This document shows, one piece after another, positions 1 through 60,270 of a stretch of 60,270 nucleotides of DNA (the first letter of the stretch is position 1; the number at the start of each line of letters is the position of its first letter). The stretch is from the UHGV virus genome UHGV-0335561. One strand, written 5' to 3'. The position numbers and the translations under genes were made by a program. The notes beneath the pieces were generated by a model. That model was not told the origin of the DNA and did no database searches. It saw nothing but the letters and a program-made list of their open reading frames with translations. The stretch is from a virus.

Positions 1-2070
<2,070 letters not shown>

Positions 2071-2090
<20 letters not shown>

Positions 2091-3390
2091 TCTCCCGCAT
2101 ATTGCCAGTATGGCCTTTAATGAGCCGCTGATGCTTGAACCCGCCTATGCGCGGGTTTTCTTTTGTGCGCTTGCAGGCCAGCTTGGGATCAGCCGCCTGA
2201 CGGATGCGGTATCCGGCGACAGCCTGACTGCCGGAGAGGCACCCGCGGCGCTGGCGTTATCCGTTGATGATGACGGACCACGACAGGCCCGCAGTTATCA
2301 GGTCATGAACGGCATCGCCGTGCTGCCGGTGTCCGGCACGCTGGTCAGTCGGACGCGAGCGCTGCAGCCGTATTCGGGGATGACCGGTTACAACGGCATT
2401 ATCGCCCGTCTGCAACAGGCTGCCAGCGACCCGATGGTGGACGGCATTCTGCTCGATATGGATACGCCAGGCGGGATGGTGGCAGGGGCATTTGACTGCG
2501 CTGACATCATCGCCCGTGTGCGTGACATAAAGCCGGTATGGGCGCTGGCCAACGACATGAACTGCAGTGCAGGTCAGTTGCTTGCCAGCGCCGCCTCCCG
2601 ACGTCTGGTCACGCAGACCGCCCGGACAGGCTCCATCGGCGTCATGATGGCTCACAGTAATTACGGTGCTGCGCTGGAGAAACAGGGCGTGGAAATCACG
2701 CTGATTTACAGCGGCAGCCATAAGGTGGATGGCAACCCCTACAGCCATCTACCGGATGATGTCCGGGAAACACTGCAGTCCCGGATGGATGCAACCCGCC
2801 GGATGTTTGCACAGAAGGTGTCGGCATATACCGGCCTGTCCGTGCAGGCTGTGCTGGATACCGAGGCTGCAGTGTACAGCGGTCAGGAGGCCATTGATGC
2901 CGGACTGGCTGATGAACTTGTTAACAGTACCGATGCGATCACCGTCATGCGTGATGCACTGGATGCACGTAAATCCCGTCTCTCAGGAGGGCGAATGACC
3001 AAAGAGACTCAATCAACAACTGTTTCAGCCACTGCTTCGCAGGCTGACGTTACTGGCGTGGTGCCAGCGACGGAGGGCGAGAACGCCAGCGCTGCGCAGC
3101 CGGACGTGAACGCGCAGATCACCGCAGCGGTTGCGGCAGAAAACAGTCGCATTATGGGGATCCTCAACTGTGAGGAAGCTCACGGACGCGAAGAACAGGC
3201 ACGCGTGCTGGCCGAAACCCCTGGTATGACCGTGGAAACGGCCCGCCGCATTCTGGCAGTTGCACCACAGAGTGCACAGGCGCGCAGTGACACTGCGCTG
3301 GATCGTCTGATGCAGGGGGCACCGGCACCGCTGGCTGCAGGTAACCTGGCATCTGATGCCGTTAACGATTTGCTGAACACACCAGTGTAA
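2071..3390 (+). CDS. C: capsid assembly protease / minor capsid protein C
   Basis: GTG start; VTAELRNLPHIASMAFNEPLMLEP..., lambda gpC. Confidence 0.93.
2785..3390 (+). CDS. nu3: scaffolding protein Nu3 (in-frame internal start within C)
   Basis: Internal ATG (MDATRRMFAQK...) in C frame, as in lambda. Confidence 0.8.
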   Translation: MDATRRMFAQKVSAYTGLSVQAVLDTEAAVYSGQEAIDAGLADELVNSTDAITVMRDALDARKSRLSGGRMTKETQSTTVSATASQADVTGVVPATEGENASAAQPDVNAQITAAVAAENSRIMGILNCEEAHGREEQARVLAETPGMTVETARRILAVAPQSAQARSDTALDRLMQGAPAPLAAGNLASDAVNDLLNTPV

Positions 3391-3399
3391 GGGATGTTT

Positions 3400-3732
3400 A
3401 TGACGAGCAAAGAAACCTTTACCCATTACCAGCCGCTGGGCAACAGTGACCCGGCTCATACCGCAACCGCGCCCGGCGGATTGAGTGCGAAAGCGCCTGC
3501 AATGACCCCGCTGATGCTGGACACCTCCAGCCGTAAGCTGGTTGCGTGGGATGGCACCACCGACGGTGCTGCCGTTGGCATTCTTGCGGTTGCTGCTGAC
3601 CAGACCAGCACCACGCTGACGTTCTACAAGTCCGGCACGTTCCGTTATGAGGATGTGCTCTGGCCGGAGGCTGCCAGCGACGAGACGAAAAAACGGACCG
3701 CGTTTGCCGGAACGGCAATCAGCATCGTTTAA
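3400..3732 (+). CDS. D: head decoration protein D
   Basis: [27 protein letters not shown]..., lambda gpD. Confidence 0.96.
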
Positions 3733-3787
3733 CTTTACCCTTCATCACTAAAGGCCGCCTGTGCGGCTTTTTTTACGGGATTTTTTT

Positions 3788-4813
3788 ATGTCGATGTACA
3801 CAACCGCCCAGCTGCTGGCGGCAAATGAGCAGAAATTTAAGTTTGATCCGCTGTTTCTGCGTCTCTTTTTCCGTGAGAGCTATCCCTTCACCACGGAGAA
3901 AGTCTATCTCTCACAAATTCCGGGACTGGTAAACATGGCGCTGTACGTTTCGCCGATTGTTTCCGGTGAGGTTATCCGTTCCCGTGGCGGCTCCACCTCT
4001 GAATTTACGCCGGGATATGTCAAGCCGAAGCATGAAGTGAATCCGCAGATGACCCTGCGTCGCCTGCCGGATGAAGATCCGCAGAATCTGGTGGACCCGG
4101 CTTACCGCCGCCGTCGCATCATCATGCAGAACATGCGTGACGAAGAGCTGGCCATTGCTCAGGTCGAAGAGATGCAGGCAGTTTCTGCCGTGCTTAAGGG
4201 CAAATACACCATGACCGGTGAAGCCTTCGATCCGGTTGAGGTGGATATGGGCCGCAGTGAGGAGAATAACATCACGCAGTCCGGCGGCACGGAGTGGAGC
4301 AAGCGTGACAAGTCCACGTATGACCCGACCGACGATATCGAAGCCTACGCGCTGAACGCCAGCGGTGTGGTGAATATCATCGTGTTCGATCCGAAAGGCT
4401 GGGCGCTGTTCCGTTCCTTCAAAGCCGTCAAGGAGAAGCTGGATACCCGTCGTGGTTCTAATTCCGAGCTGGAGACAGCGGTGAAAGACCTGGGTAAAGC
4501 GGTGTCCTATAAGGGGATGTATGGCGATGTGGCCATCGTCGTGTATTCCGGACAGTACGTGGAAAACGGCGTCAAAAAGAACTTCCTGCCGGACAACACG
4601 ATGGTGCTGGGGAACACTCAGGCACGCGGTCTGCGCACCTATGGCTGCATTCAGGATGCGGACGCACAGCTCGAAGGCATTAACGCCTCTGCCCGTTACC
4701 CGAAAAACTGGGTGACCACCGGCGATCCGGCGCGTGAGTTCACCATGATTCAGTCAGCACCGCTGATGCTGCTGGCTGACCCTGATGAGTTCGTGTCCGT
4801 ACAACTGGCGTAA
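3788..4813 (+). CDS. E: major capsid protein E
   Basis: MSMYTTAQLLAANEQKFKFDPLFLRLFFRESYPF..., lambda gpE. Confidence 0.97.
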   Translation: MSMYTTAQLLAANEQKFKFDPLFLRLFFRESYPFTTEKVYLSQIPGLVNMALYVSPIVSGEVIRSRGGSTSEFTPGYVKPKHEVNPQMTLRRLPDEDPQNLVDPAYRRRRIIMQNMRDEELAIAQVEEMQAVSAVLKGKYTMTGEAFDPVEVDMGRSEENNITQSGGTEWSKRDKSTYDPTDDIEAYALNASGVVNIIVFDPKGWALFRSFKAVKEKLDTRRGSNSELETAVKDLGKAVSYKGMYGDVAIVVYSGQYVENGVKKNFLPDNTMVLGNTQARGLRTYGCIQDADAQLEGINASARYPKNWVTTGDPAREFTMIQSAPLMLLADPDEFVSVQLA

Positions 4814-4854
4814 TCATGGCCCTTCGGGGCCATTGTTTCTCTGTGGAGGAGTCC

Positions 4855-5253
4855 ATGACGAAAGATGAACTGATTGCCCGTCTCCGCTCGCTGGGTGAAC
4901 AACTGAACCGTGATGTCAGCCTGACGGGGACGAAAGAAGAACTGGCGCTCCGTGTGGCAGAGCTGGAAGAGGAGCTTGATGACACGGATGAAACTGCCGG
5001 TCAGGACACCCCTCTCAGCCGGGAAAATGTGCTGACCGGACATGAAAATGAGGTGGGATCAGCGCAGCCGGATACCGTGATTCTGGATACGTCTGAACTG
5101 GTCACGGTCGTGGCACTGGTGACGCTGCATACTGATGCACTTCACGCCACGCGGGATGAACCTGTGGCATTTGTGCTTCCGGGAACGGCGTTCCGTGTCT
5201 CTGCCGGTGTGGCAGCCGAAATGACAGAACGTGGCCTGGCCAGAATGCAATAA
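4855..5253 (+). CDS. FI: DNA packaging protein FI
   Basis: MTKDELIARLRSLGEQLNRDVSLTGTKEE...; GGAGGAG RBS upstream. Confidence 0.95.
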   Translation: MTKDELIARLRSLGEQLNRDVSLTGTKEELALRVAELEEELDDTDETAGQDTPLSRENVLTGHENEVGSAQPDTVILDTSELVTVVALVTLHTDALHATRDEPVAFVLPGTAFRVSAGVAAEMTERGLARMQ

Positions 5254-5264
5254 CGGGAGGCGCT

Positions 5265-5618
5265 GTGGCTGATTTCGATAACCTGTTCGATGCTGCCATT
5301 GTCCGCGCCGATGAAACGATACGCGGGTACATGGGAACGTCAGCCACCATGACATCCGGTGAGCAGTCCGGCGCAGTAATACGTGGTGTTTTTGATGACC
5401 CTGAAAATATCAGCTATGCCGGACAGGGCGTGCGCGTTGAAGGCTCCAGCCCGTCCCTGTTTGTCCGGACTGATGATGTGCGGCAGCTGCGGCGCGGCGA
5501 CACGCTGACCATCGGTGAGGAAAACTTCTGGATAGACCGGATTTCGACGGATGATGGCGGAAGCTGTCATCTCTGGCTTGGGCGTGGCGTGCCGCCTGCC
5601 GTTAACCGTCGTCGCTGA
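5265..5618 (+). CDS. FII: head-tail connector FII
   Basis: MADFDNLFDAAIVRADETIRGYMGTSATMT..., lambda gpFII. Confidence 0.96.
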   Translation: MADFDNLFDAAIVRADETIRGYMGTSATMTSGEQSGAVIRGVFDDPENISYAGQGVRVEGSSPSLFVRTDDVRQLRRGDTLTIGEENFWIDRISTDDGGSCHLWLGRGVPPAVNRRR

Positions 5619-5629
5619 AGGGGGGATGT

Positions 5630-6208
5630 ATGGCCATAAAAGGTCTTGAGCAGGCCGTTGAAAACCTCAGCCGTATCAGCAGAACGGCGGTGCCCGGTGC
5701 CGCCGCAATGGCCATTAACCGCGTTGCTTCATCCGCGATATCGCAGTCGGCGTCACAGGTTGCCCGTGAGACAAAGGTACGCCGGAAACTGGTAAAGGAA
5801 AGGGCCAGGCTGAAAAGGGCCACGGTCAAAAATCCGCAGGCCAGAATCAAGGTTAACCGGGGGGATTTGCCCGTAATCAGGCTGGGTAACGCGCGGGTTG
5901 TCCTGTCCCGACGCAGGCGTCGTAAAAAGGGGCAGCGTTCATCCCTGAAAGGTGGCGACAGCGTGCTTGTGGTGGGAAACCGTCGTATTCCCGGCGCGTT
6001 TATTCAGCAACTGAAAAATGGCCGATGGCATGTCATGCAGCGTGTGGCCGGGAAAAACCGTTACCCCATTGATGTGGTGAAAATCCCGATGGCAGTGCCG
6101 CTGACCACGGCGTTTAAACAGAATATTGAGCGGATACGGCGTGAACGTCTTCCGAAAGAGCTGGGCTATGCGCTGCAGCATCAACTGAGGATGGTAATAA
6201 AGCGATGA
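5630..6208 (+). CDS. Z: tail completion protein Z
   Basis: 192 aa, lambda gpZ. Confidence 0.95.
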   Translation: MAIKGLEQAVENLSRISRTAVPGAAAMAINRVASSAISQSASQVARETKVRRKLVKERARLKRATVKNPQARIKVNRGDLPVIRLGNARVVLSRRRRRKKGQRSSLKGGDSVLVVGNRRIPGAFIQQLKNGRWHVMQRVAGKNRYPIDVVKIPMAVPLTTAFKQNIERIRRERLPKELGYALQHQLRMVIKR

Positions 6209-6600
6209 AACATACAGAACTCCGTGCAGCCGTACTGGATGCACTGGAAAAACATGACACCGGGGCGACGCTTTTTGATGGTCGCCCCGCTGTTTTTGAT
6301 GAGGAGGATTTTCCGGCAGTTGCCGTTTATCTCACCGGCGCTGAATACACGGGCGAAGAGCTGGACAGCGATACCTGGCAGGCGGAGCTGCATATTGAAG
6401 TTTTCCTGCCTGCTCAGGTGCCGGATTCAGAGCTGGATTCGTGGATGGAGTCCCGGATTTATCCGGTGATGAGCGATGTCCCGGCACTGTCAGATTTGAT
6501 CACCAGTATGGTGGCCAGTGGCTATGACTACCGGCGCGACGATGATGCGGGCCTGTGGAGTTCAGCCGATCTGACTTATGTCATTACCTATGAAATGTGA
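6205..6600 (+). CDS. U: tail terminator protein U
   Basis: 131 aa [26 protein letters not shown]..., lambda gpU. Confidence 0.95.
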
Positions 6601-6607
6601 GGACGAT

Positions 6608-7348
6608 ATGCCTGTACCAAATCCAGTAATGCCGGTGAAAGGGGCCGGGACCACCCTGTGGGTTTATAAGGGGAACGGTGACCCTTATGCGAACCCGCTT
6701 TCAGACGTTGACTGGTCGCGTCTGGCTAAAGTTAAAGACCTGACGCCCGGCGAACTGAGCGCTGAGTCCTATGACGACAGCTATCTCGATGATGAAGATG
6801 CGGACTGGACTGCGACCGGGCAGGGGCAGAAATCTGCCGGAGATACCAGCTTCACGCTGGCGTGGATGCCCGGAGAGCAGGGGCAGCAGGCGCTGCTGGC
6901 GTGGTTTAATGAAGGGGATACCCGTGCCTATAAAATCCGCTTCCCGAACGGCACGGTCGATGTGTTCCGCGGCTGGGTCAGCAGTATCGGTAAGGCGGTG
7001 ACGGCGAAGGAAGTGATCACCCGCACGGTGAAAGTCACCAACGTGGGACGTCCGTCGATGGCAGAAGATCGCAGCACGGTGACGGCGACAACCGGCATGA
7101 CGGTGACACCCGCCAGTGCTTCCGTAGTGAAAGGGCAGAGCACTACGCTGACCGTGGCATTCCAGCCGGAGGGCGCAACCGACAAGAGCTTCCGTGCGGT
7201 GTCTGCGGATAAAACAAAAGCCACCGTGTCGGTCAGCGGTATGACCATCACCGTGAACGGCGTTGCTGCAGGCAAGGTCAACATTCCGGTTGTATCCGGT
7301 AATGGTGAGTTTGCTGCGGTTGCAGAAATCACCGTCACCGCCAGTTAA
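6608..7348 (+). CDS. V: major tail protein V (with C-terminal Ig-like domain)
   Basis: [22 protein letters not shown]..., lambda gpV with a few substitutions. Confidence 0.96.
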
Positions 7349-7363
7349 TCCGGAGAGTCAGCG

Positions 7364-7786
7364 ATGTTCCTGAAAACCGAATCATTTGAATATAACGGCG
7401 TGACCGTCACGCTTTCTGAACTGTCAGCCCTGCAGCGTATTGAGCATCTTGCCCTGATGAAACGGCAGGCAGAACCGGCGGGATCCGACAGCAACCGGCA
7501 GGTTACTGTGGAAGACGTCATCAGAACCGGCGCGTTTCTGGTGGCGATGTCCCTGTGGCATAACCATCCGAAGAAGACGCAGATGCCGTCCATGAATGAA
7601 GCCGTTAAACAGATTGAGCAGGAAGTGCTTACCACCTGGCCCACAGAGGCAATTTCTCATGCTGAAAACGTGGTGTACCGGCTGTCCGGTATGTATGAGT
7701 TTGTGGTGAATAATGCCCCCGAACAGGCAGAGGACGCCGGGCCTGCAGAGCCTGTTTCTGCGGGAAAGTGTTCGACGGTGAGCTGA
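7364..7786 (+). CDS. G: tail assembly chaperone G
   Basis: 140 aa, lambda gpG. Confidence 0.95.
   Translation: MFLKTESFEYNGVTVTLSELSALQRIEHLALMKRQAEPAGSDSNRQVTVEDVIRTGAFLVAMSLWHNHPKKTQMPSMNEAVKQIEQEVLTTWPTEAISHAENVVYRLSGMYEFVVNNAPEQAEDAGPAEPVSAGKCSTVS
7762..7768 (+). promoter_or_regulatory. -1 programmed ribosomal frameshift slippery heptamer GGGAAAG (G to G-T)
   Basis: G GGA AAG in the G/T overlap, identical to the lambda site. Confidence 0.85.
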
Positions 7787-8202
7787 GTTTTGCCCTGAAA
7801 CTGGCGCGTGAGATGGGGCGACCCGACTGGCGTGCCATGCTTGCCGGGATGTCATCCACGGAGTATGCCGACTGGCACCGCTTTTACAGTACCCATTATT
7901 TTCATGATGTTCTGCTGGATATGCACTTTTCCGGGCTGACGTACACCGTGCTCAGCCTGTTTTTCAGCGATCCGGATATGCATCCGCTGGATTTCAGTCT
8001 GCTGAACCGGCGCGAGGCTGACGAAGAGCCTGAAGATGATGTGCTGATGCAGAAAGCGGCAGGGCTTGCCGGAGGTGTCCGCTTTGGCCCGGACGGGAAT
8101 GAAGTTATCCCCGCTTCCCCGGATGTGGCGGACATGACGGAGGATGACGTAATGCTGATGACAGTATCAGAAGGGATCGCAGGAGGAGTCCGGTATGGCT
8201 GA
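7768..8202 (+). CDS. T: tail assembly chaperone T segment (made as a G-T fusion by -1 frameshift)
   Basis: -1 frame relative to G; MFDGELSFALKLAREMGRPDWRAML..., lambda gpT. Confidence 0.9.
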   Translation: MFDGELSFALKLAREMGRPDWRAMLAGMSSTEYADWHRFYSTHYFHDVLLDMHFSGLTYTVLSLFFSDPDMHPLDFSLLNRREADEEPEDDVLMQKAAGLAGGVRFGPDGNEVIPASPDVADMTEDDVMLMTVSEGIAGGVRYG

Positions 8203-10756
8203 ACCGGTAGGCGATCTGGTCGTTGATTTGAGTCTGGATGCGGCCAGATTTGACGAGCAGATGGCCAGAGTCAGGCGTCATTTTTCCGGTACGGAAAGTG
8301 ATGCGAAAAAAACAGCGGCAGTCGTTGAACAGTCGCTGAGCCGACAGGCGCTGGCTGCACAGAAAGCGGGGATTTCCGTCGGGCAGTATAAAGCCGCCAT
8401 GCGTATGCTGCCTGCACAGTTCACCGACGTGGCCACGCAGCTTGCAGGCGGGCAAAGTCCGTGGCTGATCCTGCTGCAACAGGGGGGGCAGGTGAAGGAC
8501 TCCTTCGGCGGGATGATCCCCATGTTCAGGGGGCTTGCCGGTGCGATCACCCTGCCGATGGTGGGGGCCACCTCGCTGGCGGTGGCGACCGGTGCGCTGG
8601 CGTATGCCTGGTATCAGGGCAACTCAACCCTGTCCGATTTCAACAAAACGCTGGTCCTTTCCGGCAATCAGGCGGGTCTGACGGCAGATCGTATGCTGGT
8701 CCTGTCCAGAGCCGGGCAGGCGGCAGGGCTGACGTTTAACCAGACCAGCGAGTCACTCAGCGCACTGGTTAAGGCGGGGGTAAGCGGTGAGGCTCAGATT
8801 GCGTCCATCAGCCAGAGTGTGGCGCGTTTCTCCTCTGCATCCGGCGTGGAGGTGGACAAGGTCGCTGAAGCCTTCGGGAAGCTGACCACAGACCCGACGT
8901 CGGGGCTGACGGCGATGGCACGCCAGTTCCATAACGTGACGGCGGAGCAGATTGCGTATGTTGCTCAGTTGCAGCGTTCCGGCGATGAAGCCGGGGCATT
9001 GCAGGCGGCGAACGAGGCCGCAACGAAAGGGTTTGATGACCAGACCCGCCGCCTGAAAGAGAACATGGGCACGCTGGAGACCTGGGCAGACAGGACTGCG
9101 CGGGCATTCAAATCCATGTGGGATGCGGTGCTGGATATTGGTCGTCCTGATACCGCGCAGGAGATGCTGATTAAGGCAGAGGCTGCGTTTAAGAAAGCAG
9201 ACGACATCTGGAATCTGCGCAAGGATGATTATTTTGTTAACGATGAAGCGCGGGCGCGTTACTGGGATGATCGTGAAAAGGCCCGTCTTGCGCTTGAAGC
9301 CGCCCGAAAGAAGGCTGAACAGCAGAGTCAACAGGACAAAAATGCGCAGCAGCAGAGCGATACCGAAGCGTCACGGCTGAAATATACCGAAGAGGCGCAG
9401 AAGGCTTACGAACGGCTGCAGACGCCGCTGGAGAAATATGCCGCCCGTCAGGAAGAACTGAATAAGGCCCTGAAAGACGGAAAAATCCTGCAGGCAGATT
9501 ACAACACGCTGATGGCGGCAGCGAAAAAGGACTATGAAACGACACTGAAAAAGCCGAAGCAGTCCGGCGTGAAGGTGTCTGCGGGCGATCGTCAGGAAGA
9601 CAGTGCTCATGCTGCCCTGCTGACGCTTCAGGCTGAACTCCGGACGCTGGAGAAGCATGCCGGAGCAAATGAGAAAATCAGCCAGCAGCGCCGGGATTTG
9701 TGGAAGGCGGAGAGTCAGTTCGCGGTACTGGAGGAGGCGGCGCAACGTCGCCAGCTGTCTGTACAGGAGAAATCCCTGCTGGCGCATAAAGATGAGACGC
9801 TGGAGTACAAACGCCAGCTGGCTGCACTTGGCGACAAGGTTACGTATCAGGAGCGCCTGAACGCGCTGGCGCAGCAGGCGGATAAATTCGCACAGCAGCA
9901 ACGGGCAAAACGGGCCGCCATTGATGCGAAAAGCCGGGGGCTGACTGACCGGCAGGCAGAACGGGAAGCCACGGAACAGCGCCTGAAGGAACAGTATGGC
10001 GATAATCCGCTGGCGCTGAATAACGTCATGTCAGAGCAGAAAAAGACCTGGGCGGCTGAAGACCAGCTTCGCGGGAACTGGATGGCAGGCCTGAAGTCCG
10101 GCTGGAGTGAGTGGGAAGAGAGCGCCACGGACAGTATGTCGCAGGTAAAAAGTGCAGCCACGCAGACCTTTGATGGTATTGCACAGAATATGGCGGCGAT
10201 GCTGACCGGCAGTGAGCAGAACTGGCGCAGCTTCACCCGTTCCGTGCTGTCCATGATGACAGAAATTCTGCTTAAGCAGGCAATGGTGGGGATTGTCGGG
10301 AGTATCGGCAGCGCCATTGGCGGGGCTGTTGGTGGCGGCGCATCCGCGTCAGGCGGTACAGCCATTCAGGCCGCTGCGGCGAAATTCCATTTTGCAACCG
10401 GAGGATTTACGGGAACCGGCGGCAAATATGAGCCAGCGGGGATTGTTCACCGTGGTGAGTTTGTCTTCACGAAGGAGGCAACCAGCCGGATTGGCGTGGG
10501 GAATCTTTACCGGCTGATGCGCGGCTATGCCACCGGCGGTTATGTCGGTACACCGGGCAGCATGGCAGACAGCCGGTCGCAGGCGTCCGGGACGTTTGAG
10601 CAGAATAACCATGTGGTGATTAACAACGACGGCACGAACGGGCAGATAGGTCCGGCTGCTCTGAAGGCGGTGTATGACATGGCCCGCAAGGGTGCCCGTG
10701 ATGAAATTCAGACACAGATGCGTGATGGTGGCCTGTTCTCCGGAGGTGGACGATGA
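8195..10756 (+). CDS. H: tail tape measure protein H
   Basis: 853 aa, lambda gpH. Confidence 0.97.
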   Translation: MAEPVGDLVVDLSLDAARFDEQMARVRRHFSGTESDAKKTAAVVEQSLSRQALAAQKAGISVGQYKAAMRMLPAQFTDVATQLAGGQSPWLILLQQGGQVKDSFGGMIPMFRGLAGAITLPMVGATSLAVATGALAYAWYQGNSTLSDFNKTLVLSGNQAGLTADRMLVLSRAGQAAGLTFNQTSESLSALVKAGVSGEAQIASISQSVARFSSASGVEVDKVAEAFGKLTTDPTSGLTAMARQFHNVTAEQIAYVAQLQRSGDEAGALQAANEAATKGFDDQTRRLKENMGTLETWADRTARAFKSMWDAVLDIGRPDTAQEMLIKAEAAFKKADDIWNLRKDDYFVNDEARARYWDDREKARLALEAARKKAEQQSQQDKNAQQQSDTEASRLKYTEEAQKAYERLQTPLEKYAARQEELNKALKDGKILQADYNTLMAAAKKDYETTLKKPKQSGVKVSAGDRQEDSAHAALLTLQAELRTLEKHAGANEKISQQRRDLWKAESQFAVLEEAAQRRQLSVQEKSLLAHKDETLEYKRQLAALGDKVTYQERLNALAQQADKFAQQQRAKRAAIDAKSRGLTDRQAEREATEQRLKEQYGDNPLALNNVMSEQKKTWAAEDQLRGNWMAGLKSGWSEWEESATDSMSQVKSAATQTFDGIAQNMAAMLTGSEQNWRSFTRSVLSMMTEILLKQAMVGIVGSIGSAIGGAVGGGASASGGTAIQAAAAKFHFATGGFTGTGGKYEPAGIVHRGEFVFTKEATSRIGVGNLYRLMRGYATGGYVGTPGSMADSRSQASGTFEQNNHVVINNDGTNGQIGPAALKAVYDMARKGARDEIQTQMRDGGLFSGGGR

Positions 10757-11082
10757 AGACCTTCCGCTGGAAAGTGAAACCCGGTATGGATGTGGCTTCG
10801 GTCCCTTCTGTAAGAAAGGTGCGCTTTGGTGATGGCTATTCTCAGCGAGCGCCTGCCGGGCTGAATGCCAACCTGAAAACGTACAGCGTGACGCTTTCTG
10901 TCCCCCGTGAGGAGGCCACGGTACTGGAGTCGTTTCTGGAAGAGCACGGGGGCTGGAAATCCTTTCTGTGGACGCCGCCTTATGAGTGGCAGCAGATAAA
11001 GGTGACCTGCGCAAAATGGTCGTCGCGGGTCAGTATGCTGCGTGTTGAGTTCAGCGCAGAGTTTGAACAGGTGGTGAACTGA
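10753..11082 (+). CDS. M: tail tip assembly protein M
   Basis: 109 aa, lambda gpM. Confidence 0.95.
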   Translation: MKTFRWKVKPGMDVASVPSVRKVRFGDGYSQRAPAGLNANLKTYSVTLSVPREEATVLESFLEEHGGWKSFLWTPPYEWQQIKVTCAKWSSRVSMLRVEFSAEFEQVVN

Positions 11083-11780
11083 TGCAGGATATCCGGCAGG
11101 AAACACTGAATGAATGCACCCGTGCGGAGCAGTCGGCCAGCGTGGTGCTCTGGGAAATCGACCTGACAGAGGTCGGTGGAGAACGTTATTTTTTCTGTAA
11201 TGAGCAGAACGAAAAAGGTGAGCCGGTCACCTGGCAGGGGCGACAGTATCAGCCGTATCCCATTCAGGGGAGCGGTTTTGAACTGAATGGCAAAGGCACC
11301 AGTACGCGCCCCACGCTGACGGTTTCTAACCTGTACGGTATGGTCACCGGGATGGCGGAAGATCTGCAGAGTCTGGTCGGCGGAACGGTGGTCCGGCGTA
11401 AGGTTTACGCCCGTTTTCTGGATGCGGTGAACTTCGTCAACGGAAACAGTTATGCCGATCCGGAGCAGGAGGTGATCAGCCGCTGGCGCATTGAGCAGTG
11501 CAGCGAACTGAGCGCGGTGAGTGCCTCCTTTGTACTGTCCACGCCGACGGAAACGGATGGCGCTGTTTTTCCGGGACGTATCATGCTGGCCAACACCTGC
11601 ACCTGGACCTATCGCGGTGACGAGTGCGGTTATAGCGGTCCGGCTGTCGCGGATGAATATGACCAGCCAACGTCCGATATCACGAAGGATAAATGCAGCA
11701 AATGCCTGAGCGGTTGTAAGTTCCGCAATAACGTCGGCAACTTTGGCGGCTTCCTTTCCATTAACAAACTTTCGCAGTAA
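11082..11780 (+). CDS. L: tail tip protein L
   Basis: 232 aa, lambda gpL; Cys-rich C-terminus. Confidence 0.95.
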   Translation: MQDIRQETLNECTRAEQSASVVLWEIDLTEVGGERYFFCNEQNEKGEPVTWQGRQYQPYPIQGSGFELNGKGTSTRPTLTVSNLYGMVTGMAEDLQSLVGGTVVRRKVYARFLDAVNFVNGNSYADPEQEVISRWRIEQCSELSAVSASFVLSTPTETDGAVFPGRIMLANTCTWTYRGDECGYSGPAVADEYDQPTSDITKDKCSKCLSGCKFRNNVGNFGGFLSINKLSQ

Positions 11781-11784
11781 TCCC

Positions 11785-12528
11785 ATGACACAGACAGAAT
11801 CAGCGATTCTGGCGCACGCCCGGCGATGTGCGCCAGCGGAGTCGTGTGGCTTCGTGGTGAGAACGCCGAAGGGGGAAAGATATTTTCCCTGCGTGAATAT
11901 CTCCGGTGAGCCGGAGGCGTATTTCCGGATGTCGCCGGAGGACTGGCTGCGGGCAGAGATGCAGGGTGAGATTGTGGCGCTGGTCCACAGCCACCCCGGT
12001 GGTCTGCCCTGGCTGAGTGAGGCTGACAGGCGGCTGCAGGTGCAGAGCGATTTGCCGTGGTGGCTGGTCTGCCGGGGTGAGATTCATAAATTCCGCTGTG
12101 TGCCGCATCTTACCGGGCGGTGCTTTGAGCACGGGGTGACGGACTGTTACACGCTGTTCCGGGATGCTTATCATCTGGCGGGGATTGAGATGCCGGATTT
12201 TCATCGCGGGGATGACTGGTGGCGTCACGGTCAGAATCTCTATCTGGATAATCTGGAGGCCACAGGGCTGTATCAGGTGCCGTTGTCATCAGCACAACCG
12301 GGCGATGTGCTGCTGTGCTGTTTTGGTTCATCGGTGCCGAATCATGCCGCCATTTACTGTGGTGATGGCGAGCTGCTGCACCATATTCCTGAACAACTGA
12401 GCAAACGAGAGAGGTATACCGACAAATGGCAGCGACGCACACACTCCCTCTGGCGTCACCGGGCATGGCGCGCATCTGCCTTTACGGGGATTTACAACGA
12501 TTTGGCCGCCGCATCGACCTTCGTGTGA
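11785..12528 (+). CDS. K: tail tip assembly protein K (JAB/MPN and NlpC/P60-like)
   Basis: MTQTESAILAHARRCAPAESCGF... HSHPGG motif, lambda gpK. Confidence 0.93.
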   Translation: MTQTESAILAHARRCAPAESCGFVVRTPKGERYFPCVNISGEPEAYFRMSPEDWLRAEMQGEIVALVHSHPGGLPWLSEADRRLQVQSDLPWWLVCRGEIHKFRCVPHLTGRCFEHGVTDCYTLFRDAYHLAGIEMPDFHRGDDWWRHGQNLYLDNLEATGLYQVPLSSAQPGDVLLCCFGSSVPNHAAIYCGDGELLHHIPEQLSKRERYTDKWQRRTHSLWRHRAWRASAFTGIYNDLAAASTFV

Positions 12529-13067
12529 AAACGGGGGCTGAAGCCATCCGGGCGCTGGCCACACAGCTCCCGGCGTTTCGTCAGAAACTGAGCGACGGCT
12601 GGTATCAGGTACGGATTGCCGGGCGTGATACAGGTGAAACGGAATTATCAGCCCGTCTTAATGAACCGCTGGCAAATGGTGCTGTGATCCATATCGTGCC
12701 GCGTCTGGCAGGAGCCAAAAGTGGCGGTGTGTTTCAGGCTGTGCTGGGGGCGGCTGTTATGGCGGTTGCTATATGGATGCCGGGGGTAGGAATTATGGCG
12801 AGTAATCTGCTGTTTTCTCTCGGTGCCAGTATGACGCTTGGCGGTGTTGCACAGATGCTGGCCCCTAAACCCAGAACCCCCCGCACACAGACAACGGATA
12901 ACGGCAAACAGAACACCTATTTTTCTTCACTGGATAATATGGTTGCCCAGGGCAATGTTCTGCCCGTTCTGTACGGTGAAATGCGCGTGGGATCACGTGT
13001 GGTATCTCAGGAGATCAGCACAGCAGATGAAGGTGATGGTGGTCAGGTTGTGGTGATTGGTCGCTGA
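12426..13067 (+). CDS. I: tail tip assembly protein I
   Basis: 213 aa; lambda gpI with a roughly 10-aa internal difference. Confidence 0.93.
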   Translation: MAATHTLPLASPGMARICLYGDLQRFGRRIDLRVKTGAEAIRALATQLPAFRQKLSDGWYQVRIAGRDTGETELSARLNEPLANGAVIHIVPRLAGAKSGGVFQAVLGAAVMAVAIWMPGVGIMASNLLFSLGASMTLGGVAQMLAPKPRTPRTQTTDNGKQNTYFSSLDNMVAQGNVLPVLYGEMRVGSRVVSQEISTADEGDGGQVVVIGR

Positions 13068-13127
13068 TGAAAAACGTTTTATGTGAAACCGCCTCCGGGC
13101 GGTTTTATCGTTTATGGAGCATGACGA

Positions 13128-15795
13128 ATGGGTAAAGGCAGCAGTAAGGGGCATACCCCGCGCGAAGCGAAGGACAACCTGAAGTCCACGCAGCTGCTGA
13201 GTGTGATCGATGCCATCAGCGAAGGGCCGGTTGAAGGTCCGGTGGATGGATTAAAAAGCGTGCTGCTGAACAGTACGCCGGTGCTGGACAGTGAGGGGAA
13301 TACCAATATATCCGGCGTCACGGTGGTGTTCCGGGCCGGTGAGCAGGAGCAGTCACCGCCGGAGGGATTTGAATCCTCCGGCTCCGAGACGGTGCTGGGT
13401 ACGGAAGTGAAATATGACACGCCGATCACCCGGACCATCACGTCGGCAAACATCGACCGTCTGCGCTTTACCTTCGGTGTACAGGCACTGGTGGAAACCA
13501 CCTCAAAGGGAGACAGGAATCCGTCGGAAGTTCGCCTGCTGGTTCAGATACAGCGTAACGGTGGCTGGGTGACGGAAAAAGACATCACCATTAAGGGCAA
13601 AACCACCTCGCAGTATCTGGCCTCGGTGGTGGTGGATAACCTGCCGCCGCGCCCGTTTAATATCCGGATGCGCAGGATGACGCCGGACAGCACCACAGAC
13701 CAGCTGCTGAACAAAACGCTCTGGTCGTCATACACCGAAATCATCGATGTGAAACAGTGCTACCCGAACACGGCACTGGTTGGCGTGCAGGTGGACTCGG
13801 AGCAGTTCGGCAGCCAGCAGGTGAGCCGTAATTATCATCTTCGCGGGCGCATTCTGCAGGTGCCGTCGAACTATAACCCGCAGACGCGGCAATACAGCGG
13901 TATCTGGGACGGAACGTTAAAACCGGCATACAGCAACAACATGGCCTGGTGTCTGTGGGATATGCTGACCCATCCGCGCTACGGCATGGGGAAACGTCTT
14001 GGTGCGGCGGATGTGGATAAATGGGCGCTGTATGTCATCGGCCAGTACTGCGACCAGTCGGTGCCGGACGGCTTTGGCGGCACGGAGCCGCGCATTACCT
14101 GTAATGCGTACCTGACCACACAGCGCAAGGCGTGGGATGTGCTCAGTGATTTCTGCTCGGCGATGCGCTGTATGCCGGTATGGAACGGGCAGACGCTGAC
14201 GTTCGTGCAGGACCGACCATCAGATAAGGTGTGGACCTATAACCGCAGTAATGTGGTGATGCCGGATGATGGCGCGCCGTTCCGCTACAGCTTCAGCGCC
14301 CTGAAGGACCGCCATAATGCCGTTGAGGTGAACTGGATTGACCCGGATAACGGCTGGGAGACGGCGACAGAGCTCGTGGAGGATACGCAGGCCATTGCCC
14401 GTTACGGCCGTAACGTCACGAAGATGGATGCCTTTGGCTGTACCAGCCGGGGGCAGGCACACCGCGCCGGGCTGTGGCTGATTAAAACGGAGCTGCTGGA
14501 AACGCAGACCGTGGACTTCAGCGTGGGTGCTGAAGGGCTTCGCCATGTACCGGGGGATGTCATTGAAATCTGCGATGATGACTATGCCGGTATCAGCACC
14601 GGTGGTCGTGTGCTGGCGGTGAACAGCCAGACCCGGACGCTGACGCTCGACCGTGAAATCACGCTGCCATCCTCCGGTACCACGCTGATAAGCCTGGTTG
14701 ACGGAAGTGGCAATCCGGTCAGCGTGGAGGTTCAGTCCGTCACCGACGGCGTGAAGGTGAAAGTGAGCCGTGTTCCTGACGGTGTTGCTGAATACAGCGT
14801 ATGGGGGCTGAAGCTGCCGACGCTGCGCCAGCGACTGTTCCGCTGCGTGAGTATCCGTGAAAACGACGACGGCACGTATGCCATCACCGCCGTGCAGCAT
14901 GTGCCGGAAAAAGAGACCATCGTGGATAACGGGGCGCACTTTGACGGCGAACAGAGTGGCACGGTGAATGGTGTCACGCCGCCCGCGGTGCAGCACCTGA
15001 CCGCAGAAGTCACCGCAGACAGCGGGGAATATCAGGTGCTGGCGCGATGGGACACACCGAAGGTGGTGAAGGGGGTGAGCTTTATGCTTCGCCTGACCGT
15101 GGCAGCGGATGACGGCAGTGAGCGGCTGGTCAGCACGGCCAGGACGACGGAAACCACATACCGCTTCAGGCAACTGGCGCTGGGGAACTACAGGCTGACA
15201 GTCCGGGCGGTAAATGCGTGGGGGCAGCAGGGGGATCCGGCGTCGGTATCGTTCCGGATTGCCGCACCGGCAGCGCCATCGCGGATTGAGCTGACGCCGG
15301 GCTATTTTCAGATAACCGCAACGCCACATCTTGCCGTTTATGACCCGACGGTACAGTTTGAGTTCTGGTTCTCGGAAAAGCGGATTGCGGATATCAGGCA
15401 GGTTGAAACCGCAGCCCGCTATCTTGGCTCGGCGCTGTACTGGATAGCTGCCAGTATCAATATCAAACCGGGCCATGATTATTATTTTTATATCCGCAGT
15501 GTGAATACTGTTGGCAAATCGGCATTCGTGGAGGCTGTCGGTCGGGCGAGCGATGATGCGGAAGGTTACCTGGATTTTTTCAAAGGAGAAATCGGGAAAA
15601 CACATCTGGCCCAGGAGCTGTGGACGCAGATTGATAACGGTCAGCTTGCGCCGGACCTGGCTGAAATCAGGACGTCCATTACGAATGTCAGCAATGAAAT
15701 CACGCAGACCGTCAATAAAAAACTGGAAAATCAGAGTGCGGCAATCCAGCAGATACAGAAAGTTCAGGTTGATACAAATAATAACCTGAACAGCG
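13128..15795 (+). pseudogene. J: tail tip/host-specificity protein J, truncated (C-terminal receptor-binding part missing)
   Basis: Lambda gpJ-like to about residue 890 (...[15 protein letters not shown]), then the frame runs into the reverse complement of the second J; the track ORF 13128-16154 is read-through. Confidence 0.88.
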
Positions 15796-17978
15796 GTTAT
15801 CTGAAAATAGCCCGGCGTCAGCTCAATCCGCGACGGTGCTGCCGGTGCGGCAATCCGGAAGGTGGTGGTGGCAGGTTCACCCTGCTGGCCATAGCTGTTT
15901 ATCGCCCGCACCGTCAGGGTGTATTCCCCGAGCGGCAGGCCGCTGAAACGGTGCTCCGTGTCTGCGGTGATGGCGGTGGTCACCAGTCTGGCATCCGTTC
16001 CCTTACCACTGGTCAGGCGCAGACTGAAGCGCACACCCTTCACCACCCGCGGCGTGTCCCATTTCGCCTGCGCCAGATACTGGCCGTCAGCTGCGCTCAC
16101 CTCCACCGTCAGGTGCTGCACTGCCGGTGGGATGACGCTGTTCAGGGAACCTGACTGCGGCTCAAAGCGGGCACCGTTATCCACGATGGCTTCTTTTTCC
16201 GGTACGTGCTGCACCGCCGTGATGGCAAAGGTGCCGTCCGTGTTTTCCCGGATGGAGACACAGCGGAACAGGCGACGGCGCAGTGACGGCAGGGAGAGTC
16301 CCCACACCCCGTATGTCTCCACACCATCAGGCAGGGTACTGACCTGTATCCGGTCCGGCGCGGGGTGTGCGGTGATGTCCACACTCACCGGCTTACCGCT
16401 GCCGTTAATCAGGTTCACCGCCGATGTACCTGTCTCCGGCAGGGTAACCTCACGGTCCAGCGTCAGGGTGCGGGTGGCAGCATCAATGGACAGGACACGT
16501 CCGCCGGTCAGGGTCCCGGCATAGTCATTATCACAGATTTCAATAATGTCACCGGGTGTGTGCCGCAGCCCCTGAGACCCGAGCGTGAAATCCACCGTCT
16601 GCGTTTCCAGCAGTTCGGTCTTTATCACCCACAGTCCGGCACGGTGGGCCTGACCGCGGCTGGTACAGCCGAACGCGTCCATCTTCAGCAGGTTGCGTCC
16701 GTAGCGCAGTATGGCTTCCGGGTCTTCCACCAGTTCCGTGGAGGTCTGCCAGCCGTTCTGCGGGTCGGTGTAATTCACCTCCACCGCCGTGTGCCGGTCC
16801 TTCAGGGCACTGAAGCTGTAGCGGAATCCCACGCCGTTATCATCCACCACCACATCGCTGTTGGTGTACGGCCACACCACATCCGACGGGCGGTCCTGAA
16901 CGAACGTCAGCGTCTGACCGTTCCATACCGGCATACAGCGCATCGCAGAGCAGAAATCACTGAGAACGTCCCACGCCTTACGCTGTTGTGCCAGGTACGC
17001 ATTAAAGGTCATCCGCGGCTCGGTCCCCCCGAAACCATCCGGGACCGTCTGGTCGCAGTACTGCCCGATGGCATACAGCGCCCACTTGTCCACATCCGCC
17101 GCCCCCAGACGTTTTCCCATGCCGTAGCGCGGGTGAGTCAGCATGTCCCACAGACACCAGGCCGGGTTGTTGCTGTATGCCGGTTTCAGACTGCCGTCCC
17201 AGATACCACTATACGTGCGTTTTTCCGGGTCATAGTTTGACGGCACCTGGATGATGCGACCGCGGATATGGTAGTTCACCGTCATCTGCTGGCCGCCGAA
17301 CTGCTCCGCATCCACCTGCAGCCCCACAATGGCCGTGTTCGGGTAGCACTGTTTCACATCGATGATTTCGGTGTATGACGACCACAGCGTCTTATTCTGC
17401 AGCTGGTCCGTGGTGCTGTCCGCCGTCTCCCTGACCATCCGGATGTTAAAGGGCCGGGGAGGCAGATTATCCAGAATCACCGAGGCCAGGAACTGTGAGG
17501 TGGTCTTGCCGTTAATGGTGACGTCCTTTTCTGTCACCCAGTTACCGTTACGCTGTAACTGAATCAGCAGGCGGACGGATGCCGGGTTACGGTCACCCTT
17601 TGAGGTGGTCTCCACCAGTGACTGCACCCCGAAGGTAACCCGCAGGCGGTCAATGTTCGCGGACGTAATGGTGCGCGTCACCGGTTTTGCCTTCGTCACT
17701 TCCACGCCCAGTCCGGTTTCAGCTCCGGAGGACTCAAAGCCTTCCGGTGGTGTCTGCTCCTGCTCCCCGGCGCGCCAGACCGCCGTCACACCGTGTATCA
17801 CGGGATTGCCGTCCGTGTCCGTCAGTGGGGTTTTGTTCACCAGAATACTCTGCAGTCCCTTCACCGGACCTTCTATCGGTCCCTCACCAATCGCATCAAT
17901 CACGCTCATCATCTGCGTGGATTTGAGATTATCCTTCGCCTCACGAGGCGTGTGTGCCTTACCGCCACCTTTTCCCAT
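15796..17978 (-). pseudogene. J: second tail tip/host-specificity protein J, truncated after about residue 728
   Basis: [26 protein letters not shown]..., roughly 75-80% identical to the first J by eye; ends at ...[13 protein letters not shown], then reverse complement of the first J. Confidence 0.88.
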
Positions 17979-18183
17979 ACAGCCTTCCCCTGAATAAATT
18001 AACCGCCACTTGCCATTCCGTACAGAAGTCGGATATCCTTCGCCCGAAAAGCATGAAACACATTTCTGCCATGCTAAAGAGAAACCCCGGTATCAGCAGA
18101 TACCGGGGTTTTCTTTCATGCCCACCGATAATCCTGTTGGTTAAAACCGGTAATGGCATAAAAATTCTGAATATCTTCACATT

Positions 18184-18211
18184 TTCACACACTGACTGTG
18201 GCGCTTATAAT
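18184..18211 (+). promoter_or_regulatory. sigma70-like promoter (TTCACA, 16-bp spacer, TATAAT) in the I-J intergenic insert
   Basis: Perfect -10 TATAAT with a 5/6 -35; points toward a downstream hairpin plus T-tract. Confidence 0.4.
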
Positions 18212-18214
18212 TTC

Positions 18215-18316
18215 GCTGCGTTAGTGTTTTTTTGCCCGAGTAACAAAAACAACTCCTTAACATTGATCTTCATTTGTCTGTCCCCGCAGCTCCGCGATCA
18301 CTGCGGGATTTTTTTA
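18215..18316 (+). ncRNA. candidate small RNA (promoter-to-terminator unit of about 100 nt), antisense to the late operon
   Basis: Bounded by the promoter above and a GC hairpin (CCCGCAG...CTGCGGG) followed by a run of T; no convincing ORF. Confidence 0.3.
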
Positions 18317-18320
18317 TGTT

Positions 18321-19001
18321 TTATCCCTGTCGCCCGATAACCACGACCGTTCCGCCCCCGCCTTCATCACGGGTGCTGATGTCCTGGGATATACGGCGGG
18401 AGCCAACCAGCATTTCCCCGTAAGGCACCGGCATCGGGTTCCCCTGGGCAATCATGTTATCCAGCGAGGAAAAGTACGTGTTCTGTCTGCCGTTATCCGT
18501 TGCGCGGTAATCCGGTGTTTTTGCCTTCGGGGCCAGCATCTGGGCCACACCGCCCAGAATCATGCTGGCTCCAAGTGAAAACAGCATCGTGGTGGCAGAA
18601 AAACCACCGGCTGCCAGGGCTGAACCCCATAACGCCATTGATGCCCCGGCAGTGAAGAAAGAGCCCACGATGGCTGCCGCCCCCAGCACAATCTGCAGTC
18701 CACCCTTTCCGGCCCCGGCCAGTCGCGGCACAATATGGATGACCGTTCCCTCACCCAGCTGTTCGTGAAGACGGGCGTACACCGCCTCCGGTGCCGTGTC
18801 ATAACCGGCAATACGTATCTGGTACCAGCCTTCGTTCATCTGACGGCGAAAGCCCGGCACCTGTAACGACAGCGCCCGGATGGCTTCCGCTGCCGTGTTC
18901 ACATACAGGCTGAGGCGGCGGCCAAATCGTTGTAAATCCCCGTGAAGGCAGATGCGTGCCAGTGGCGGTGACGCCAGACAGAATGCGTTCGTCGTTGCCA
19001 T
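18321..19001 (-). CDS. I: tail tip assembly protein I
   Basis: 226 aa ...ARICLHGDLQRFGRR..., lambda gpI homolog. Confidence 0.9.
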   Translation of the reverse strand: MATTNAFCLASPPLARICLHGDLQRFGRRLSLYVNTAAEAIRALSLQVPGFRRQMNEGWYQIRIAGYDTAPEAVYARLHEQLGEGTVIHIVPRLAGAGKGGLQIVLGAAAIVGSFFTAGASMALWGSALAAGGFSATTMLFSLGASMILGGVAQMLAPKAKTPDYRATDNGRQNTYFSSLDNMIAQGNPMPVPYGEMLVGSRRISQDISTRDEGGGGTVVVIGRQG

Positions 19002-19642
19002 TTTTCGGAATACCTCTCCCGTTTACTCAGTTGTTCAGGCAGATGGTGAAGCAGCTCACCGTTGCCGCAGTAAATGGCGGCATGGTTCGGTACCGAAGCA
19101 CCAAAGCAGCACAGCAGAATATCGCCCGCCTGTGCAGAGGACAGGGGCACCCGGTAAAAGCCGGTGACCGCCATATTGTCCAGGTAAAGGTTCTGACCGT
19201 TGCGCCACCAGTCATCCTCGCGATGAAAATCCGGCATTTCAGTCCCCGCCAGATGATAAGCATCCCGGAACAGCGTGTAACAGTCCGTCACCCCGTGCTC
19301 AAAGCGCCGTCCTGTCAGATGTGGCACACAGCGGAATTTGTGAATGTCACCCCGGCAGACCAGCCACCAGGGCAGTGCGCTTTTTATCTGCAGCCGCCGG
19401 TCAGCCTCGCTCAGCCAGGGCAGCCCACCGGGATGACTGTGGACCAGTGCCACAATCTCCCCCTGCATCTCTGCCCGCAGCCAGTCTTCCGGTGCGATAC
19501 GAAAATACGCCTCCGGCTCTGCAGAAATATTCACACAAGGGATATACCACTCCCCCTCCGACGTGCTTATCACGAAGCCGCACGACTCCGCAGGCGCACA
19601 CCGCCGGGCATGCGCCAGAATCGCTGATTCAGTCTGTGTCAT
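18899..19642 (-). CDS. K: tail tip assembly protein K
   Basis: MTQTESAILAHARRCAPAESCGFVISTSEG... HSHPGG; start set at the internal Met after the L stop. Confidence 0.9.
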   Translation of the reverse strand: MTQTESAILAHARRCAPAESCGFVISTSEGEWYIPCVNISAEPEAYFRIAPEDWLRAEMQGEIVALVHSHPGGLPWLSEADRRLQIKSALPWWLVCRGDIHKFRCVPHLTGRRFEHGVTDCYTLFRDAYHLAGTEMPDFHREDDWWRNGQNLYLDNMAVTGFYRVPLSSAQAGDILLCCFGASVPNHAAIYCGNGELLHHLPEQLSKRERYSEKWQRRTHSVWRHRHWHASAFTGIYNDLAAASACM

Positions 19643-19652
19643 AAACCGGGAT

Positions 19653-20351
19653 TTACTGCGAAAGTTTATTAATGGAAAGGAAACCGCCAAAATTGCCGAC
19701 ATTCCTGCGCAGTTCACACCCGCGCATGCACTTGCTGCATCTGTCCTTACGGATATCCGTGGTGGGGTTGTCGAACTCATCCGCCACCGCAGGACCGTTA
19801 TACCCGCATTCATCTCCCCGGTAATCCCACATACAGGTGTTCGCCAGCATGATGCGACCGGGAAACAGCGCCCCATCCGTCTCGGTCGGTGTAGCCAGCA
19901 CAAACGAGGCCGTCATGGCTGTCAGCTGCGACATCTGCTCCACCACCCAGCGGTCACTCAGCTCCTGCTCCGGGTCCGCCTCCGGATTGCCCGCAACGAA
20001 ATTCACCGCATCCAGAAAACGGGCATACACCCGGCGGCGGACCACCGTGGCCCCCACCAGACTCTGCAGGTCTTCCGCCATCCCGGTGACCAGACCGAAC
20101 AGATTGGACACCGTCAGCGACGGTCTGGCACTGCTGCCCTTCCCGCTCATCTCAAAACCGCTGCCGTCAATCGGGTATGCCTGATATTGCCGCCCCTGCC
20201 AGGTGACCGGCTCCCCTTTTTCATTCAGCTCATTACAGAAAAAATACCGCTCACCGCCCTGTACCGTCAGGTCGATTTCCCAGAGTACCACCCGCGGTGA
20301 CTGCTCTGACTTAACCGACTCGTTCAGACTTTCTTCGCGAATATCCTGCAT
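19653..20351 (-). CDS. L: tail tip protein L
   Basis: 232 aa MQDIREESLNESVKSEQSPRVVLWEIDLTVQGGERYFF... Confidence 0.93.
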   Translation of the reverse strand: MQDIREESLNESVKSEQSPRVVLWEIDLTVQGGERYFFCNELNEKGEPVTWQGRQYQAYPIDGSGFEMSGKGSSARPSLTVSNLFGLVTGMAEDLQSLVGATVVRRRVYARFLDAVNFVAGNPEADPEQELSDRWVVEQMSQLTAMTASFVLATPTETDGALFPGRIMLANTCMWDYRGDECGYNGPAVADEFDNPTTDIRKDRCSKCMRGCELRRNVGNFGGFLSINKLSQ

Positions 20352-20692
20352 CAGTTCACCACCTGCTCAATCGTACAACTGAAATCACTGTGCCTGGCGT
20401 TATCTGTGACGCTCCACTCCCGGCACACCACCCTCACCGTCAGGTTATGTTTCGGCGGTCGCCACAAAAAGGCACGGTAACCACCATGCCACGATAAAAA
20501 TTCATCCAGCCAGCGCCGGGTTGGTTCATCCGTCACCCGGAACACCGCCTGAAACGTCTTCAGTCTGGCATTAAGTCCCGTCGGTCGGCGCTGTTCATAA
20601 CCGTCACCAAACCGAACCCTCACCACCGACGGTTTCTCACTCACCTGCATCCCTTCACGCGGGACCAGATGCAGCGTTTTTATCTCAGCCAC
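20351..20692 (-). CDS. M: tail tip assembly protein M
   Basis: 113 aa, lambda gpM-like. Confidence 0.9.
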   Translation of the reverse strand: MAEIKTLHLVPREGMQVSEKPSVVRVRFGDGYEQRRPTGLNARLKTFQAVFRVTDEPTRRWLDEFLSWHGGYRAFLWRPPKHNLTVRVVCREWSVTDNARHSDFSCTIEQVVN

Positions 20693-23600
20693 TCAGCATT
20701 CCTCCGTCACGTCGCATGGACAGCATCACCGCCTGCACCCGCTGGTCAATCAGCTGCACAAGACTGCCTGCCGCCTCCGCCCCTATCTGTCCGTTAGCCC
20801 CGTCATTCTGAATGGCGATGTGGTAGACCGGGGAATACACCAGACCGGCACTGCCGTTCATACTGCCCACCGCGCGTACGCCCAGCGAGCCATCCGCCGC
20901 CCGGGTCAGGGGCATAATGGCTTCAGGTCCGGCTTCCCCCATCAGCCCGGCCCCTTTTGCAAACGCAAAGTACGTGGGCGTGTCCACAATGCTGTTGCTG
21001 TACGCACTCAGGTTTGCCGAGGTATACACGCCGCCTTTTGCATTGGCCACCGCACCGCCCAGCCAGTCACCAATGCTGCCAATAAATCCTCCCGCACCGG
21101 ACATACCGTTTGCCGCCGTCTTAATTCCGTTGACAATCGCAGCATTCATAAGAACTTTTGAGATTTCCTGCAGTACGGATGAGGCCCAGTTGCGCCATTC
21201 CACTTTGTTTCCGTTCAGCATCTCCGTGATGTTATTCACCATCCCTGAGATACCCTCCGTCGCAAGCTGTGCTGCCTGTGAGGCGTAATCGGATGCATTG
21301 TCCACCCAGTTACTGAGCCCCTCCTGCAAGCCTTTCTGCCAGTCCGCACGCTGCGCATCCGATTCGGCATAAAAGGCTGCCTGGTCCTTAAGGCGTTCGC
21401 TCAGATACTGCGCGTTCTGTGCCCGTGCCTGTCTGTAAAAATCCTCACTGATATCCCCGGTCTGATACTGAGACTGAAGGTCCGCATCCTTCTGGCGGAA
21501 GCTGTCACGGATCTGCTGCAACTCCCGCATGCGTTCCCTGGCTCGTTCTCCCTGCCCGTATCCCAGCAGTTCGGCTTCATTTGATGCACGCGCAGCCACA
21601 TTATCATTCTTCAGGGTCTCTTCCCGGGATCGCAACTGTTCCCGGATTTTTTGCTGGTCAATCAGGGCCGCGTTACGCAGCAGTTCCTGCTTCTGCATCT
21701 CCGTCAGGGTTTTCAGTTCGCCCTGCGCAGTCTGGTACTTCAGCTTCGCCAGCTCTGTATTCTGACCCGCCAGTGCCAGTTGCTCTTTCTGCTGCTTCAG
21801 TAGCCGGGAAAAACTGTCTTCCGCTTTTTCCGTCTCTGATTTTCCACCCCGGGATTTAGGTTTGTTCGCCTCGTTATTACGCCAGGCTTCCAGAGCATTA
21901 CTGATATAACGCTGTCTCGCCTCCTGATACGAATCCCCCACAAAACCAAGGTCATCCGCCGCATACCCCAGCCGGGCACGCTCTTTTTCCTCCCCCTTCA
22001 GTCGGGACAGGGCCAGCTCACGTTCTGTTTTTGTCAGGGCGCTCTGCTGTTTATCATCCAGGGTGGCCTGCGGCAGCCGTAACGGTACATTCACCAGTCC
22101 CTGACGCTGCTGAAGCAGTTCATTCCCCAGCCCCAGCAGACGGTTGAATTCCGTATGCTGACCGTTCATAACCAGCATGGACTGGTACACCTTATTCTGC
22201 TCTGCCGCCTGCTGACGAATTAACGCCACACGACGGTCTTCCAGCCCGGCAAGCACATCCTGAATGGACTGCGCTTTTTCCTGCATCTGTGCCAGACGGG
22301 ACTGCTCAACGGCAAGCTGCTCTGTTGCCTGAGAAAGCCCTTCCGTCACGGTCTTCACCGATGTCAGATGGTTTATCATGAATCCGTCACCGGTTGTCCA
22401 GCCAGGGTTAGCCAGAACATACTGATATCCAGCGATTTTTTCCTGCAGGGATTTCACCCGGCTGGCCTGTTCATCAATCAGCCGGTTCTGCTCTGCCAGC
22501 GCCGCCCGTGTTCGTCCTTCATTATCTGAGGCTTCAGGCAAAGACATTGACGGCGTTTTATGCGCGATTTCATCTATCGTCAGTGCATACTGGCGCGCTG
22601 ACTCCCTGGCCTGCTCCTGATTCTGGTACAGCGTATACCATGCTGCTGCCCCCAGCATCACCAGTCCGGGTACGCCACCAACCAGTCCCAACGCACCAGT
22701 CATCAGACGTGAGCCCACCGCCGTTGTACTGTTCAGCTCATTCTGGGCTGCGGTTCTGGCAGCAATATTTCTGTTCAGGCGTTCCTGTGTGGCCGCCAGA
22801 CGGGCTTCTGCAGCAATCTGCATCTCCGTCCCGCGGGCTGCCGCCACAGCCTGCTGTGCACGGTACACGGCTGCCCTTGCCCGCGCCGTGGCAATCTGCG
22901 TCCCCCTGAGCTGTGCTTCCGCCAGTGCCACTTCATTACGTGCTGCCGTCACAAGTCCTGCCGTGGCAGACACCGCTCCGGAGGCCATATTGCCAAAGTA
23001 CCGGGCAACCCCGACGGCAACCAGCGCCCCCGCGGCTGTTGCCACATTATCAATATTACCGGCAACACCGTTCAGCACGCCGGAGAGCGTTTTCGTCGCT
23101 CCGCTGGCTTCATTCGCGCCACCCACCCAGGCCATAAAGGCGTTTTCCACCTTTGTGATCCCGTCAGAGACCGTTTCCGGCATGGCGGCATATTCATCAC
23201 GCAATACCCCCAGCTGGCTGATTAACGCAGGAACGACTTTATCCGCCGTCAGTTTGCCGTCGTCCGCCATCGCCTTAAGGTCTTTACGGGCCACGCCCAT
23301 ACCCGCAGCCAGTGCACGTACGATCCGGTCTCCGCTTTCATTGACCGAATTAAATTCCTCACCGCGTAACACACCCTGTGCCAGCGCCTGGCTGAACTGG
23401 GTGATCACCGAGCCCGCCTCTGCCGTACTGGCACCGGAGATTTTCAGCCCCGTGGAAATGGCCTCCGTCACCTTCAGCACATCATCAGCACTGTAACCAT
23501 ATTCACGCATTGAGGCTGCCGAGCGGGCAAACAGGGCCGCATTATCTGAAAATGCCGTGCCCGTCCGCTGGCTGATATCCATCAGCACTTTCTGTGATGA

Positions 23601-23927
23601 CGAAAATTCATCGGATGACTGCGACGCCTGTTTCAGTCGGGCATTCACGGAACTCCATTCATCGGCCAGAGAAATCAGGTGTCCGGTGGCAAAGGCACCT
23701 GCAAATGCCCCCGCCGTTCCGGCAGCTGAAGCGCGGATTTCCGTCAACTGGCTGTTCAGCTCAGCCAGGGCGCGTCGCTGCACCCGGGCGACTGCGGCAG
23801 CCTGACGCCCGCCATTCTGCAGGGTCCGGTAATATTCACTGCCCATGCGGGAAGCCCGCTGGATCTCCGACTGGAATGACTGCGAATTTGCCGAAATTTT
23901 GATAATCAGTTCACGTAACGTCGCCAT
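20685..23927 (-). CDS. H: tail tape measure protein
   Basis: 1080 aa, coiled-coil-rich with glycine-rich C-terminus; position before M. Confidence 0.92.
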   Translation of the reverse strand: MATLRELIIKISANSQSFQSEIQRASRMGSEYYRTLQNGGRQAAAVARVQRRALAELNSQLTEIRASAAGTAGAFAGAFATGHLISLADEWSSVNARLKQASQSSDEFSSSQKVLMDISQRTGTAFSDNAALFARSAASMREYGYSADDVLKVTEAISTGLKISGASTAEAGSVITQFSQALAQGVLRGEEFNSVNESGDRIVRALAAGMGVARKDLKAMADDGKLTADKVVPALISQLGVLRDEYAAMPETVSDGITKVENAFMAWVGGANEASGATKTLSGVLNGVAGNIDNVATAAGALVAVGVARYFGNMASGAVSATAGLVTAARNEVALAEAQLRGTQIATARARAAVYRAQQAVAAARGTEMQIAAEARLAATQERLNRNIAARTAAQNELNSTTAVGSRLMTGALGLVGGVPGLVMLGAAAWYTLYQNQEQARESARQYALTIDEIAHKTPSMSLPEASDNEGRTRAALAEQNRLIDEQASRVKSLQEKIAGYQYVLANPGWTTGDGFMINHLTSVKTVTEGLSQATEQLAVEQSRLAQMQEKAQSIQDVLAGLEDRRVALIRQQAAEQNKVYQSMLVMNGQHTEFNRLLGLGNELLQQRQGLVNVPLRLPQATLDDKQQSALTKTERELALSRLKGEEKERARLGYAADDLGFVGDSYQEARQRYISNALEAWRNNEANKPKSRGGKSETEKAEDSFSRLLKQQKEQLALAGQNTELAKLKYQTAQGELKTLTEMQKQELLRNAALIDQQKIREQLRSREETLKNDNVAARASNEAELLGYGQGERARERMRELQQIRDSFRQKDADLQSQYQTGDISEDFYRQARAQNAQYLSERLKDQAAFYAESDAQRADWQKGLQEGLSNWVDNASDYASQAAQLATEGISGMVNNITEMLNGNKVEWRNWASSVLQEISKVLMNAAIVNGIKTAANGMSGAGGFIGSIGDWLGGAVANAKGGVYTSANLSAYSNSIVDTPTYFAFAKGAGLMGEAGPEAIMPLTRAADGSLGVRAVGSMNGSAGLVYSPVYHIAIQNDGANGQIGAEAAGSLVQLIDQRVQAVMLSMRRDGGMLSG

Positions 23928-23974
23928 TCACCTTTCTCCGGGCGTAAAAAAACCGCCTCAGCGGTTCTCATCAT

Positions 23975-24256
23975 TCATGACTGTGCTGCGAAGCTCAGCG
24001 CGTCTTCCAGCGCCGCAAACGGATCCACCTCCGGCTTATCCTCATCCTCGCCCCAGCAGAGCATGGCGTCCTTCAGTGCAACATTCATCCCCTGTGCCCC
24101 AAAAACCGCTTTCACGATCTGTGCATTACGGATATCCCCGCGCTCATCACCCAGCGGGGATACCCTGTCGAACTCCATCCACATCATCGCCTCGCTCACA
24201 CTCAGGCTGTGCCGCAGTTCGGATAAGGTGCGCCCCAGACGGAGCGCAAGTCGCAT
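23975..24256 (-). CDS. tail assembly chaperone T-like extension (probable G-T frameshift product)
   Basis: -1 frame relative to the upstream chaperone; AAAAAAG heptamer at that gene's last codons. Confidence 0.7.
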   Translation of the reverse strand: MRLALRLGRTLSELRHSLSVSEAMMWMEFDRVSPLGDERGDIRNAQIVKAVFGAQGMNVALKDAMLCWGEDEDKPEVDPFAALEDALSFAAQS

Positions 24257-24279
24257 CAGAAAGCGAATTTCCGGGCGGG

Positions 24280-24654
24280 CTACTTTTTTCTGGCCGACTC
24301 TGCATCAGCGATCAGTTCCAGTGCCTGACGCAGCAACCGGGCATGTACCGGACCATAGACGGCCAGCACCTGCTCACGGTCGTCCGGAGCGAACACCCGC
24401 TGCAGATCCGTATCACACAGGACATCGCAGAACAGCGTCACATCCGCTTCTAGGTTACGGCGGGTTTTCGCCACCACCGACAGGGTATCGTCATCCTCTC
24501 CATCACCATTGAGCACTTCCTGCCACAGATACCAGGCCTCTGCCGAAGGCTCCCGCAGCACCACGCTGACATTACCCCATTCCGGCACCTTCACCGTTTT
24601 ATGACGAAACCCTGACAGTCTGGCCAGCGCCAGCGTTTTCAGATCCTTTTTCAT
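24280..24654 (-). CDS. tail assembly chaperone (G-like)
   Basis: MKKDLKTLALARLSGFRHKTVKVPEWG...; between major tail and tape measure genes. Confidence 0.8.
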   Translation of the reverse strand: MKKDLKTLALARLSGFRHKTVKVPEWGNVSVVLREPSAEAWYLWQEVLNGDGEDDDTLSVVAKTRRNLEADVTLFCDVLCDTDLQRVFAPDDREQVLAVYGPVHARLLRQALELIADAESARKK

Positions 24655-24668
24655 GATGACCCATCCCC

Positions 24669-25385
24669 TTATCCGGCGGCTGCGCTCACTGTCACGGTGC
24701 ATTCAACAGACGTCACACTCTGTGCTTTCTCTGCCGAATCGGTCACCACGCAGGTATATTTCCCCGCATCAGCGGACTGCGCACCTGGCTTACTGAAGGT
24801 GTCTGTCGTCTGCCCGTCAACCGGCTGACCATCCTTCTTCCAGGCGTATTTATACGGCGGCGTTCCCCCGTTGGCACTGACTGACATTGTCAGCAGCGCA
24901 CCTGTATTCACGGTAAGTGTTTTATCCAGATTTTTCACAAACGCCAGCGGTACCACAAAGGACACCGGTTTGCCTTTCATACGCAGTGAAAACGTTGCTG
25001 CCACCACGCCGTTGGTACCGGATGACCAGGTGTGCTGACGCACTTCCGCCAGGAACTTAAAGCCCTTACCGGACGGAAACAGCACCTTAAACGCATACAA
25101 CGCGTCATTGTCATAGGCATCACGCAGGGCGTTCTGGGCCTGATTCAGATAAAAATTACCCGACATGGAAATCTCAGACGACGCCCCCAGACCGTTGATG
25201 TTCTCCTGCTCGGTGGAGCAGAGCGTGGTCACATCAATATCCTGTTTCTGACCAGCGGTGAACTGGACTTCCTTGATGGTGCAGTCCAGGCGCAGATATT
25301 CCGCCTTATCCATAGTTTCAGCAGTCGCCGGGGCAGATGAAATCATCACCTGCGTCAGCTGTGAGCGTTCATACAAAGCAGACAT
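24669..25385 (-). CDS. major tail protein with C-terminal Ig-like (Big_2-type) domain
   Basis: 238 aa; C-terminal ...KYAWKKDGQPVDGQTTDTFSKPGAQSADAGKYTCVVTD... Ig-like fold signature. Confidence 0.85.
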   Translation of the reverse strand: MSALYERSQLTQVMISSAPATAETMDKAEYLRLDCTIKEVQFTAGQKQDIDVTTLCSTEQENINGLGASSEISMSGNFYLNQAQNALRDAYDNDALYAFKVLFPSGKGFKFLAEVRQHTWSSGTNGVVAATFSLRMKGKPVSFVVPLAFVKNLDKTLTVNTGALLTMSVSANGGTPPYKYAWKKDGQPVDGQTTDTFSKPGAQSADAGKYTCVVTDSAEKAQSVTSVECTVTVSAAAG

Positions 25386-25451
25386 TCTGCCTCCTGATAA
25401 TAAAAAACCCGCACGCGGCGGGGTATGGGTTTTGTAGAAAAAAAGAAAAAG

Positions 25452-25796
25452 TCACACCGTGACCTGAAACTCCAGGGTTGCACGGTAACAGCGGTTTTCC
25501 GGAATATAGTCCTGCATTTCACTGACGGATCCCGGGGCCAGCAGCATTATGGCTTCACGGGCGTCCTGACGTATCTGACGCGCCTGCGTCACAGTCCCGG
25601 CATAAACGTCTATCTGCACCGACACTGAGGACTCCGCCTGCCCGCCCATCACGTCCGCAGACACCGATGAAATCAGGCTGAAAACCACCCACGGAAGCGC
25701 CACCGACGGCCTGCCATCCAGCAGGGGGACCACATACGGGTACACCTGCCCGCCGGCAAGATGCGCCAGATGAGGATACAAATCCGCCTCCGTCAT
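25452..25796 (-). CDS. tail terminator / tail completion protein (putative)
   Basis: 114 aa between the HK97 gp10-like gene and the major tail gene; start overlaps upstream stop. Confidence 0.6.
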   Translation of the reverse strand: MTEADLYPHLAHLAGGQVYPYVVPLLDGRPSVALPWVVFSLISSVSADVMGGQAESSVSVQIDVYAGTVTQARQIRQDAREAIMLLAPGSVSEMQDYIPENRCYRATLEFQVTV

Positions 25797-26239
25797 CGTC
25801 TCAGTACCTCATCAATGGCCCGGTTCATCCGCGCAATCGCCACCTGAGCTGCCTGTTCACTGCGCACATCAAACGCCGGGCGCACAAACGGGTGCGGTGG
25901 CATATTCACGGTCCCCATTTCCACAAACCGCCAGTAGAAAGCATTGCGCGGGTTATCCGCCTTCATGGTGTTATCGCTGTTACCGGTGTCCGGATTAACA
26001 CCACGGATATGGACACCGGATTCCATCCCGCCATCGCGGGAGCGCCGGGAAAGGACCACCACATTGCGGCGCAGTTTTCCCCTGCGTACCGGTGCCCGTG
26101 ACACCACTTCTTCTTTCAGCACATTCGCACCCGCACGGGTTGCCTCACGCAGCACCCGGTTATTTTCCGCACCACTCAGAAGCTGCAAATCGCGGCTGAT
26201 GTCCTCCAGCCCCGAAAAATCCAGCAGGGTTTCGATCAT
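25793..26239 (-). CDS. HK97 gp10-family tail component
   Basis: 148 aa; position and family resemblance. Confidence 0.65.
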   Translation of the reverse strand: MIETLLDFSGLEDISRDLQLLSGAENNRVLREATRAGANVLKEEVVSRAPVRRGKLRRNVVVLSRRSRDGGMESGVHIRGVNPDTGNSDNTMKADNPRNAFYWRFVEMGTVNMPPHPFVRPAFDVRSEQAAQVAIARMNRAIDEVLRR

Positions 26240-26586
26240 TTTTCCCCTCCCAGCCGACAGAGAATTTCCAGACGCCCGCCGGTCGCATCCGGCACGGGCA
26301 GCCCGACAACGTTCAGGATCCGGTCACGCCATGGACCACTCAGCACATGAAGTCGTGACGCTGCCGTGATTTCCCGACCGGACTGACCGCGCACCCAGAT
26401 GCGGATTTCCGCCTGCGCCATTTCCGCACCGGACTGCATCCGCTCCCGGCTGCTCCTGCCTCGGATATCCGCATGAATTTTCCCGCATGACACCCATTCT
26501 TCCGTCATTTCTCCGGCAGCGTTACGGGTTAACACCGGGTTCAGAACACTTATCATCTGTGTCAGACGACCTGCAGATATTGCCAT
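26236..26586 (-). CDS. head-tail adaptor / head closure protein
   Basis: 116 aa; overlapping-stop coupling in the head-tail joining block. Confidence 0.65.
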   Translation of the reverse strand: MAISAGRLTQMISVLNPVLTRNAAGEMTEEWVSCGKIHADIRGRSSRERMQSGAEMAQAEIRIWVRGQSGREITAASRLHVLSGPWRDRILNVVGLPVPDATGGRLEILCRLGGEK

Positions 26587-26595
26587 TCCCCCTCC

Positions 26596-26922
26596 TCATA
26601 ACACCGTCGGACAACGCAAATCGTAAATCAGCACGGAAACAGAAAACGGCAGCTCCCCCTGAAGCAGTTCTTCCCGCTCCGCAAGATCCGGATTCCGGTA
26701 CAGCATCCCGGTCAGTCGCATGGCAGCCCCCTTCATCCGGGTTAATGCCTCGCCCGGGATCAGTTCACCGTCCTCACGGATCACTTTATCCCGGCTGCCC
26801 TGAATGTAGGCCAGCAGCACGGCGGTAGCCTGACGAACCTTGTCCATCAGCATGTCATCATCCGCGTCATGGTCGACACGCAGATGTGCCTTGATCTCTT
26901 CCAGTGTCAGTAATGCCGTCAT
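26596..26922 (-). CDS. gp6-like head-tail connector protein
   Basis: 108 aa MTALLTLEEIKAHLRVDHDADDDMLMDK...; start overlaps portal stop. Confidence 0.7.
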   Translation of the reverse strand: MTALLTLEEIKAHLRVDHDADDDMLMDKVRQATAVLLAYIQGSRDKVIREDGELIPGEALTRMKGAAMRLTGMLYRNPDLAEREELLQGELPFSVSVLIYDLRCPTVL

Positions 26923-29180
26923 TTTCCGCCTCCTGCATCCCGCCCACGTTTTGCAGCCAGGGTCCAGGCTGATGAATGAGCTTCTCCGGGTTTATCTTCG
27001 GTCATACTGTTGCAGTGCCACAGCGAGCCCCCCCACGTCACCGTATCGCCGGGGTGGTAGGTTTCACCGGCTCTGAACACACCGCGGTAGAGCATCACCG
27101 GCAGGGAAAATGTTTTTTCCGTACGCTGGCCACTGCTCTGCCGGACCACCACAGAGAACAACCGCTCACCCGTCATGCTGACGTCAATATCCGCCACCCC
27201 GTCAACCAGGCATTCCCATCCCCGCATCCCGTGCGTTTTTTCATACGCCCGCCAGAGTCCGCCCTGGTGTGTGGCATACGTGCCCCGGGGAAAGGATTTT
27301 TGATCGTCAATGGCGGGGAGTATTTCCAGAGCCGTGGCATCACGCCCGTCCTGCGGAGCCGGCAGGGCACTCACCGCATCCAGAACCGCCTTCTGCAGAA
27401 CATCCGGATCGTAGTCACGACCATCACGCGGAACATGAATATGGCTTACCGCCTCCTTCACCATCTGTTCAAGCATCGGACGCACATCATCCGGGGTGAG
27501 ACTTTTACCGTCCGCCGGCTGCGGAATATTTGCGACCGCATCATTCACCGCCTGCTGCAGTACATCCGGATCATAATCACGACCATCACGCGGTACCGGA
27601 ATGGCCCCCACAGCGTCATCCACCATCGCCTGCAGAACCGGACGCACCTCATCCACCGTCACATGCTTCTGTAATACCGCCGACAGGGAAGTCAGTTTCT
27701 CTTCAAACGCTTGTGCCTGCGAGGCCATCTTCCCCTCAAATGTGCGCTGTAAATCCGCCAGCACTGTGGAGAATTCTTCTCCCAGTGCACGAATAATGGA
27801 CAGTTCCCGTTCCGTCATTTTCTCAGTATCCCCCCTGAACATCGCTTTCACCGCATCATGCTCTGTTTCACTGATTGCCTTATTACCGTCAGATGCGCCG
27901 TCAGGCAGCTGTGATGAAACTGTTTTCCCGGCAGACGCGAACGGATCCTCACGGGCATCACGACGGGACAGCGCCTCCAGACTGTAGTTCTGCTGCTGAA
28001 GATACAGTGCATCACCGCCGGCCAGGGGCGGCAGGTTCTCCCGTTTACGGGCCTCATTGGGCGTGAGAAGCGTATTTTTCACCGCATCCCCCAGCGTTTT
28101 CATGCGCCGCTCACTGTCCATTCTCAGCAGCGTGGTGACATCAAATTCTGTACTCTCGTTTTCCCCCGTTTCCAGCGCCTCATCCAGTAACAGTTCAATG
28201 GACTCAATCAGCGTCTGCAGGCACTGGGAATAATACTGCTGCTCCAGCGCCTCCACGTTGTCACTGGAAGGCGGTTGTCCCACGCCAATCTTGTAGGCCG
28301 GGACACGGAACACCGAACAGACAATTTCAGCGGTCATCTTCAGTTGTTCCACCGTCTGCGCATCCACAGGTGAAAACGTCGTGGGGTTGTATTTTGCCCC
28401 GTTGCTCAGAATGGCCGTTTTCCCCGCATTTTCGCCTGTATACCCGCTGTCCCAGTTGCTCTTCAGTTTTTTCGCATTTTCTTCCGTAATACTGCCGGGG
28501 ATCTCAATCACCCCGGACGGCCTGCCGCCATTTCTGAAAAAAGACGTCGAATTTTCCTGAATATGATGCCCCTGCGTGGCCGCCAGCCCGGCGGCATACA
28601 CCGGCGGCAATCCTATAAGCGGATGAAAAAAACAGTTAAACCGGTCGTGGATCACTTCCCGGGCAGGCACCGTCACCGCCTCCGTGATCCCGCAGTTCCG
28701 GTCCGGCGTGATGCGGTAGAACACCTCGCCGTCATCCGCCACCAGAGGTTCAACCCGGCTCCAGTCCAGAATACGCAGTTCTTTGATCTGCCCCCGGGCA
28801 TTACGGATTTTCAGCACCACCGTATTGCCATGACGCAGTTTGGCGTTCAGCCACAGTTCAAAAAACTGGATGCGGTTCTGCTGGGCGTTGGGACGACGAC
28901 AGAGGCGGGCAATATCCCCCCGGCGCGTTTCCCTGCGTATCCCATGCGCATCCGTCTGCATAAGACGCAGCCGCATTTTGGCGATATCCTGGGATATCAG
29001 CGAAATACATGCAAACACCGCATGAAAGGAGAGGACGGCTTCAGGATCGGCTTTCACGCCCTGCTGCCAGGCGCCGGAAAAGGGCTCAGCCACCGCCTGA
29101 AACAGGCTGGTCCAGCCCGCCTCTCTTACGTCACGTCCTGATTTCTGGTTTTTTCGGGTTCGCCGTAAAAGGTTCCACAT
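26919..29180 (-). CDS. portal protein (HK97 family) with long repeat-containing C-terminal extension
   Basis: 753 aa; N-terminal 450 aa portal-like; C-terminus has repeated VPRDGRDYDPDVLQ.AV.DAV units. Confidence 0.85.
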   Translation of the reverse strand: MWNLLRRTRKNQKSGRDVREAGWTSLFQAVAEPFSGAWQQGVKADPEAVLSFHAVFACISLISQDIAKMRLRLMQTDAHGIRRETRRGDIARLCRRPNAQQNRIQFFELWLNAKLRHGNTVVLKIRNARGQIKELRILDWSRVEPLVADDGEVFYRITPDRNCGITEAVTVPAREVIHDRFNCFFHPLIGLPPVYAAGLAATQGHHIQENSTSFFRNGGRPSGVIEIPGSITEENAKKLKSNWDSGYTGENAGKTAILSNGAKYNPTTFSPVDAQTVEQLKMTAEIVCSVFRVPAYKIGVGQPPSSDNVEALEQQYYSQCLQTLIESIELLLDEALETGENESTEFDVTTLLRMDSERRMKTLGDAVKNTLLTPNEARKRENLPPLAGGDALYLQQQNYSLEALSRRDAREDPFASAGKTVSSQLPDGASDGNKAISETEHDAVKAMFRGDTEKMTERELSIIRALGEEFSTVLADLQRTFEGKMASQAQAFEEKLTSLSAVLQKHVTVDEVRPVLQAMVDDAVGAIPVPRDGRDYDPDVLQQAVNDAVANIPQPADGKSLTPDDVRPMLEQMVKEAVSHIHVPRDGRDYDPDVLQKAVLDAVSALPAPQDGRDATALEILPAIDDQKSFPRGTYATHQGGLWRAYEKTHGMRGWECLVDGVADIDVSMTGERLFSVVVRQSSGQRTEKTFSLPVMLYRGVFRAGETYHPGDTVTWGGSLWHCNSMTEDKPGEAHSSAWTLAAKRGRDAGGGK
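27300..27720. repeat. imperfect tandem repeat of about 126 bp (2-3 copies) inside the portal gene 3' region
   Basis: Repeated nucleotide blocks ...catccggatc(g/a)ta(g/a)tcacgaccatcacgcgg...; protein repeats HVPRDGRDYDPDVLQ. Confidence 0.7.
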
Positions 29181-29391
29181 TCGCCATGCTCCGCATCACG
29201 TTTCTTTTTCTGACCTGCCGGACGTCGCACCGTGATGTACTCCGCCTTTCCCAGGCGAACCAGCACCTCCGCACACGGCTGTGCCACATCACGGATATCC
29301 CCGGCCCGGGCATCATGCGTGCCCTGCAGATATCGGATCTTTGCCATAACCTGTTACGGGAGGCGCACGCCTCCCGTCCTCCTTATCAGAC

Positions 29392-31329
29392 TCAGCCGCC
29401 GGACGCACTGCCGTAGTTCACTCCGGTGATCACCGCCACCGCCGCAGTACGGCGACGACGCCAGTTGATCCAGCGCTCCGCACGGATGGCCACGCTGCCT
29501 GTCTGGAACATGGAAACCAGCTCCACCGGGGACGGCGTGGTACTGTCGCCGGTCGGCTCAGACTGCATTTCCAGTGATGCCTCGCGGGACATATCCACTG
29601 CCACGCCGCCGTCATCCGCCAGATAAATATCCGGGGCATTCACCAGCACCAGCTGGTCACCCACGTACTGGGAGACAATCACCGGCAGCCCCTGGAAGGA
29701 GCCACCCAGCAGGGTCATGTCCGGGTATTCCTTCTGACCCAGCGCATTTTTACGCATGGACAGTGCCAGGGCATTGGTGCTGGACATCAGCCAGACCGCA
29801 CCGGTGGGCTGCAGGTTTGCTGCCACAAACTGTCCAAACGCAGCCTCTGCATCCGCATCCGGGTTACCGGTTGATGCCGTGCCCTTCACATCATGGGTGA
29901 TGGACGCCGGGGAGACATCTGCCACTGCGGCTTTTTTCGGGTCCACAAAGTCTGTATCCAGACGCGCCACCACCGCTTCCGCCAGCGCATTACGGACCAG
30001 TGCATCAGCAGCCGGACTGGAAAAACGGATCAATTCTTCCGTCAGTACCGCAATGGCCGACACCTTCGCATGACTGAAGGTGATGGATTCAAAATCAAAC
30101 TTCGTCAGGGGTTTTGCCTTACCCTCACCCACCCAGCCGGCAGCACCGCCGGACACCTGGGCGTGCACACGGATATTGAATGGCACCTGACGAAGTGCAG
30201 GGATCCCGCCCTGACCAAATCGCCCGATAATGGTCTGCGGACGCAGGTAATCAATAAAGTCCTGTGCGTATTCCTGATATTCAGACAGGCTGCCTGCCCA
30301 CTGCGGATCCGTGGTGGTCCCCGCGCCCACTGCCGATTTCAGGACATGATGCAGACGACTGTCATCCGGATACTGACGACGGGCCACTTCCAGGGCTTCA
30401 GATCGGACGCCTTTAGCCGCAGCCAGCGATTTGGCAAAGCGGGCGAAGCCAATCCCCTTATCCAGTTTCTGCTCCACACGGATCACCGGCGCAGAAGCCA
30501 CCGCGGCCACATTCCCGTTACCGGCCTGTTTCACCGGCTGCGCCGTGGCGGCCTTACCGGCTTCCAGTTCACGCAGGCGCTTCAGGTGCGCATCCACCTG
30601 ACGGATTTCCGCTGCGGTGTTGTCGTAATGCTCTTCCTCCTCCACATCCAGCGTGCGCCCTTCCTCTGCGGCTTTGGTCATGACCTCCTCAAGGGAGGCT
30701 GCCAGCGCTGCACGCTTGTTTTCAAAACTTTTAATCTGTTCGCCAATATTCATTATGGTCTTTTCCTTATGAAAAACGGTTGTTGACTGTGCCGCAGCGC
30801 CGGCAGAAGATGCGATTTTCACCACCGGTTTCCGGTTGCCGGACGCGGCAGAAAACGGGCGGTCGTAAGATTTAATGGTCCGGATGGTGCATTCCGCATT
30901 CGCGGGCACGGTGACGGCAGACACCTCCATCAGTTCCCAGCGCAGAAAATGCAGTCCGCCTCCGTCCAGAAAGGTGTATTCATGGGGACGGAAGCCCACG
31001 GACAGCCCCCTGACCAGCCCGGTCTTAATGGCCGCCCAGACCTCATCCAGCCGGGCAGCCAGTTGCGACGGCATATCCGGTACGGGCTTCACCAGTGTTG
31101 CCGTGATTTCCAGCCCTTCGCTGACCCGGCGCACCGTACACTGCCCCACCGGGCGGGAATGGTCATGCTGCCAGAGAAACGGGATCGCACTGCCAAACTC
31201 CGCGCCCTCCGGCTCCAGGATGTCACCATCCCGATCCGGAGAAGGCGTTGACGCAATCCCGGTGATCACCCGTTCATCCTCACTGAAGGATTTCACCGTC
31301 AGCAGGGAACAGGCCCGTTTAAGAGTCAC
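29392..31329 (-). CDS. prohead protease - major capsid protein fusion (HK97 family)
   Basis: 645 aa; N-terminal GIASTPSPDRDGDIL protease motif, coiled-coil delta region, then capsid domain. Confidence 0.85.
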   Translation of the reverse strand: MTLKRACSLLTVKSFSEDERVITGIASTPSPDRDGDILEPEGAEFGSAIPFLWQHDHSRPVGQCTVRRVSEGLEITATLVKPVPDMPSQLAARLDEVWAAIKTGLVRGLSVGFRPHEYTFLDGGGLHFLRWELMEVSAVTVPANAECTIRTIKSYDRPFSAASGNRKPVVKIASSAGAAAQSTTVFHKEKTIMNIGEQIKSFENKRAALAASLEEVMTKAAEEGRTLDVEEEEHYDNTAAEIRQVDAHLKRLRELEAGKAATAQPVKQAGNGNVAAVASAPVIRVEQKLDKGIGFARFAKSLAAAKGVRSEALEVARRQYPDDSRLHHVLKSAVGAGTTTDPQWAGSLSEYQEYAQDFIDYLRPQTIIGRFGQGGIPALRQVPFNIRVHAQVSGGAAGWVGEGKAKPLTKFDFESITFSHAKVSAIAVLTEELIRFSSPAADALVRNALAEAVVARLDTDFVDPKKAAVADVSPASITHDVKGTASTGNPDADAEAAFGQFVAANLQPTGAVWLMSSTNALALSMRKNALGQKEYPDMTLLGGSFQGLPVIVSQYVGDQLVLVNAPDIYLADDGGVAVDMSREASLEMQSEPTGDSTTPSPVELVSMFQTGSVAIRAERWINWRRRRTAAVAVITGVNYGSASGG

Positions 31330-31392
31330 ATCAGCCTCCTGAAAATAAAAAAACCGCCGGAGCGGTTCGTGATGGTTACAGTGTGAACAGGG

Positions 31393-33054
31393 TTATATGA
31401 AAAAAACCGCATATTCTTTCTTTTTCGGTTCCGGGTTAAGGGACATCAGGGAGACCGCATTGAACAGCGCCATCAGCGGGTCAATTTTTCCCCGTCCACT
31501 GGCCTGTTTGGTGATAAGAATGGCGTTACCTTTAGGCTCCACCCGGGCATTGCCGACACACCAGGCCATCAGGGGCTGGTCACCATGCACCAGCACCCCT
31601 TCAGCCAGTTTGCGCTCGGTGGTTTTAATGGCCCCGCCCAGTTTCCAGCCCTGGCTTATCCCCACCACAATTCCGTCGGGGATCCCGGCTTCCGCCAGTG
31701 AATCCAGAATCTGCCCCACCCCTGACGGGTCAATACCGATATGGTCCAGTAACTCAGCCTCATGAATGCGACGCACATATTCCGCCACTTCCGCCGTGTC
31801 ATCCCCGACACGCCGGACAATGGTCATATCTCCACAGGCAACAAGATCCTGAAACCGGGACGCCTCGCTCTTCCGTCGGACCACCGCGGTTTCATGCGCC
31901 CAGGCATGGCCCCAGCCCAGCCATTCGCGGGTCTCCCGGTCACGCCCAATCACATACATCCCCAGCAGATCATCCAGCCCTCCGCCGTCAATCCCCACCG
32001 TCACCACATCAGCACGACGCAGGATATCGTCCAGGCTGATACAACGGCCCTGCTCTTCCCAGAAATCAGCCCCCGCCCAGCGGTCAGAGCGCAGGGCAAG
32101 ACCAATTTCCACATTGGCGTGTTTTGACATGAACCCCCGGAATGTCTCTTCACCGGCTTCCCGGGCTTTACGGTACTCCCGGTACAGAAAGGCCTCATCC
32201 ACTGAATAGCCGAGATTCGGATTGACCATGGCGAGGTTTTCCATCAGCAGGTTAGTCCCGCTTTCCACCATTTCAGGAGGGTGTTCAAATATCACCGGCA
32301 GAAAGTGCGGATCATGAATTTTGCCGTCGCGCACATCCCGGGCGTACTGCAGTTTCTGTCTGAACACCCCGGCGGGCGGTTCATTCGACTGGGTGGTCGT
32401 ATACACCACAAACCCTTCCGGGCGGGAGGCAAGGCCGCCTATGGCTTCACGTAACATGTCCTCCGCCTTGCACTGCTTGCCAAACAGCCACAACTCATCA
32501 ATCAGCGTACCCACGGACTTGATACCGGACACCGTATTCGGATCGGCTGCCACCACCTTCAGGGTGGTGTCCGTCACTCGGTGGGTGATGGTCCGGATAT
32601 GGGTCTGTACCTGGCAGAGGTCATCCAGATCATCGTCACGTCGTACCATATCCCGGGCAGGGTTGAAGGCGTTGGCCGCCACCTCCACAGTCGGGGCCAG
32701 AATCGTGTAACCCGCCGCCTGCCGCCAGTTCAGTAACAGTGCAGTCATCATGATCCCCGCGGCCAGCGTGGACTTCGAGTTTTTCTTGGGGATAAGGATA
32801 AAAACTTCCTTGATATGGCGTACACCGGTCTGCGCATCGTAGGAGCCAAACAGGGCCGCCACCAGGTCAAACACCCACGGTGCACAGGACTCCCCGAACG
32901 TAGGGCTACCAGGTGCATCCACAATCCGCAGTTGTTTAAAAATCGCCAGGGCATGTGCGGCCTCGTCCGGATAAATCGGATCCGGAATAATCGACAGCCC
33001 CTTTTTCAGGCGCTCTGCCCAGTCCGGGCAGGCTGTGCTCCATACAGGTATCAT
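31393..33054 (-). CDS. terminase large subunit
   Basis: 553 aa; Walker A-like PKKNSKST; follows TerS with 4-bp overlap. Confidence 0.9.
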   Translation of the reverse strand: MIPVWSTACPDWAERLKKGLSIIPDPIYPDEAAHALAIFKQLRIVDAPGSPTFGESCAPWVFDLVAALFGSYDAQTGVRHIKEVFILIPKKNSKSTLAAGIMMTALLLNWRQAAGYTILAPTVEVAANAFNPARDMVRRDDDLDDLCQVQTHIRTITHRVTDTTLKVVAADPNTVSGIKSVGTLIDELWLFGKQCKAEDMLREAIGGLASRPEGFVVYTTTQSNEPPAGVFRQKLQYARDVRDGKIHDPHFLPVIFEHPPEMVESGTNLLMENLAMVNPNLGYSVDEAFLYREYRKAREAGEETFRGFMSKHANVEIGLALRSDRWAGADFWEEQGRCISLDDILRRADVVTVGIDGGGLDDLLGMYVIGRDRETREWLGWGHAWAHETAVVRRKSEASRFQDLVACGDMTIVRRVGDDTAEVAEYVRRIHEAELLDHIGIDPSGVGQILDSLAEAGIPDGIVVGISQGWKLGGAIKTTERKLAEGVLVHGDQPLMAWCVGNARVEPKGNAILITKQASGRGKIDPLMALFNAVSLMSLNPEPKKKEYAVFFI

Positions 33055-33614
33055 CCGTTGCCCTCATTATCGTTATTCACCACCAGTCGGGGGGGCGGTG
33101 GCACCGCAAAACGGTTAGCCGCTTTTTTCGCGGCATCACCTTTTGCCGATTTTTTCCCGGTATCCCCTTTTTTATGGTGCGTGAACTGCGCCAGACGCCA
33201 GGCCGCATCCAGTGCCAGTTTCGGATCAATGCAGAGGTTTTCCACCAGGATCCGCCCCATGGCTTTCACCGGATCGGGAAGACCATCCTCCATATATTCA
33301 ATACCAGGAGACATCACCGCGGACGGTGGCATCTCCAGATTGTTTTCGTCCGGCTGTGGTATTGCAGCCGCCTCACGGCGACGGGGTTTATCCTCCTGCT
33401 CTGATTTTTTCTGCCGGTAAACAGGAACCTCATCCACCTCCACCGTCTCGCATTGTTTACGGGCTATAAACGCAAGCACCTCAGGATCTTTTGCCAGCTG
33501 CGAGCCTTTAACCCTGGCGGTCTTCGCCGAATAACCGGCGGCAATGGCTGACGCTGTTTTGTTTTTCCCGGACATGAGCGCCAGCGCAAATTTTCGTTTT
33601 TGCGTTGTCAGCAC
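33051..33614 (-). CDS. terminase small subunit
   Basis: 187 aa with N-terminal HTH-like region (ASAIAAGYSAKTARVKGSQL). Confidence 0.8.
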   Translation of the reverse strand: MLTTQKRKFALALMSGKNKTASAIAAGYSAKTARVKGSQLAKDPEVLAFIARKQCETVEVDEVPVYRQKKSEQEDKPRRREAAAIPQPDENNLEMPPSAVMSPGIEYMEDGLPDPVKAMGRILVENLCIDPKLALDAAWRLAQFTHHKKGDTGKKSAKGDAAKKAANRFAVPPPPRLVVNNDNEGNG

Positions 33615-33679
33615 AGCCTCCTCCCGGGTCCAGAACGCACTCAGCCGGGTATGGTTCAGCCCATTTTTCCCGGCGTCTC

Positions 33680-33820
33680 ATGCCGCAAATGTTAACTGCT
33701 GCCTGGTTAACATTTGCTGAAAAAGCCTGTTAACATTTTTTCCGCACAACAAACTGAATAATAAAGATAAAAACCGCAAAAATGCCCGGGCAGCCAGTTA
33801 ACATGTTAACTGCCCTGAAA
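33680..33820. repeat. cluster of GTTAAC(AT)-containing direct and inverted repeats upstream of TerS (putative cos/terminase-binding region)
   Basis: caaatGTTAACtgctgcctgGTTAACatttg, cctGTTAACat, cagttaacatGTTAACtg. Confidence 0.5.
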
Positions 33821-33904
33821 CGGGAATTTTTTCTCTGCGTGAGAGGGGGCGCGGTGTCCAAAGCGATCGTTTTTTACGCCGGATGATACCCCCCCCGGGT
33901 TGGG

Positions 33905-34270
33905 TTACAGTCCGATGATGTCGTCCTCTCTGCCACTACCTCCGGACACCTCCGGCAGCGTCGGGTCCGGCATACCACTCGCCGCTTCACGAGCAGACTT
34001 TTGTCGATGGCATTCGGCACAGAGCGTCCAAAGATTCGTCTCCTCATTACCACCACCGAACTGAAGTGCAATTCGGTGATCGAGTTCACTGTCACAGAGG
34101 TCAACCACACGACCACAGATACAGCACTGCCCGGCGTCCCTCAGCCAGATATGACGCTTGAGGGAAACACGTGCACTGCCACTGACACGACGCTGCTCCC
34201 CCTTCAGAATATTCACCCGTCGGGTATTCAGTGTTTTGATTCTGCTCTGGAGTGTACGAAGCTCAGCCAT
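33905..34270 (-). CDS. HNH endonuclease (terminase-associated)
   Basis: 121 aa; CxxC...H...N...CxxCH HNH motif (CCICGR...LDHRIAL...CAECHRQK). Confidence 0.88.
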   Translation of the reverse strand: MAELRTLQSRIKTLNTRRVNILKGEQRRVSGSARVSLKRHIWLRDAGQCCICGRVVDLCDSELDHRIALQFGGGNEETNLWTLCAECHRQKSAREAASGMPDPTLPEVSGGSGREDDIIGL

Positions 34271-34311
34271 GTAAAATCCCCGTCATATGGCAATCAGTAA
34301 AGGAAATAAAT

Positions 34312-34512
34312 ATGTCATCGAAAAACCGGACCCGCAGAACCACAACCCGCAATATCCGTTTCCCCAATCACATAATTGAACAGATCAACATCGCCCTTGA
34401 GCATAAAGGGTCCGGTAACTTTTCAGCGTGGGTTATTGAAGCCTGCAGGAGAAGGCTGGCAACAGATGCAACGCATCTGCGCCCGGCCAGCATGACAAAT
34501 AACGAGAAATGA
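34312..34512 (+). CDS. YlcI-like small prophage protein (DUF3950-like)
   Basis: MSSKNRTRRTTTRNIRFPNHIIEQINIALEHKGSGNFSAWVIEACRRRL...; AAGGAAAT RBS. Confidence 0.65.
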   Translation: MSSKNRTRRTTTRNIRFPNHIIEQINIALEHKGSGNFSAWVIEACRRRLATDATHLRPASMTNNEK

Positions 34513-34710
34513 ACGTTCGGTTTCTTCCACCATCGCACCGGACAGGCGACTATGAGGGGACAACGCCGCGCTCCGTTAACGCGGTAAACCCCGGTGTGTA
34601 TCGTTTTTGATTATCCCCGCACACTCGCGCAGAGGAGTCTCCCTGTCGGGCTGCGGTCTCTGTTAATGCAGGAATACGGCGACAATACCGCGCATGGATA
34701 ATAAGGTCGC

Positions 34711-34926
34711 TCAACACACTGGCTGTAATACCATGCGGCATTTAGCGGCATTCATCGTACACTCCACGGTTAGCTCTTCATTCGTGGCATTCACCTGAAA
34801 GGTCCGGGAGTGTAATTGCGTACATTTACCACTGAACGAACCTTCAACAAGAACACGACCACGCTGCAAAATACGGAACGGAATTGTTCCCTGAAAAGGT
34901 TCTACGGTTACCCGTAATTTCTTCAT
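34711..34926 (-). CDS. hypothetical Cys-containing 71-aa protein
   Basis: Start overlaps Rz stop (ATGA); no family recognised. Confidence 0.45.
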
Positions 34927-35417
34927 GTATCCTCCGGATAATAAAAAGCCAGCTTAGTGCACTGAGTGCGGATATATTCCTGCGCCCCTTCCAGCTGCTT
35001 CTGCATTGTCATCAACCGTTCTCTGAGGATGAAATAATCCCGTTCAGCGGTGTCTGCCAGTCGGGGGCCGGTTGCATTATCCACGCTGGAGGTGCCGGTG
35101 GCTTCACGCACGGTACCGGGGCAGGTGGCGTTGACCCGCAGGCGCTTACGACCAGCGGCAACATCAGCGCGCAGAGTTTCATTTTCAGCTCTCGCATCGG
35201 CTAATTCCTTCGTGTATCTGGCATCAAGCGCAGCGACATCTCGCTGGCGCTGCTGCATGTCAGTAATAGTGGCATTCGCCAGTTTCAGCTCACTGACTTT
35301 TTTATCGCGCTGCGCTTTGTAGGTGATGGCGTTATCGCGGTAATGATTCAGCCCCAGACTAAGCACACCACAGGCTACCAGCATGACAATAATCACCACA
35401 CACAGAACACGGTTCAT
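34923..35417 (-). CDS. Rz: i-spanin Rz
   Basis: N-terminal TM ([16 protein letters not shown]), coiled-coil periplasmic domain; contains embedded Rz1. Confidence 0.85.
35012..35182 (-). CDS. Rz1: o-spanin Rz1 (lipoprotein), embedded in Rz in the +1 frame
   Basis: [34 protein letters not shown]; lipobox and Pro-rich. Confidence 0.85.
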
Positions 35418-35628
35418 ATCACCACCAACGGATTGCCCAGACCAGAACAGCAATGGCCACAATACGAATGGCAAATGCCATTGCCCGAATAAGTTCAGCA
35501 CTCATCTTTTTAAAGTTCACGATTTCAGCGCAATGACCAGTTTTGCCAGCCCATACAGCATCGGAGACACAGCAATACCAACAGCCACCCACTTAATAGC
35601 AAAAGCCAGCGCTCTGCTGATGTCATCA

Positions 35629-35760
35629 GTCACTGTCACCCCAGCAGCCCCGACGAAGACAACATCACCCAGGCGAGGGACAGAAAAAGAGCAACCAGCA
35701 TTAGTGAAAATGAAATACCGACAATCACACACAGGACCTTTGCCGGCGTTATGAGTTTGT
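35629..35760 (-). CDS. small hydrophobic membrane peptide (43 aa) between endolysin and Rz
   Basis: MSDKLITPAKVLCVIVGISFSLMLVALFLSLAWVMLSSSGLLG; AAGGGG RBS; a second membrane-like ORF continues in another frame. Confidence 0.45.
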
Positions 35761-35939
35761 CTGACATAGCTACCCCTTAATTGCCACAATTAACTGGGAT
35801 ACTACCCATAAAAAAGGGATGCTCCAGACCAGCAAAAATTTCCAGTTTGGTAATTGACTAATCATGAGTCGCAACTCCCTAATCAGTTTGCTAAAATCAA
35901 TCAAGGCAGCCTCCCATAGCTTACTGCCATAAAAACAAA

Positions 35940-35980
35940 ACCCCGCTTGCTGCCAACAAACGGGGTTTTTACTTTTATTC
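35940..35980. terminator. bidirectional rho-independent terminator downstream of the SAR endolysin
   Basis: aaaaccccgtttgttggcagcaagcggggtttt with flanking A/T runs. Confidence 0.7.
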
Positions 35981-36059
35981 ACTTAGGTTTTGCCAGTTCA
36001 CAGGACTTCGTGTTATCCGCCCGCGTTGGCCAACCTCATTTTTCAGCAAAATATTCTGC

Positions 36060-36593
36060 TTATCTGTCGATTCCCCAGCACGCCAGCGCGCTCTCCTGGT
36101 CACGACGGAATACCTGACCGTAACAGTTATTTGAGCGAATACGGCAGTCTCTGCCACCGTCCTTAATCCACCAGCGAATCGCTTCGCATGCTCCCCTGCG
36201 ATCACCTGCATTAATTCGTCTGTAAAACGTCGACGGGAAACACTTACCGGGACCAATGTTGTACGGACAGAATGACGCGATCCCCGCTTTCTGGGGTTCG
36301 GTCAATGGCACTTTGATGTTTTTCTCCACCCATGCCAGCGCCTTATCACGCTCAATGGCGTTAACCCGGTCGCATTTTTCCTTCGACAACTTCATGCCCG
36401 GAACGACAGGTTTGCCATCCACCAGGATGGCACCGCGGCAGATGGTCCAGATACCCGCGCCATCACGGTATGCCGTGGTGTGGTTACCTTCCTTTTCATC
36501 CAGAAACTGGTCGAGAATGTCAGGCGCAGGCGCACCAGCGGCAATCAGCGCCAGAACGGCAGCCGACAGGCCGTATCTGATTTTTGCGTTCAT
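36060..36593 (-). CDS. R: SAR endolysin (phage 21 / P1 Lyz-type lysozyme)
   Basis: 177 aa; N-terminal signal-anchor-release region (LSAAVLALIAAGAPAP), lysozyme catalytic region. Confidence 0.88.
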   Translation of the reverse strand: MNAKIRYGLSAAVLALIAAGAPAPDILDQFLDEKEGNHTTAYRDGAGIWTICRGAILVDGKPVVPGMKLSKEKCDRVNAIERDKALAWVEKNIKVPLTEPQKAGIASFCPYNIGPGKCFPSTFYRRINAGDRRGACEAIRWWIKDGGRDCRIRSNNCYGQVFRRDQESALACWGIDR

Positions 36594-36698
36594 GGATATT
36601 TATCAGGATTTATCGGTTTCTGAGCCCTGGATATGTTTATCAGTTCCAGCCTGTTGCCTCAGGCTGCTAACAGGTCAATACAATCATGAGGATTATTT

Positions 36699-36971
36699 AT
36701 GGACAATAACACCATTTCTCTACAGGAGTTGCTCGACAGCATTTCCAGGCTTCGGGAAGACGTGAATACCCTTACCGTCGCCTTCTCATATCTGGCATTC
36801 TCAATTCCAAGGGAACAGATGCAATCAACGCTGGCATCAATCCAGTTTGAATCATGCAATCCCAAATGGTCTCAGGAACAACAAGACTCTTTCAGGCGGC
36901 TTGCTGTATTACTGGATGAAAAATATGCTGGTAAAATTACCATTTCGGCGGACTCTTCAGAGAACCCGTAA
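36699..36971 (+). CDS. hypothetical 90-aa protein, opposite orientation to the lysis operon
   Basis: GAGGA RBS 7 nt upstream of ATG; 3' end overlaps the convergent 114-aa gene. Confidence 0.45.
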   Translation: MDNNTISLQELLDSISRLREDVNTLTVAFSYLAFSIPREQMQSTLASIQFESCNPKWSQEQQDSFRRLAVLLDEKYAGKITISADSSENP

Positions 36972-37281
36972 TTATTCCCGGTAGTTTTCCTCTGTAGGTT
37001 ATCAACACATCCTGCGCCTCTAAAATTACGGGGCGCTTTTCCGGCGACTGCTCATCCCCTTCACATAACCCGGCAGCAACATCCAGGAAGACCTGTCTGA
37101 TGCTCCTTCTGGCTGCTGCCTCATAAAACTCCAGCGCGGCACCTTCAACACGGTCCAGCGAGATGTCCAGGTCAAAAATTTCACCGTCAAAGCGTTTTTT
37201 GTCCCGTAACGCTAAAGTTACCGTAACTTTATTCTCAAAATTGCGGATCCCTTTCACAATCAGTTCATAGTTTTGAGTCAT
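36937..37281 (-). CDS. YdfR-like (DUF1327-like) prophage protein between holin and endolysin
   Basis: 114 aa MTQNYELIVKGIRNFENKVTVTLALRDKKRFDGEIFDLDISLDRVEGAALEFYEAAARR...; same slot as ydfR in Qin by recollection. Confidence 0.6.
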   Translation of the reverse strand: MTQNYELIVKGIRNFENKVTVTLALRDKKRFDGEIFDLDISLDRVEGAALEFYEAAARRSIRQVFLDVAAGLCEGDEQSPEKRPVILEAQDVLITYRGKLPGIITGSLKSPPKW

Positions 37282-37285
37282 TGAA

Positions 37286-37501
37286 TTACTCTCCCCGTGC
37301 CGCCTTACGACGGTCCTCTCTGATTTTGAAATACAGGTTAGTCAGATATGTCAGCAGCCCAAACAGCAGACTCCCCAGCACGCCTATTGCCGCCCACTGA
37401 GACGGGGAAACCCTGTCCAGCAACTGCAGGAACCAGTAGCCCGTTCCCACCGCTGACGTGGTGTATGACACACCTGTTGTGATTTTTTCCATCTGGTACA
37501 T
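37286..37501 (-). CDS. S: pinholin (phage 21 S21-like class II holin, dual-start)
   Basis: [71 protein letters not shown]. Confidence 0.88.
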
Positions 37502-37651
37502 ACCCCGTCTCCCGTTATCCGGAAGCTGACAACAATAAAAAAAGCCACCAGTTAAGTACTGATGGCTCTGATAACTCATGCAGGCATCTCAGACGACCCA
37601 CTGACACTACCGGTGAGTTTAACGATACCTTCCATTTGACTGGCTCACTTT

Positions 37652-39532
37652 TTATGATGATGCCGGTGCATTTATCTCCAGCACCAGACTTTCTATCTCA
37701 ACGCCATACGTTGCATTTTTGGTAATATCCGTCAGCGTCAGCGCATTCAGCCCCAGTGTCAGACTGTCTTTTATGACCTGGAATGCCGGGCCAGCCACTC
37801 CATTCAGTTTCGGAGTAACCGTGGCACTGCCGGCGGTGAACACCAGCTCCAGCGTCTGCCAGTCGTTACTGTAATTCCCGAACTCGCCCAACTTTGTGTT
37901 TCCTGCTTTCTTGTGATGCATCAGATTCAGTTTGCCGTCTGTGGTCTGGGTGAAGAACGACATCAGGAACGGGTTACCAGTCCCGGTCATCGCCACGACG
38001 TCAGGTAACGCTACATCGGTATACAGATAAATTCCCAGACCGAACTGATTGTTGGTCAGTGCGCCTGACAGTCGAAACTTACAGCTCAGTCTGCCACCCC
38101 GTGTCAGCAGGGAGACTGCGTCATCCACCGGGCGCGTCAGGGACCAGGCTTTATTGCTCTGCTTGGTGATCTTAAATACACCATCTGACAACTGAATTCC
38201 GCCATTCTTAATGCTCCAGCCCTGCGCAGCAGCATCTCCGGCTGTCGGCAACAGGGAGATTGTGCGTACGGATGCATCTTCAGACGGCCCCGATGGCGTG
38301 TCGCCGCCGGGCGAGGGTTTGATTTCCGGTGCCTTACCACTGATGAAGGCTAAGGTGCGACCGGCTACGTTCAGAATAGCAGTTGCCATACGATCGGGAA
38401 TAATGCCACGACGCGCCCATGAGCTGAAATGCGTCTGGCGATTTGATGATACCCAGTTTTTGTTCGTTCGGGATGCCGAACCGTAATATCCCTCACTTGC
38501 AGCATCCGGATCTTCCGTTGGTGCGTTGGTGGAGGTATTGTTGCCACTACCATCGGTCAGGAACGGCACAAAGAAAACGTTGTCGCTCTCCCTGTTTTTG
38601 TACGCCCCGTAAATGGTGTCGTACTGCGTGCCGTAGGTGTTTTTCCAGTAATACGTCGTGTCACCACAAATCCATGGCACACTTGCCGCTCTGCCTCCAT
38701 GACACTGCGTGTTAAACTCGGTAATGTCCGCACGAAACTGTTTCAGCATGGCCGTAAACAGCGGAGGTTGCTGTGAGTACGTAGCGGCGCTCATGTCAAA
38801 TTCGCCCTGCATCCAGCATACGGCCAGCAGCATGTTTTTTGGGTTTTTCTGCAATGCGGCCTTCGTGCGCAAAATCAGGTCCTGATATAAAGGTTTACCC
38901 ACACCCCAGCGAGCCGAATCCTGACTGGCTCCTGTGGACTCGCTGAATGTCCCCTCCGCGCCCTGGGTGAATGCCGAACCACCACGACAGCATGGAACCA
39001 GTAAAATCCCGGCATTCTGTGGAATGTAAGGCAACAGGCGTTTGGCAATATGCAAGCCCTGTCCGACACAGCCATACTGCCCTTTGCTCAGGTCTGCATT
39101 CGGGTGATTCAGTGCGCTCATATCCTGAACATCATGCAGGCAGTGGTCTGCCGGAATGATGTCGTTAAATGCGCATGCTTTACCACCGGGAGTCACTGTG
39201 TTGCGACGGGCCAGTTGCTTAATGCGTGGGTGGGGCGCATCGTAAGAATCCGGCAGCGGCATTCCCTCACCATATGACATGGCATTGGATTGACCAGCAA
39301 GTACCACCACGTAATACCACTCCGGCACGCTGCCGTGCTGGGGGGAATCAGGTGAGATGTCTGTAGTGCCATCGGCCACCATTGCCTGCATTAGATACCA
39401 CGGGGTGCCGGGTTCGTAGGCAACCCGCGTCTCCCCCTGAAGATGCCACCCTTTCGCAAGATGTTCATTCACCTTTTGAGTCAGTTCAGCCTGTGTCATG
39501 GCTGTAATCAGTGCAAAGTTCTTACTGGTCAT
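37652..39532 (-). CDS. nanS: prophage 9-O-acetyl-N-acetylneuraminate esterase NanS-p (DUF1737 N-domain plus SGNH/SASA esterase)
   Basis: 626 aa; N-terminal MTSKNFALITAMTQAELTQKVNEHLAKGW, GQSN esterase motif (VVLAGQSNAMSYGEG). Confidence 0.8.
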   Translation of the reverse strand: MTSKNFALITAMTQAELTQKVNEHLAKGWHLQGETRVAYEPGTPWYLMQAMVADGTTDISPDSPQHGSVPEWYYVVVLAGQSNAMSYGEGMPLPDSYDAPHPRIKQLARRNTVTPGGKACAFNDIIPADHCLHDVQDMSALNHPNADLSKGQYGCVGQGLHIAKRLLPYIPQNAGILLVPCCRGGSAFTQGAEGTFSESTGASQDSARWGVGKPLYQDLILRTKAALQKNPKNMLLAVCWMQGEFDMSAATYSQQPPLFTAMLKQFRADITEFNTQCHGGRAASVPWICGDTTYYWKNTYGTQYDTIYGAYKNRESDNVFFVPFLTDGSGNNTSTNAPTEDPDAASEGYYGSASRTNKNWVSSNRQTHFSSWARRGIIPDRMATAILNVAGRTLAFISGKAPEIKPSPGGDTPSGPSEDASVRTISLLPTAGDAAAQGWSIKNGGIQLSDGVFKITKQSNKAWSLTRPVDDAVSLLTRGGRLSCKFRLSGALTNNQFGLGIYLYTDVALPDVVAMTGTGNPFLMSFFTQTTDGKLNLMHHKKAGNTKLGEFGNYSNDWQTLELVFTAGSATVTPKLNGVAGPAFQVIKDSLTLGLNALTLTDITKNATYGVEIESLVLEINAPASS

Positions 39533-39810
39533 TGTGTTACTCCCGTCTGGTGTGTCAGTTCGGCTATTCTCTTATCCAGTTCAGCAATGGCCCGTTTATC
39601 CGCGTTACAGGTTTCCAGTGCATCCAGAAGGCGGTCGCCCCATATTCCGAGGTTTCCCCATGTGGGTGGGTCAGGGAAGGGGGGAGGCGTTACCGGCATG
39701 GTCAGCGTCTGCGGTATAAGCCGGACTGACGGCGCTGGCCCTGGCGCGTTCTGCGTGCCTGCGCAACCTGTCAGTAAAACGAGCGTCAGGCAAAGCGTGG
39801 GCGCATTCAT
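39529..39810 (-). CDS. o-spanin (LysC-like outer-membrane lipoprotein)
   Basis: MNAPTLCLTLVLLTGCAGTQNAPGPAPS... lipobox, Pro-rich; overlaps the i-spanin 3' end. Confidence 0.75.
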   Translation of the reverse strand: MNAPTLCLTLVLLTGCAGTQNAPGPAPSVRLIPQTLTMPVTPPPFPDPPTWGNLGIWGDRLLDALETCNADKRAIAELDKRIAELTHQTGVTQ

Positions 39811-40066
39811 CTTTTGCAATATCGTTGCGTAGCTGTTCACGTCTTACCTCTCCGTCCTGATTGCGTTGCTGATTTTCCGCGCGGAGCTGAGCCAGCACCT
39901 GCTGCATATCCTGTACCCCGGCGCTGATGATATTCAGTGTGTCGACGGTACTTTTCAGGGTGCTGGCCTGCGCTTCGTTTCTGGCGTTCTCCCGGCCCAG
40001 CGACCACGACAGACGCATGGATGTAATCAGAAGGAAAGCGACGCCAAGCGTGGGCCAGAGCTTCAT
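39671..40066 (-). CDS. i-spanin (LysB-like)
   Basis: MKLWPTLGVAFLLITSMRLSW... N-terminal TM and coiled coil; start overlaps endolysin stop. Confidence 0.75.
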   Translation of the reverse strand: MKLWPTLGVAFLLITSMRLSWSLGRENARNEAQASTLKSTVDTLNIISAGVQDMQQVLAQLRAENQQRNQDGEVRREQLRNDIAKDECAHALPDARFTDRLRRHAERARASAVSPAYTADADHAGNASPLP

Positions 40067-40455
40067 GCCGGATAGGCTCCGTGTGGTAACTGAAAATGCG
40101 GTCCGTCTTTCAGGGTCTTCCAGTCGCCGCCCCATTCCACCGGAATATTCAGTTCCTGGCTGGCCTGTCTGAATGCTGCTGCGATTTTTTCGTACAGCGG
40201 CCATTCCCATGACACCTGGTTGCCGACATAAGCCACAACATCCACGGCATGCCCTGTGAGATGGCGACTGTTCATGGTCTGGCTCTTGCCTGTGGTCACG
40301 AGCTGCTTCTGACGATAACGACTGCGCAATCCTTCGGTGATACCAAAATCCACTTCCGAGATTTCCAGCGCCCGTCGGGTCACTTTCACCAGATCAGGAT
40401 TTACACCCTGCAAATTCTTTTCGCTCCGGCTGCTGAATTTAAATGTGTTGCTCAT
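40063..40455 (-). CDS. endolysin, peptidase M15-type (L-alanyl-D-glutamate peptidase-like)
   Basis: 130 aa; HLTGHAVDV zinc-binding motif. Confidence 0.8.
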   Translation of the reverse strand: MSNTFKFSSRSEKNLQGVNPDLVKVTRRALEISEVDFGITEGLRSRYRQKQLVTTGKSQTMNSRHLTGHAVDVVAYVGNQVSWEWPLYEKIAAAFRQASQELNIPVEWGGDWKTLKDGPHFQLPHGAYPA

Positions 40456-40775
40456 TCGTTCCTCTCCTTCACCCTGCGATCAAATATTGCAATAACCTTG
40501 TCGCGTGCTTTCTCTGCGCCCATAAAACCGATTGAGGCACCAAAAAACGTCACTGCATCCTCAGGGATCCCGAAGAAGCGCAGCGACCCGGCCACGGCCA
40601 TGGCAAGAACGCCGCACGCCAGCGATCCCGTTACGGTCTGAACCAGTGTTCGTCCGTCATAAAGACTCATCAGCGCGGAAATGCTGACCGCCGCGCCTAC
40701 TGCATACACCGTTGGCAGGTGGTCAAAGAGCCACGCAATAACCTGCTCTGTGATCCCTGTTTGAATGGTGCTCAC
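40452..40775 (-). CDS. holin (GTG start after X stop)
   Basis: 2-3 predicted TM helices; GGGGGAG RBS; track ORF 40452-40994 is an upstream in-frame extension overlapping X. Confidence 0.65.
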   Translation of the reverse strand: MSTIQTGITEQVIAWLFDHLPTVYAVGAAVSISALMSLYDGRTLVQTVTGSLACGVLAMAVAGSLRFFGIPEDAVTFFGASIGFMGAEKARDKVIAIFDRRVKERNE

Positions 40776-40777
40776 TG

Positions 40778-40978
40778 CTACTCCCCCCACAACTGAATCA
40801 TTTCTCGTTTCTTCTTCTCCGGCTCCGGCATCTCCACTTCCTGCCCGGCGTCCAGAAATACCTGCTGACAGAGTCCGGGGTTGGCATCCAGCACCTTTTC
40901 GGTGACGCCCTGTGTCGTGCCGTAGTACCGGAAACAGAGCGAATCCACGGTGTCGCCTTCCAGTGCCTTCACTTTCAT
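40778..40978 (-). CDS. X: tail protein X (P2 gpX family, LysM-like)
   Basis: MKVKALEGDTVDSLCFRYYGTTQGVTEKVLDANPGL... Confidence 0.8.
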   Translation of the reverse strand: MKVKALEGDTVDSLCFRYYGTTQGVTEKVLDANPGLCQQVFLDAGQEVEMPEPEKKKREMIQLWGE

Positions 40979-41481
40979 CAGCACAGCTCCGCAAACATTC
41001 GCGGTCGTCCCAGAATGTCAGAGATGGCCCAGCTCACATCGCGCCACAAATCCGATGTCTGTATATCCAGTGCGTCCGCCCGGCGGTCGCCCTTGTCCGT
41101 TGTGTCCGCATCGCGGTAACGCTCCAGAATCAGGGCGCGTGTGGCGGTATAAACAGCATTGCGCCAGTGCCAGAGATTGACGCTTTCTCCGTTAATTACA
41201 GGGGCCGGAACATCGGCCAGCGTCTGATAGCCAGCCGCCTGTTGTTCCTGCTGCCATGCTTCCAGCTCGCGGGTAACGTGTGCTATGGCCCCGGTGGCGG
41301 TATGCAGCAGGCGGGAGGTGGTCACGCGGCCCGGCAGTCGTACCGCCAGACGCAGCTCGCGCAGCACAATATCCGGCCAGAATGCACCCGCTGAAATACG
41401 GGTATCGCCATCATCGGTGTCGGTGATGTCGTCCTCTGCGGGGCCGGGGTTAGTTCTGGCAACCATACTCATGGGGTTCAC
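40978..41481 (-). CDS. L: head completion/stabilisation protein (P2 gpL family)
   Basis: 167 aa; position between M and X. Confidence 0.75.
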   Translation of the reverse strand: MNPMSMVARTNPGPAEDDITDTDDGDTRISAGAFWPDIVLRELRLAVRLPGRVTTSRLLHTATGAIAHVTRELEAWQQEQQAAGYQTLADVPAPVINGESVNLWHWRNAVYTATRALILERYRDADTTDKGDRRADALDIQTSDLWRDVSWAISDILGRPRMFAELC

Positions 41482-41573
41482 TCCTGAAAAAATCGGGCGG
41501 TGGGTGCGCGGTGTAAACGGTCACGGAGTCAAACCGGAACACCGCGCACGCCGCCCGCTGACGGGGTCAGTCG

Positions 41574-42374
41574 TTAACCGCGCTTTGCCTTCTGCGTCGC
41601 GGTGGTTTTTCGTGTTGCAGGCTTCCGCGTTGTCTTTTTACTTTTGCTGCTTTCGTCCTGCGCCTGCTGTGCGCTGGCGTCTTCTGGTTCGGCTGCGGAA
41701 TCGGCTTTTTTCAGGGCGCGGGAAAGGGTTGCAATCTCGCGTTTCACACCTGCGTTCGGGTTCAGGTGCATCGCTTCGCGCAGCAGCTTCAGTGATGAGG
41801 CCATGTTGTCTGCATCGGTCAGGCCACGACGGGCAAAGGCACACGCCTTGCATAATTTGGCGCGCACTTCGTCCGGCATGTCCTGGTTGGCGATAATTTC
41901 CCAAAGTGTGTCCAGTGGTTCGATAAAGGCGGATAAATCCGCGTCGGCATCCGTCCCAGCCTGCGTCAGTACCGGGTTGCAGATTTCTTCGGTCAGTACC
42001 GTGGCAGCAGTACGGCCAAAGTTATCCGGCATGATGAGGTTGTGACGGACCACATATGCACCAATACGCAGCGCCAGCGGAAGATCGCCGCAGTCAATCG
42101 CCCACACCATCAGCGTGGCAATTACTTCGTCCTGTTGCCCGCCGTCAGCCTCCAGCGTTCCCTCAATCCAGCCGGAAAAGTCCGGCAACAACTCTTTTTT
42201 GATGGCGGCTTTCGCGCTTCTGGCCTGTATGGCCTTTAGCCTGGCCTGTGCCAGACGCAGACGATACAGCACCTCTTCATGCGCGGTACACGCGGCGTGG
42301 TCCACACCTTCATTCGCCCGGCCTGCGCGCTGTGCCATCACGTTCTGCCAGTGTTGTTGTGCAGGAGTAATCAT
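41574..42374 (-). CDS. M: terminase endonuclease (small) subunit (P2 gpM family)
   Basis: 266 aa; basic C-terminal tail. Confidence 0.8.
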   Translation of the reverse strand: MITPAQQHWQNVMAQRAGRANEGVDHAACTAHEEVLYRLRLAQARLKAIQARSAKAAIKKELLPDFSGWIEGTLEADGGQQDEVIATLMVWAIDCGDLPLALRIGAYVVRHNLIMPDNFGRTAATVLTEEICNPVLTQAGTDADADLSAFIEPLDTLWEIIANQDMPDEVRAKLCKACAFARRGLTDADNMASSLKLLREAMHLNPNAGVKREIATLSRALKKADSAAEPEDASAQQAQDESSKSKKTTRKPATRKTTATQKAKRG

Positions 42375-42419
42375 TTTTTCTCTCCGTTACAGGCGGGCAT
42401 GATGCCCGCCGTGAGTTGA

Positions 42420-43472
42420 TTAGCTGTCGGCGAACTTCAGGCCAGTGACCATCGCGCACTTGCCATAGTCTTCAACGACATAAGCGTCATTGATGGACTG
42501 GTAGGTGGCGATGCGGTTGTATTCCGGCTCGTCTTTCATCAGGCGACGCATTGAACCTTTCTGCCAGTAAATCGACAGGTTGTTGAACGAGGTGATAAGC
42601 ATCGTTGCATCCGGGAAGAACGGCGCAAGGAACACGCCCAGCCCGCCAATGGTGCGCGATGACAGGATGAGCTGCCCGGCAAGTAATTCCGCATTGGGAT
42701 TCTGGCCGCTGATGCTGTTCAGCACGGGCAGACGCAGCGAGTTAAACAGGTTGCGCCCCATAATCACCGCGAGGTCGTCAGCTTCCTTGTGCCATTCATC
42801 CAGCAGGGATGAGCGCGCATCCTGTACCAGAGCATCGGCATTCGCATACTTACCCGCGTGCGCCACAGTGTTGTCCATGTTGCGGGAGGTCAGCGTCACG
42901 TCATTCATTACGCGCTCGCTGGCATCGGTTCTGATGTGCTCCAGCCAGCCCACGTTAACGTCCTGAAGCAGCTTGTTGGTGTGAAAATCAGACTCGTAGG
43001 CGTGGGATGTGCCGTTAAAGCCAATCATGATGCGATCAAGCGCTACCTGCCGGGCGATCTGTGTACTGATACGGGACTGAAAATCGCTGTGGGCCGCCCA
43101 GGTATCAAGCTGTGGGTACGAAATAAAGGTATCGTAGTTCACCTGTTCGCACTGGTACTGACGAGACTTCATATCGATCACGTTATTCGGGTTACGGCGT
43201 TTGATGCCGTCATAACTGCTATTCGTGCGCGCAATTGGCCCGGTGGTGTCCAGGAGGATTTTTTCGCCTTTCTGGTCGGTCACGCCGATCACGTTAATTC
43301 TTTTCGTAAATTCGGTACTTTCCTTTGAGGCGTTTTCAAAACGCTGCTGCACCGCGGGTTCCACGGTAAATCGCGATACCAGTGCAGATACCGGGATATT
43401 GTTAAGCGACGCCTGCTGCGCCATATAGCAACCCAGCTTGTTGCGGGTAATATCTGACATCACCAGATTCAT
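42420..43472 (-). CDS. N: major capsid protein (P2 gpN family)
   Basis: 350 aa; P2 gpN-like; exact start uncertain. Confidence 0.85.
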   Translation of the reverse strand: MNLVMSDITRNKLGCYMAQQASLNNIPVSALVSRFTVEPAVQQRFENASKESTEFTKRINVIGVTDQKGEKILLDTTGPIARTNSSYDGIKRRNPNNVIDMKSRQYQCEQVNYDTFISYPQLDTWAAHSDFQSRISTQIARQVALDRIMIGFNGTSHAYESDFHTNKLLQDVNVGWLEHIRTDASERVMNDVTLTSRNMDNTVAHAGKYANADALVQDARSSLLDEWHKEADDLAVIMGRNLFNSLRLPVLNSISGQNPNAELLAGQLILSSRTIGGLGVFLAPFFPDATMLITSFNNLSIYWQKGSMRRLMKDEPEYNRIATYQSINDAYVVEDYGKCAMVTGLKFADS

Positions 43473-43495
43473 AAAAAATTTGCTCCTTTGTCTTA

Positions 43496-44365
43496 TCAGA
43501 AGTCAGCCAGCTGGTCGGAGGCTGCGCCCGTTGCGGTGAAGCGGTTCTGCGGATCGCCGTCCTGCGTGCGCAGTTTTTCCTTCAATGCTGTCAGCTCTGT
43601 GGTCAGTGACGTGATTTTCTGGCGGTCCTGCTGATGGCGGGTTTCCAGCACATTAAAACGGTCGATAATGTCGGCCTGTGACGTTGCAACGCCTTCCACC
43701 GCTTCCTGAATTCGGGAGAAACTGGCGTCATCCGCTTTGCGGCCACGACCAATAATCCCCATTACGCGGTTAAACCACTGGGTGCCTTCTTCCTGGCGTT
43801 GTTCTGCCATTTCGATGATTTCAGACTCGATGGCTTCGGAGATAAGCGGTGCTTCACCCTGGATACTGTTGAACGTCATCACCGCCTGACGTTGCTGTGC
43901 CGTGAATTTCAGGCGCTCAGTGCCCAGGCTTGCCGGGGTGTCGGTCATCGCCAGCCCGACCAGATAGGCGCGCCCGTTAACGGAGAACTGCGGGTGCAGT
44001 TCGATACTGGAATAGATTTTCTTGCCGTCAGCGACAAGCTGCTTCATGCGCTCGGTCGGTTCGATTTCTGCATACAGCGCAGTACGTCCGGCCAGCGGAC
44101 CTTCCGTAATGTCTTCCGTACTCAGTGCGGTGACATCGCCCATTGCGGAAAATTCGCTTGACGGACATGGCGAGAGATAGTGCTCAACGTTCACGCGGGC
44201 AGCGTAAACATCCGGGTTGAAGTTCTCGGCGGCTTCACGCAGATGCACCGGACTGATTTCACGGCCATCAACAGTTGATCCGGAGACAGCCACGCGAAAC
44301 TTTTTGCGGGATGTCTTTTTTTCATTAGCCATAGTTTTTGCCCCTCTGACTGGTTCTTCAGTCAT
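43496..44365 (-). CDS. O: capsid scaffolding protein (P2 gpO family)
   Basis: 289 aa; divergent from P. Confidence 0.82.
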   Translation of the reverse strand: MTEEPVRGAKTMANEKKTSRKKFRVAVSGSTVDGREISPVHLREAAENFNPDVYAARVNVEHYLSPCPSSEFSAMGDVTALSTEDITEGPLAGRTALYAEIEPTERMKQLVADGKKIYSSIELHPQFSVNGRAYLVGLAMTDTPASLGTERLKFTAQQRQAVMTFNSIQGEAPLISEAIESEIIEMAEQRQEEGTQWFNRVMGIIGRGRKADDASFSRIQEAVEGVATSQADIIDRFNVLETRHQQDRQKITSLTTELTALKEKLRTQDGDPQNRFTATGAASDQLADF

Positions 44366-44486
44366 GATGGCAAAGCGTAACAGGCTGATACAAAGGGCTT
44401 TTGTTGTAAGAAAACAGTCAGAACAGAGGGTTAAGGAGAACAGTTTCGCGCGCGGGTAATCTTCCTGTAATTACTCAGGGGGAGCA

Positions 44487-46238
44487 ATGATTCAGGACGC
44501 TTTTGTGCGCCAGCGTGCGCGGCAACTTTACTGGCAGGGTTATCCGCCCGCAGAAATATCACGTCTGATGGGAATAAACCCGAACACGATTTATGCGTGG
44601 AAAAAACGTGACCAGTGGGATGAAACGCCACCCGTGCAGCGTGTCACGCAGTCCATCGATGCGCGCCTCATCCAGCTTACTGAAAAACAGAATAAAACAG
44701 GCGGTGACTTTAAGGAAATAGACCTGCTGACCCGGCAGCTTAAAAAGCTGCATGATGGCCAGCCGGATGTGATGGCCGCAGGAAAGAAAGGCCGGGCGAA
44801 AAAACTCAAAAATCATTTCACGCCGGAACAGATTGCCGCACTGCGGGAAAAAATCATCAGCAGGCTGGAGTGGCATCAGCGGGGCTGGTTTGACTCCCTG
44901 ACCCTTTGCAGGGAAGCCGGGATACGTAACAGGATGATCCTGAAATCCCGACAGATTGGGGCGACCTGGTATTTTGCACAGGAAGCACTGCTGATGGCGC
45001 TGCGTGACGATGTGGCGCAACCTTACCAGCGTAACCAGATTTTTTTGTCTGCGTCGCGTCGTCAGGCGTTCCAGTTTAAAAGCATTATTCAGAAGGCCGC
45101 GGCTGAAGTTGATGTGGAGCTGAAAGGGGGCGATAAAATCATCCTCTCCAACGGCGCAGAGCTGCATTTTCTCGGCACTTCTGCTGCGTCGGCACAGTCC
45201 TATACGGGCAATTTTTATTTTGATGAATTTTTCTGGGTCAGTCGCTTTGCTGAACTGCGCAAGGTGGCTGGCGCTATGGCAACCCTCAGCGGACTGCGGC
45301 GCACCTACTTCTCCACGCCATCCACCGAAACGCACGAGGCATACGCCTACTGGAACGGCGACCGCTGGAACGAGAAAAAGGCCTCGCATAAACGCCAGCG
45401 TTTTTCTGTGGACTGGAAAACGCTGCATAATGGGCTTATCTGCCCTGACCGGACGTGGCGGCAAATTGTCACGCTGGAAGATGTGGTTAATCACGGCTGG
45501 AAACACACCGATATCGACGAAATTCGTGATGAAAACACCGAAGACGAGTTCCTCAATCTCTATATGTGTGAGTTTGTCCGCGAAGGGGAATCGGCATTTA
45601 ACCTGAATATCCTGATTGGCTGCGGTGTTGACGGATACGACGACTGGAAAGACTGGAAACCTTTTGCTCCCCGCCCGATGGGGAATCGTCCGGTATGGAT
45701 TGGGTATGACGCAAACGGCAGTAGTGGCAACGGCGACAGCGGCGCTGTGTCCGTGGTGGTTCCTCCGGCTGTTCCTGGCGGCCGTTTTCGAACGGTGGAG
45801 ACGCGACGCGTTCAGGGGCTGGAGTTTGAAGAACAGGCCAGAGTCATTGAAGAGTTCACGTGTCGCTACAACGTGGAACACATCGGCATTGATGTGACGG
45901 GCGGGAACGGGGAGGCTGTTTATCAGATAGTGAAGCGGTTTTTCCCTGCTGCTATTCCGTACACCTTCACGCTGTCATCAAAACGGTCGCTGGTACTGAA
46001 AATGCTGCAAATAATGCGTGCCGGGCGGTGGGAATACGATCGCGCCGAACGCGAGCTGGTCGCGGCCTTTAACGCCGTGCGTAAGGTGAAAACACCGGGC
46101 GGCTTTATCACTTACGAAACGGACCGCGCGAGGGGGATCAGCCACGGCGACCTTGCGTGGGCAACCATGCTTGCTGTCATTAACGAACCAATTGGCGGCG
46201 AAGGAGAAAACGAGCGTTTCATGGTTATGGAGTTCTGA
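44487..46238 (+). CDS. P: terminase ATPase (large) subunit (P2 gpP family)
   Basis: 583 aa; Walker A-like KSRQIGAT. Confidence 0.88.
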   Translation: MIQDAFVRQRARQLYWQGYPPAEISRLMGINPNTIYAWKKRDQWDETPPVQRVTQSIDARLIQLTEKQNKTGGDFKEIDLLTRQLKKLHDGQPDVMAAGKKGRAKKLKNHFTPEQIAALREKIISRLEWHQRGWFDSLTLCREAGIRNRMILKSRQIGATWYFAQEALLMALRDDVAQPYQRNQIFLSASRRQAFQFKSIIQKAAAEVDVELKGGDKIILSNGAELHFLGTSAASAQSYTGNFYFDEFFWVSRFAELRKVAGAMATLSGLRRTYFSTPSTETHEAYAYWNGDRWNEKKASHKRQRFSVDWKTLHNGLICPDRTWRQIVTLEDVVNHGWKHTDIDEIRDENTEDEFLNLYMCEFVREGESAFNLNILIGCGVDGYDDWKDWKPFAPRPMGNRPVWIGYDANGSSGNGDSGAVSVVVPPAVPGGRFRTVETRRVQGLEFEEQARVIEEFTCRYNVEHIGIDVTGGNGEAVYQIVKRFFPAAIPYTFTLSSKRSLVLKMLQIMRAGRWEYDRAERELVAAFNAVRKVKTPGGFITYETDRARGISHGDLAWATMLAVINEPIGGEGENERFMVMEF

Positions 46239-47284
46239 TGAGCAGAAAAAATAAAAAAGTGCGCATGAGTTCACGCATTGATCTCGCTGATGCGCTCAGG
46301 AAAGAATCATCGCTCAGTGCATTCACATTTGATGGTCCTTATCGCCTGACCGGGCATGACCTGCTGGACAATATGTACTGTGCTGATAACGGGCGGTGGT
46401 ATGAAACCCCGGTGGACTGGTACGGTCTGGCAAGAGCAGCCCGGCAAACGTCCTGGCATCAGTCTGCGCTTTACTTTAAGCGCAATGTATTACTCGGTTG
46501 CTACATCCCGCACCCGCTGCTTTCCCGGCAGGATTTCTCGGCGCTGGCGCTGGACTGGTTTGTGTTCGGTAACGCATTCCTTGAGCTTCGAAGCAATATG
46601 CTCGGCGAACCGCTTAAATTACGGCACGCCCTGGCGAAATACATGCGACGCGGAAGCGATCTTGAATCATGGTGGTATGTGCAGGATGGCAAGGACGCGT
46701 TTCAGTTTCGTCCTGGCAAAGTGTGCCACCTGATGAATCCGGATATTAACCAGGAAATCTACGGCATGCCGGAATATCTTGGCGCATTACTCTCGGCCAG
46801 CCTTTCTCATTCGGCGGACATGTTCAGAAAACTGTACTACGACAACGGATCCCACGCCGGGTGCATCATCTACATCGGTGCAGCGCAGGTAAACCGCGAA
46901 AGCATGGACTCCCTGAAAGAAACGCTACAGGGGGCACGTGGTGGTGGTGCGTTTAAAAACGTGCTCATTCATGCGCCCAACGGGGGCAAAGAGGGGGTGC
47001 AAATTTTGCCGTTCCAGCAGATCACCGCAAAAGATGAATTCATGAATGTTAAGGCGGCATCCCGTGATGATGTGCTGGCTGCGCACCGCGTTCCGCCGCA
47101 ACTGATGGGGGCGATGCCGGGCGAAAAAAGTGCGTTTGGCGATGTGGAGAAGGCAGCGCGGGTTTACGCAATTAACGAGCTGATGCCCGTTATGGAGGCT
47201 ATGAAGCACATCAATGACTGGCTTGGCGAAGAGGTGATCCGTTTTAACTCTTATGCTCTTCTTGATGAAAAAACAGCCCCGTGA
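46238..47284 (+). CDS. Q: portal protein (P2 gpQ family)
   Basis: 348 aa; start overlaps P stop. Confidence 0.85.
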   Translation: MSRKNKKVRMSSRIDLADALRKESSLSAFTFDGPYRLTGHDLLDNMYCADNGRWYETPVDWYGLARAARQTSWHQSALYFKRNVLLGCYIPHPLLSRQDFSALALDWFVFGNAFLELRSNMLGEPLKLRHALAKYMRRGSDLESWWYVQDGKDAFQFRPGKVCHLMNPDINQEIYGMPEYLGALLSASLSHSADMFRKLYYDNGSHAGCIIYIGAAQVNRESMDSLKETLQGARGGGAFKNVLIHAPNGGKEGVQILPFQQITAKDEFMNVKAASRDDVLAAHRVPPQLMGAMPGEKSAFGDVEKAARVYAINELMPVMEAMKHINDWLGEEVIRFNSYALLDEKTAP

Positions 47285-47300
47285 TGGGGCTGTCCTTTTT
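47268..47300. terminator. bidirectional terminator between convergent Q and the 174-aa gene
   Basis: acagccccgtgatggggctgt hairpin with T run after and A run before. Confidence 0.65.
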
Positions 47301-47823
47301 ACCAGAGTTGAACCATTTTCTGGGTGCCGTCAGGCTTGAGATTATCAATTTCAGAGAGAACGTAATATTGAATGGCTTCACAAACGGTGGTGTAGGGTGA
47401 ATTACCTTCTTTAAGTGGCACGATATTATTATTAACGCGAACCTGTATTTCATCGTTATACATTGCGATCGAAACAGGAGTGTGCACGAACGCGACTTCG
47501 CCAGGTGTGTCGTCAACCACCGTTTCAATACTAAAAGTCAGTTTTCGCTCATCATTGCTGCCCCGTGCTTTGGGGGTAGCGGCAGGGATCTGGGATAAAG
47601 GCATTCTGCGAAATCCTTCGGCTGCTTCCAGTCCGCATGAAACGTAATGCTGGCGATTACCGTCGCTATCTGTCCAGGTCTGTGATGGCAGCTCCAGCGA
47701 GATTTCATAAGCATCAACAATGCCCTGGGCAAGGCGTACAAGCGGGGTCAGATCTTCATTGCGGCGAAAGCTCTCCTTTACCTGCTCCCGTTTTTCTCTT
47801 AACTGCTTGTAATTAATGACCAT
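47299..47823 (-). CDS. hypothetical 174-aa protein at the cos-proximal edge of the cargo locus
   Basis: GGAGG RBS 7 nt upstream of ATG (MVINYKQLREKREQVKESF...); own terminator; no TM; no family recognised. Confidence 0.6.
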   Translation of the reverse strand: MVINYKQLREKREQVKESFRRNEDLTPLVRLAQGIVDAYEISLELPSQTWTDSDGNRQHYVSCGLEAAEGFRRMPLSQIPAATPKARGSNDERKLTFSIETVVDDTPGEVAFVHTPVSIAMYNDEIQVRVNNNIVPLKEGNSPYTTVCEAIQYYVLSEIDNLKPDGTQKMVQLW

Positions 47824-48368
47824 AAGACAGCCTCCATTGATTTCTTTGCTCGTATTTTGCACTTATGAAGTATGGTCGGCAAGGTGCCGTATCGCTGACG
47901 CGCTTCGCTTGTCTGCTGCTTCGCCGGGGCATAAAAAATTTATGCCCCGGCTCTCCAGCTCCTGTATCAATCAGATAATTTCACGACGCCTTCCAGTTTA
48001 TCGCCACCATCGACGGTCAGACTCTTACGCAATTCCACCGCGTTGACTGCATGTTCTCGCTGCCTCAGTGCGATTTTGACGGCCTTACCTTTCACCCCAT
48101 CAAATCAAAAGCCCTCACGCCTTTTTCATGCTCAGCGTGAGAAATATGGCCATTCTGTTGTGTCTCTGCGACATCGTTCAGGGAATGCTATTTACCCCCT
48201 GAAACGCGGGCTGTTCCCCCGTCACCTGCGCGCAGAAAAAGCGCGTTTTTTTGTGCACGCACGGATCCTTGACGGATCCAGCCGCCATGCGGGCCGGAAG
48301 GGTAAAAAGTCGTTCAAAAAAATTGTGCAAATTTGTGCACTTTTGTGCAGGTAAGCATGCCTATATAT

Positions 48369-48397
48369 TTGACCGTGGCTTGCCTTTGATGTAGTTT
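48369..48397 (+). promoter_or_regulatory. putative sigma70 promoter (TTGACC, 17 bp, TAGTTT) preceded by three TTGTGCA repeats at 10-bp spacing
   Basis: aattgtgcaaatttgtgcacttttgtgcag upstream of the -35/-10 pair. Confidence 0.35.
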
Positions 48398-48449
48398 ATA
48401 CGTCACAAAAACCACAAAACGTGGTTATGATTTCTATGAGGGGGTTGAT

Positions 48450-48485
48450 ATGAAAAAAATGTATGATGAATTTGATGGTTTCTAA
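48450..48485 (+). other. leader mini-ORF (11 codons, MKKMYDEFDGF) with strong RBS, just upstream of a terminator
   Basis: GAGGGGG RBS 5 nt upstream of ATG; stop about 20 nt before the hairpin. Confidence 0.35.
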
Positions 48486-48503
48486 GCTACGTTGACCTCT
48501 AAT

Positions 48504-48534
48504 GAGGCGGGGATTTGCTCCCCGCCTTTTTTAT
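48504..48534 (+). terminator. rho-independent terminator/attenuator 13 bp upstream of the first cassette gene
   Basis: gaggcgggga-tttgc-tccccgcc followed by tttttt. Confidence 0.7.
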
Positions 48535-48546
48535 GGATGAAATAGG

Positions 48547-49044
48547 ATGAACCCAATAACACTACAAATCATCAGCAATGCTATTGTTCTGCTTGGCGTT
48601 TTGGTTGCCATTGGAACCATTATCTACAATGTGCGTACCGCAAAAAAAACTCAAACGGCCAACTTTCTTTTTGAGAGTCGGCAAGATATGCAATATATAG
48701 AGTCATTGCATACCCTGAAACAAGTGCATCGTTCAGGCAAATCATTTCGTTCTTATGTTTTTCCTTGTGATGGTTGCATAATAACAGATGAAGAAATGGC
48801 CGAGCGTCGAAAATTTCAATATATTTTAAATTTTTACGAGCGAGTTGCTGTAAGTATTCGTGAAGGTATTTATGATGAAAAAATGATAAAAAGAACATCT
48901 TACACAACAGTTGTAGAGACATATGATATTGCCGAGCCATTAATTAAAGCAATCAGAGAAAGCATTAATTCGGATACTACATATCAAGAATTCGAATGGT
49001 TAGTAAGAAGATGGAAAGCTAATCCTTTACGGAAAAACAAATAA
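48547..49044 (+). CDS. hypothetical membrane-anchored protein (single N-terminal TM plus about 135-aa soluble domain), AT-rich
   Basis: 165 aa MNPITLQIISNAIVLLGVLVAIGTIIYNV...; visibly lower GC than flanks. Confidence 0.7.
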   Translation: MNPITLQIISNAIVLLGVLVAIGTIIYNVRTAKKTQTANFLFESRQDMQYIESLHTLKQVHRSGKSFRSYVFPCDGCIITDEEMAERRKFQYILNFYERVAVSIREGIYDEKMIKRTSYTTVVETYDIAEPLIKAIRESINSDTTYQEFEWLVRRWKANPLRKNK

Positions 49045-49083
49045 TGTTTTACCCTTTAATTTACAAGTAACACAGGGGGAAGT

Positions 49084-49926
49084 GTGACACAGAATCCGTT
49101 TTCATTTTATGACTTTTTGGGCTATCTAATTCCAGGTGGGTTATTCCTGTTTATCCTTTTTTTGTTTTCTATTGAAATTAACCCTGTTTATATAGAAGGT
49201 ATTCTTAACCATATCCTGAAATATAAAGAAATAATAAGTGTATTTATATATGTGGTATTAATCGTTCTATCATATATTTCAGGTCACTTCATATCTATTC
49301 TATCATCCTGTTTAATTGAAAAATACATGAACAGTAAACTTGGGTATCCTTCAATTTATCTGTTTTCTAAAAGAAGCTCCCTGAAAATAAAACGACATAA
49401 TACTAAGTTCAGTATAGTTAATTTTATTCGTGGAGTTTTTTTATTTCCTGTATCAGCTTTTGATAAAGCAGAACATCATAAAACCACACTGCATTCTATA
49501 CTTATTAAAGTCTTTTGGCCGCAAATACGAGATGGTTATATAAATGTTTTTTCTGTATCTACGCTATATCGACGTAAGGGCTTGAGGGGCGATCTTTTTC
49601 GCCTTGCTTATCATTATGTGTATGAACATTCTAAAAATCATCAGGTGAAAATGCAAAACTATGTTGCTTTGTATGGTTTTTGTAGAAACATTACATTTGT
49701 TTTTCTCGCTTCAGTCTGGTTGCTTATGTTCCTGCTCCTTCTATCCTTTTTAATAGATATAAATATCAGACTGTTACCTTTTTGTTTTCTTCTCTTGTTT
49801 TGTATTGCTGCATCCCGAGTATTTTATTATGGTTTTGTTAAGTATTATCGCCGCTATTCTCTTGAGGTTTTAATGGCATTTGCGGTACTTCAGCACGATA
49901 AAAAAACTTCGGCAATTTCATCATGA
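49084..49926 (+). CDS. hypothetical polytopic membrane protein (4-5 predicted TM helices), AT-rich
   Basis: 280 aa; hydrophobic segments at about 10-30, 50-72, 196-222, 224-250; purine-rich RBS region. Confidence 0.7.
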   Translation: MTQNPFSFYDFLGYLIPGGLFLFILFLFSIEINPVYIEGILNHILKYKEIISVFIYVVLIVLSYISGHFISILSSCLIEKYMNSKLGYPSIYLFSKRSSLKIKRHNTKFSIVNFIRGVFLFPVSAFDKAEHHKTTLHSILIKVFWPQIRDGYINVFSVSTLYRRKGLRGDLFRLAYHYVYEHSKNHQVKMQNYVALYGFCRNITFVFLASVWLLMFLLLLSFLIDINIRLLPFCFLLLFCIAASRVFYYGFVKYYRRYSLEVLMAFAVLQHDKKTSAISS

Positions 49927-49942
49927 TTTGAAACATTGGCAC

Positions 49943-49970
49943 CCTGTTAGCAAGGGTGCCAGAATGATGT
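49943..49970. terminator. hairpin between the convergent membrane cassette and parR
   Basis: ggcaccct-gttagca-agggtgcc. Confidence 0.55.
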
Positions 49971-50009
49971 GTTGGTCTGTATTTTATTAGTTCACATACA
50001 ATTATCAGA

Positions 50010-50324
50010 TTATTCTGGGAATAAGGTCTGAATATTCTTTTTTATTTTATAAAAATTGCATTCAACTCCGCTAGGCTGATTATCCTGGTATGTTTCCTTG
50101 ATGCTAACGGTATTGAAGGGGAGGTTGTCCTCTGGCCATTCGGCCATCCAGTAGGCAAATGCTGGGTTGCGCTTTATGAGCGCTAGCCCAGCCAGAAAGG
50201 CCGCGCGTTGCGCGCGGCTGCGTTCGGAGGCTGGCAGGCTATCGAGGTAATTGCACGCCTCCTGTTCACTCTTGACGGCGGCGGGCTTCAGATAGAAACT
50301 TATCCGTCTGGTTGGTGTCGTCAT
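50010..50324 (-). CDS. parR: ParR-like centromere-binding protein (type II partition, ribbon-helix-helix)
   Basis: 104 aa; RRISFYLKPAAVKSEQEACNYLDSLPASERSRAQRAAFLAGLALIKRNP resembles plasmid R1 ParR as I recall it; AAGGAG RBS. Confidence 0.75.
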   Translation of the reverse strand: MTTPTRRISFYLKPAAVKSEQEACNYLDSLPASERSRAQRAAFLAGLALIKRNPAFAYWMAEWPEDNLPFNTVSIKETYQDNQPSGVECNFYKIKKNIQTLFPE

Positions 50325-50328
50325 TGGT

Positions 50329-51288
50329 TTACTCCTTGTCCATTGCGTACAGCCCATTAACCAGAGCAAACTGTGGCACCCCGTCCGCGATGAAAGTCGC
50401 ATTAACTCCGCAGACTTCGCGGATAGCGGGTGCCACAATCTCCGCCCCTCCACCGACAACCATCACCCGCCCGTAACCCGAAAAAACCGCCAGCGCGCGG
50501 ATCACGCGTTGTTTCAGTGTTTCTTCCTTTTCACGAATAACCGCCATCAGGCTGGCGTAATGCGCGTCATTGTGGATGTGCTGGCGCAGCCAGGCTTCAT
50601 CATGGCGATGTTCGATAATGGTATTGGCGATGTGGTGACTGGTGCGCATACCGTTAGTGGCCATCACCGACAGTACGGCATCGGCCATCAGGGAAACGCC
50701 TACGTGTGGATCGCAAAACACCTGGCTGATACCTGCCAGTTGCCCTTGAACCTTTGCCACATCCAGCGTGGTTCCGCCTAAATCCACAATCAGCAGGGAT
50801 TCAAACGGACTCATGTCAGCCAGTGCTTTAAAGCCAGCCGGAATGGATTCAGGCATAACCCGCACGTTACGGATAGTGAATGCTTCGCCGTTCTGGTATT
50901 CCACCGGGCGCATAACGTTCGCTTTTTTGCGGTTGATGTTGGCCATGTCCGGCTGTGCGTTTGTGTCGAAATACTCGCTCAGTGGCAGGGTGACAACCAC
51001 ATCCACCTCCTGTGGCGTGATGCCTGATTTGACCAGCGCGTGATGAATGGCGATTACATTCACATCGCTGTACTGGTATTGCGTGTCGGTCGTCTGGACA
51101 AAGCGATCGCTAACCGGATCAAAACCATAGCGCACGCCATCAAGCATGTAGTTCGCGGGCTGCATGCCACCGAACGGCGCAGACCATTCCGACTTGAAGC
51201 TGTTCGGGCTGATGGCGTTGCGGCGTTCGCCATTCTCAGTCCATGCCAGCTTGATGTTGGTGGAGCCGTCGTCGATACAAATTTTCAT
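50329..51288 (-). CDS. parM: ParM/StbA-family actin-like segregation ATPase
   Basis: 319 aa; MKICIDDGSTNIKLAW...ISPNSFK.EW...YSDVNVIAIHHAL... motifs of R1 ParM. Confidence 0.85.
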   Translation of the reverse strand: MKICIDDGSTNIKLAWTENGERRNAISPNSFKSEWSAPFGGMQPANYMLDGVRYGFDPVSDRFVQTTDTQYQYSDVNVIAIHHALVKSGITPQEVDVVVTLPLSEYFDTNAQPDMANINRKKANVMRPVEYQNGEAFTIRNVRVMPESIPAGFKALADMSPFESLLIVDLGGTTLDVAKVQGQLAGISQVFCDPHVGVSLMADAVLSVMATNGMRTSHHIANTIIEHRHDEAWLRQHIHNDAHYASLMAVIREKEETLKQRVIRALAVFSGYGRVMVVGGGAEIVAPAIREVCGVNATFIADGVPQFALVNGLYAMDKE

Positions 51289-51304
51289 GTCGCTTTTCCT
51301 TATG

Positions 51305-51440
51305 TTGATTAATTAATCGTTTACGGGATTCTGAAATCCCGTTTTTGCCTGTTTTGTGCGCGCTTCATATATCGCTGCGCGTTTTTTGCTCATTTACGGG
51401 ATTCGTAAGTCCCGTTTCTGTCTGTTTTTTGTTTCCACTG
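51305..51440. repeat. two direct repeats of about 45 bp, each with an internal palindrome (ACGGGATT...AATCCCGT), upstream of parM; putative parC-like centromere/operator
   Basis: cgtttacgggattctgaaatcccgtttttgcctgtttt and tcatttacgggattcgtaagtcccgtttctgtctgtttt; the second copy overlaps the last codons of A. Confidence 0.55.
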
Positions 51441-54187
51441 GTCAGGCCACCCCGCAGCAGGTCTGCTTTGCGGCTGGCGCGTTCAGTGGTTTCACTGATT
51501 CTCTGTGCGTGCTCTGCGTCGCGGATGGCGCGCAGCATGTCAGAAAGCACGGTAACGGGTGTTTTCATGGTGTTCTGGCCCTGCTGAAGTGTGGATGCCA
51601 GGCGTGCGGCGGCTTCAGGGTCTGATGCCCCCAGCTGTGCCAGATAGCTGGCGACCGGGTTATGGCGGATCTCCGTGCTGCTTACGCCATGATTACGGCT
51701 CAGGCGCTGCCAGAGCTGCGTGATTCGGCTGTCCGGGCGGGTATCCGGTTTGCGTACAATTTCAAATCCCTGCGGTGCAATGATGCTGCCGTCAACGTAC
51801 AGACTGCCGCCCCGTAACAGGTGCTGCATCTGTTGTTCACCGATATGCAGGCCGAGAGATTCAGCAGACTCCCGCCATTCTTTAGCGAGTAATTCGTGGT
51901 TATCAGGCAAAGGCCGCTGCTGTTTGCGGCTCTGTGTCCAGCTCTGCATTTCATCGCTGCTGTTTTTTGCCTGTTTGTCACGAAGCGAACGCATCAGCGC
52001 CCGGCGTTCGTGTCGTTTCAGTGAGCGCATCCATTCGTTCACTTCAACGCCGTCAGGGAGCTGCGGCCACGGTGCTGGCCGTTCTTCCGGCTGTTCTGTC
52101 CCGTTGTTGTCCGTTTCCTGTACACGGGGACAGTTATTGCCACGAGTCCAAGGGGCGGCAGGGCCGCCCTGAAGGTCAAAACCATTTTCGCGGGCGCTGT
52201 CTTCCGCTTCCGGTTTACGTCTTACCAGCTTCCAGTTATCCGGATGCGTGCACACACGGGAGGATTCCCCGATGAGTGGTGACCAGATCCCGTAAATCTG
52301 TACGCTCTGTTCGCCGTAATCGTTCAGCTCATCTGCGAGGTCGTAGGCGGTGCGAATCAGGTAGTCCTTGCGTGGAACAAGCACGCCACCCTGTTTTTCA
52401 ATGTAGGTGGCAAAACACCCGGCATCGGCGGCAGCGAGTACCGCATCCATTGCATCATCTTTCAGCCGTTGCGGGCCTTCCGGATTGCGTGCCATCTGGC
52501 TGGCAAGGCGGCGCAGTTCACGCCACACCTGACGGGAGGGGATGCCAAAGAACTGGAACTGACGGACCCGGTGAAGGCGCGCCCAGCCGATGGCGCGCTC
52601 CACGCTCTCGGCCATTGATTTTCCGGTTTCGTGGTCCACGCGTGGCTTGCCCGTTTTCGGGTCGATGCCATCCACGGCGCGGCTGTCCAGGTTCTTTCCG
52701 ATGTAGGTGGCGATGTAGCTGGTTGGCGTGCCTTTTGAGCCGTCGACATACTCCACCTTAAAGCGCGGAGTAATATCATTGCCCAGCTCGTGGCGGTCTT
52801 CCTGAATGGCAATATCGCGGGTATGGGACACAATGGTGTCGATTTCTTCCGGATGTGCAAAGACCATCATATGCCAGTGCACGGTGCCGTCATGATGAGG
52901 CTCCACCGTGCGGATGCCATACCAGCGCAGGCCGTCGCGGTTCAGTTTTTTGCGGACCGCCGCAAAAAACGTGTTAACCAGGTAATCGCTGGAGTCGCGC
53001 ATTGTGGCCCCGTTCCATTTGGGATTCGGATGACCGTTCTCCGTTGTGGCGTGGTATTTTGACGGGCAGGTGACAGTCAGAAACACCGCTTTGTCGCCAC
53101 GGGCTTCGGCCAGAAGTTCCAGTCCCTTCATGGTGGCCATCATTTCTGCCTTACGGTGAACCGGGTTACTTACTCCCGCGTAATACACTGTCTCGAGATC
53201 AATCGTGAACCCGTCTTCATTTTCCAGCATGAAACTTTTCAGGAAATCGCGTGTTTTCTCGCGCTGTGCGCGAAACTCGCTTAACGCGTCCTGGCTCAGA
53301 TAGGGTGATGTTTTTCTGGAAACCAGACAGGCGGCGCGGAGTTGTTCTTCTCTCCACTCGCAACGTAACAGCCACAGTTTGCGTTTCCACCATTCCGCAC
53401 AGGTCAGGCGAAGGATTGCGCCCGGCAGCAGCTCCGTGTCCGGTTCGTTCCTCCGGTCTTTGTCTGTTGTCAGTGCGTCATAATGTGGAGGCATGGCGTG
53501 CAGGTGTAACGCCATGCGGGCCAGCATCTGATACGCCTTCAGGGTTACATCCATGGTCAGCTCGCCATCGGTCGCGCCAAAGCCATCGCAGAGTTTTTCG
53601 AAGGTGCTGCTGAACATCGCCGCCGTCATGGTGGCCAGCGTCTGTATCTGGTGTTTGTTGAGCTGCGGCAGGTAAAGCAAATCGTCCAGGCGTTCGCGTC
53701 CGGCAAGGGAGCGATAACCCGGTGTCAGCCAGCGTCCGTCAGTGCTATCCAGACGTTCGAATATTTTGCGCAGGGTTCCGCGTGCATAGCGTTCCGCCTG
53801 CCAGCTCTTTTTGCCTTTCCGGCGATCGGCTTCCTGTTTTTTGCGCAGGAAGGAGAGGTGGCGAATAAGCGGATCGCGCAGATAGGACGGCAGCAGGCGC
53901 AGCGAGGCCATGGCTTCATCCACCGCGCCACGTGCCTGTTTTCTGGCGTCTCCTGCCAGTGTGATGGTTTTGTCCTGTTTTTCCTGTGCGTCCAGGCTTT
54001 TATTAATCAGGTTGCCCAGCGGCGTGGCTGAGAACGCCGCATCAGCCATTTCCTGGCGGCGCTCGTTCTCTGCCCGGTAGGCATCCAGCCAGGAGGAAAG
54101 CGCGGATTCAGGAGCGGGGATCCCCGTTCCTTCACGCCCCACTGCGTGGCGCGGTTGTTGCCAGTCCCTGAGGTACTCTGCCGTCAT
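51365..54187 (-). CDS. A: replication initiation endonuclease (P2 gpA-family rolling-circle initiator)
   Basis: 940 aa; P2/186 A-like domains; position in the early operon. Confidence 0.85.
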   Translation of the reverse strand: MTAEYLRDWQQPRHAVGREGTGIPAPESALSSWLDAYRAENERRQEMADAAFSATPLGNLINKSLDAQEKQDKTITLAGDARKQARGAVDEAMASLRLLPSYLRDPLIRHLSFLRKKQEADRRKGKKSWQAERYARGTLRKIFERLDSTDGRWLTPGYRSLAGRERLDDLLYLPQLNKHQIQTLATMTAAMFSSTFEKLCDGFGATDGELTMDVTLKAYQMLARMALHLHAMPPHYDALTTDKDRRNEPDTELLPGAILRLTCAEWWKRKLWLLRCEWREEQLRAACLVSRKTSPYLSQDALSEFRAQREKTRDFLKSFMLENEDGFTIDLETVYYAGVSNPVHRKAEMMATMKGLELLAEARGDKAVFLTVTCPSKYHATTENGHPNPKWNGATMRDSSDYLVNTFFAAVRKKLNRDGLRWYGIRTVEPHHDGTVHWHMMVFAHPEEIDTIVSHTRDIAIQEDRHELGNDITPRFKVEYVDGSKGTPTSYIATYIGKNLDSRAVDGIDPKTGKPRVDHETGKSMAESVERAIGWARLHRVRQFQFFGIPSRQVWRELRRLASQMARNPEGPQRLKDDAMDAVLAAADAGCFATYIEKQGGVLVPRKDYLIRTAYDLADELNDYGEQSVQIYGIWSPLIGESSRVCTHPDNWKLVRRKPEAEDSARENGFDLQGGPAAPWTRGNNCPRVQETDNNGTEQPEERPAPWPQLPDGVEVNEWMRSLKRHERRALMRSLRDKQAKNSSDEMQSWTQSRKQQRPLPDNHELLAKEWRESAESLGLHIGEQQMQHLLRGGSLYVDGSIIAPQGFEIVRKPDTRPDSRITQLWQRLSRNHGVSSTEIRHNPVASYLAQLGASDPEAAARLASTLQQGQNTMKTPVTVLSDMLRAIRDAEHAQRISETTERASRKADLLRGGLTSGNKKQTETGLTNPVNEQKTRSDI

Positions 54188-54193
54188 AGTGAT

Positions 54194-54559
54194 TTACTTC
54201 GTCATGCCATTCAGGGTGTCGCGGCAGACTGTAGCCAGCCGCTGAATTTCCAGCACGGTGTCTTCTGTGTCGGCATGGCGATGTGTGATGCGGATGCTGT
54301 CGGCAATCACATCGACGATTGCAGAGGATGGGCGCTGGTAAATGCCAATAACGGACGGGGTGCCACCTTCAATGCGGTAAAGCCTGTAATTTCCCTCGTG
54401 GCTGTCAATCATGTAGCGACCATCAATAACAATCTTTCCGTCAGCGAGCTGCGGTACAGGCAGGGATTTCAGGTACATGTCATAACGATCACGCACGCGA
54501 GCGGCAAGATCACGTTCTGTATTGAGCAGGTATTCAAGAAAGTCGTTGGCGAGAATCAT
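54194..54559 (-). CDS. hypothetical early-operon protein (121 aa)
   Basis: Immediately upstream of A, same strand. Confidence 0.55.
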   Translation of the reverse strand: MILANDFLEYLLNTERDLAARVRDRYDMYLKSLPVPQLADGKIVIDGRYMIDSHEGNYRLYRIEGGTPSVIGIYQRPSSAIVDVIADSIRITHRHADTEDTVLEIQRLATVCRDTLNGMTK

Positions 54560-54631
54560 TGCGGCAATCCTCTTGTTACAGATGTGCGAAGGCCTCCCGC
54601 CGCAAGGTGCAGGAAAGGCCCGGAACAGGAA

Positions 54632-54862
54632 TTAATGGAGTTTGTTTTGCTGCTGGATGAGCTGTTGAAGCTCGTGCAGATCATCCGCCAGATAGCTGAA
54701 AACAGAGGCGGAATAAATGTTTGATAGTGCGTGGCTGCGCTCATGCAGCATATTGATGTGCATGATTTGCGCGACGCGTGATGCGCGGGAAAGTCTGCGG
54801 TTGATTTCAGTCTGGATGTGACGACGCTCCGCGATAGCGCGGTGCTGTTTGCGGTTTGCCAT
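54632..54862 (-). CDS. hypothetical early-operon protein (76 aa)
   Basis: Same-strand small ORF with basic N-terminus. Confidence 0.45.
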   Translation of the reverse strand: MANRKQHRAIAERRHIQTEINRRLSRASRVAQIMHINMLHERSHALSNIYSASVFSYLADDLHELQQLIQQQNKLH

Positions 54863-55184
54863 GGTGTGGCCCCTTGTGTAGTAAGTTGTGAAAACTCACC
54901 ATCCAGAGCTGCGAAACTGTGGGTGGCGAGACGTACGAGGTTCGCAGTACCGGCTACACAAGAACCCGGCCCGACCGAAGTCGGCCCCGTACGCCCCGCC
55001 ATAATTCTGACGCGAAAAAAACGTGGCAATACAGTACGCACAAAAAAACCGCTGGCGCGGTTGTGCGCTTGTGTAGTCAGCAGGCTGCGAAACCCGGCAC
55101 CCGTTTTATGAGGTGCAGCGGAAATGTAACCTGACTGATTGCGGCATGGCAAGCGGTTTTTTTGTGTGTGCATGCTCTGGTTTC

Positions 55185-55484
55185 TTACTGGTTCAGAAAA
55201 AAATCAAAAACCTTGTCAATACGTTGCAGCAGCTCTTGCTGTATTGCTTCCGGCGTTTCCGGTTCGCCTGGCACCTCCAATGTCGCGCAGAAATCAGCGA
55301 TTTCATGATGGAGCGTCAGGCGAATGGCAGGAGCCGTGGTTCTGGCGTGCTCCAGCTCATCCAGCAATGCCAGCGCAGCAGACGGCGAGAGCATTGCGCG
55401 AAATGCCAGTAATTTTTGAGGTGTTGCCATTCGTTGCAGGGCAAATGCCAGTTCGCGTAGCTTCTGGTGGTTGATGGTGCTCAT
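55185..55484 (-). CDS. hypothetical early-operon protein (99 aa)
   Basis: Start overlaps upstream stop. Confidence 0.5.
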   Translation of the reverse strand: MSTINHQKLRELAFALQRMATPQKLLAFRAMLSPSAALALLDELEHARTTAPAIRLTLHHEIADFCATLEVPGEPETPEAIQQELLQRIDKVFDFFLNQ

Positions 55485-55747
55485 GTTCTGGCTTCCTTCA
55501 GTAGCTGGTTAAACATGTGAGTAAGTGGATTGCTACACCCGAACGGCATCGGGTTTACGTGGTAAGAAGCCTGGCCTCCAGTTTTGCGAGCGCGACCACC
55601 TGTGCTGCGGTTTGTTCTGATGACTAAGCCGCCGCGCCAAAGTTGGCGTAACTCAGCATTAATGGCTGTGGTTGGAGTATTCAGTGCTGCGGCGATCTCT
55701 CCGCCGCTACACCCCGGATGAGTAGCGATGTAGTCCAGAATGGTCAT
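55481..55747 (-). CDS. putative winged-helix DNA-binding protein (88 aa)
   Basis: MTILDYIATHPGCSGGEIAAALNTPTTAINAELRQLWRGGLV... Confidence 0.55.
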   Translation of the reverse strand: MTILDYIATHPGCSGGEIAAALNTPTTAINAELRQLWRGGLVIRTNRSTGGRARKTGGQASYHVNPMPFGCSNPLTHMFNQLLKEART

Positions 55748-55947
55748 CTGCGTGGCTCCTGTACCTGTCGGATAAGGTTTACCCGCGCCACATTAGTGGC
55801 GCAGAAGTAAGTGCCGTCAGTGAGGTAGATGTGGTGTGCATCCTTTTCCGAACGATGTTTGTCGATAGTGGTAATCAGGCGTTCGTCGACCTCGTATTCG
55901 CGCCCTCTGGAGGTAAAGCGAACGACGGGAAAATGCTTAATTGCCAT
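55744..55947 (-). CDS. hypothetical early-operon protein (67 aa)
   Basis: 4-bp overlap coupling with neighbours. Confidence 0.45.
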   Translation of the reverse strand: MAIKHFPVVRFTSRGREYEVDERLITTIDKHRSEKDAHHIYLTDGTYFCATNVARVNLIRQVQEPRR

Positions 55948-55970
55948 TGCGCCCCCTTTGTCCAGTAACT

Positions 55971-56381
55971 CTATGCGTTAAATACGGTGCACTGTGCGTC
56001 ATCAATGAATGCGACTTGAGAGCGCTCTATCAGGCGGAGATTTGTCAGAATTTCTGATTCCCTTATGGGGTGAGGAGTGATCAGGTATTTATCCTGTAAC
56101 CCGGCGATAATGGTGTATCGCTGTAGCTCCGAGCCAATTGTGTAAATAAGGCGTCCGGTGTTAGACAAATCCAGTCCGGTGACTGGTTGTGTTCTGAGAA
56201 CCGCCAGTTCAGCATCCTGTTTTGCGATAATTTCGGCTGCTTCTGCCGTGACTCTTGCGACTATCAGTGTGTGGGTTGCGACGTCCATATGATTATTTGC
56301 TATGGCTTTTTTCGCTACTTCGTTTTCTGTCTTTGAAATTTCTTTCAGTGCTCTGATGATACCTTCTTCTTTTGCGTGCAT
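55971..56381 (-). CDS. hypothetical early-operon protein (136 aa)
   Basis: Same-strand ORF in the early operon. Confidence 0.5.
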   Translation of the reverse strand: MHAKEEGIIRALKEISKTENEVAKKAIANNHMDVATHTLIVARVTAEAAEIIAKQDAELAVLRTQPVTGLDLSNTGRLIYTIGSELQRYTIIAGLQDKYLITPHPIRESEILTNLRLIERSQVAFIDDAQCTVFNA

Positions 56382-56479
56382 TTTTGTATCTCCGTTATTT
56401 GCGTGTGCGAATACCTCCGTTAATACGGATGGTTTTCACGTTTTCTTATTTAATTTGATGTTTTATTTGTATCGTTATT

Positions 56480-56578
56480 CACCAGTGAAAAAACGTTCAA
56501 TCTTTTTTACTGAATGAATAATTCGCACAATGCCAATTGCGCAGACCACTGAAATAATCAGAACAATCCATGACATAA
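56480..56578 (-). CDS. small hydrophobic peptide (32 aa), possible membrane-active peptide
   Basis: MSWIVLIISVVCAIGIVRIIHSVKKIERFFTGE directly after the upstream gene stop; not in the ORF track (under 60 aa). Confidence 0.35.
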
Positions 56579-56584
56579 ATATAC

Positions 56585-56827
56585 TCATGCGATATTCCCC
56601 AGCTTATACGGTTCAATATGTTCCCCGCATTCTGCGGCACAGATCAGCTCGGAAAGTTCGTTAAGTGCATCCAGATCATCAGCGTAAAAAGCCACGTCAT
56701 ACAGACTCCGGATTGCCCTGGTCAATGAGTCACGGGCTGCACGTTCAGCATGAGCGCCTGATGCACTTAAGCGAAAATAAAAACGCTCAAGTGCTTTGTT
56801 AATGAGAGTTTTATATTCTTTGCCCAT
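56585..56827 (-). CDS. hypothetical early-operon protein (80 aa)
   Basis: Internal Met start MGKEYKTLINKALERF... Confidence 0.45.
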   Translation of the reverse strand: MGKEYKTLINKALERFYFRLSASGAHAERAARDSLTRAIRSLYDVAFYADDLDALNELSELICAAECGEHIEPYKLGNIA

Positions 56828-56838
56828 CGCAACGCCCT

Positions 56839-57117
56839 TTAATCTGCTTTCTGAATTTCTGCTTCTGAATCCATACAAATAATTTCGATATAGGGTTCAT
56901 CGCCATTAGTCTTACGTGCTTTTTCCGCTTCGCTAATGATTTCGTGTACAGTCTGGTACGGAAGTTCTACGGTCAGGCGCGTGCCGTTCAGATAAACGTA
57001 AGTAGCTGCATTTTTTTCGGATGGAACAACTCCGTCAATGGCTGATGCGCGTAATAACAGTTCACCGCGAAAATCAATAAAACGGATAAATACACCTTGT
57101 GCATGCTCTTTGGTCAT
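56839..57117 (-). CDS. hypothetical early-operon protein (92 aa)
   Basis: MTKEHAQGVFIRFIDFRGELLL... Confidence 0.45.
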   Translation of the reverse strand: MTKEHAQGVFIRFIDFRGELLLRASAIDGVVPSEKNAATYVYLNGTRLTVELPYQTVHEIISEAEKARKTNGDEPYIEIICMDSEAEIQKAD

Positions 57118-57127
57118 AAAGCACCTG

Positions 57128-57478
57128 TTATAAATCAGCCTGTTTAATAAAACTTTGCCCGTGAAGCAGACGATCAACCGTGCGAAGTGCTTCGTATAAT
57201 GTGAAATCCTGCCCGAACTGATTGTCGCCGTTGCTCAGTGCAAAAATGCGGTTTCCGGTAAATGGGTTGCGCTGGCATCTGTGAACCACGATTCCTGCTT
57301 TTTCAATCAGCCAAGTGTGTTCACCAATTTGTTTTACTGGGTAGCCATCCGGCGTTGCGTGTGTTTCGCTCAGGCTGTAGCGAGAGTTGCTACGTGATGC
57401 ACTGGTAGCGAAACGGTTAGCATGGCGTTCCGCACCGTTGCGGAAGCGCTGCTGTGAAGAATTGCGCTGTAGTTTCAT
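57128..57478 (-). CDS. hypothetical early-operon protein (116 aa)
   Basis: Same-strand ORF. Confidence 0.45.
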   Translation of the reverse strand: MKLQRNSSQQRFRNGAERHANRFATSASRSNSRYSLSETHATPDGYPVKQIGEHTWLIEKAGIVVHRCQRNPFTGNRIFALSNGDNQFGQDFTLYEALRTVDRLLHGQSFIKQADL

Positions 57479-57615
57479 ATTAAAACTCTGTACCTTCGGT
57501 AAGGTGTACTCGTGTCACCTTGTATTGATTTGTGGTATTTTTTTTGTGTGTCTAGGACTTGGACTGGCCGGTTCAGGTCCTGGCTTATGTTTAATTAAAT
57601 TGTTAAGAGGTTTTC

Positions 57616-57807
57616 ATGTCAGAAGATAAAAAAGTTGTTAATTTGTTGAGTGAACTTAGTGCTGCTCTGGATAACATTAACCCTCCCAGGGTAAAAACGA
57701 CGGGTGATAAAGACGCATTAAACACAGAGATTCATATATTACTGGCGTTAGTAACTGACAAAATTCAGCGTAAATACCCACCTGTCACACAACTGGTTGA
57801 TTTTTAA
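57616..57807 (+). CDS. hypothetical 63-aa protein, opposite orientation within the early region
   Basis: AAGAGG RBS 7 nt upstream of ATG; convergent with the 140-aa gene. Confidence 0.5.
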   Translation: MSEDKKVVNLLSELSAALDNINPPRVKTTGDKDALNTEIHILLALVTDKIQRKYPPVTQLVDF

Positions 57808-57813
57808 TTTGAT

Positions 57814-58236
57814 TTATGCCGGGCTGCTCCCGGCATCTTCTAGCTGCCATAATGTCTCGTCACCTGATAGAGCAAAACGAAATGAGTGAAGTATATCCCC
57901 CCGAGAGAAGCTCACGGCTACAGCTGCGGGAAAGTCAAATATAATCCCACCTTCATTTTTAAAACGATTACGCAATTGATAGGCTATCGGTTTGATTTGT
58001 GCAGGAAGAGTATCTATATCTCTTCCATTGACAACAGAATCTTTGTTTTCAAGTACTGATTTAGCGATTAGATATAGATGCCAGTAACTGGTTACAATTG
58101 TTACTCCTGTGATGTGTCGTAAATTAATTGCAATTCGTCCGTTATTATGTTTTTCCGCAAGGTATTTCAGGTTATCAATTAATGCTTGGTCATTTTTTGA
58201 AATAGTTATTGTGAAATCTGACGTGTTTGTTTTCAT
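57814..58236 (-). CDS. hypothetical 140-aa protein, relatively AT-rich
   Basis: Internal Met start just after the upstream stop; track ORF 57814-58479 extends into the upstream gene. Confidence 0.5.
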   Translation of the reverse strand: MKTNTSDFTITISKNDQALIDNLKYLAEKHNNGRIAINLRHITGVTIVTSYWHLYLIAKSVLENKDSVVNGRDIDTLPAQIKPIAYQLRNRFKNEGGIIFDFPAAVAVSFSRGDILHSFRFALSGDETLWQLEDAGSSPA

Positions 58237-58240
58237 ACGA

Positions 58241-58762
58241 TTAGTTGCCTCTGTTGTTTCTGAGTTGGTCCAGTTTTGAGCTTCTGCCTGTATAAACTCG
58301 CTTACCGTTAATGGTCTGGCAGTCTTCTTTATTAGCTGGAGAGAACTTCCTTTTCTGGCGGTCATACGTCCAGTAACTTTTCCAGTTGTGCCATTCTGGG
58401 GGCTCGTGCTCTGGTAGCTCATCAGCCAACTTGTCCCACTCTTTGGCGTTAAACCACCATACTCCGTCTGAGTTTTCATCTTCCGGGTTTGTGCGCGTCT
58501 TGTGTCCCGGCATTTGACCGCGATGAATGGCTACGCGCAGTGCAGATTTTGTTAGCCCAATATATGCCGCGCCTTTTTCCAGAGAGCAAAGCCCGGCGAT
58601 CGGACCATCCAGCCGCAAAGTCGCTCCTTTTTTGTAGGAACGCTTTTTCTTGTTTTCTTCGTGCTCGTCGTCGTTGGCGGCATCAATGGATCCGCTGAGT
58701 GCGTCACTTTCCTGAAGTGGTTGGTGGTCAGATAACTCTTTATCGGCAATGAAGTCCCGCAT
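58241..58762 (-). CDS. first early-operon gene: AlpA/Cox/Apl-like HTH regulator (putative excisionase/early regulator) with acidic N-terminus
   Basis: 173 aa; LRLDGPIAGLCSLEKGAAYIGLTKSALRVAIHRGQMPGHK HTH; divergent from the repressor gene. Confidence 0.6.
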   Translation of the reverse strand: MRDFIADKELSDHQPLQESDALSGSIDAANDDEHEENKKKRSYKKGATLRLDGPIAGLCSLEKGAAYIGLTKSALRVAIHRGQMPGHKTRTNPEDENSDGVWWFNAKEWDKLADELPEHEPPEWHNWKSYWTYDRQKRKFSPANKEDCQTINGKRVYTGRSSKLDQLRNNRGN

Positions 58763-58822
58763 TTGTTATCCTCTTGCGTTGGTGCGCTTGTCGCGCCTTG
58801 TGATGGTTTGTTTTGGCTTGTA

Positions 58823-58880
58823 AAGATAACCAAAAGGTTATCTTTGTGCGAGAGGTTAATACTCAAATGGTTATCTTGTC
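58823..58880. promoter_or_regulatory. operator region between divergent repressor and early operon: perfect palindrome AAAGATAACC-aaaa-GGTTATCTTT plus a third GGTTATCTT half-site
   Basis: Seen directly in the sequence between the two divergent start codons. Confidence 0.6.
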
Positions 58881-59208
58881 AATAGACTACGCAAAAAAGT
58901 TACGTCAGATACGTAAGGCGGAAGGGTTAACACAAAAGCAGTTTGCGGATATTACTGGGTTGTCTTTGGCAACCATAAGGAATTACGAATCGGGGCAAAA
59001 GAACGCTAGAGCAAAAATCGTTGAGGCGGTTCTGCAAGTCGATCGCTTTGAAAAATACATGCTGTGGCTAATAAAAGATAAGACGCTACCTGTCGCCGGG
59101 CAGATTGCTCCGGCTCTCTCTCTTGATGGATCTATTCAGTCGGAGGGCGATCAGGTTTCAATCGGTATTACCCAAAAATCACCCCGATCAGGCCGCAATG
59201 TTGGCTGA
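58867..59208 (+). CDS. immunity repressor (HTH-XRE family, P2 C / 186 cI-like)
   Basis: LSIDYAKKLRQIRKAEGLTQKQFADITGLSLATIRNYESGQ HTH; upstream of int, same strand. Confidence 0.8.
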   Translation: MVILSIDYAKKLRQIRKAEGLTQKQFADITGLSLATIRNYESGQKNARAKIVEAVLQVDRFEKYMLWLIKDKTLPVAGQIAPALSLDGSIQSEGDQVSIGITQKSPRSGRNVG

Positions 59209-59277
59209 CTCTACACATTGAGCGAATTACATATCGCAAGGAGTGTTTAGTTAATTTATCCGTTGGAGGGGCTAATC

Positions 59278-60270
59278 ATGTCGATTAAGCAACTCAAAGA
59301 CGGACGTTATCAGGTCGATGTCAGACCGCAGGGGGCGGAAGGAAAGCGGATTCGAAAAATCTTTGCCCTGAAATCAAAGGCTCAGGAGTTTGAGAAGTAT
59401 GTGTTACAGAACTTTCATGACAAGCCATGGCAGGCTAAGCCAGCTGATCAGCGGCGATTATCAGAGCTGCTTGATGCGTGGTGGATGCTTGATGGGCGTA
59501 ATCAGGCTTACGGGGATAGCTACAGGGTTAGGCTAGGGAAGGTTGTTCGTGAAATGGGAGATCCTCGCGCCAGTCAGATGACGCGAAAATTTATGCTTGA
59601 ATATCGGTCAGAGAAATTACAGGCCGGATTAATGCCGTCCAGTATTAATCGTGACTTATGCGTACTGTCTACCATGTTCACGGTGCTGATTGAAGCTGAG
59701 GTCTTTCACAACGCGAACCCTGTACGCGGTATACGAAAACTGAAAGTTCAGAACACAGAGATGGCCTTTCTTTCTGATGATGAGATTGAACGGCTTCTTG
59801 AGCGACTGGAGGGTGATGTGCGTCGTGTTGCCATTCTGTGTCTTTCTACTGGTGCCCGATGGAGTGAAGCATCGGAACTACGTGGAGAGCATATCGTTGG
59901 CAACCGGGTGACGTTCTTTAACACCAAAAACGGAAAATCCCGTTCGGTTCCTGTGGCGGATTCGGTCGTGCCTCTGATTAAAACCCGTCGAACGGGGTTA
60001 TTGTATCAGGTTGATTATCTGAAGTTCCGGGAGATTCTTCAGGAGGTGAAACCGGATTTGCCGAAGGGGCAGGCTACGCATGTCATGCGTCATACATTTG
60101 CCACACACTTTATGATGAATGGCGGAAATATTGTTACGTTGCAACGAATCCTGGGGCACGCAACGATTCAGCAAACAATGACGTACGCTCATTTTTCGCC
60201 GGACTTTTTACTGGACGCGATCAACTTTAATCCGCTGGCTGAAAGTGTCCATAAACTGTCCATCGATTAG
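59278..60270 (+). CDS. int: tyrosine integrase (P2-type)
   Basis: 330 aa; R...HxxR...Y catalytic signature (ATHVMRHTFATHF...TMTYAHF); GGAGGGG RBS; stop at window end. Confidence 0.9.
   Translation: MSIKQLKDGRYQVDVRPQGAEGKRIRKIFALKSKAQEFEKYVLQNFHDKPWQAKPADQRRLSELLDAWWMLDGRNQAYGDSYRVRLGKVVREMGDPRASQMTRKFMLEYRSEKLQAGLMPSSINRDLCVLSTMFTVLIEAEVFHNANPVRGIRKLKVQNTEMAFLSDDEIERLLERLEGDVRRVAILCLSTGARWSEASELRGEHIVGNRVTFFNTKNGKSRSVPVADSVVPLIKTRRTGLLYQVDYLKFREILQEVKPDLPKGQATHVMRHTFATHFMMNGGNIVTLQRILGHATIQQTMTYAHFSPDFLLDAINFNPLAESVHKLSID

What the first reader, a model, noticed from the sequence alone, without database searches (positions are those of the whole stretch)
47285..51365. Whole Q-to-A interval is a composite cargo island replacing old/tin
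About 4 kb between portal and replication genes carries three unrelated modules of differing GC (orphan gene, AT-rich membrane pair, parMR), each with its own terminators and in mixed orientation. That is the signature of serial cargo insertion at a hotspot rather than a conserved phage operon.
Basis: inference. Interest (0 to 1): 0.6.

Follow-up and report, generated by a model that had tools for sequence, protein, structure and literature searches.

The report
Known P2-phage cargo hotspot, dissected
The 4 kb between the portal and replication genes of this E. coli ST131 P2-family prophage is the already published variable "hotspot" beside the phage packaging site. It is ordinary as a hotspot, but one cargo gene (DUF4760) has an unreported conserved regulatory leader and an unexpected structural resemblance to a plant immune domain.

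Summary
Window 47285-51365 contains a narrow-family gene (47% GC), an AT-rich two-gene cassette (34% GC, the lowest in the window, z = -5.7) and parMR (50-55% GC), in mixed orientation.

The Q-A interval is the cos-proximal diversity/defence hotspot of P2-like phages (Rousset 2022). That paper's Table S5A lists this exact five-protein arrangement with the same WP accessions.

Refinements:
- The interval is not one island. A conserved packaging (cos) block (48193-48350) splits it into two cargo slots.
- parMR, with a repeated palindrome next to gene A, is lineage backbone of P88-like phages (ParM at least 95% identical in all 14 phage records). It is not recent cargo.
- The "pair" is two genes that each occur alone in other prophages.
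- No trace of old or tin exists, so "replacing" is positional only.
- No known defence family matches the cargo.

New leads:
- Every DUF4760 gene examined carries a conserved leader peptide (…FDEFDGF-stop) followed by a terminator.

The parts
46238..47284 (+). gpQ portal gene (left flank of the interval)
   Evidence: PF04860 8.3e-18; 47% identical to P2 Q; annotated as phage portal protein in JJ1886
47273..47293 (.). Bidirectional hairpin shared by convergent Q and orf174
   Evidence: Terminator-like site: 9-bp stem followed by a T-run
47299..47823 (-). orf174 (187 aa from an upstream GTG). Narrow-family gene that occupies the Q|cos slot.
   Evidence: No Pfam, PADLOC or NCBIfam hit; phrog_5091, function unknown. 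Only 19 protein clusters, from E. coli, Salmonella and Trabulsiella. Present or absent among otherwise near-identical phages. dN/dS 0.06. Found in 397 of 5,426 E. coli genomes.
47923..47951 (.). Perfect 13-bp-stem hairpin in the block conserved among P88-like phages
   Evidence: Inverted repeat I10, 100% complementary; lies inside the 47895-48349 block, which is 93-94% identical in P88, Chuche and L029
48193..48350 (.). Conserved cos-proximal block. It contains the invariant GGGCTGTTCCCCCGTCACCTGCGCGC (48208-48233, candidate cohesive-end site) and TTGTGCA repeats (48250-48256 and 48323-48349). Cargo begins at 48350/48351.
   Evidence: 70-80% identity to about 30 P2-like prophages of other genera, always ending at 48349/50. 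Invariant columns in a 15-locus alignment. Same position as cos in P2. The P2 19-mer itself is absent, so the cos assignment is an inference.
48402..48431 (+). Promoter-like site upstream of the DUF4760 leader
   Evidence: Consensus scan, 9 of 12 matches. This is a weak call: the number of such sites in the region is no higher than in shuffles.
48451..48486 (+). Leader mini-ORF MKKMYDEFDGF* with the Shine-Dalgarno sequence GAGGGGG
   Evidence: Conserved peptide C-terminus (F/Y)DE(F/Y)D(G/W)F-stop upstream of DUF4760 in 7 of 7 loci fetched by protein homology. 30 of 36 viral contigs that carry the coding motif have a DUF4760 ORF downstream. The differences are mostly synonymous.
48504..48528 (+). 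Intrinsic terminator (candidate attenuator) between the leader ORF and DUF4760
   Evidence: 10-bp stem plus T-run. At least four different stem sequences in relatives all keep complementarity and the T-run. No Rfam family matches. IS421 is inserted in its 3' arm in some genomes.
48547..49044 (+). DUF4760 protein, 165 aa, with an N-terminal membrane anchor and a helical domain
49084..49926 (+). 280-aa all-helical membrane protein (about 4 TM helices plus a central soluble part)
49938..49960 (.). Hairpin between the convergent cassette and parR, without a clear U-tract
   Evidence: Read directly from the sequence; not called by the terminator scan
50010..50324 (-). parR (StbB-type adaptor), a mosaic allele. 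The AT-rich tract runs into its last ~25 codons.
   Evidence: PF10784 1.9e-28. 53-56% identical to the P88-type ParR although ParM is 97-99% identical. N-terminal domain in two allele types, hypervariable linker, conserved NIxxxFPE tail. GC falls below 0.5 up to about 50080.
50329..51288 (-). parM, actin-like segregation ATPase
   Evidence: PF06406 2.7e-82 and PF21523 1.1e-68. E = 1e-92 to R1 ParM structures. dN/dS 0.07-0.14. At least 95% identical in all 14 P88-like phage records.
51317..51431 (.). Two 42-nt direct repeats (51317-51358 and 51390-51431), each with the palindrome ACGGGAyTy..rAAtCCCGT. Candidate parC. The second copy lies inside the 3' end of gene A.
   Evidence: Repeat family D1, spacing 73 nt; conserved in all seven P88-like loci whichever ParR allele they carry. 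Function is inferred.
51365..54187 (-). gpA replication endonuclease (right flank of the interval)
   Evidence: PF05840 4.9e-131; 31% identical to P2 A

Best explanation
Window 47285-51365 is the cos-proximal variable region of a P88-like (Xuanwuvirus, P2 family) prophage integrated next to serS in an E. coli ST131-type chromosome. It has four functionally separate parts.

1. A presence/absence slot between the end of Q and cos. Here it holds orf174, a narrow-family gene of unknown function.
2. A conserved, cis-acting packaging block (candidate cos plus TTGTGCA repeats). It must be kept, and it sets a sharp left edge for cargo at 48350.
3. The fast-swapping slot between cos and parR. Here it holds a foreign, AT-rich cassette made of two genes, DUF4760 and a 4-TM protein, that travel separately elsewhere. 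I infer it is transcribed from its own promoter through a leader-peptide/terminator attenuator.
4. parMR, with a two-copy palindromic repeat that straddles the end of gene A. This is backbone of the P88 lineage and lies at the distal end of the early (cox-to-A) transcription unit.

Inferred steps:
- Cargo is exchanged by homologous recombination between related phages in the conserved flanks (Q 3' end, cos block, parR). This would explain the sharp left edge, the ragged right edge inside parR and the absence of flanking repeats.
- The cassette is most likely a lysogenic-conversion module that excludes other phages at the membrane (superinfection exclusion or abortive infection).
- ParMR most likely partitions the excised or replicating circular phage genome rather than maintaining a plasmid prophage.
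For: Identity and hotspot:
- 100% identity to ST131 genomes and to P88-like phages.
- Complete prophage map from serS to int.
- Published hotspot, with the identical arrangement and WP accessions.
- Q-to-A intervals in 45 other loci range from 0.8 to 5.7 kb and 33-54% GC. They hold methylases, toxin-antitoxin modules, Fic, HEPN, GmrSD, AAA_15 and others.

Boundaries:
- The conserved block ends at 48349/50 in all lineages.
- Homology with the P88 group resumes at 50125-50270, inside parR. ParR is a mosaic.
- No flanking direct or inverted repeats.
- A 3' remnant of DUF4760 is left in two Symbiopectobacterium loci.

Independent assortment of modules.

Cassette:
- Lowest GC in the window.
- Each gene occurs alone as a moron in other prophages.
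- In a diverged copy of the pair, DUF4760 has dS 0.04 and its partner 0.28.
- All genes are under purifying selection.
- The leader and terminator are conserved with compensatory stem changes.

parMR:
- Bona fide R1-type ParM.
- Linked to the P88-type gpA and distinct from plasmid ParMs (about 53% identity).
- 1,720 chromosomal places against 2 plasmid places.
- Repeats conserved.
- Same strand as A, with no terminator in that direction.
- Precedents from the literature: SXT/R391 SrpMRC partitions an excised ICE (PMC4489591), and CGP3 AlpAC supports prophage DNA replication (PMC4446434).
Against: - No cargo protein matches any known defence family (PADLOC v2: none, apart from a weak Csx27 hit that probably reflects composition). 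Rousset 2022 did not test this arrangement: DUF4760 is absent from their Table S2. The defence role is therefore inference from location and protein type.
- cos is inferred from conservation and position. The P2 19-mer is absent and no virion-end data were available.
- The candidate parC has only two repeats, unlike the ten iterons of R1.
- A 34.5-kb circular 'plasmid' record that is a whole P88-like genome exists, so a plasmid state cannot be excluded.
- The promoter call is no better than chance.
- No antiterminator structure was identified, so the logic of the attenuator is unknown.
Confidence: 0.8

Rival explanations
1. One reading: all three modules, parMR included, are independent cargo inserted one after another at a single hotspot, displacing an ancestral old/tin locus.
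For: Modules differ in GC and orientation. The interval is the same one that holds old/tin in P2. Rousset 2022 also counts the partition system among hotspot contents. parMR is absent from distant P2-like phages, so it was acquired at some point.
Against: parMR is fixed in the P88 lineage, always abuts A, has one repeat copy inside the A coding sequence, is only about 53% identical to plasmid ParM, and has a GC and GC3 like the phage backbone. The interval is split by the conserved cos block into two slots. There is no old, tin or orf91 remnant anywhere.
Confidence: 0.12
2. DUF4760 and the 4-TM protein form a genuine two-component anti-phage system. DUF4760 is a membrane-anchored sensor and the 4-TM protein is a membrane-disrupting effector, acting by abortive infection.
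For: The genes are adjacent, 39 nt apart, on the same strand with no terminator between them. The pair is retained in a diverged copy (L080) and in 289 genomes. It lies in a validated defence hotspot where TM proteins are proposed effectors. The DUF4760 fold resembles a small-molecule-sensing immune domain.
Against: Each gene occurs alone in many other prophages, and the pair is seen only in the E. coli P88-like lineage. The two genes have different divergence in L080. No PADLOC match. Untested experimentally.
Confidence: 0.25
3. ParMR lets this phage persist as a low-copy plasmid prophage (a phage-plasmid lifestyle), as Rousset et al. suggested.
For: A complete R1-type ParM/ParR with upstream repeats, under purifying selection. 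One 34,461-bp circular 'plasmid' record is an entire P88-like genome. The suggestion is in the literature.
Against: 1,720 of 1,722 places in complete E. coli genomes are chromosomal. The phage keeps integrase, cox and a defined site next to serS. A circular assembly can simply be excised or replicating phage DNA.
Confidence: 0.15
4. The mini-ORF plus hairpin upstream of DUF4760 is not regulatory. It is either a fossil 3' end of an earlier gene or an ordinary terminator that insulates the cassette from cos-side transcription.
For: The hairpin is a canonical terminator. No antiterminator was found. A ribosome at the stop codon would end about 7 nt short of the stem (my estimate from the 17-18 nt spacing).
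Against: The mini-ORF has its own strong Shine-Dalgarno sequence and ATG in every copy. Its peptide C-terminus is conserved through synonymous changes, while the hairpin sequence is free to change. The unit accompanies DUF4760 in P2-like, lambdoid and chromosomal contexts. The only room for a promoter is upstream of the terminator, because just 12-20 nt separate the T-run from the DUF4760 start codon.
Confidence: 0.15

Closest known systems
P2 cos-proximal Q-A hotspot (old/tin locus), Rousset et al. 2022, Cell Host Microbe (PMC9122126); Moura de Sousa et al. 2026, NAR (PMC13586616)
   Same: Same position between gpQ and gpA next to the packaging site, and the same behaviour: many alternative gene sets among related phages. 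This exact gene set (WP_001068329, WP_000686485, WP_000211282, WP_000193205, WP_000236495) is in their Table S5A.
   Different: None of the cargo here matches a validated or catalogued defence family. Here the interval resolves into two slots plus a lineage-fixed partition operon, a distinction those surveys do not draw.
R1 plasmid ParMRC type II partition system
   Same: ParM matches R1 ParM structures at E = 1e-92. ParR belongs to the StbB/Plasmid_stab_B family. Gene order is parM-parR, with repeats upstream of parM.
   Different: It is chromosomally integrated in a prophage. The candidate centromere is two 42-nt units with 20-bp palindromes rather than ten 11-bp iterons (my knowledge of R1 parC). 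One unit lies inside gene A. It is about 53% identical to the closest plasmid ParM.
SrpMRC of SXT/R391 ICEs (PMC4489591) and AlpAC of the Corynebacterium prophage CGP3 (PMC4446434)
   Same: Actin-like partition modules carried by elements that normally sit integrated in the chromosome and act on the excised or replicating form (abstracts seen).
   Different: No experiment exists for P88-like phages. AlpC is only distantly related to ParM. Homology to SrpM was not tested here.
EP domain (PF18117) of the plant immune proteins EDS1, PAD4 and SAG101
   Different: 7-12% identity, no sequence or profile signal, and Foldseek E-values of 0.3-1. DUF4760 has a membrane anchor and no lipase-like domain. 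No TIR gene is nearby. EP domains are described as having no structural homologues outside the EDS1 family (PMC6377607). This is a resemblance, not membership.
Ribosome-dependent transcription attenuators (e.g. pyrBI and pheA leaders, ARE-ABCF and erm leaders; my knowledge)
   Same: A short ORF with a Shine-Dalgarno sequence, followed by an intrinsic terminator immediately upstream of the regulated gene.
   Different: The peptide sequence, rather than codon content, is conserved (FDEFDGF-stop). No alternative antiterminator pairing was identified. No Rfam family matches. The inducing signal is unknown.
Prophage morons and superinfection-exclusion membrane proteins (e.g. P22 SieA/SieB, lambda RexB; my knowledge)
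   Same: Small membrane proteins, AT-rich relative to the phage, with their own promoter and terminator, placed at accessory positions of several prophage types.
   Different: No sequence or fold relationship to any of them was found. Function untested.

Membership tests
P2-like cos-proximal diversity/defence hotspot (Rousset 2022) | Located between the portal gene gpQ and the replication gene gpA | tested here: met
   Pfam Phage_portal and Phage_GPA on the flanks; Q-to-A synteny in about 45 loci
P2-like cos-proximal diversity/defence hotspot (Rousset 2022) | Gene content differs among closely related phages | tested here: met
   P88, PhiR44_2, Chuche, TW10590 and DEC5E carry different cargo with near-identical flanks. 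Genome counts are 279, 297, 397 and 1,453.
P2-like cos-proximal diversity/defence hotspot (Rousset 2022) | Directly adjacent to the cos packaging site | tested here: inconclusive
   The conserved block at 48193-48350, with an invariant GC-rich 26-mer and TTGTGCA repeats, is where P2 has cos. However, the P2 cos 19-mer is absent and no virion-end data were available.
P2-like cos-proximal diversity/defence hotspot (Rousset 2022) | Cargo is an anti-phage system | not testable with these tools
   No PADLOC family matches; the arrangement is not among the systems cloned by Rousset; a plaque assay is needed
Type II ParMRC partition system | Actin-like ParM ATPase | tested here: met
   PF06406 and PF21523; E = 1e-92 to 1mwk and 4a62
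Type II ParMRC partition system | ParR adaptor encoded downstream of parM | tested here: met
   PF10784 1.9e-28, phrog_2515; 4-nt gap after parM
Type II ParMRC partition system | Repeated centromere (parC) upstream of parM that is bound by ParR | tested here: inconclusive
   Two conserved 42-nt repeats with palindromes. Binding was not testable, and there are fewer repeats than in R1.
Type II ParMRC partition system | Resides on, and stabilises, an extrachromosomal replicon | tested here: not met
   1,720 chromosomal against 2 plasmid places. One 34.5-kb circular record exists.
Known anti-phage defence families (PADLOC-DB v2) | Significant HMM match of the cargo proteins | tested here: not met
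   orf174: none. DUF4760: none. The 280-aa protein has only a Csx27 hit at 1.1e-5.
EDS1-family EP domain (PF18117) | Fold-level similarity of the helical domain | tested here: met
   [not shown]
EDS1-family EP domain (PF18117) | Sequence or profile membership | tested here: not met
   No PF18117 hit at E up to 1 in 38 family members; no PDB sequence hit
EDS1-family EP domain (PF18117) | N-terminal lipase-like domain and a heterodimer cavity lined by conserved basic residues | tested here: not met
   The 165-aa protein has only a TM anchor before the helical domain. Cavity residues were not examined.
Leader-peptide transcription attenuator | Short translated ORF followed by an intrinsic terminator just upstream of the regulated gene, conserved with the gene | tested here: met
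Leader-peptide transcription attenuator | Mutually exclusive antiterminator structure, or demonstrated read-through control | tested here: inconclusive
   Only a 4-bp CCTC/GAGG alternative pairing was seen, by eye, in some copies.
Transposon- or integron-type insertion | Terminal inverted repeats, target-site duplication or attC-like sites at cassette borders | tested here: not met
   No flanking repeats in 47250-50350

The most novel reading that the evidence does not exclude
DUF4760 is a phage- and bacterium-borne, membrane-anchored relative (or convergent analogue) of the plant EDS1/PAD4/SAG101 EP domain. On this reading it acts as a sensor in a previously unrecognised exclusion system, here coupled to a 4-TM effector. 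Its expression would be gated by a new class of leader-peptide attenuator (M-K-K-x-FDEFDGF-stop plus terminator) that travels with the gene between P2-like, lambdoid and chromosomal sites.
Probability: 0.1. Interest if true: 0.8.

Novelty: already known. Interest (0 to 1): 0.3.

Why it matters
As stated, the finding re-derives from raw sequence a published principle: P2-family phages keep a swap-slot for accessory and defence genes beside cos. It adds no new kind of system. The dissection is useful in three ways.

- It shows that surveys which take everything between gpQ and gpA as "the hotspot" merge three things: a lineage-fixed partition operon, an essential packaging element and two distinct cargo slots. 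This inflates counts of arrangements.
- It identifies the cargo carried by about 5% of complete E. coli genomes, including the pandemic ST131 clone, as untested and unmatched to any known defence family.
- It gives two concrete, cheap-to-test leads on DUF4760: a conserved leader peptide/terminator, and an EP-domain-like fold. EP domains are reported to have no structural homologues outside the plant EDS1 family.

Tried and rejected
- P2 cos 19-mer search with up to 3 mismatches, and blastn of the P2 cos junction against 47285-48546: no meaningful match. The TCCCCGCCTC hit is just the leader terminator stem.
- Remnants of P2 old, tin or orf91 by tblastn: none in the window or in any locus.
- PADLOC, NCBIfam and PDB sequence searches for orf174, DUF4760 and the 280-aa protein: nothing usable. 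The PDB 'hits' of orf174 to designed helical repeats have no passing domain, so I disregard them.
- Rfam on the interval: two sub-threshold hits (caiA, SorX), rejected.
- Idea that the '1TM' protein of the validated AC1 phage system (2TM + 1TM + TIR, Rousset 2022) is a DUF4760 relative, which would have linked an EP-like fold to a TIR gene: hhalign probability 0.4%, rejected.
- Transposon-like borders of the cassettes: none.
- Literature search for DUF4760 and for prokaryotic EP-like domains: one incidental mention of DUF4760 and no report of EP-like domains outside plants.
- The Csx27 hit of the 280-aa protein is treated as compositional (both are multi-TM proteins). I did not pursue it.

Full report
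**What the window is.** The interval 47285-51365 is 100% identical to the chromosomes of many E. coli ST131 strains (JJ1886, EC958 and others) and to the phages vB_EcoM-705R2 and 'Entero_P88'. The JJ1886 annotation shows a complete P2-family prophage. It runs from serS (Hok/Gef, ogr) through tail, lysis and head genes, then terminase, portal, this interval, gpA, the early genes, cox, the repressor and the integrase at the window end. The nearest classified relative is Escherichia phage P88 (Peduoviridae, Xuanwuvirus). It is a distant relative of P2 itself: Q is 47% and A is 31% identical.

**The observation.** The ORF list, Pfam and PHROG scans give these genes:
- Q, 46238-47284 (+).
- A 174-aa ORF (187 aa from an upstream GTG), 47299-47823 (-), with no Pfam family.
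- DUF4760, 48547-49044 (+).
- A 280-aa helical membrane protein, 49084-49926 (+).
- ParR, 50010-50324 (-).
- ParM, 50329-51288 (-).
- gpA, 51365-54187 (-).

GC is 0.474 for the ORF, 0.349 and 0.317 for the AT-rich genes, and 0.505 and 0.548 for parR and parM. GC3 is 0.26-0.27 for the AT-rich genes against 0.58-0.64 for the phage genes. The AT-rich block is the lowest-GC 1.65-kb stretch in the 60-kb window (z = -5.7). Terminator-like hairpins are enriched (15 against 5.5 +/- 2.3), but not one per module. Q and orf174 share one. The hairpin between the cassette and parR lacks a U-tract. The hairpins upstream of parM point the wrong way. I therefore count the observation as confirmed with those caveats.

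**Is it a hotspot?** I fetched 52 loci that encode relatives of this portal protein from one-genome-per-species collections and mapped the window's proteins onto them.
- Q followed by an oppositely oriented gpA is universal.
- The interval between them ranges from 0.8 to 5.7 kb and from 33 to 54% GC.
- Its ORFs hit Dam and C5 methylases, YafO, HicAB and ParE toxin-antitoxin modules, Fic, HEPN, GmrSD, AAA_15, EcoRII, UvrD-type helicases and more.
- None of the 45 distant loci has ParM, ParR, orf174 or the 280-aa protein. One (Kluyvera) has DUF4760 alone.

It is, however, published. Rousset et al. 2022 analysed 18,150 Q-A loci in E. coli and found 1,650 arrangements. They noted that about a quarter carry a putative plasmid partition system. 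[quoted passage not shown] A 2026 NAR paper extends the analysis of rapid swapping at this hotspot.

**The interval is not one island.** blastn against the fetched loci shows that 48193-48350 is conserved at 70-80% in about 30 prophages from other genera. In every case the similarity stops at 48349 or 48350. A 15-locus alignment shows an invariant GC-rich block, GGGCTGTTCCCCCGTCACCTGCGCGC (48208-48233), and repeated TTGTGCA motifs. The last three copies are at 48323-48349, immediately before the divergence point.

P2 has cos at the equivalent place, 168 nt from the end of Q, with old and tin on the far side. The P2 19-mer itself is not present. By eye, the invariant block resembles its reverse complement in 11 of 17 positions. 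I infer that this is the packaging site of this lineage.

The consequence is that orf174 lies on the Q side of cos, while DUF4760, the membrane protein and parMR lie on the A side. These are two different slots, at opposite ends of the packaged linear genome.

The Q|cos slot is a simple presence/absence. P88, Chuche, TW10590 and L029 go straight from Q to the conserved block. PhiR44_2, a Salmonella prophage, DEC5E and this window have orf174, together with an alternative last three codons of Q.

**Independent assortment.** The counts in 5,426 complete E. coli genomes are:

| Part of the interval | Genomes |
|---|---|
| Any part | 1,453 |
| orf174 block | 397 |
| AT-rich cassette | 297 |
| At least 80% of the whole interval | 279 |

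TW10590 has the cassette without orf174. DEC5E has orf174 with other cargo. No direct or inverted repeats flank either cassette. Two Symbiopectobacterium loci retain only the last 100 nt of a DUF4760 gene just after cos. Together with the ragged right border described next, this fits replacement by homologous recombination in conserved flanks rather than site-specific insertion. That step is inferred.

**parMR is backbone, not recent cargo.** ParM is a true R1-type ParM (E = 1e-92 to 1mwk and 4a62). Every locus whose gpA is at least 82% identical has parM-parR directly after A, with ParM 97-99% identical. No locus with gpA at or below 57% identity has them.
- All 14 P88-like phage records carry ParM at 95% identity or more. 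The only other phage hit is the plasmid-prophage D6, at 48%.
- The closest plasmid ParMs are about 53% identical. The exceptions are six records: one whole-phage 'plasmid' and several very large replicons.
- dN/dS is 0.07-0.14, and GC and GC3 match the phage.
- Upstream of parM are two 42-nt direct repeats 73 nt apart, each with a 20-bp palindrome. One lies in the A-parM spacer and one inside the last 20 codons of A. Both are conserved in seven P88-like loci. They are my candidate parC.
- parM and parR follow A on the same strand with no terminator in that direction, so they probably belong to the early transcript.

**ParR is a mosaic.** Residues 1-65 come in two allele types. Residues 66-96 are hypervariable, with three types among seven loci. 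The tail NIxxxFPE is conserved. DNA homology with the P88 group resumes only at 50125-50270, and the low-GC tract runs to about 50080, into the last ~25 codons of parR. The right edge of the swap region therefore lies inside parR.

**What ParMR does.** 1,720 of 1,722 places are chromosomal, and the phage has int, cox and a fixed site. I therefore favour partition of the excised or replicating circle, by analogy with SXT/R391 SrpMRC and CGP3 AlpAC, over stable plasmid lysogeny. One 34,461-bp circular 'plasmid' record that is an entire P88-like genome keeps the plasmid idea alive.

**The AT-rich cassette is itself composite.** The 280-aa protein has 358 relatives. Apart from an 87% copy, they are 42-48% identical. 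The contexts I examined are lambdoid prophages, as a single accessory gene after yfdR-like genes or just before xis/int, with no DUF4760 nearby.

DUF4760 relatives (60-88% identical, many Enterobacterales) occur alone in several settings:
- the Q-A slot of Kluyvera and Xenorhabdus P2-like prophages;
- among the tail genes of Yersinia and Serratia lambdoid prophages;
- after astE on Rahnella chromosomes.

The pair was seen only in the E. coli P88-like lineage. In a diverged copy (L080) DUF4760 is almost unchanged (dS 0.04), while its partner is 13% different in protein sequence (dS 0.28). Both genes are under purifying selection. PADLOC finds nothing except a weak Csx27 match for the membrane protein. 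Rousset et al. did not clone this arrangement. Location, composition and protein type point to a lysogenic-conversion or exclusion function. That is inference, at perhaps 50-60% confidence.

**A conserved leader upstream of DUF4760.** Between the hotspot edge and DUF4760 lie, in order:
- a promoter-like site;
- a strong Shine-Dalgarno sequence;
- an 11-codon ORF, MKKMYDEFDGF-stop (48451-48486);
- 17 nt of spacer;
- a 10-bp GC-rich hairpin with a T-run (48504-48528);
- the DUF4760 start, 12 nt after the T-run.

The same layout precedes DUF4760 in all seven loci that I had fetched by protein similarity alone, whatever the genomic context. The peptide ends (F/Y)DE(F/Y)D(G/W)F-stop in every case.

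Scanning IMG/VR for the coding motif gave 36 contigs. In 30 of them the motif is followed by a hairpin with a T-run and a DUF4760 ORF (HMM E = 1e-32 to 1e-95). The six exceptions are four with no DUF4760 ORF downstream (one at a contig end), one further contig-end truncation and one IS insertion.

Third-codon positions vary while the peptide is kept. The hairpin occurs in at least four unrelated sequences that all stay complementary. No Rfam family matches. This looks like a leader-peptide-dependent attenuator that moves with the gene. I could not identify an antiterminator, so the logic is open.

In several genomes IS421 sits in the 3' arm of this hairpin.

**Structure of DUF4760.** The AlphaFold model built on 38 homologues is confident (pLDDT 93.6).
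- Foldseek independently ranks EDS1 chains first (TM 0.52-0.56 normalised to the query, probability up to 0.97), with everything else at TM 0.29 or below. Its E-values are only 0.3-1.
- There is no sequence or profile signal.

The plant literature states that EP domains have no significant structural homologues outside the EDS1 family (PMC6377607). I treat this as a fold-level resemblance worth a reciprocal test, not as membership. A link to the TIR-containing AC1 system was tested and rejected. The 280-aa protein's model (pLDDT 71.5) has no informative match.

**orf174.** Its family is tiny: 19 clusters from E. coli, Salmonella and Trabulsiella. It has no domain, and dN/dS is 0.06.

**Verdict.** The sequence features are real. 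The hotspot interpretation is right in outline but already in the literature, down to this arrangement. It needs three corrections: parMR is lineage backbone, cos splits the interval, and old/tin were never demonstrably here. The items that could be new are side observations on DUF4760, namely its leader attenuator and its EP-like fold. They deserve follow-up independently of the original claim.

Noticed in passing
window 48440-48546; also L013, L071, L072, L075, L078, L080 and 30 IMG/VR contigs (L084-L119): A conserved 10-11-codon leader ORF ending FDEFDGF-stop, with a strong Shine-Dalgarno sequence, followed by an intrinsic terminator. It precedes every DUF4760 gene examined, in P2-like, lambdoid and chromosomal contexts. 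Hairpin sequences differ but stay complementary. No Rfam family matches.
   Followed up: yes
[not shown]
   Followed up: partly
about window 48522; L121 1609-2721, L060 3334-4446, L107: IS421 is inserted in the 3' arm of the leader terminator hairpin, just upstream of DUF4760, in several genomes (an ST131 isolate from Armenia, yak strain LS4, AST19 from Japan and one viral contig). It would destroy the terminator.
   Followed up: partly
L070 (NZ_CP148288.1, 34,461 bp, circular): A record deposited as an E. coli plasmid is an entire P88-like phage genome (int, cox, A, parMR, Q, P, head, tail). It is either excised phage DNA or a genuine plasmid state.
   Followed up: partly
window 50010-50324: ParR is a mosaic: two N-terminal allele types, a hypervariable linker (three types in seven loci) and a conserved NIxxxFPE tail. 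The AT-rich foreign tract extends into its last ~25 codons, so the incoming DNA apparently brought its own parR 3' end.
   Followed up: yes
window 48208-48233, 48250-48256 and 48323-48349: An invariant GC-rich 26-mer and four TTGTGCA repeats are conserved across at least 15 genera-level P2-like loci. They are probably the cohesive-end site and terminase-binding repeats of a cos type different from P2's.
   Followed up: partly
L011 and L012, 11558-11659: Two Symbiopectobacterium P2-like prophages keep only the last ~100 nt of a DUF4760 gene right after the cos block, a scar of cassette replacement.
   Followed up: partly
L080 231-1610: In a diverged copy of the pair, DUF4760 is nearly identical (dS 0.04) while the adjacent membrane-protein gene is much more diverged (dS 0.28). 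This implies a recombination breakpoint between the two genes.
   Followed up: yes
window 47923-47951: A perfect 13-bp-stem hairpin (GCCGGGGCATAAA/TTTATGCCCCGGC) without a U-tract, in the block conserved among P88-like phages between Q and the cos core. Its role is unknown.
   Followed up: no
L005-L054, A-proximal side of the interval: In many distant P2-like prophages a Dam-type methyltransferase is common among the Q-A interval ORFs (PADLOC MTase_II in 22 of 114 scanned ORFs; Pfam MethyltransfD12 in 11). It may be a lineage-fixed A-proximal gene comparable to parMR here, but its position next to gpA was not checked.
   Followed up: partly
window 37656-39533, 56751-58405 and 21971-22111: Other probable cargo positions in the same prophage: a 625-aa DUF6645 gene between the lysis and tail genes; a 42%-GC stretch in the early region near cox; and a Hok/Gef gene beside ogr at the serS end.
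   Followed up: no

What the first reader, a model, noticed from the sequence alone, without database searches (positions are those of the whole stretch)
48320..49970. AT-rich two-gene membrane-protein cassette in the P2-like portal-to-replication cargo locus: candidate uncharacterised anti-phage (abortive-infection-type) module
The interval between P2-type portal Q (ends 47284) and replication gene A (ends 51365) is where P2 carries old and tin and where P2-like prophages are known to exchange defence cargo. Here it contains a visibly AT-rich block with two co-directional ORFs: 165 aa (one N-terminal TM helix plus a soluble domain) and 280 aa (four to five TM helices). I recognise neither as a phage structural, lysis, replication or named defence protein. 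The block has its own promoter-like element, leader and flanking terminators, so it looks like an autonomous, horizontally acquired unit.
Basis: partly seen in the sequence, partly recalled or inferred. Interest (0 to 1): 0.85.

Follow-up and report, generated by a model that had tools for sequence, protein, structure and literature searches.

The report
Two stacked prophage membrane-protein cargo genes
An AT-rich insert in the cargo hotspot of a P2-like E. coli prophage holds two independently mobile membrane-protein genes, a DUF4760 protein behind a conserved mini-gene and terminator and a relative of the CRISPR accessory protein Csx27; they are plausible but untested phage-exclusion genes that a 2022 catalogue already lists.

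Summary
ORFs 48547-49044 (165 aa) and 49084-49926 (280 aa) lie in a 32-35% GC block between portal Q and replication gene A of a P88-like (Xuanwuvirus) prophage. Cargo breakpoints against relatives are sharp (48349/48350 and 50178/50179).

The cassette is not new. The identical protein pair is "System #3, DUF4760" (1102 occurrences) in Table S5B of Rousset et al. 2022, and is absent from that paper's table of tested systems.

Both genes can now be named. Gene 1 is Pfam DUF4760, a single-pass membrane protein. Its confident model is closest in fold to the EP domains of plant EDS1, PAD4 and SAG101, with no sequence support. Gene 2 belongs to a large 4-TM family that matches the Csx27 profile.

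The pair is not a conserved system. Outside one E. coli lineage each gene always occurs alone. DUF4760 travels with a conserved leader: promoter, 11-codon mini-ORF (…DEFDGF-stop) and intrinsic terminator.

Anti-phage function is plausible from location and neighbours but undemonstrated. The specific abortive-infection two-gene reading is not supported. Interest is moderate.

The parts
48350..50178 (.). Variable cargo segment. It is bounded by backbone shared with phage P88 and phage PhiR44_2; the right breakpoint lies inside the 3' end of parR.
   Evidence: blastn of the window against L002 and L003: homology ends at 48349 and resumes at 50179. The megablast coverage pattern agrees.
48369..48397 (+). 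Conserved promoter-like element of the DUF4760 module: TTGACC, 17 nt, TAGTTT.
   Evidence: It aligns with TTGACT...TAnTTT upstream of DUF4760 genes in more than 10 genera and genomic contexts. The consensus promoter scan did not rank it.
48410..48426 (+). 5' stem-loop of the leader transcript (AACCAC-aaaac-GTGGTT).
   Evidence: Homologous leaders carry a stem-loop at the same place with different sequence.
48450..48485 (+). 11-codon mini-ORF MKKMYDEFDGF-stop, a leader peptide or micro-peptide, preceded by the Shine-Dalgarno sequence GAGGGGG.
   Evidence: It is present in 80 of 89 DUF4760 loci. There are 33 distinct 3' tails with free third-codon positions but conserved [DE]E[FY][DE][GW][FLV]-stop.
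48440..48499 (+). Predicted helix pairing the mini-ORF's Shine-Dalgarno region (48440-48448) with the TTGACCTC box (48492-48499). It encloses a small hairpin at 48476-48489 that has the stop codon in its loop.
   Evidence: MFE folds of three homologues. Pair counts: 82.8% of cells paired against at most 60.6% in slid controls, and covariation 0.257 against at most 0.139. RNAalifold agrees.
48504..48532 (+). Intrinsic terminator (GAGGCGGGGA-loop-CCCCGCC, then T6). It ends 14 nt before the DUF4760 start codon, so DUF4760 mRNA must read through it.
   Evidence: Stems covary across loci, dG is about -14 to -19 kcal/mol, and the stem starts 16-18 nt after the mini-ORF stop.
48547..49044 (+). DUF4760 protein, 165 aa. 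It has an N-terminal TM helix (residues 8-26, predicted N-out/C-in) and an all-helical cytoplasmic domain.
49084..49926 (+). 4-TM inner-membrane protein of a Csx27-profile-matching family, 280 aa. It is predicted N-in/C-in with a K/R-rich cytoplasmic loop at residues 78-195.
   Evidence: PADLOC Csx27 E 1.1e-5 for this protein. 55 of 70 diverse family members hit Csx27 (best 2.2e-10) and 16 hit tm_4. phrog_12528. 1058 representative clusters. Topology.
49937..49961 (.). Stem-loop between the convergent 280-aa gene and parR; probable bidirectional terminator.
   Evidence: Read directly from the sequence; it has no long T-run.

Best explanation
The block is two separately mobile, AT-rich single-gene 'morons' stacked in the cos-proximal Q-A cargo hotspot of a P88-like (Xuanwuvirus) prophage. 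It is not an obligate two-component system. Each gene encodes an inner-membrane protein. The most likely benefit is protection of the lysogen against other phages at the cytoplasmic membrane.

Module 1 (48369-49044) is a self-contained unit: promoter, 11-codon mini-ORF (…DEFDGF-stop), strong intrinsic terminator, then DUF4760. Because the terminator ends 14 nt before the start codon, DUF4760 is made only by read-through. It is therefore kept scarce unless termination is relieved. I infer that the conserved mini-ORF peptide sets or senses this. It could act as a nascent chain on the ribosome, or as a free acidic peptide ending in Phe that binds the protein's helical cytoplasmic domain. I infer that DUF4760 itself is a membrane-tethered sensor/effector.

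Module 2 (49084-49926) is a 4-TM protein of a family that matches the Csx27 profile. Here it sits 39 nt downstream with no terminator between, so it is probably co-transcribed. Elsewhere it stands alone just upstream of xis-int in lambdoid prophages. I infer that it acts at the membrane to exclude or abort superinfecting phage, either by interfering with DNA entry or by altering membrane integrity.

Shown: gene identities, separability of the two genes, cargo turnover, and conservation of the leader. Inferred: anti-phage role, inducibility, and the mechanism of either protein.
For: Separability.
- The pair is found only in 99-100% identical E. coli cassettes: 9 of 60 DUF4760 viral loci and 9 of 76 viral loci of the 280-aa family. 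One further allele is L177.
- Another 20 DUF4760 loci sit alone in P2-like Q-A hotspots of other genera, and 31 sit alone in other phages.
- 18 species-representative genome loci have no 280-aa-family ORF within 6 kb.
- DUF4760 also occurs as an orphan islet between housekeeping genes.
- Nucleotide similarity to the Xenorhabdus module covers window 48439-49044 and ends at the DUF4760 stop codon.
- In L177, gene 1 is about 99% identical (dS 0.04) while gene 2 has diverged (dS 0.28, dN/dS 0.28).

Hotspot and association with defence.
- The Q-A locus is a documented defence hotspot (PMC9122126; PMC13586616).
- Three of eight P2 hotspot candidates were active in Rousset 2022.
- Six of eight randomly chosen unknown P4 hotspot loci protected against phages.
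- Distant homologues of the 280-aa gene lie next to AbiU, a PIN_8 protein and a type II RM system in phage accessory slots.
- About 45 homologues sit immediately upstream of xis-int.
- The homologues inspected are AT-rich relative to their loci.

Leader. The mini-ORF is conserved at the peptide level. The terminator and leader helices covary.

Selection. Both genes are under purifying selection.
Against: - There is no functional data. Apart from the CRISPR-accessory models Csx27 and tm_4, neither protein matches a PADLOC v2 model at a significant level.
- Not all Q-A cargo is defensive. ParMR makes up about a quarter of loci and cdt toxins about 2%.
- Only 15-32% of unknown P2 proteins are predicted antiviral by machine-learning methods.
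- Chromosomal DUF4760 islets are flanked by housekeeping genes, not defence islands.
- No RNA antiterminator is evident. The terminator forms in the MFE with or without a ribosome on the stop codon, so inducibility is an inference.
- The tight 39-nt spacing, the absence of a terminator between the genes and the persistence of the pair in 289 genomes are also compatible with functional cooperation in this lineage.
- The function of Csx27 itself is poorly understood. It repressed Cas13b interference in E. coli (bioRxiv 10.1101/092577).
Confidence: 0.45

Rival explanations
1. Obligate two-component abortive-infection system. DUF4760 senses infection and activates the 4-TM protein as a membrane pore, killing the cell.
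For: - The genes are co-directional, 39 nt apart with no terminator between, and lie in the same AT-rich block.
- The pair is kept in 289 complete E. coli genomes and in a second allele, L177.
- Rousset 2022 lists them together as one system.
- Sensor plus TM-effector designs are known in this hotspot, for example 2TM+1TM+TIR and hydrolase+3TM.
Against: - Co-occurrence is confined to one lineage. It is 0 of 18 genome loci, 0 of 51 other DUF4760 viral loci and 0 of 67 other viral loci of the 280-aa family.
- Each gene is frequent alone in prophage cargo slots.
- The module boundary falls at the DUF4760 stop codon.
- The two genes have discordant divergence in L177.
- Most of the 289 genomes listed appear to be ST131-type clones, so they may not be independent.
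Confidence: 0.15
2. Lysogenic-conversion or fitness genes unrelated to phage defence. These would be membrane proteins that alter the envelope, transport or stress tolerance of the host, for example in the ST131 lineage. The 280-aa protein could be a membrane enzyme rather than a channel.
For: - The 280-aa family has many invariant polar residues (D10, H68, S74, E79, H177, E181, H186, K189, N192, R201, K253, E261), more like an active or binding site than a simple pore.
- From general knowledge, its int-proximal position in lambdoid prophages is also where O-antigen-modifying conversion genes sit in Shigella and Salmonella phages.
- DUF4760 islets lie among housekeeping genes.
- The hotspot also carries non-defence cargo.
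Against: - Receptor or envelope modification by prophages usually itself serves phage exclusion.
- Neighbours of distant homologues are defence genes.
- No match to any enzyme family in Pfam or NCBIfam and none in PDB sequences.
Confidence: 0.2
3. Phage-benefit or counter-defence function. The Csx27-like protein would dampen a host membrane-linked immune effector, as Csx27 dampened Cas13b. Alternatively the genes could tune the prophage's own lysis-lysogeny or DNA traffic.
For: - Csx27 repressed Cas13b interference.
- From my recollection of Makarova et al. 2019, supported by a secondary citation, the Csx27 family is predicted to handle nucleic-acid transit.
- In lambdoid prophages the gene lies at the distal end of the early-left region, in the same direction as int.
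Against: - Anti-defence genes are rare in P2: 28 of 1511 elements.
- The window shows only phage genes around the cassette, so no Cas13b is encoded nearby.
- The AT-rich moron architecture with its own promoter fits genes expressed from the lysogen.
Confidence: 0.1

Closest known systems
Rousset et al. 2022, Table S5B, 'System #3: DUF4760' of the E. coli P2-like Q-A hotspot
   Same: Both protein sequences are identical, the locus is the same, and the '1 TM / 4 TM' note agrees.
   Different: It is a catalogue entry only. The sequences are absent from the tables of tested systems. No family assignment for protein 2, no leader and no co-occurrence analysis are given there.
Csx27, accessory membrane protein of type VI-B1 CRISPR-Cas13b
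   Same: Profile-level homology: 55 of 70 family members hit the PADLOC Csx27 model, best E 2.2e-10. Both have four predicted TM helices.
   Different: No cas13b or CRISPR array is nearby. The protein is about 280 aa against a 206-position model, with a cytoplasmic insert of roughly 100 aa between TM2 and TM3. It is encoded by prophages as a stand-alone moron. Csx27's own mechanism is unknown.
P2 old and tin, and other validated Q-A hotspot cargo (DUF4238, 3HP, DprA+PRTase, 2TM+1TM+TIR)
   Same: Same cos-proximal slot between Q and A. AT-rich, swappable, expressed from own promoters.
   Different: No sequence relationship: there are no PADLOC hits. The 1-TM protein of the AC1 system was not compared with DUF4760. 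Activity is untested.
EP domain of plant EDS1 / PAD4 / SAG101 (receptor for TIR-made ribosylated nucleotides)
   Different: There is no sequence signal: Pfam lists no EDS1_EP at E<=1 and hhalign against verified AtEDS1 349-623 gives probability 0.3%. Foldseek E-values are 0.3-0.6 and TM-scores 0.46-0.56. DUF4760 has no lipase-like domain, is a TM-anchored monomeric protein of 165 aa, and has no TIR partner in cis.
Leader-peptide transcription attenuators (e.g. TnaC/tna, ErmCL, pyrL, MgtL)
   Same: A short translated upstream ORF with a conserved peptide sits immediately before an intrinsic terminator that precedes the regulated gene.
   Different: No alternative antiterminator helix was found. 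The stop codon lies 16-18 nt before the stem, which by typical ribosome footprint sizes (general knowledge) is too far for direct occlusion. The same DEFDGF-stop mini-ORF also occurs before terminators with no downstream gene, so it may be a micro-peptide gene rather than a leader.
Acidic C-terminal tails of single-strand DNA-binding proteins (T7 gp2.5 …ADEDGDF; E. coli SSB …DDDIPF)
   Same: The mini-ORF ends [FY]DEFDGF-COOH: an acidic run ending in Phe, like the gp2.5 tail read here. The SSB tail is quoted from memory.
   Different: This is a resemblance only. It is an 8-13 residue free peptide, not a protein tail, and no binding partner was tested.

Membership tests
Pfam DUF4760 (PF15956) | Full-length match to the family HMM above the gathering score | tested here: met
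   119.3 bits against a cutoff of 25, residues 12-156 on profile positions 2-141 of 141. RefSeq annotation of identical copies agrees.
Csx27 family (type VI-B1 accessory membrane proteins) | Sequence-profile similarity to Csx27 | tested here: met
   The window protein scores E 1.1e-5 over residues 6-244. 55 of 70 diverse relatives match Csx27 (best 2.2e-10) and 16 match tm_4.
Csx27 family (type VI-B1 accessory membrane proteins) | Four transmembrane helices | tested here: met
   Hydropathy peaks at 12-30, 50-68, 206-224 and 230-248. The Phobius note in Table S5B says 4 TM. The AF2 model is too poor to confirm (pLDDT 57.6).
Csx27 family (type VI-B1 accessory membrane proteins) | Genomic association with cas13b and a CRISPR array | tested here: not met
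   The neighbours are portal, ParMR and gpA. Homologues sit in lambdoid prophages next to xis-int. It is therefore a family relative, not a Cas accessory gene.
P2-like Q-A hotspot defence cargo | Located between gpQ and gpA next to cos, and variable among close relatives | tested here: met
   The hotspot is defined in PMC9122126 and PMC13586616.
P2-like Q-A hotspot defence cargo | Match to a known defence system model | tested here: not met
   PADLOC v2.0.0 gives no significant hit other than the CRISPR-accessory models Csx27 and tm_4; PDC-S35 scores E 0.014. DefenseFinder and DefensePredictor were not available.
P2-like Q-A hotspot defence cargo | Measured protection against phages | not testable with these tools
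   The sequences are not among the systems tested in Rousset 2022. No other paper was found.
Conserved two-gene defence system (operon) | Both genes co-occur across diverged homologues | tested here: not met
   They co-occur only in 99-100% identical cassettes plus allele L177. They are absent from 18 genome loci, 51 DUF4760 viral loci and 67 viral loci of the 280-aa family.
EDS1-family EP domain | Same fold | tested here: inconclusive
EDS1-family EP domain | Detectable sequence homology | tested here: not met
   No EDS1_EP hit in Pfam at E<=1. hhalign against verified AtEDS1 349-623 gives probability 0.3%. The profile against PDB sequences gives nothing.
EDS1-family EP domain | Fusion to a lipase-like domain, heterodimer partner, and binding of TIR-derived nucleotides | tested here: not met
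   The protein is 165 aa, a TM helix plus a helical domain only. No TIR or partner is in the cassette. Ligand binding cannot be tested here.
Leader-peptide attenuator | Translated upstream ORF conserved at the peptide level | tested here: met
   80 of 89 loci. Synonymous third positions vary freely (GAT 21/GAC 10, GAA 15/GAG 17, GGT 11/GGC 16) while the amino acids are kept.
Leader-peptide attenuator | Intrinsic terminator between the leader ORF and the gene, structurally conserved | tested here: met
Leader-peptide attenuator | Mutually exclusive antiterminator, or ribosome-dependent relief of termination | tested here: inconclusive
   No alternative helix competes with the terminator in MFE or constrained folds. 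Reporter assays or toeprinting are needed.
Abortive infection / toxin-antitoxin | Toxicity of the effector and cell death on infection | not testable with these tools
   No experimental data are available.

The most novel reading that the evidence does not exclude
DUF4760 would be a membrane-tethered prokaryotic counterpart of the plant EDS1-family EP-domain receptor. Its ligand would be a small acidic molecule, either a nucleotide-derived immune signal or the acidic …DEFDGF-COOH peptide encoded by its own leader. That peptide resembles SSB and gp2.5 C-terminal tails. The module would then be a peptide-gated or SSB-tail-sensing phage-exclusion switch. The DEFDGF mini-ORFs scattered through phage genomes would be a previously undescribed class of regulatory micro-peptides.
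Probability: 0.08. Interest if true: 0.85.

Novelty: new member of a known kind. Interest (0 to 1): 0.5.

Why it matters
This cassette is the third most frequent entry in the published catalogue of the E. coli P2-like hotspot, and 289 of 5426 complete E. coli genomes carry it; most of the strains listed look like ST131-type clinical isolates. It has never been tested.

Treating it as two independent single-gene modules changes how it should be cloned and assayed: each gene alone, with and without the leader.

If active, DUF4760 and the prophage branch of the Csx27-like family would be new single-gene membrane exclusion factors. They would also give a tractable E. coli handle on the still unexplained Csx27 family.

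The conserved mini-ORF plus terminator, and the wider family of DEFDGF-stop mini-ORFs in phage genomes, would be a directly testable case of peptide-dependent control of moron genes.

Tried and rejected
- NCBIfam: no family for either protein.
- Pfam for the 280-aa family: only scattered noise hits.
- PDB sequence searches with both profiles: nothing.
- AF2 model of the 280-aa protein: too poor (pLDDT 57.6, 19-sequence alignment).
- Fold search against AFDB50: library unavailable.
- BFVD viral fold search for DUF4760: uninformative, best hit an unnamed protein at E 5.5e-3.
- Rfam: no family for the leader, only sub-threshold SorX and caiA hits.
- P2 cos 19-mer: absent from the window. The similarity of the terminator's GAGGCGGGGA to the P2 cos core is treated as coincidence, because the same hairpin accompanies DUF4760 outside P2-like phages.
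- A 205-aa one-TM protein near some lambdoid loci of the 280-aa family: tested as a distant DUF4760 relative and rejected (hhalign probability 0.8%).
- A 180-aa ORF preceding a 48%-identical homologue of the 280-aa gene: tested against the DUF4760 profile with no hit; a similar 174-aa neighbour gives weak YfbR-like/HD hits.
- A 174-aa ORF downstream of another MKKKRMNDEFDGF mini-ORF: no Pfam or PHROG match, so it may not be a gene.
- Makarova et al. 2019 on the Csx27 family: could not be read. Statements about it rest on a secondary citation and my memory.
- Literature searches by DUF name, WP accessions, PHROG ids, peptide motif and 'Csx27-like': nothing beyond Rousset's tables.
Full report
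**1. What is there**

ORF listing confirms two co-directional ORFs: 48547-49044 (165 aa, ATG) and 49084-49926 (280 aa, GTG). To the left are large terminase (44487-46238), portal Q (46238-47284) and a 187-aa minus-strand ORF (47299-47862). To the right are ParR (50010-50324, -), ParM (50329-51288, -) and replication protein A (51365-54187, -). Pfam confirms these identities: Phage_portal, Plasmid_stab_B, StbA_N plus ParM, and Phage_GPA.

GC is 0.35 for gene 1 and 0.32 for gene 2. The backbone genes are 0.53-0.58 and the whole window is 0.548.

The region is 100% identical to Escherichia phages vB_EcoM-705R2 and 'Entero_P88' from an O25b:H4-ST131 host. It is about 97% identical in the flanks to phage P88 (Xuanwuvirus, Peduoviridae). 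The cassette is present in 289 of 5426 complete E. coli genomes, always on chromosomes. Most of the strains listed (O25b:H4, JJ1887 and similar) look like ST131-type clinical isolates, so the count may be inflated by clonal sampling; strain types were not checked.

**2. Cargo turnover and boundaries**

Against P88 and PhiR44_2, homology stops at 48349 and resumes at 50179, inside the 3' end of parR.
- P88 carries a ClpX-zinc-finger protein and small ORFs in this slot.
- PhiR44_2 carries five other small ORFs.

The segment 47895-48349 is shared backbone. The 187-aa ORF to its left is a second variable slot: it is present in PhiR44_2 and replaced in P88.

The Q-A interval is the published P2 defence hotspot (PMC9122126; PMC13586616).

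**3. Prior knowledge**

The two proteins, residue for residue, are 'System #3: DUF4760' in Table S5B of Rousset et al. 2022. That entry records 1102 occurrences among 18,150 loci and notes '1 TM in protein 1, 4 TM in protein 2'. Their sequences do not occur in the tables of validated or additionally tested systems. The cassette has therefore been catalogued but not assayed there.

Full-text searches for DUF4760, the WP accessions, the PHROG ids and 'Csx27-like' found nothing further.

**4. Gene 1: DUF4760**

- Family: PF15956, E 1.8e-34; phrog_2284.
- Topology: one N-terminal TM helix (residues 8-26) followed by R/K residues, so predicted N-out/C-in.
- Structure: the AF2 model from 24 homologues is confident (pLDDT 92.7) and all-helical.
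- Foldseek: EDS1 chains also rank first, with probability 0.95-0.98, but E is 0.3-0.6 and TM-score 0.46-0.56.
- Sequence support for this link: none. Pfam shows no EDS1_EP hit. hhalign against AtEDS1 349-623 gives probability 0.3%; I first verified that sequence against PDB 7xdd_B.

I treat the EP-like fold as a lead, not as family membership.

**5. Gene 2: Csx27-like 4-TM protein**

- It has no Pfam family. It matches phrog_12528.
- A profile search of 1.84 billion representatives finds 1058 clusters at E<=1e-3 and 234 at E<=1e-30. Most are 270-300 aa.
- The window protein hits the PADLOC Csx27 model at E 1.1e-5.
- Of 70 diverse relatives, 55 hit Csx27 (best 2.2e-10) and 16 hit tm_4, another type VI-B-associated membrane model. 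No Pfam family recurs among them.
- Hydropathy gives four TM helices. The loop at residues 78-195 has 20 K/R against 6 D/E, so it is predicted cytoplasmic, with N-in/C-in topology.
- Many polar residues are invariant across the family: D10, H68, S74, E79, H177, E181, H186, K189, N192, R201, K253 and E261. This pattern suggests a binding or catalytic site.
- Its AF2 model is unreliable (pLDDT 57.6).

Csx27 is reported to repress Cas13b interference. It is predicted to form a nucleic-acid channel (Makarova 2019, via and my recollection; the paper itself could not be read).

**6. The two genes are not a conserved pair**

| Data set | Loci | With both genes | Notes |
|---|---|---|---|
| DUF4760 loci, species-representative genomes | 18 | 0 | no 280-aa-family ORF within 6 kb |
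| DUF4760 loci, viral contigs | 60 | 9 | all 9 are 99-100% identical E. coli copies; 20 others sit alone in P2-like Q-A hotspots (76-90% identity) and 31 alone in other phages |
| 280-aa-family loci, viral contigs | 76 | 9 | only the 9 near-identical ones have DUF4760 |

Other contexts for each gene:
- Homologues of the 280-aa protein (about 45% identity) stand alone immediately upstream of xis-int in lambdoid prophages of E. coli, Salmonella, Enterobacter and Citrobacter.
- More distant homologues lie next to AbiU, a PIN_8 protein or a type II RM system.
- DUF4760 also occurs as a single-gene islet between housekeeping genes in Rahnella, Enterobacter soli and Entomohabitans, and in unrelated Klebsiella prophages.

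Further signs of independence:
- Nucleotide similarity between the window and the Xenorhabdus P2-like module spans 48439-49044 and stops at the DUF4760 stop codon.
- In metagenomic locus L177, DUF4760 is about 99% identical (dS 0.04, dN/dS 0.07). The 280-aa gene is only 87% identical (dS 0.28, dN/dS 0.28).

Both genes are under purifying selection but have separate histories. This argues for two stacked single-gene modules. In this lineage they are probably co-transcribed, because the gap is 39 nt and there is no terminator between them.

**7. The leader**

Every DUF4760 gene examined carries the same upstream unit, whatever its genomic context:
- a TTGACT-type -35 box (window 48369-48374) and a TAnTTT -10 box (48392-48397);
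- a 5' stem-loop;
- a strong Shine-Dalgarno sequence;
- a mini-ORF of 10-13 codons (window 48450-48485, MKKMYDEFDGF);
- an ACCTC box;
- an intrinsic terminator (48504-48528 plus T6);
- then, 14 nt later, the DUF4760 start codon.

Conservation of the mini-ORF: 80 of 89 loci have it, ending [DE]E[FY][DE][GW][FLV]-stop. Among 33 distinct sequences the third codon positions vary freely while the amino acids are kept. The ORF is therefore translated and selected as a peptide.

Conservation of structure: the terminator stem covaries and starts 16-18 nt after the stop codon. A helix between the Shine-Dalgarno region and the ACCTC box, and a small hairpin with the stop codon in its loop, are supported. 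Paired cells are 82.8% against at most 60.6% in slid controls, and the covariation score is 0.257 against at most 0.139.

What remains open: no competing antiterminator appears in the folds. How read-through is achieved or regulated is unresolved.

**8. A wider mini-ORF class (side observation)**

Of the 118 I analysed, only 34 precede DUF4760.

The other 61 unique contexts are mostly 8-31-codon ORFs: MKDEFDGF, MYDEFDGF, MKKKRMNDEFDGF, and doubled forms such as MLDEFEGFDEFDGF. About half are followed within 50 nt by a strong hairpin (32 of 61 at dG<=-12, against 23% of random controls). Some lie at operon ends with no downstream gene. Others lie in large-phage contigs ahead of genes that look like a T4-type primase and an SbcD-type nuclease; I recognised these by eye and did not test them.

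The motif resembles the acidic tail of T7 gp2.5, …ADEDGDF. No paper containing the motif was found.

**9. Interpretation**

The placement in a defence hotspot is correct and already published.

The evidence best fits two separately mobile membrane-protein morons. Their most likely role is phage exclusion for the lysogen. The prior comes from this hotspot: 3 of 8 P2 candidates were active, 6 of 8 unknown P4 loci were active, and 15-32% of unknown P2 proteins are predicted antiviral. Defence-gene neighbours of distant homologues of the 280-aa gene add to it.

An abortive-infection mechanism, a sensor-effector relationship between the two proteins, and inducibility of DUF4760 are all inferences.

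Rivals that remain open:
- a lineage-specific cooperative pair;
- a non-defence conversion function;
- a phage-benefit or counter-defence function.

**10. Verdict**

The feature is real and correctly located. It is already catalogued, still functionally untested, and better described as two modules than as one system.

New here:
- assignment of gene 2 to a family matching the Csx27 profile;
- the EP-like fold lead for DUF4760;
- the demonstration that the pair is not conserved;
- the conserved DEFDGF leader.

Interest is moderate.

Noticed in passing
window 48450-48485; loci L180-L296: Short ORFs ending …DEFDGF-stop are widespread in viral contigs. Typical forms are MKDEFDGF, MYDEFDGF, MKKKRMNDEFDGF and doubled DEFEGF-DEFDGF. 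About half are followed by a strong hairpin. Some occur in large-phage contigs ahead of genes that look like a primase and an SbcD-type nuclease. No literature was found. This may be an undescribed class of leader peptides or micro-peptides.
   Followed up: partly
L298 (T7 9158-9856): The T7 gp2.5 single-strand-binding protein ends …ADEDGDF. This acidic tail ending in Phe resembles the mini-ORF's …YDEFDGF. From general knowledge, P2's own hotspot gene tin targets the T4 single-strand-binding protein. This is a resemblance only.
   Followed up: partly
window 47299-47862 (-): A 187-aa ORF (annotated as 174 aa; phrog_5091, no Pfam or PADLOC hit) sits between the portal and the conserved backbone segment. 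It is present in PhiR44_2 but replaced by other small ORFs in P88. It marks a second cargo slot in this phage group.
   Followed up: partly
window 48325-48350: Three TTGTGCA repeats lie at the right edge of the conserved backbone segment. Similar repeats occur at the same place in P2-like prophages of Xenorhabdus, Kluyvera and Dryocola, but not at chromosomal DUF4760 islets. They are candidate packaging or terminase sites, or an operator. The canonical P2 cos 19-mer is absent from the window.
   Followed up: partly
window 54919-55116 (-): Rfam finds a C4 antisense RNA (83 bits) and an adjacent isrK RNA (65 bits) just beyond gpA. From general knowledge, the C4 antisense RNA belongs to the P1/P7 immunity system, so this suggests such an element inside a P2-like prophage.
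   Followed up: no
window 50010-51288 (-): A ParM/ParR (StbA/Plasmid_stab_B) partition cassette lies next to the cargo. The 3' end of parR (50010-50178) differs between otherwise near-identical phages, so the recombination breakpoint falls inside the gene.
   Followed up: partly
L291 and L270: Two viral contigs carry the MKKM[HY]DEFDGF leader without a DUF4760 gene after it. In L291 the ORF that follows is a 372-aa protein that looks like a transposase. This is apparently a disrupted or re-used leader.
   Followed up: no
L159 5179-6879 and L160 5939-7282: Two related phage contigs carry a homologue of the 280-aa gene beside different partners at the same slot: AbiU in one and a PIN_8 protein in the other. 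This is an example of defence-gene swapping next to a constant membrane gene.
   Followed up: partly

What the first reader, a model, noticed from the sequence alone, without database searches (positions are those of the whole stretch)
48320..48546. Leader peptide plus intrinsic terminator (attenuator-like) and phased TTGTGCA repeats controlling the membrane cassette
Upstream of the cassette are three TTGTGCA direct repeats at about 10-bp phasing, a promoter-like -35/-10 pair, an 11-codon mini-ORF (MKKMYDEFDGF) with a strong SD, and a strong hairpin plus T-tract only about 13 bp before the first gene. That gene has almost no room for its own SD. The arrangement suggests expression is gated by transcription attenuation or a repressor on the phased repeats, as expected for a toxic effector kept silent until triggered.
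Basis: seen in the sequence. Interest (0 to 1): 0.55.

Follow-up and report, generated by a model that had tools for sequence, protein, structure and literature searches.

The report
Conserved phage micro-gene before DUF4760
Upstream of a prophage membrane-protein gene sits a real, evolutionarily conserved 11-codon gene followed by a transcription terminator. Its peptide ending (DEFDGF) recurs in many unrelated phages, while the nearby TTGTGCA repeats belong to the phage's DNA-packaging site and do not control the gene.

Summary
All four described features are present at the stated coordinates. They belong to two different things.

1. **The TTGTGCA repeats.** The repeats at 48323, 48333 and 48343, with a fourth copy at 48251, are backbone of a P2-like (P88-type) prophage beside cos. 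In 1124 E. coli genomes homology ends exactly after the third repeat. They precede 25 unrelated cargo types in both orientations. P2 and P4 carry an analogous 1+3 repeat layout beside their cos. I infer a packaging-signal role, not cassette control.

2. **The leader, 48350-48546.** It runs promoter, 5' stem-loop, strong SD, MKKMYDEFDGF, intrinsic terminator, weak RBS. It travels with DUF4760 in more than 40 loci across Gammaproteobacteria, inside and outside phages, but not with the second cassette gene.
   - The peptide is conserved through synonymous changes.
   - The terminator is conserved through compensatory changes.
   - No antiterminator is conserved.

Micro-ORFs ending in DEFDGF-stop also occur in at least 77 other phage contigs, in about ten unrelated contexts. 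Some are the last ORF of a transcription unit.

Best reading: a micro-gene plus a ratio-setting terminator, like mccA, rather than a trp-type switch. A cis-acting arrest peptide is not excluded. Nothing comparable was found in Rfam, RefSeq annotation or the searched literature.

The parts
48208..48226 (.). Probable cos core (GGGCTGTTCCCCCGTCACC) of the P88-type P2-like prophage
   Evidence: The reverse complement matches 13 of 19 bases of P2 cos. Related phages carry GCTTGCTCCCCCGCCTCGCC, which is P2-like, at the same position. A GC hairpin, a T run and a repeat copy follow, as in P2 and P4. Inferred, not mapped.
48228..48246 (+). GC hairpin plus T run immediately after cos
   Evidence: Terminator-like site. 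It occupies the same position as the hairpin after cos in P2 and P4.
48251..48257 (+). Upstream single TTGTGCA copy
   Evidence: It lies 65 bp before the triple repeat in 71 of 74 related viral contigs.
48323..48349 (+). Three TTGTGCA repeats, 10-bp phased. They are the last bases of the phage backbone and a probable packaging-signal element
   Evidence: Homology in 1124 E. coli genomes ends at 48349/48350. The repeats are invariant before 25 unrelated right flanks. P2 and P4 have an analogous 1+3 ATGCA layout.
48369..48397 (+). Module promoter: -35 TTGACC (48369-48374), 17-bp spacer, -10 TAGTTT (48392-48397)
   Evidence: Most relatives have TTGACT-17-TAATTT, TAGTTT or TAGATT at the same distance from the mini-ORF, 51-73 nt. 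Not mapped experimentally.
48410..48426 (+). 5'-UTR stem-loop AACCAC-aaaac-GTGGTT
   Evidence: Most relatives have a hairpin at this position with different stem sequences.
48438..48444 (+). Shine-Dalgarno GAGGGGG of the mini-ORF
   Evidence: GGAGG or GGGGG sits 5-8 nt before the ATG in all relatives.
48450..48485 (+). Micro-ORF MKKMYDEFDGF (11 codons plus TAA)
   Evidence: Conserved at the amino-acid level in all DUF4760 loci. In the last 7 codons, variable sites by codon position are 2/2/7. Clade variants include DEYDWF, DEFEGF, DDYEGF and DTDGGL.
48476..48489 (+). Small hairpin closing over the stop codon
   Evidence: RNAalifold helix at columns 47-51/56-60. It shows CG-to-UA covariation tied to the GAC/GAT and GGC/GGT codon choice. 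The helix is weak in this window, with 2 G-U pairs.
48492..48500 (+). Conserved spacer motif TTGACCTCT (anti-SD-like CCTCT)
   Evidence: Conserved columns in alignment A2. Function unknown. Complementary to the mini-ORF SD region.
48504..48532 (+). Intrinsic terminator: 10-bp stem, 5-nt loop, T run
   Evidence: Of 13 predicted pairs (8 in this stem, 5 in the stop-codon hairpin), 8 show compensatory changes; 5 of those 8 lie in this stem. Distant clades have completely different stems at the same place.
48533..48542 (+). Conserved ATGGATGAAA, with a weak GGA ribosome-binding region for DUF4760
   Evidence: Nearly invariant at the nucleotide level whatever the reading frame.
48547..49044 (+). 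DUF4760 gene (165 aa; N-terminal membrane helix plus helical domain)
49084..49926 (+). Second cassette gene (280-aa multi-pass membrane protein). Not part of the conserved module
   Evidence: Absent next to DUF4760 in all 11 genome loci. phrog_12528, unknown function. Weak PADLOC Csx27 match at 1e-5.

Best explanation
**The leader.** Positions 48350-48546 are the 5' half of a self-contained mobile module: a micro-gene plus DUF4760. The steps below are inferred from sequence; no transcript was mapped.

1. A constitutive sigma-70 promoter starts a transcript that carries a stabilising 5' stem-loop.
2. A very strong SD drives translation of an 11-residue peptide, MKKMYDEFDGF.
3. Most RNA polymerases then stop at a strong intrinsic terminator, giving an abundant short peptide mRNA of about 130 nt.
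4. The minority that read through produce DUF4760 from a weak RBS, and in this prophage also the extra 280-aa membrane protein.

The terminator therefore sets a high peptide to low DUF4760 ratio. This is the design shown for mccA-mccB. It is not a trp-type alternative-structure switch.

The peptide is under amino-acid-level selection. It belongs to a widespread family of phage micro-ORFs ending in DEFDGF, so it most likely acts as a peptide in trans. It may be a partner or antidote of DUF4760, or it may act on a common target.

**The repeats.** The TTGTGCA repeats are unrelated to this module. They are part of the cos region of the phage backbone and probably serve as terminase-recognition elements.
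For: **Locus.** This is the known P2 hotspot between gpQ/cos and gpA (PMC9122126).

**Module boundary.** In E. coli genomes homology ends at 48349/48350.

**The leader travels with DUF4760.**
- The mini-ORF, hairpin and DUF4760 occur together in Xenorhabdus, Kluyvera, Enterobacter, Klebsiella, Rahnella, Pantoea, Providencia, Pseudomonas and Xanthomonadales, in phage and non-phage sites.
- Gene 2 is absent from the 11 genome loci tested.

**The ORF is coding.** Variable sites by codon position in the last 7 codons are 2/2/7.

**The terminator is conserved as a structure.** Only the terminator and a small stop-codon hairpin are conserved, and both show compensatory changes.

**The peptide is more than a leader.**
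Of these, 114 lie in open frames shorter than 40 codons.
- The reverse-peptide control gave only 19 hits, 15 of them from one ordinary protein family.
- In several contexts the micro-ORF is the last ORF before a terminator and a convergent gene, so it cannot be a leader there.

**Precedent.** mccA shows the same design (PMC4231749).

**Repeats.**
Against: - No transcript, peptide or termination efficiency was measured.
- A terminator this strong predicts very little DUF4760. That would make more sense if something conditionally relieves it.
- Peptide-level conservation is also what an arrest peptide would show.
- The stop-to-stem spacing is strikingly similar in two unrelated groups: 16-18 nt in the DUF4760 group and 19-20 nt in group B. 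This hints at a ribosome-terminator relationship that I cannot explain.
- Peptides of 8-11 residues are normally short-lived in the cytoplasm.
- The packaging role of the repeats rests on comparative layout only.
Confidence: 0.5

Rival explanations
1. The mini-ORF is a cis-acting leader or arrest peptide. Translation of DEFDGF-stop stalls or destabilises the ribosome in response to a cellular or phage-induced signal. That changes read-through of the terminator, or unmasks the DUF4760 RBS, so DUF4760 is induced only when triggered.
For: - Amino-acid-level conservation, concentrated at the C-terminus next to the stop codon.
- A conserved small hairpin over the stop codon and a conserved anti-SD-like CCTCT motif between the stop and the terminator.
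- A strong terminator directly before a gene with no promoter of its own.
- Similar stop-to-stem spacing of 16-20 nt in unrelated contexts.
- In lambdoid phages the micro-ORF sits in the leader downstream of antiterminator Q.
Against: - No conserved alternative pairing involves either terminator arm.
- In this window the stem starts 18 nt after the stop codon, beyond the reach of a terminating ribosome.
- That spacing varies from 11 to 45 nt among DUF4760 clades.
- Micro-ORFs of the same family occur as the last ORF of a unit, with a convergent gene downstream.
- Tandem-motif versions exist, such as MKDEFEWCDEFDGF.
Confidence: 0.25
2. The micro-gene with its terminator is an independent 'moron' that merely lies upstream. 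The hairpin just ends that transcript, and DUF4760 is expressed by some other route.
For: DEFDGF micro-ORFs followed by terminators exist on their own in other phage contexts.
Against: - The pairing with DUF4760 persists down to 40-47% protein identity, with clade-specific peptide variants and different hairpins.
- Only 14 nt separate the T run from the ATG, which leaves no room for a promoter.
- The promoter upstream of the mini-ORF is the only conserved one.
Confidence: 0.1
3. The phased TTGTGCA repeats are operator sites where a repressor controls transcription into the cassette.
For: There are three identical heptamers on one face of the helix. The last ends 19 bp upstream of the -35. In P2 the third analogous repeat overlaps the -35 of the old promoter.
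Against: - The repeats are conserved in 74 viral contigs and 1124 E. coli genomes, ahead of 25 unrelated cargo types. Many of those cargo types begin with the terminator of a gene pointing towards the repeats.
- DUF4760 modules outside P2-like phages lack the repeats but keep the promoter.
- The fourth copy sits at a fixed 65 bp, next to cos.
- P4, which shares only packaging sequences with P2 (as stated in PMC9122126), has the same 1+3 layout.
Confidence: 0.05

Closest known systems
mccA-mccB intergenic terminator of the microcin C operon (Zukher et al. 2014, PMC4231749)
   Same: Both have a tiny first cistron (7 versus 11 codons) with a strong SD, a 3' UTR with a small hairpin followed by an intrinsic terminator, and downstream genes reached only by read-through. 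In mcc the result is an abundant, stable short transcript of about 105 nt and a high peptide-to-enzyme ratio.
   Different: - The downstream gene here is DUF4760, a membrane-anchored helical protein, not an MccB adenylyltransferase.
- The peptides are unrelated.
- Ribosome-induced termination and transcript abundance were not tested here.
- In this window the terminator folds stably without help.
Classical leader-peptide attenuators (trp, his, pyrBI)
   Same: A short translated ORF followed by an intrinsic terminator upstream of the structural gene.
   Different: There are no runs of regulatory codons. No conserved antiterminator or anti-antiterminator pairing exists. The ORF ends 18 nt before the stem rather than overlapping it.
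Nascent-peptide arrest leaders (TnaC, SpeFL, Erm/Cat leaders)
   Same: A short ORF whose amino-acid sequence, not only its codons, is conserved. The C-terminal residues next to the stop codon are the most conserved.
   Different: No sequence similarity was noted by eye (no alignment was run). No downstream rut site or alternative RBS-masking structure was shown. The family also occurs where there is nothing downstream to regulate.
Acidic/aromatic C-terminal replisome-docking tails: RB69 gp43 ...KKASLFDMFDF (clamp-binding), T7 gp2.5 ...ADEDGDF, T7 gp4 ...NDTDF, and E. coli SSB ...DFDDDIPF (the last from memory)
   Same: The pattern KK-x-LFD-x-FD-x-F-COOH of the relatives' MKKLFDEFDGF closely matches the RB69 polymerase tail. 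The skeleton DE..DG.F-COOH matches T7 gp2.5.
   Different: Those are tails of large proteins, whereas this is a free peptide. The resemblance covers 6-8 residues and no binding was tested.
Phage cos recognition repeats (lambda cosB R sites; the P2/P4 cos region)
   Same: Short direct repeats at fixed spacing beside the cohesive-end site, conserved with the packaging genes. P2 and P4 have 1+3 ATGCA copies in the same layout.
   Different: The motif here is TTGTGCA, not ATGCA. No binding or packaging data exist. I could not read the P2 cos paper.

Membership tests
Ribosome-mediated transcription attenuator (trp/his/pyrBI type) | Translated leader ORF upstream of an intrinsic terminator and the regulated gene | tested here: met
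   Conserved in relatives.
Ribosome-mediated transcription attenuator (trp/his/pyrBI type) | Mutually exclusive antiterminator and terminator structures whose choice depends on ribosome position | tested here: not met
   RNAfold centroid and RNAalifold on 29 leaders give only the terminator and a 5-bp stop-codon hairpin. The stop-to-stem distance is 18 nt here and 11-45 nt elsewhere.
Ribosome-mediated transcription attenuator (trp/his/pyrBI type) | Regulatory codon runs in the leader | tested here: not met
   MKKMYDEFDGF has no repeated regulatory codon. Conservation lies in the D/E/F/G motif.
mccA-type micro-gene with ratio-setting intercistronic terminator | Micro-ORF with strong SD as first cistron, followed by a hairpin terminator before the next cistron | tested here: met
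mccA-type micro-gene with ratio-setting intercistronic terminator | Abundant short terminated transcript plus a minor read-through transcript | not testable with these tools
   Needs Northern blot, RACE or RNA-seq.
mccA-type micro-gene with ratio-setting intercistronic terminator | Downstream MccB-like enzyme that modifies the peptide | tested here: not met
   Pfam gives only DUF4760. The fold resembles the EP domain, not an adenylyltransferase.
Nascent-peptide arrest leader | Amino-acid sequence conserved independently of nucleotide sequence | tested here: met
Nascent-peptide arrest leader | Ribosome stalling that remodels downstream RNA or blocks Rho or the terminator | not testable with these tools
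   No conserved switchable structure was found. Stalling needs toeprinting.
Operator for a cassette-specific repressor (TTGTGCA repeats) | Sites co-inherited with the regulated promoter or gene | tested here: not met
   The repeats stay with the backbone, ahead of 25 unrelated cargo types. DUF4760 modules elsewhere lack them.
P2-family cos packaging signal (TTGTGCA repeats) | Fixed position beside the cohesive-end site, between gpQ and the hotspot, conserved with the packaging genes | tested here: met
   The layout cos-like core, hairpin, one copy, 65 bp, then three copies occurs in 71 of 74 contigs. P2 and P4 have the same layout with ATGCA.
P2-family cos packaging signal (TTGTGCA repeats) | Required for terminase binding or packaging | not testable with these tools
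   Needs cos-plasmid transduction or footprinting.
Toxin-antitoxin-like pair (peptide antidote plus DUF4760) | Two co-inherited adjacent genes, with the first more highly expressed | tested here: inconclusive
   Co-inheritance is shown. The expression ratio is inferred from the terminator and RBS only.
Toxin-antitoxin-like pair (peptide antidote plus DUF4760) | Second product is toxic and is neutralised by the first | not testable with these tools
Needs expression experiments.
Any Rfam family | Match to a curated covariance model | tested here: not met
   cmscan of 47200-50400 at E<=1 gave only two sub-threshold chance hits.

The most novel reading that the evidence does not exclude
The 11-residue product belongs to a large, undescribed family of phage micropeptides, M-x(0-6)-DEFDGF-COOH. 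These would act in trans by mimicking the acidic/aromatic C-terminal tails that dock replisome proteins, for example the RB69 polymerase clamp-binding tail KKASLFDMFDF or T7 gp2.5 ...DEDGDF.

In this prophage the peptide would be either a decoy that poisons the replisome of an invading phage, or the guarded bait or antidote whose capture releases the EP-domain-like membrane protein DUF4760.
Probability: 0.12. Interest if true: 0.9.

Novelty: new variant of a known kind. Interest (0 to 1): 0.68.

Why it matters
DUF4760 is one of the commonest cargoes of the P2 defence hotspot. It appears 197 times in the hotspot table of Rousset et al., and I found no evidence there that it was tested.

- **For experiments.** DUF4760 always comes with a strongly expressed micro-gene and an internal terminator. 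Anyone cloning or testing DUF4760 without its 200-bp leader would be testing half a system.
- **For annotation.** The peptide ending recurs in micro-ORFs of lambdoid, P2-like, P22/Sf6-like and T4-like phages. These ORFs fall below every gene-calling threshold, so a whole class of phage products may be missing from annotations.
- **For hotspot mapping.** The result separates packaging-signal repeats from cargo regulation at the P2 hotspot boundary. This helps define where cargo begins.

Tried and rejected
- **P2 cos search.** An exact or near-exact search for P2 cos in the window (up to 3 mismatches) found nothing. The cos core was located only through intermediate phages. I first took the ends of the LR595891 record (window about 48304) for cos. 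I dropped this because the P2-like core lies at 48208-48226.
- **Antiterminator search.** SD-region pairing with the CCTCT spacer or with the 3' arm is possible on paper. It is weak, is not picked by RNAfold or RNAalifold, and is absent in Rahnella-type leaders.
- **A short uORF in ATGGATGAAA coupled to DUF4760.** The reading frame is not conserved, by inspection of the sequences printed.
- **Resemblance of the peptide to DUF4760's own YQEFEWL helix.** The shuffle test gave p of about 0.02-0.09 in Enterobacterales only and no signal in other clades. This was not pursued.
- **Literature.** 'DUF4760' appears in one irrelevant paper. 'DEFDGF' returned only one irrelevant paper. The P2 cos paper is not held.
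- **A mis-specified query.** One search used wrong coordinates and was redone.
- **RB69 scan.** A scan of RB69 15-45 kb for similar micro-ORFs printed nothing, not even the gp43 tail FDMFDF* that lies in that stretch. The pattern could not have matched such motifs, so the scan is uninformative.

Full report
**Setting**

The window around the finding is a P2-like prophage of the P88/Xuanwuvirus type. The gene order is:

| Feature | Coordinates | Strand |
|---|---|---|
| gpO | 43496-44365 | - |
| terminase gpP | 44487-46238 | + |
| portal gpQ | 46238-47284 | + |
| 187-aa ORF | 47299-47862 | - |
| 684-bp non-coding stretch | 47863-48546 | |
| DUF4760 gene | 48547-49044 | + |
| 280-aa membrane protein | 49084-49926 | + |
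| StbB-like and ParM-like genes | 50010-51288 | - |
| replication gene gpA | 51365-54187 | - |

This is the cos-proximal hotspot of P2-like phages described by Rousset et al. (PMC9122126). [quoted passage not shown] I found no sign there that it was tested.

**Observation**

- TTGTGCA occurs at 48323, 48333 and 48343, exactly 10 bp apart.
- The 11-codon ORF runs from 48450 to 48485 and encodes MKKMYDEFDGF, with the SD GAGGGGG upstream.
- A 10-bp GC-rich hairpin spans 48504-48528, followed by a T run to 48532.
- The DUF4760 ATG is at 48547.
- A fourth TTGTGCA copy lies at 48251.

**The repeats belong to the phage backbone, not the cassette**

- A 401-bp query across the region matched 1124 of 5426 complete E. 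coli genomes. In about 840 of them the match stops at query position 150-151, which is window 48349/48350, the last base of the third repeat. The other 285 genomes continue through the leader and DUF4760.
- In 74 IMG/VR contigs the triple repeat lies downstream of a gpQ homologue. It is followed by 25 unrelated sequence clusters. Many of these begin with the terminator of a gene pointing towards the repeats.
- The repeats, and the 65-bp distance to the upstream single copy, are kept in 71 of 74 contigs. This holds even in phages whose gpQ is only about 70% identical and whose intervening sequence has diverged.
- Those diverged phages carry GCTTGCTCCCCCGCCTCGCC, nearly the P2 cohesive-end sequence, where the window has GGGCTGTTCCCCCGTCACC at 48208-48226. 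In both, a GC hairpin, a T run and the first repeat copy follow.
- P2 has the same layout with a different motif: cos, hairpin, AATGCA, 72 bp, then three phased ATGCA copies. The third copy overlaps the -35 of the old promoter.
- Satellite P4 shares only its packaging signal with P2, as stated in PMC9122126. It also has one copy plus three ATGCA copies on the same side of cos.

I therefore infer that the repeats are part of the packaging signal. This is inference from layout, with no binding data.

**The leader belongs to DUF4760**

- Eleven DUF4760 homologues from species-representative genomes (66-88% identity) come from eight or more genera. All have, directly upstream, a strong SD, a 9-12-codon ORF ending in DE[FY]D[GW]F, a GC hairpin with a T run, and then the gene.
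- Only three of these eleven loci are in P2-like prophages. The others sit between housekeeping genes.
- The 280-aa second gene is found in none of the eleven.
- In viral contigs, 41 of 42 usable loci have the same arrangement, down to 46% protein identity. The exception has an insertion in the hairpin.
- More distant clades reached through a second protein search keep a micro-ORF plus hairpin with variant peptides:
  - MVNYIRDEFEGF (Providencia);
  - MRYSDEYEGL (Entomohabitans);
  - M(M)IKLVKRDDYEGF (P. aeruginosa);
  - MTFKRDDYEGF (a JGI metagenome contig, L076);
  - MKDTDGGL, MKDTTGGF and MKMKDTSGGL (Cognatiluteimonas and metagenomes).
- In the last seven codons of 19 distinct sequences, variable sites by codon position are 2, 2 and 7. 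This is the signature of a translated, selected peptide.
- The promoter (TTGACT-17-TAATTT or TAGTTT) and a 5'-UTR hairpin with differing stem sequences are also conserved.
- RefSeq annotates nothing here. Rfam has no match.

**How it probably works**

RNAalifold on 29 leaders recovers only two helices.
- One is the terminator, with compensatory changes. Distant clades have wholly different stems.
- The other is a 5-bp hairpin closing over the stop codon. Its CG-to-UA covariation is tied to the synonymous choice of the Asp and Gly codons.

No antiterminator is conserved. The single-sequence fold shows the terminator forming on its own. The stop codon lies 18 nt before the stem here, and 11-45 nt before it in other clades. 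A ribosome at the stop codon therefore should not melt the stem. This argues against a trp- or pyrBI-type switch.

The architecture closely parallels the mccA transcript. Both have a 5' UTR, a micro-ORF with strong SD, a small hairpin, a terminator, and downstream genes reached only by read-through. In mcc the terminator creates an abundant, stable peptide mRNA of about 105 nt and a minor polycistronic RNA (PMC4231749). I therefore commit to a micro-gene plus ratio-setting terminator as the most likely mechanism, with confidence of about 0.5.
- **Shown:** co-inheritance, coding selection and structural conservation.
- **Inferred:** transcript pattern, expression ratio and trans action.

**The peptide family extends beyond DUF4760**

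Only 36 hits are followed by DUF4760.
- Of the 120 hits, 114 lie in open frames shorter than 40 codons. Typical products are MKDEFDGF, MYDEFDGF, MLDEFDGF, MEDEFDGF and MKKKRMNDEFDGF. Tandem-motif forms such as MKDEFEWCDEFDGF also occur.
- A control pattern for the reversed peptide, with identical codon degeneracy, gave 19 hits. Fifteen of them are from one ordinary 172-aa protein family.
- Flanking sequences differ completely between groups. The contexts are listed below:
  - the leader downstream of lambdoid antiterminator Q, before the lysis genes;
  - an ORF coupled by an ATGA/GTGA overlap to the end of a gp49/66-family gene, followed by a terminator and a convergent terminase gene;
  - a site after a ClpX-zinc-finger protein in P88-like hotspots;
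  - sites after Doc, a phosphoesterase or a lysozyme;
  - a site between gp55 and gp47 in T4-like phages.
- Where the micro-ORF is the last ORF of a unit it cannot be a leader. This favours a peptide acting in trans.
- However, 25 of 60 distinct downstream contexts place an intrinsic terminator after the stop codon, 21 of them at 16-20 nt. This spacing recurs in unrelated groups and I cannot explain it. The cis-acting rival therefore stays at about 0.25.

**Resemblances (leads, not tests)**

- The relatives' MKKLFDEFDGF resembles the RB69 polymerase C-terminal clamp-binding tail...KKASLFDMFDF (clamp binding per PMC6212786).
- DEFDGF resembles the T7 gp2.5 tail...ADEDGDF.

**Verdict**

- The leader and terminator form a real, conserved and apparently undescribed unit, but one specific to DUF4760.
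- It is more likely a micro-gene with a ratio-setting terminator than a sensing attenuator.
- The repeats are packaging-site backbone.

Noticed in passing
IMG/VR loci L091, L098, L202-L300 (e.g. L209, L229, L237, L213, L275): Micro-ORFs ending in DEFDGF-stop (MKDEFDGF, MYDEFDGF, MLDEFDGF, MKKKRMNDEFDGF and tandem-motif forms) occur in about ten unrelated phage contexts. These include sites after antiterminator Q, ORFs coupled to a gp49/66 gene, sites after Doc, and T4-like phages. Of the 120 hits, 114 lie in open frames shorter than 40 codons, and the reversed-peptide control shows no such enrichment.
   Followed up: partly
[not shown]
   Followed up: partly
window 48208-48257; P2 (L005/L006), P4 (L079/L080): P2, P4 and P88-type phages share a layout beside cos: cos core, GC hairpin, T run, one repeat copy, 62-72 bp, then three phased copies. 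The motif is ATGCA in P2 and P4 and TTGTGCA here. In P2 the third copy overlaps the -35 of the old promoter.
   Followed up: partly
window 47299-47862 (- strand): A 187-aa ORF (phrog_5091, unknown function) lies between gpQ and cos. Most related contigs have gpQ ending 436 bp before the repeats; a minority, including this window, have about 1040 bp. This suggests a second, smaller variable site on the gpQ side of cos.
   Followed up: no
window 49084-49926: The second cassette gene (280-aa multi-pass membrane protein, phrog_12528) has a weak PADLOC match to Csx27, the type VI-B CRISPR accessory membrane protein (E 1e-5). It is not linked to DUF4760 in the 11 genome loci tested.
   Followed up: no
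L007 (NZ_AP043614.1), L030, L192, L295; corresponds to window about 48511-48522: An IS4-family element (IS421) is inserted inside the terminator hairpin in some E. coli genomes and viral contigs. This separates the promoter and mini-ORF from DUF4760. The junctions suggest a 12-bp target duplication.
   Followed up: partly
window 50010-51288 (- strand): This P2-like prophage carries ParM (StbA) and StbB-like plasmid partition genes between gpA and the hotspot. In some relatives the StbB gene is followed by a ClpX-zinc-finger protein and then a DEFDGF micro-ORF.
   Followed up: no
promoter spacers of L009, L011, L012, L017, L033, L034, L037, L044 (equivalent to window 48375-48397): Most relatives have an inverted repeat, ATTACC-N4-GGTAAT, spanning the promoter spacer and the -10, like an operator. 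It is degenerate in this window (CTTGCC...GTAGTT).
   Followed up: no
window 48476-48489 and alignment A2 columns 47-60: A small hairpin closes over the mini-ORF stop codon. Its base pairs covary with the synonymous choice of the Asp and Gly codons (CG 16, UA 7). The coding and structural constraints overlap.
   Followed up: partly
window 48450-48485 versus 48982-49002 (DUF4760 residues 146-152): In Enterobacterales, the best match of the peptide's last seven residues within DUF4760 is the protein's own nearly invariant YQEFEWL motif (shuffle p of about 0.02-0.09). This does not hold in distant clades.
   Followed up: partly

What the first reader, a model, noticed from the sequence alone, without database searches (positions are those of the whole stretch)
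50010..51440. Complete plasmid-type ParM/ParR partition cassette with centromere-like repeats inside an integrated P2-like prophage
The 319-aa protein carries ParM/StbA motifs and the 104-aa protein resembles R1 ParR; two roughly 45-bp palindrome-containing direct repeats lie just upstream of parM. Type II partition loci are plasmid hallmarks and are unexpected next to the replication gene of an integrase-carrying P2-like prophage. It could reflect a phage-plasmid ancestry or episomal maintenance, or the actin-like ATPase could be co-opted for another role. The second repeat overlaps the last codons of A, hinting at coupling to replication or its origin.
Basis: partly seen in the sequence, partly recalled or inferred. 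Interest (0 to 1): 0.65.

Follow-up and report, generated by a model that had tools for sequence, protein, structure and literature searches.

The report
Plasmid-type partition genes in P2-like prophage
A genuine actin-type (ParM/ParR) DNA-segregation cassette sits just after the replication gene of a P88-type, P2-like prophage. It is a standard, already annotated and already published feature of this phage lineage, found in about a quarter of complete E. coli genomes, and its role has never been tested; most likely it moves the phage's circular DNA while that DNA is outside the chromosome.

Summary
On the minus strand, gpA (51365-54187) is followed by parM (50329-51288) and parR (50010-324). 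ParM is 319 aa, matches R1 ParM at E=1e-92, and has all its ATPase motifs. ParR is 104 aa and matches Pfam Plasmid_stab_B at E=8e-29. Two 42-nt direct repeats lie 73 bp apart, each with a 20-bp palindrome ACGGGATT-N4-AATCCCGT, and the distal one lies inside the last 22 codons of A.

The cassette is not unexpected. It is in all 14 P88-type phage records and in 1303 of 5426 complete E. coli genomes, nearly always on the chromosome. RefSeq and PHROGs annotate it. Rousset et al. 2022 state that about a fourth of P2-like phages carry a putative partition system.

It is not a recent plasmid capture: plasmid ParMs are at most 52% identical, GC matches the phage backbone, and parM pN/pS is 0.07. ParMs 54-62% identical occupy the same position after gpA in Plesiomonas, Hafnia, Serratia and Enterobacter prophages.

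My best reading (0.5) is that ParR on the palindromes couples the transient circular phage DNA to ParM filaments, as in SXT/R391 srpMRC and CGP3 AlpAC. Stable plasmid lysogeny looks rare. The function is untested and interest is low to moderate.

The parts
50329..51288 (-). parM: 319-aa actin-like ATPase of the R1 ParM/StbA family
   Evidence: Pfam StbA_N 2.7e-82 and ParM C-terminal domain 1.1e-68. R1 ParM structures at E=1.1e-92 over residues 2-316. PHROG 691 'partition protein' at 6e-90. ATPase motifs invariant. Intact at 319 aa in 82 of 82 related loci. pN/pS 0.067.
50010..50324 (-). parR: 104-aa adaptor with three parts. These are an N-terminal ribbon-helix-helix-type DNA-binding part (beta-strand RRISFYLKP), a variable linker, and a conserved C-terminal NIxxLFPE tail (the putative ParM-binding peptide).
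   Evidence: Pfam Plasmid_stab_B 7.7e-29. PHROG 2515 at 1e-54. Weak match to pB171 ParR 2jd3. Alignments with prophage, ICE, IncI-plasmid and D6 ParRs. Intact in 77 of 79 related loci, with two allele classes and a hypervariable linker.
51317..51358 (.). Proximal 42-nt repeat in the 76-bp A-parM spacer. It contains the perfect palindrome ACGGGATT-CTGA-AATCCCGT (51323-51342), centred about 45 bp upstream of the parM ATG. Candidate ParR binding site (parC half 1).
   Evidence: The two-site pattern is present, 73 bp apart, in 70 of the 81 related loci scanned. The related motif CAGGCAAAAACGGGA is shared with the Serratia prophage locus.
51390..51431 (.). Distal 42-nt repeat inside the last 22 codons of gpA. 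It contains the imperfect palindrome ACGGGATT-CGTA-AGTCCCGT (51396-51415). Candidate ParR binding site (parC half 2).
   Evidence: The spacing of 73 bp is about 7 helical turns. A Plesiomonas relative also has two repeats 72 bp apart, the first overlapping the 3' end of its gpA.
51365..54187 (-). gpA: P2-family rolling-circle replication endonuclease (940 aa), directly upstream of parM and co-directional with it. No terminator lies between the two genes on this strand.
   Evidence: Pfam Phage_GPA 4.9e-131. 30% identity to P2 A over about 750 aa. No minus-strand terminator or sigma-70 promoter detected between A and parM.
52131..52165 (-). Predicted origin nick region inside gpA (GCCGCCCCTTGGACTCGTGGCAATAACTG), aligned to the annotated P2 nick site.
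   Evidence: The P2 record annotates the nick at 29892, within GCCGCGCCTCGGAGTCCTGTCAATAACTG. The same peptide and DNA block is present in the window. This is inferred by homology only.
51295..51316 (-). AT-rich box ATTAATTAATCAA followed by the ribosome-binding site AAGGAAAA, just upstream of parM. A TATTAATCAA-like box recurs in the Plesiomonas and Hafnia relatives. It may be a weak -10 element of a parMR promoter.
   Evidence: by direct reading. The consensus promoter scan found nothing here, so the assignment is tentative.

Best explanation
This is a working type II (ParMRC-type) DNA-segregation module that belongs to the replication region of P88-type P2-like temperate phages.

ParR dimers would bind the two 20-bp palindromes at the A/parM junction through the conserved N-terminal beta-strand. 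The conserved C-terminal tail of ParR would capture the ends of ATP-dependent ParM filaments. Filament growth would then push apart or position copies of the circular phage genome.

The substrate is the extrachromosomal circle. It exists only transiently, after infection and before Int-mediated integration, and after Cox/Int excision while gpA drives rolling-circle replication from the ori 0.7 kb away. parMR follows A without a terminator, so it is probably made with the early replication operon, possibly also from a weak promoter of its own.

The pay-off would be that circles are spread through the cell and to both daughters. That would give fewer abortive lysogens and cured cells and/or more efficient replication. 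It would not be a stable plasmid lifestyle.

Shown: the identity and intactness of ParM and ParR, the repeats, the conserved position after gpA, purifying selection, and the almost exclusively chromosomal residence. Inferred: ParR binding to the palindromes, co-transcription with A, the substrate and the benefit.
For: - ParM is a full-length R1-type ParM with all ATPase motifs.
- ParR has the family's N-terminal DNA-binding segment and the C-terminal N(A/I)xxLF tail that plasmid and D6 ParRs also carry.
- Purifying selection is strong and intactness near-universal: pN/pS 0.067, parM intact in 82 of 82 loci, parR in 77 of 79.
- Linkage to P88-type gpA is tight: 14 of 14 phages, and 1279 against 1321 E. 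coli genomes.
- GC equals the phage backbone, while the adjacent cargo is 29-37% GC.
- ParMs 54-62% identical keep the same position after gpA in Plesiomonas, Hafnia, Serratia and Enterobacter P2-like prophages.
- The two-site architecture with 72-73 bp spacing and a GGGA...CCC dyad recurs in E. coli and Plesiomonas. A dyad of the same GGGA...CCC type (two copies by eye, spacing not measured) is in Hafnia. A shared CAGGCAAAAACGGGA box is in Serratia.
- The ParR beta-strand and first 18 codons are invariant across ParR alleles, matching the invariant palindromes.
- No terminator lies between A and parM on the coding strand.
- There is precedent in integrated elements. SXT/R391 srpMRC reduces loss of the excised ICE (PMC4489591). 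CGP3 AlpAC is induced early and is needed for efficient replication of the excised phage circle (PMC4446434).
Against: - Nothing here shows ParR binding, filament formation or any phenotype.
- The candidate centromere is unusually small: two separated palindromes and no tandem iteron array. R1 parC has ten iterons (from prior knowledge), and the IncI and D6 loci have three or more dispersed repeats.
- No convincing promoter was found, so the timing of expression is a guess.
- In the Hafnia and Enterobacter relatives, other ORFs separate A from parM, so physical coupling to A is not universal.
- On the plus strand, both repeats look like intrinsic terminators.
- A lytic cell holding many circles would gain little from pairwise segregation.
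Confidence: 0.5

Rival explanations
1. Phage-plasmid lifestyle. The cassette lets P88-type phages persist stably as low-copy plasmids, as an alternative to integration. This is the suggestion in Rousset et al. 2022.
For: The suggestion is published (PMC9122126). One complete 34,461-bp circular 'plasmid' record, NZ_CP148288.1, is an entire P88-like genome including int. Phage D6, a P1-like phage-plasmid, carries a ParM/ParR pair of the same family (48% identity).
Against: In complete E. coli genomes the cassette is at 1441 chromosomal places against 2 on plasmids. Only 6-7 of 72,556 plasmid records match. Most of those are records of 228 kb to 1.4 Mb carrying an integrated copy. All examined members keep int, cox and C. 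A sits in the early operon as in P2. By the known P2 scheme that operon is repressed in lysogens, so no replication would support a plasmid state (inference from P2 biology). The single circular record could be excised replicating DNA assembled separately.
Confidence: 0.15
2. Hotspot cargo with a non-partition role. ParMR would be a moron in the A-Q variable region. It might serve the host or phage competition, for example by incompatibility against related phages or plasmids, by defence, or by acting on the chromosome through the integrated site.
For: It lies in the A-to-Q interval that Rousset et al. define as the P2 defence and diversity hotspot. A recombination breakpoint sits inside parR at codon 18, and ParR alleles are swapped together with the downstream cargo. 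ParM phylogeny is not congruent with gpA.
Against: There are no PADLOC hits. Unlike true cargo, it is retained in about 97% of genomes with P88-type A and has backbone GC. It is always on the A-proximal side. No plasmid carries the palindromes or a close ParR that could be a target. The complete motor, adaptor and repeat set is what partition needs.
Confidence: 0.12
3. The repeats are not a centromere. They would be RNA or terminator elements, or operators only. Examples are tandem plus-strand intrinsic terminators that insulate gpA and ori from antisense transcription, mRNA-stabilising hairpins, or ParR autoregulatory sites. The true ParR loading site, if any, would then lie elsewhere.
For: On the plus strand each repeat is an 8-bp stem with a 4-nt loop followed by a T-rich tail, and both are called terminator-like. 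Hairpins are predicted on both strands (z-scores -1.9 to -2.6). A common CCCG-to-CCTG variant keeps a G-U pair in the sense RNA. Two separated sites are few for a type II centromere.
Against: In P88 itself the downstream cargo is co-directional with parMR, yet the repeats are 99% conserved. The Plesiomonas and Hafnia counterparts keep the GGGA...CCC dyad, and Plesiomonas the 72-bp spacing, but have weak stems, and the Plesiomonas copy has no T-tract. A perfect 8+4+8 palindrome repeated in helical phase is typical of a protein operator. The position upstream of parM is where type II centromeres lie.
Confidence: 0.15
4. Decaying relic of an old plasmid-phage recombination with no current function.
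For: The centromere is small and no promoter is recognisable.
Against: pN/pS is 0.067 over 64 alleles. The ORFs are intact in 82 of 82 and 77 of 79 loci. The position is conserved across genera at 54-62% ParM identity.
Confidence: 0.03

Closest known systems
ParMRC (type II partition) of plasmid R1/NR1 (stbAB)
   Same: ParM is the same length and aligns end to end with R1 ParM (E=1e-92), with identical nucleotide-binding motifs; R1-type plasmid ParMs are about 52% identical. The parM-parR order and translational coupling are the same. ParR is in the same Pfam family, with an N-terminal DNA-binding strand and a C-terminal N-A-x-x-L tail. The cis repeats lie upstream of parM.
   Different: The host replicon is an integrating P2-like phage, not a plasmid. 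The candidate centromere is two separated 20-bp palindromes, one inside a coding region, rather than ten 11-bp iterons flanking a strong promoter (the R1 layout is from prior knowledge). No tandem array and no consensus promoter were found here. ParR is shorter (104 aa).
srpMRC of SXT/R391 integrative conjugative elements (Carraro et al. 2015, PMC4489591)
   Same: It is a type II partition system in an element that normally lives integrated. It acts on the transient, rolling-circle-replicating excised circle, and SrpR binds an upstream centromere-like site. This is the best functional analogue.
   Different: SrpM and SrpR are only distantly related to R1 ParMR, whereas this ParM is a close R1-type homologue. 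The element is an ICE replicating from oriT with a relaxase, not a phage replicating with gpA. Function is shown for srpMRC and not here.
AlpAC/alpS of Corynebacterium glutamicum prophage CGP3 (Donovan et al. 2015, PMC4446434)
   Same: It is an actin-like motor plus a DNA-binding adaptor encoded by an integrated prophage. The adaptor binds repeats in its own upstream region. It is induced early on excision and is needed for efficient replication of the circular phage DNA.
   Different: The host phylum and phage type are different, and AlpC is a divergent actin-like protein. The adaptor-motor gene order and the adaptor family differ. No experimental data exist for the P88 system.
StbA/StbB-type pair of phage-plasmid D6 (P1-like)
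   Same: It is the only other phage in the 50,697-record collection with a ParM of this subfamily (48% identity). It also has a downstream ParR-family gene and upstream repeats.
   Different: D6 is a 91-kb plasmid prophage in which partition is needed for lysogeny. The P88-type phages integrate.
P2-like prophage ParMR loci in Plesiomonas, Hafnia, Serratia and Enterobacter
   Same: The gpA-(0 to 2 ORFs)-parM-parR-cargo-(ogr)-portal layout is the same. ParM is 54-62% identical. The two subclades each have 200/200 bootstrap support. Related GGGA-containing repeats lie upstream.
   Different: The gpA lineages differ (32-57% identity, not congruent with ParM). The ParRs are longer (116-134 aa). Serratia and Enterobacter have one long inverted repeat instead of two direct palindromic repeats.

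Membership tests
Type II (ParMRC) partition system | Actin-fold ATPase ParM with phosphate-1, catalytic Glu, phosphate-2 and adenosine motifs | tested here: met
   Pfam StbA_N plus the ParM C-terminal domain. Full-length alignment to R1 ParM structures at E=1e-92. DDGST, E147, DLGGTT and GGGA are invariant in alignment A3.
Type II (ParMRC) partition system | Small adaptor ParR encoded immediately downstream of parM, with an N-terminal ribbon-helix-helix DNA-binding domain and a C-terminal ParM-binding tail | tested here: met
   Met at sequence level only. Pfam Plasmid_stab_B 7.7e-29. Weak match to the pB171 ParR structure. Conserved RRISFYLKP strand and C-terminal NxxxLF tail shared with plasmid and D6 ParRs.
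Type II (ParMRC) partition system | Centromere parC: an array of repeated ParR-binding sites upstream of parM, overlapping the par promoter | tested here: inconclusive
   Two 42-nt repeats with 20-bp palindromes lie 73 bp apart upstream of parM. They are conserved in the lineage and echoed in other genera. There are only two sites, no tandem iterons and no recognisable promoter. Binding was not tested.
Type II (ParMRC) partition system | Stabilises an unstable replicon in cis; ParM forms dynamic filaments capped by ParR-parC | not testable with these tools
   This needs plasmid-stability assays, EMSA and microscopy.
Phage-plasmid (extrachromosomal prophage) | The prophage is maintained as an autonomous replicon in lysogens | tested here: not met
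   1441 chromosomal places against 2 on plasmids in complete E. coli genomes. Int, Cox and the repressor are retained. There is only one free 34.5-kb circular record. This is an indirect test on assemblies.
P88-type (Xuanwuvirus) P2-like phage | P2-type head, terminase and portal module, gpA replication endonuclease, cox/C/int switch, and near-identity to P88 | tested here: met
   94-98% nucleotide identity to P88 over the shared head, portal, parM and A blocks, falling to 84% in one early-region block. 99.92% identity to the EC958 prophage over 22.6 kb. Phage_GPA at 4.9e-131. The tail half of the prophage is absent from the window.
Known anti-phage defence systems (PADLOC) | Significant match of ParM or ParR to a defence-system profile | tested here: not met
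   No PADLOC family matches ParM, ParR or gpA at E up to 0.1.

The most novel reading that the evidence does not exclude
The cassette might be more than a stop-gap stabiliser. It could be a phage 'spindle' used by a quarter of E. coli's P2-like prophages. One version is that ParM filaments organise and disperse gpA-made monomeric circles during lytic growth, which would be an actin-based counterpart of AlpAC or PhuZ in an enterobacterial myovirus. Another is that, when expressed in lysogens, they act on the integrated two-palindrome site and so pull on the host chromosome itself. The minimal centromere, two phased palindromes with one embedded in the replication gene, would then be a new, compact way of loading ParR.
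Probability: 0.12. Interest if true: 0.65.

Novelty: already known. Interest (0 to 1): 0.3.

Why it matters
The system is carried by roughly one in four sequenced E. coli, including the pandemic ST131 lineage, yet no experiment has addressed why an integrating phage keeps an actin-type DNA motor under strong purifying selection. If it acts on the transient circle, it would extend the finding that integrated elements need partition (SXT/R391 ICEs, CGP3) to a major family of enterobacterial phages. It would also bear on lysogenisation efficiency, prophage loss and phage-satellite dynamics. As a discovery in this window, however, it is a correctly recognised, already annotated feature.

Tried and rejected
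- **Defence role.** The PADLOC scan of ParM, ParR and gpA found nothing.
- **R1-like iteron array.** Tandem Repeats Finder at minimum score 30 found none in 49900-51700.
- **Own promoter.** The consensus scan found no minus-strand sigma-70 site between A and parM. Reading by eye gives only a weak AT-rich box.
- **Recent plasmid origin or plasmid hitchhikers.** The 141-bp repeat region occurs on no plasmid except those carrying the whole phage. Plasmid ParMs are at most 52% identical.
- **Extra ParR sites elsewhere in the prophage.** The full palindrome occurs only at the two sites. The flank motif CARAAACGGGA has exact matches only there. A one-mismatch copy about 40 bp from the predicted ori nick was not pursued.
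- **Single origin of all P2-prophage ParMs.** The two subclades are each robust (200/200), but their union has only 95/200 bootstrap support. One acquisition or two cannot be decided.
- **Co-divergence of ParM with gpA.** Rejected. Serratia and Enterobacter ParMs are 74% identical but their gpAs only 37%.
- **ParR allele against palindrome variant.** No association was visible.
- **Technical dead ends.** The genome-contig scan returned only near-identical relatives. The first bootstrap script timed out.
Full report
**What is there**

On the minus strand the window encodes three co-directional genes: gpA (51365-54187, 940 aa), parM (50329-51288, 319 aa) and parR (50010-50324, 104 aa). A 76-bp spacer separates A from parM. 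The parR ATG lies 4 nt after the parM stop, behind an AAGGAG ribosome-binding site.

gpA is a P2-family replication endonuclease (Pfam Phage_GPA 4.9e-131).

ParM matches both Pfam ParM domains (2.7e-82 and 1.1e-68). It aligns end to end with the crystallised R1 ParM (1mwk, E=1.1e-92). The nucleotide-binding motifs are intact: DDGST, the catalytic Glu, DLGGTT and GGGA.

ParR belongs to Pfam Plasmid_stab_B (7.7e-29). Its match to the pB171 ParR structure is only faint (E=0.012).

Alignment with prophage, ICE, IncI-plasmid and phage-D6 ParRs shows the usual three parts:
- an N-terminal strand (RRISFYLKP) with helices;
- a variable linker;
- a conserved C-terminal N(A/I)xxLF tail.

**The repeats**

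Two 42-nt direct repeats (51317-51358 and 51390-51431) are 83% identical and 73 bp apart, about seven helical turns. Each carries a 20-bp palindrome. The proximal one, ACGGGATT-CTGA-AATCCCGT, is perfect. The distal one has two arm mismatches in this window but is perfect in many relatives.

The palindrome pattern occurs nowhere else in the 60 kb. The distal repeat lies within the last 22 codons of A. No tandem iteron array exists, and no consensus sigma-70 promoter or coding-strand terminator lies between A and parM.

On the opposite strand both repeats look like intrinsic terminators, and hairpins are predicted on both strands.

**Where the window comes from**

Positions 37670-60270 are 99.92% identical to the P88-like prophage that sits next to dmsA in E. 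coli ST131 strain EC958, with int at the window's right end. They are 94-98% identical to the shared head, portal, parM and A blocks of phage P88 (Xuanwuvirus, Peduoviridae), with one early-region block at 84%.

The window itself contains no host DNA. Left of 37670 it continues into lambdoid lysis, terminase, head and tail genes. 'Integrated' therefore rests on the identity to EC958 and many other chromosomes, not on the window.

**How common and how old**

The 1.5-kb region is found in 14 phage records. These are exactly the 14 records that have a P88-type gpA (85% amino-acid identity or more). The next gpA relatives are 43% identical and lack ParM.

In 5426 complete E. coli genomes:
- parM occurs in 1303 genomes, 1279 of them at near full length;
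- it sits at 1441 chromosomal places against 2 on plasmids;
- P88-type gpA is near full length in 1321 genomes, so about 97% retain parM.

Among 82 related loci with a recognisable start, every parM is an intact 319-aa ORF, and 77 of 79 parR genes are intact. Pooled pN/pS for parM is 0.067 over 64 alleles.

GC content of parMR (0.52-0.53) is that of the phage backbone. The adjacent cargo genes are at 0.29-0.37.

Plasmid ParMs are all 52% identical or less, except on a few large replicons that carry the whole prophage. The repeat region is on no plasmid by itself. This is not a recent plasmid capture.

**Relatives in other genera**

ParMs 54-62% identical, from Plesiomonas, Hafnia, Serratia and Enterobacter ludwigii, all lie just downstream of a Phage_GPA gene. 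Zero to two ORFs sit in between. A Plasmid_stab_B gene, variable cargo and then (ogr and) the portal gene follow, inside P2-like prophages. A 49% relative in Dickeya sits in an ICE-like region.

In a neighbour-joining tree these prophage ParMs form two subclades, E. coli/Hafnia/Plesiomonas and Serratia/Enterobacter. Each has 200/200 bootstrap support. Their union is supported only 95/200.

Their gpA proteins are 32-57% identical and not congruent with ParM. The module has therefore moved among gpA lineages while keeping its position.

Upstream regions vary, as centromeres do, but they echo one another:
- Plesiomonas has two 26-nt repeats 72 bp apart, the first overlapping the 3' end of its A gene, with a CGGGA...CCC dyad.
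- Hafnia has GGGA...CCC-type dyads, two by eye.
- Serratia shares the box CAGGCAAAAACGGGA with E. coli.

Within the E. coli lineage, 70 of the 81 loci scanned carry two sites matching the palindrome pattern exactly 73 bp apart, and most variation falls in the 4-nt spacer and at the inner and outer arm positions. The regex used for that scan presupposes the core arms.

**ParR mosaicism**

Against P88 the window is about 99% identical through the A 3' end, the repeats, parM and the first 18 codons of parR. Identity then drops abruptly, and the ParRs are 52% identical overall.

Across 80 loci there are two main ParR classes and a hypervariable linker. The N-terminal strand and the C-terminal tail stay fixed. 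This fits a protein whose DNA-reading and motor-binding ends are constrained. It also shows that the left boundary of the hotspot's recombination lies inside parR.

**Relation to the origin**

The P2 record annotates the nick site at 29892, inside A. The same peptide and DNA block (…GGACTCGTGGCAATAACTG) occurs in the window at about 52131-52165. The predicted nick is therefore about 0.72 kb from the distal repeat. That is close, but the two do not overlap.

**What is already known**

RefSeq names the genes 'plasmid segregation protein ParM' and 'plasmid partitioning/stability family protein'. PHROGs has families for both.

Rousset et al. [quoted passage not shown] The phiSM paper lists it as a fitness cargo gene (PMC6456863). 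I found no experimental study.

**Mechanism**

The parts are those of a working ParMRC system, kept under selection in an element that is almost always integrated. The best-supported reading (confidence about 0.5) has four steps:
1. ParR binds the two palindromes.
2. ParR's tail recruits ParM filaments.
3. The filaments move the extrachromosomal circular genome, which exists between infection and integration and again after excision, while gpA replicates it.
4. parMR is probably read through from the early operon.

The closest functional precedents are srpMRC of SXT/R391 ICEs, which lowers loss of the excised ICE (PMC4489591), and AlpAC of prophage CGP3, which is induced early and needed for efficient replication of the phage circle (PMC4446434).

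Which pay-off dominates, inheritance by both daughters or efficient replication, cannot be decided here.

**Rivals**

- *Stable plasmid lysogeny (0.15).* The 1441:2 chromosomal bias argues against it, as does the P2-type placement of A in the repressible early operon. One 34.5-kb circular record exists.
- *A non-partition cargo role (0.12).* There is no defence-profile match, and retention and composition are core-like.
- *The repeats are terminators, RNA hairpins or mere operators rather than a centromere (0.15).* This is plausible because there are only two sites and the plus-strand terminator shape is clear. It is weakened by their conservation where cargo is co-directional and by relatives that keep the dyad without good stems or T-tracts.
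- *A dead relic (0.03).* Contradicted by pN/pS and ORF intactness.

**Verdict**

The finding is real and correctly identified, but it is ordinary for this phage lineage and already noted in the literature. What remains open is the function and the unusually compact candidate centromere. Novelty: already known. Interest: 0.3.

Noticed in passing
window 48547-49926 (+): Two low-GC (0.29-0.37) cargo genes lie between the cos-proximal region and parR, convergent with parMR. One is a DUF4760 protein (165 aa, Pfam 1.8e-34). The other is a 280-aa hydrophobic, possibly membrane, protein (PHROG 12528, unknown function). PADLOC hits are only weak (Csx27 at 1.1e-5, PDC-S35 at 0.014). They occupy the P2 A-Q hotspot where anti-phage systems sit, so they are a candidate uncharacterised defence pair.
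   Followed up: partly
window 37652-39532 (-) and the junction at about 37670: The P88-like prophage is not complete in the window. Identity to the EC958 prophage stops at 37670, about 15 nt from the 3' end of a NanS-p-like esterase gene (DUF1737-SASA-DUF6645). To the left come lambdoid lysis, terminase, head and tail genes instead of P2 tail genes. This looks like recombination between paralogous esterase genes of two prophages (a chromosomal rearrangement or hybrid prophage), or else an assembly chimera.
   Followed up: partly
window 1-33600: Two lambdoid late-gene blocks lie in opposite orientation. The first runs from 1 to about 16150 (+) and ends with the gpJ tip-attachment protein (13128-16154). 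The second runs from about 18300 to 33600 (-) and carries tail I/L, tape measure, tube, portal, a protease-capsid fusion and TerL. No complete E. coli genome in the collection covers 80% or more of the first 25 kb. The window contains no host genes and no tRNA.
   Followed up: partly
window 50270 (codon 18 of parR), compared with L001 (P88): There is a sharp mosaic breakpoint inside parR. Identity to P88 is about 99% upstream and about 55-60% downstream. Related loci show two ParR allele classes and a hypervariable linker (residues about 65-95) between fixed N- and C-termini.
   Followed up: yes
L006 = NZ_CP148288.1 (34,461-bp circular 'plasmid' of E. coli Z1323PEC0009): The record is an entire P88-like phage genome, with int, cox, A, parMR and the head and tail genes, deposited as a separate circular replicon. 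It could be a true episomal prophage or excised replicating DNA. Whether the same strain also has an integrated copy was not checked.
   Followed up: no
window 54632-54862 (-): A 76-aa ORF upstream of gpA (a 121-aa ORF lies between them) corresponds to the P88 gene annotated 'derepression protein'. The Hafnia homologue hits Pfam PF25738 (Derepression). A derepression-type protein encoded within the phage's own early region is curious.
   Followed up: no
window 52099-52109 (-): A one-mismatch copy of the repeat-flank motif (CAACAACGGGA, against CARAAACGGGA) lies about 40 bp downstream of the predicted ori nick inside gpA. It may be chance: 11 one-mismatch matches in the window against 2.1 expected.
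   Followed up: no
window 49940-49962: A GC-rich hairpin, GGCACCCTGTTAGCAAGGGTGCC, lies between the convergent cargo genes and parR, with no clear T-tract on either strand. It may be a weak bidirectional terminator.
   Followed up: no
window 47299-47862 (-): A 187-aa ORF of unknown function (PHROG 5091, no Pfam hit) lies just past the portal gene. About 680 bp of non-coding sequence follows (47900-48500), probably containing cos.
   Followed up: no
L012 (Dickeya CM001975.1): A ParM/ParR pair 49% identical to the window's sits in an ICE-like chromosomal region with TraG_N, TraU and an integrase. This is another integrated element carrying a type II partition cassette.
   Followed up: no
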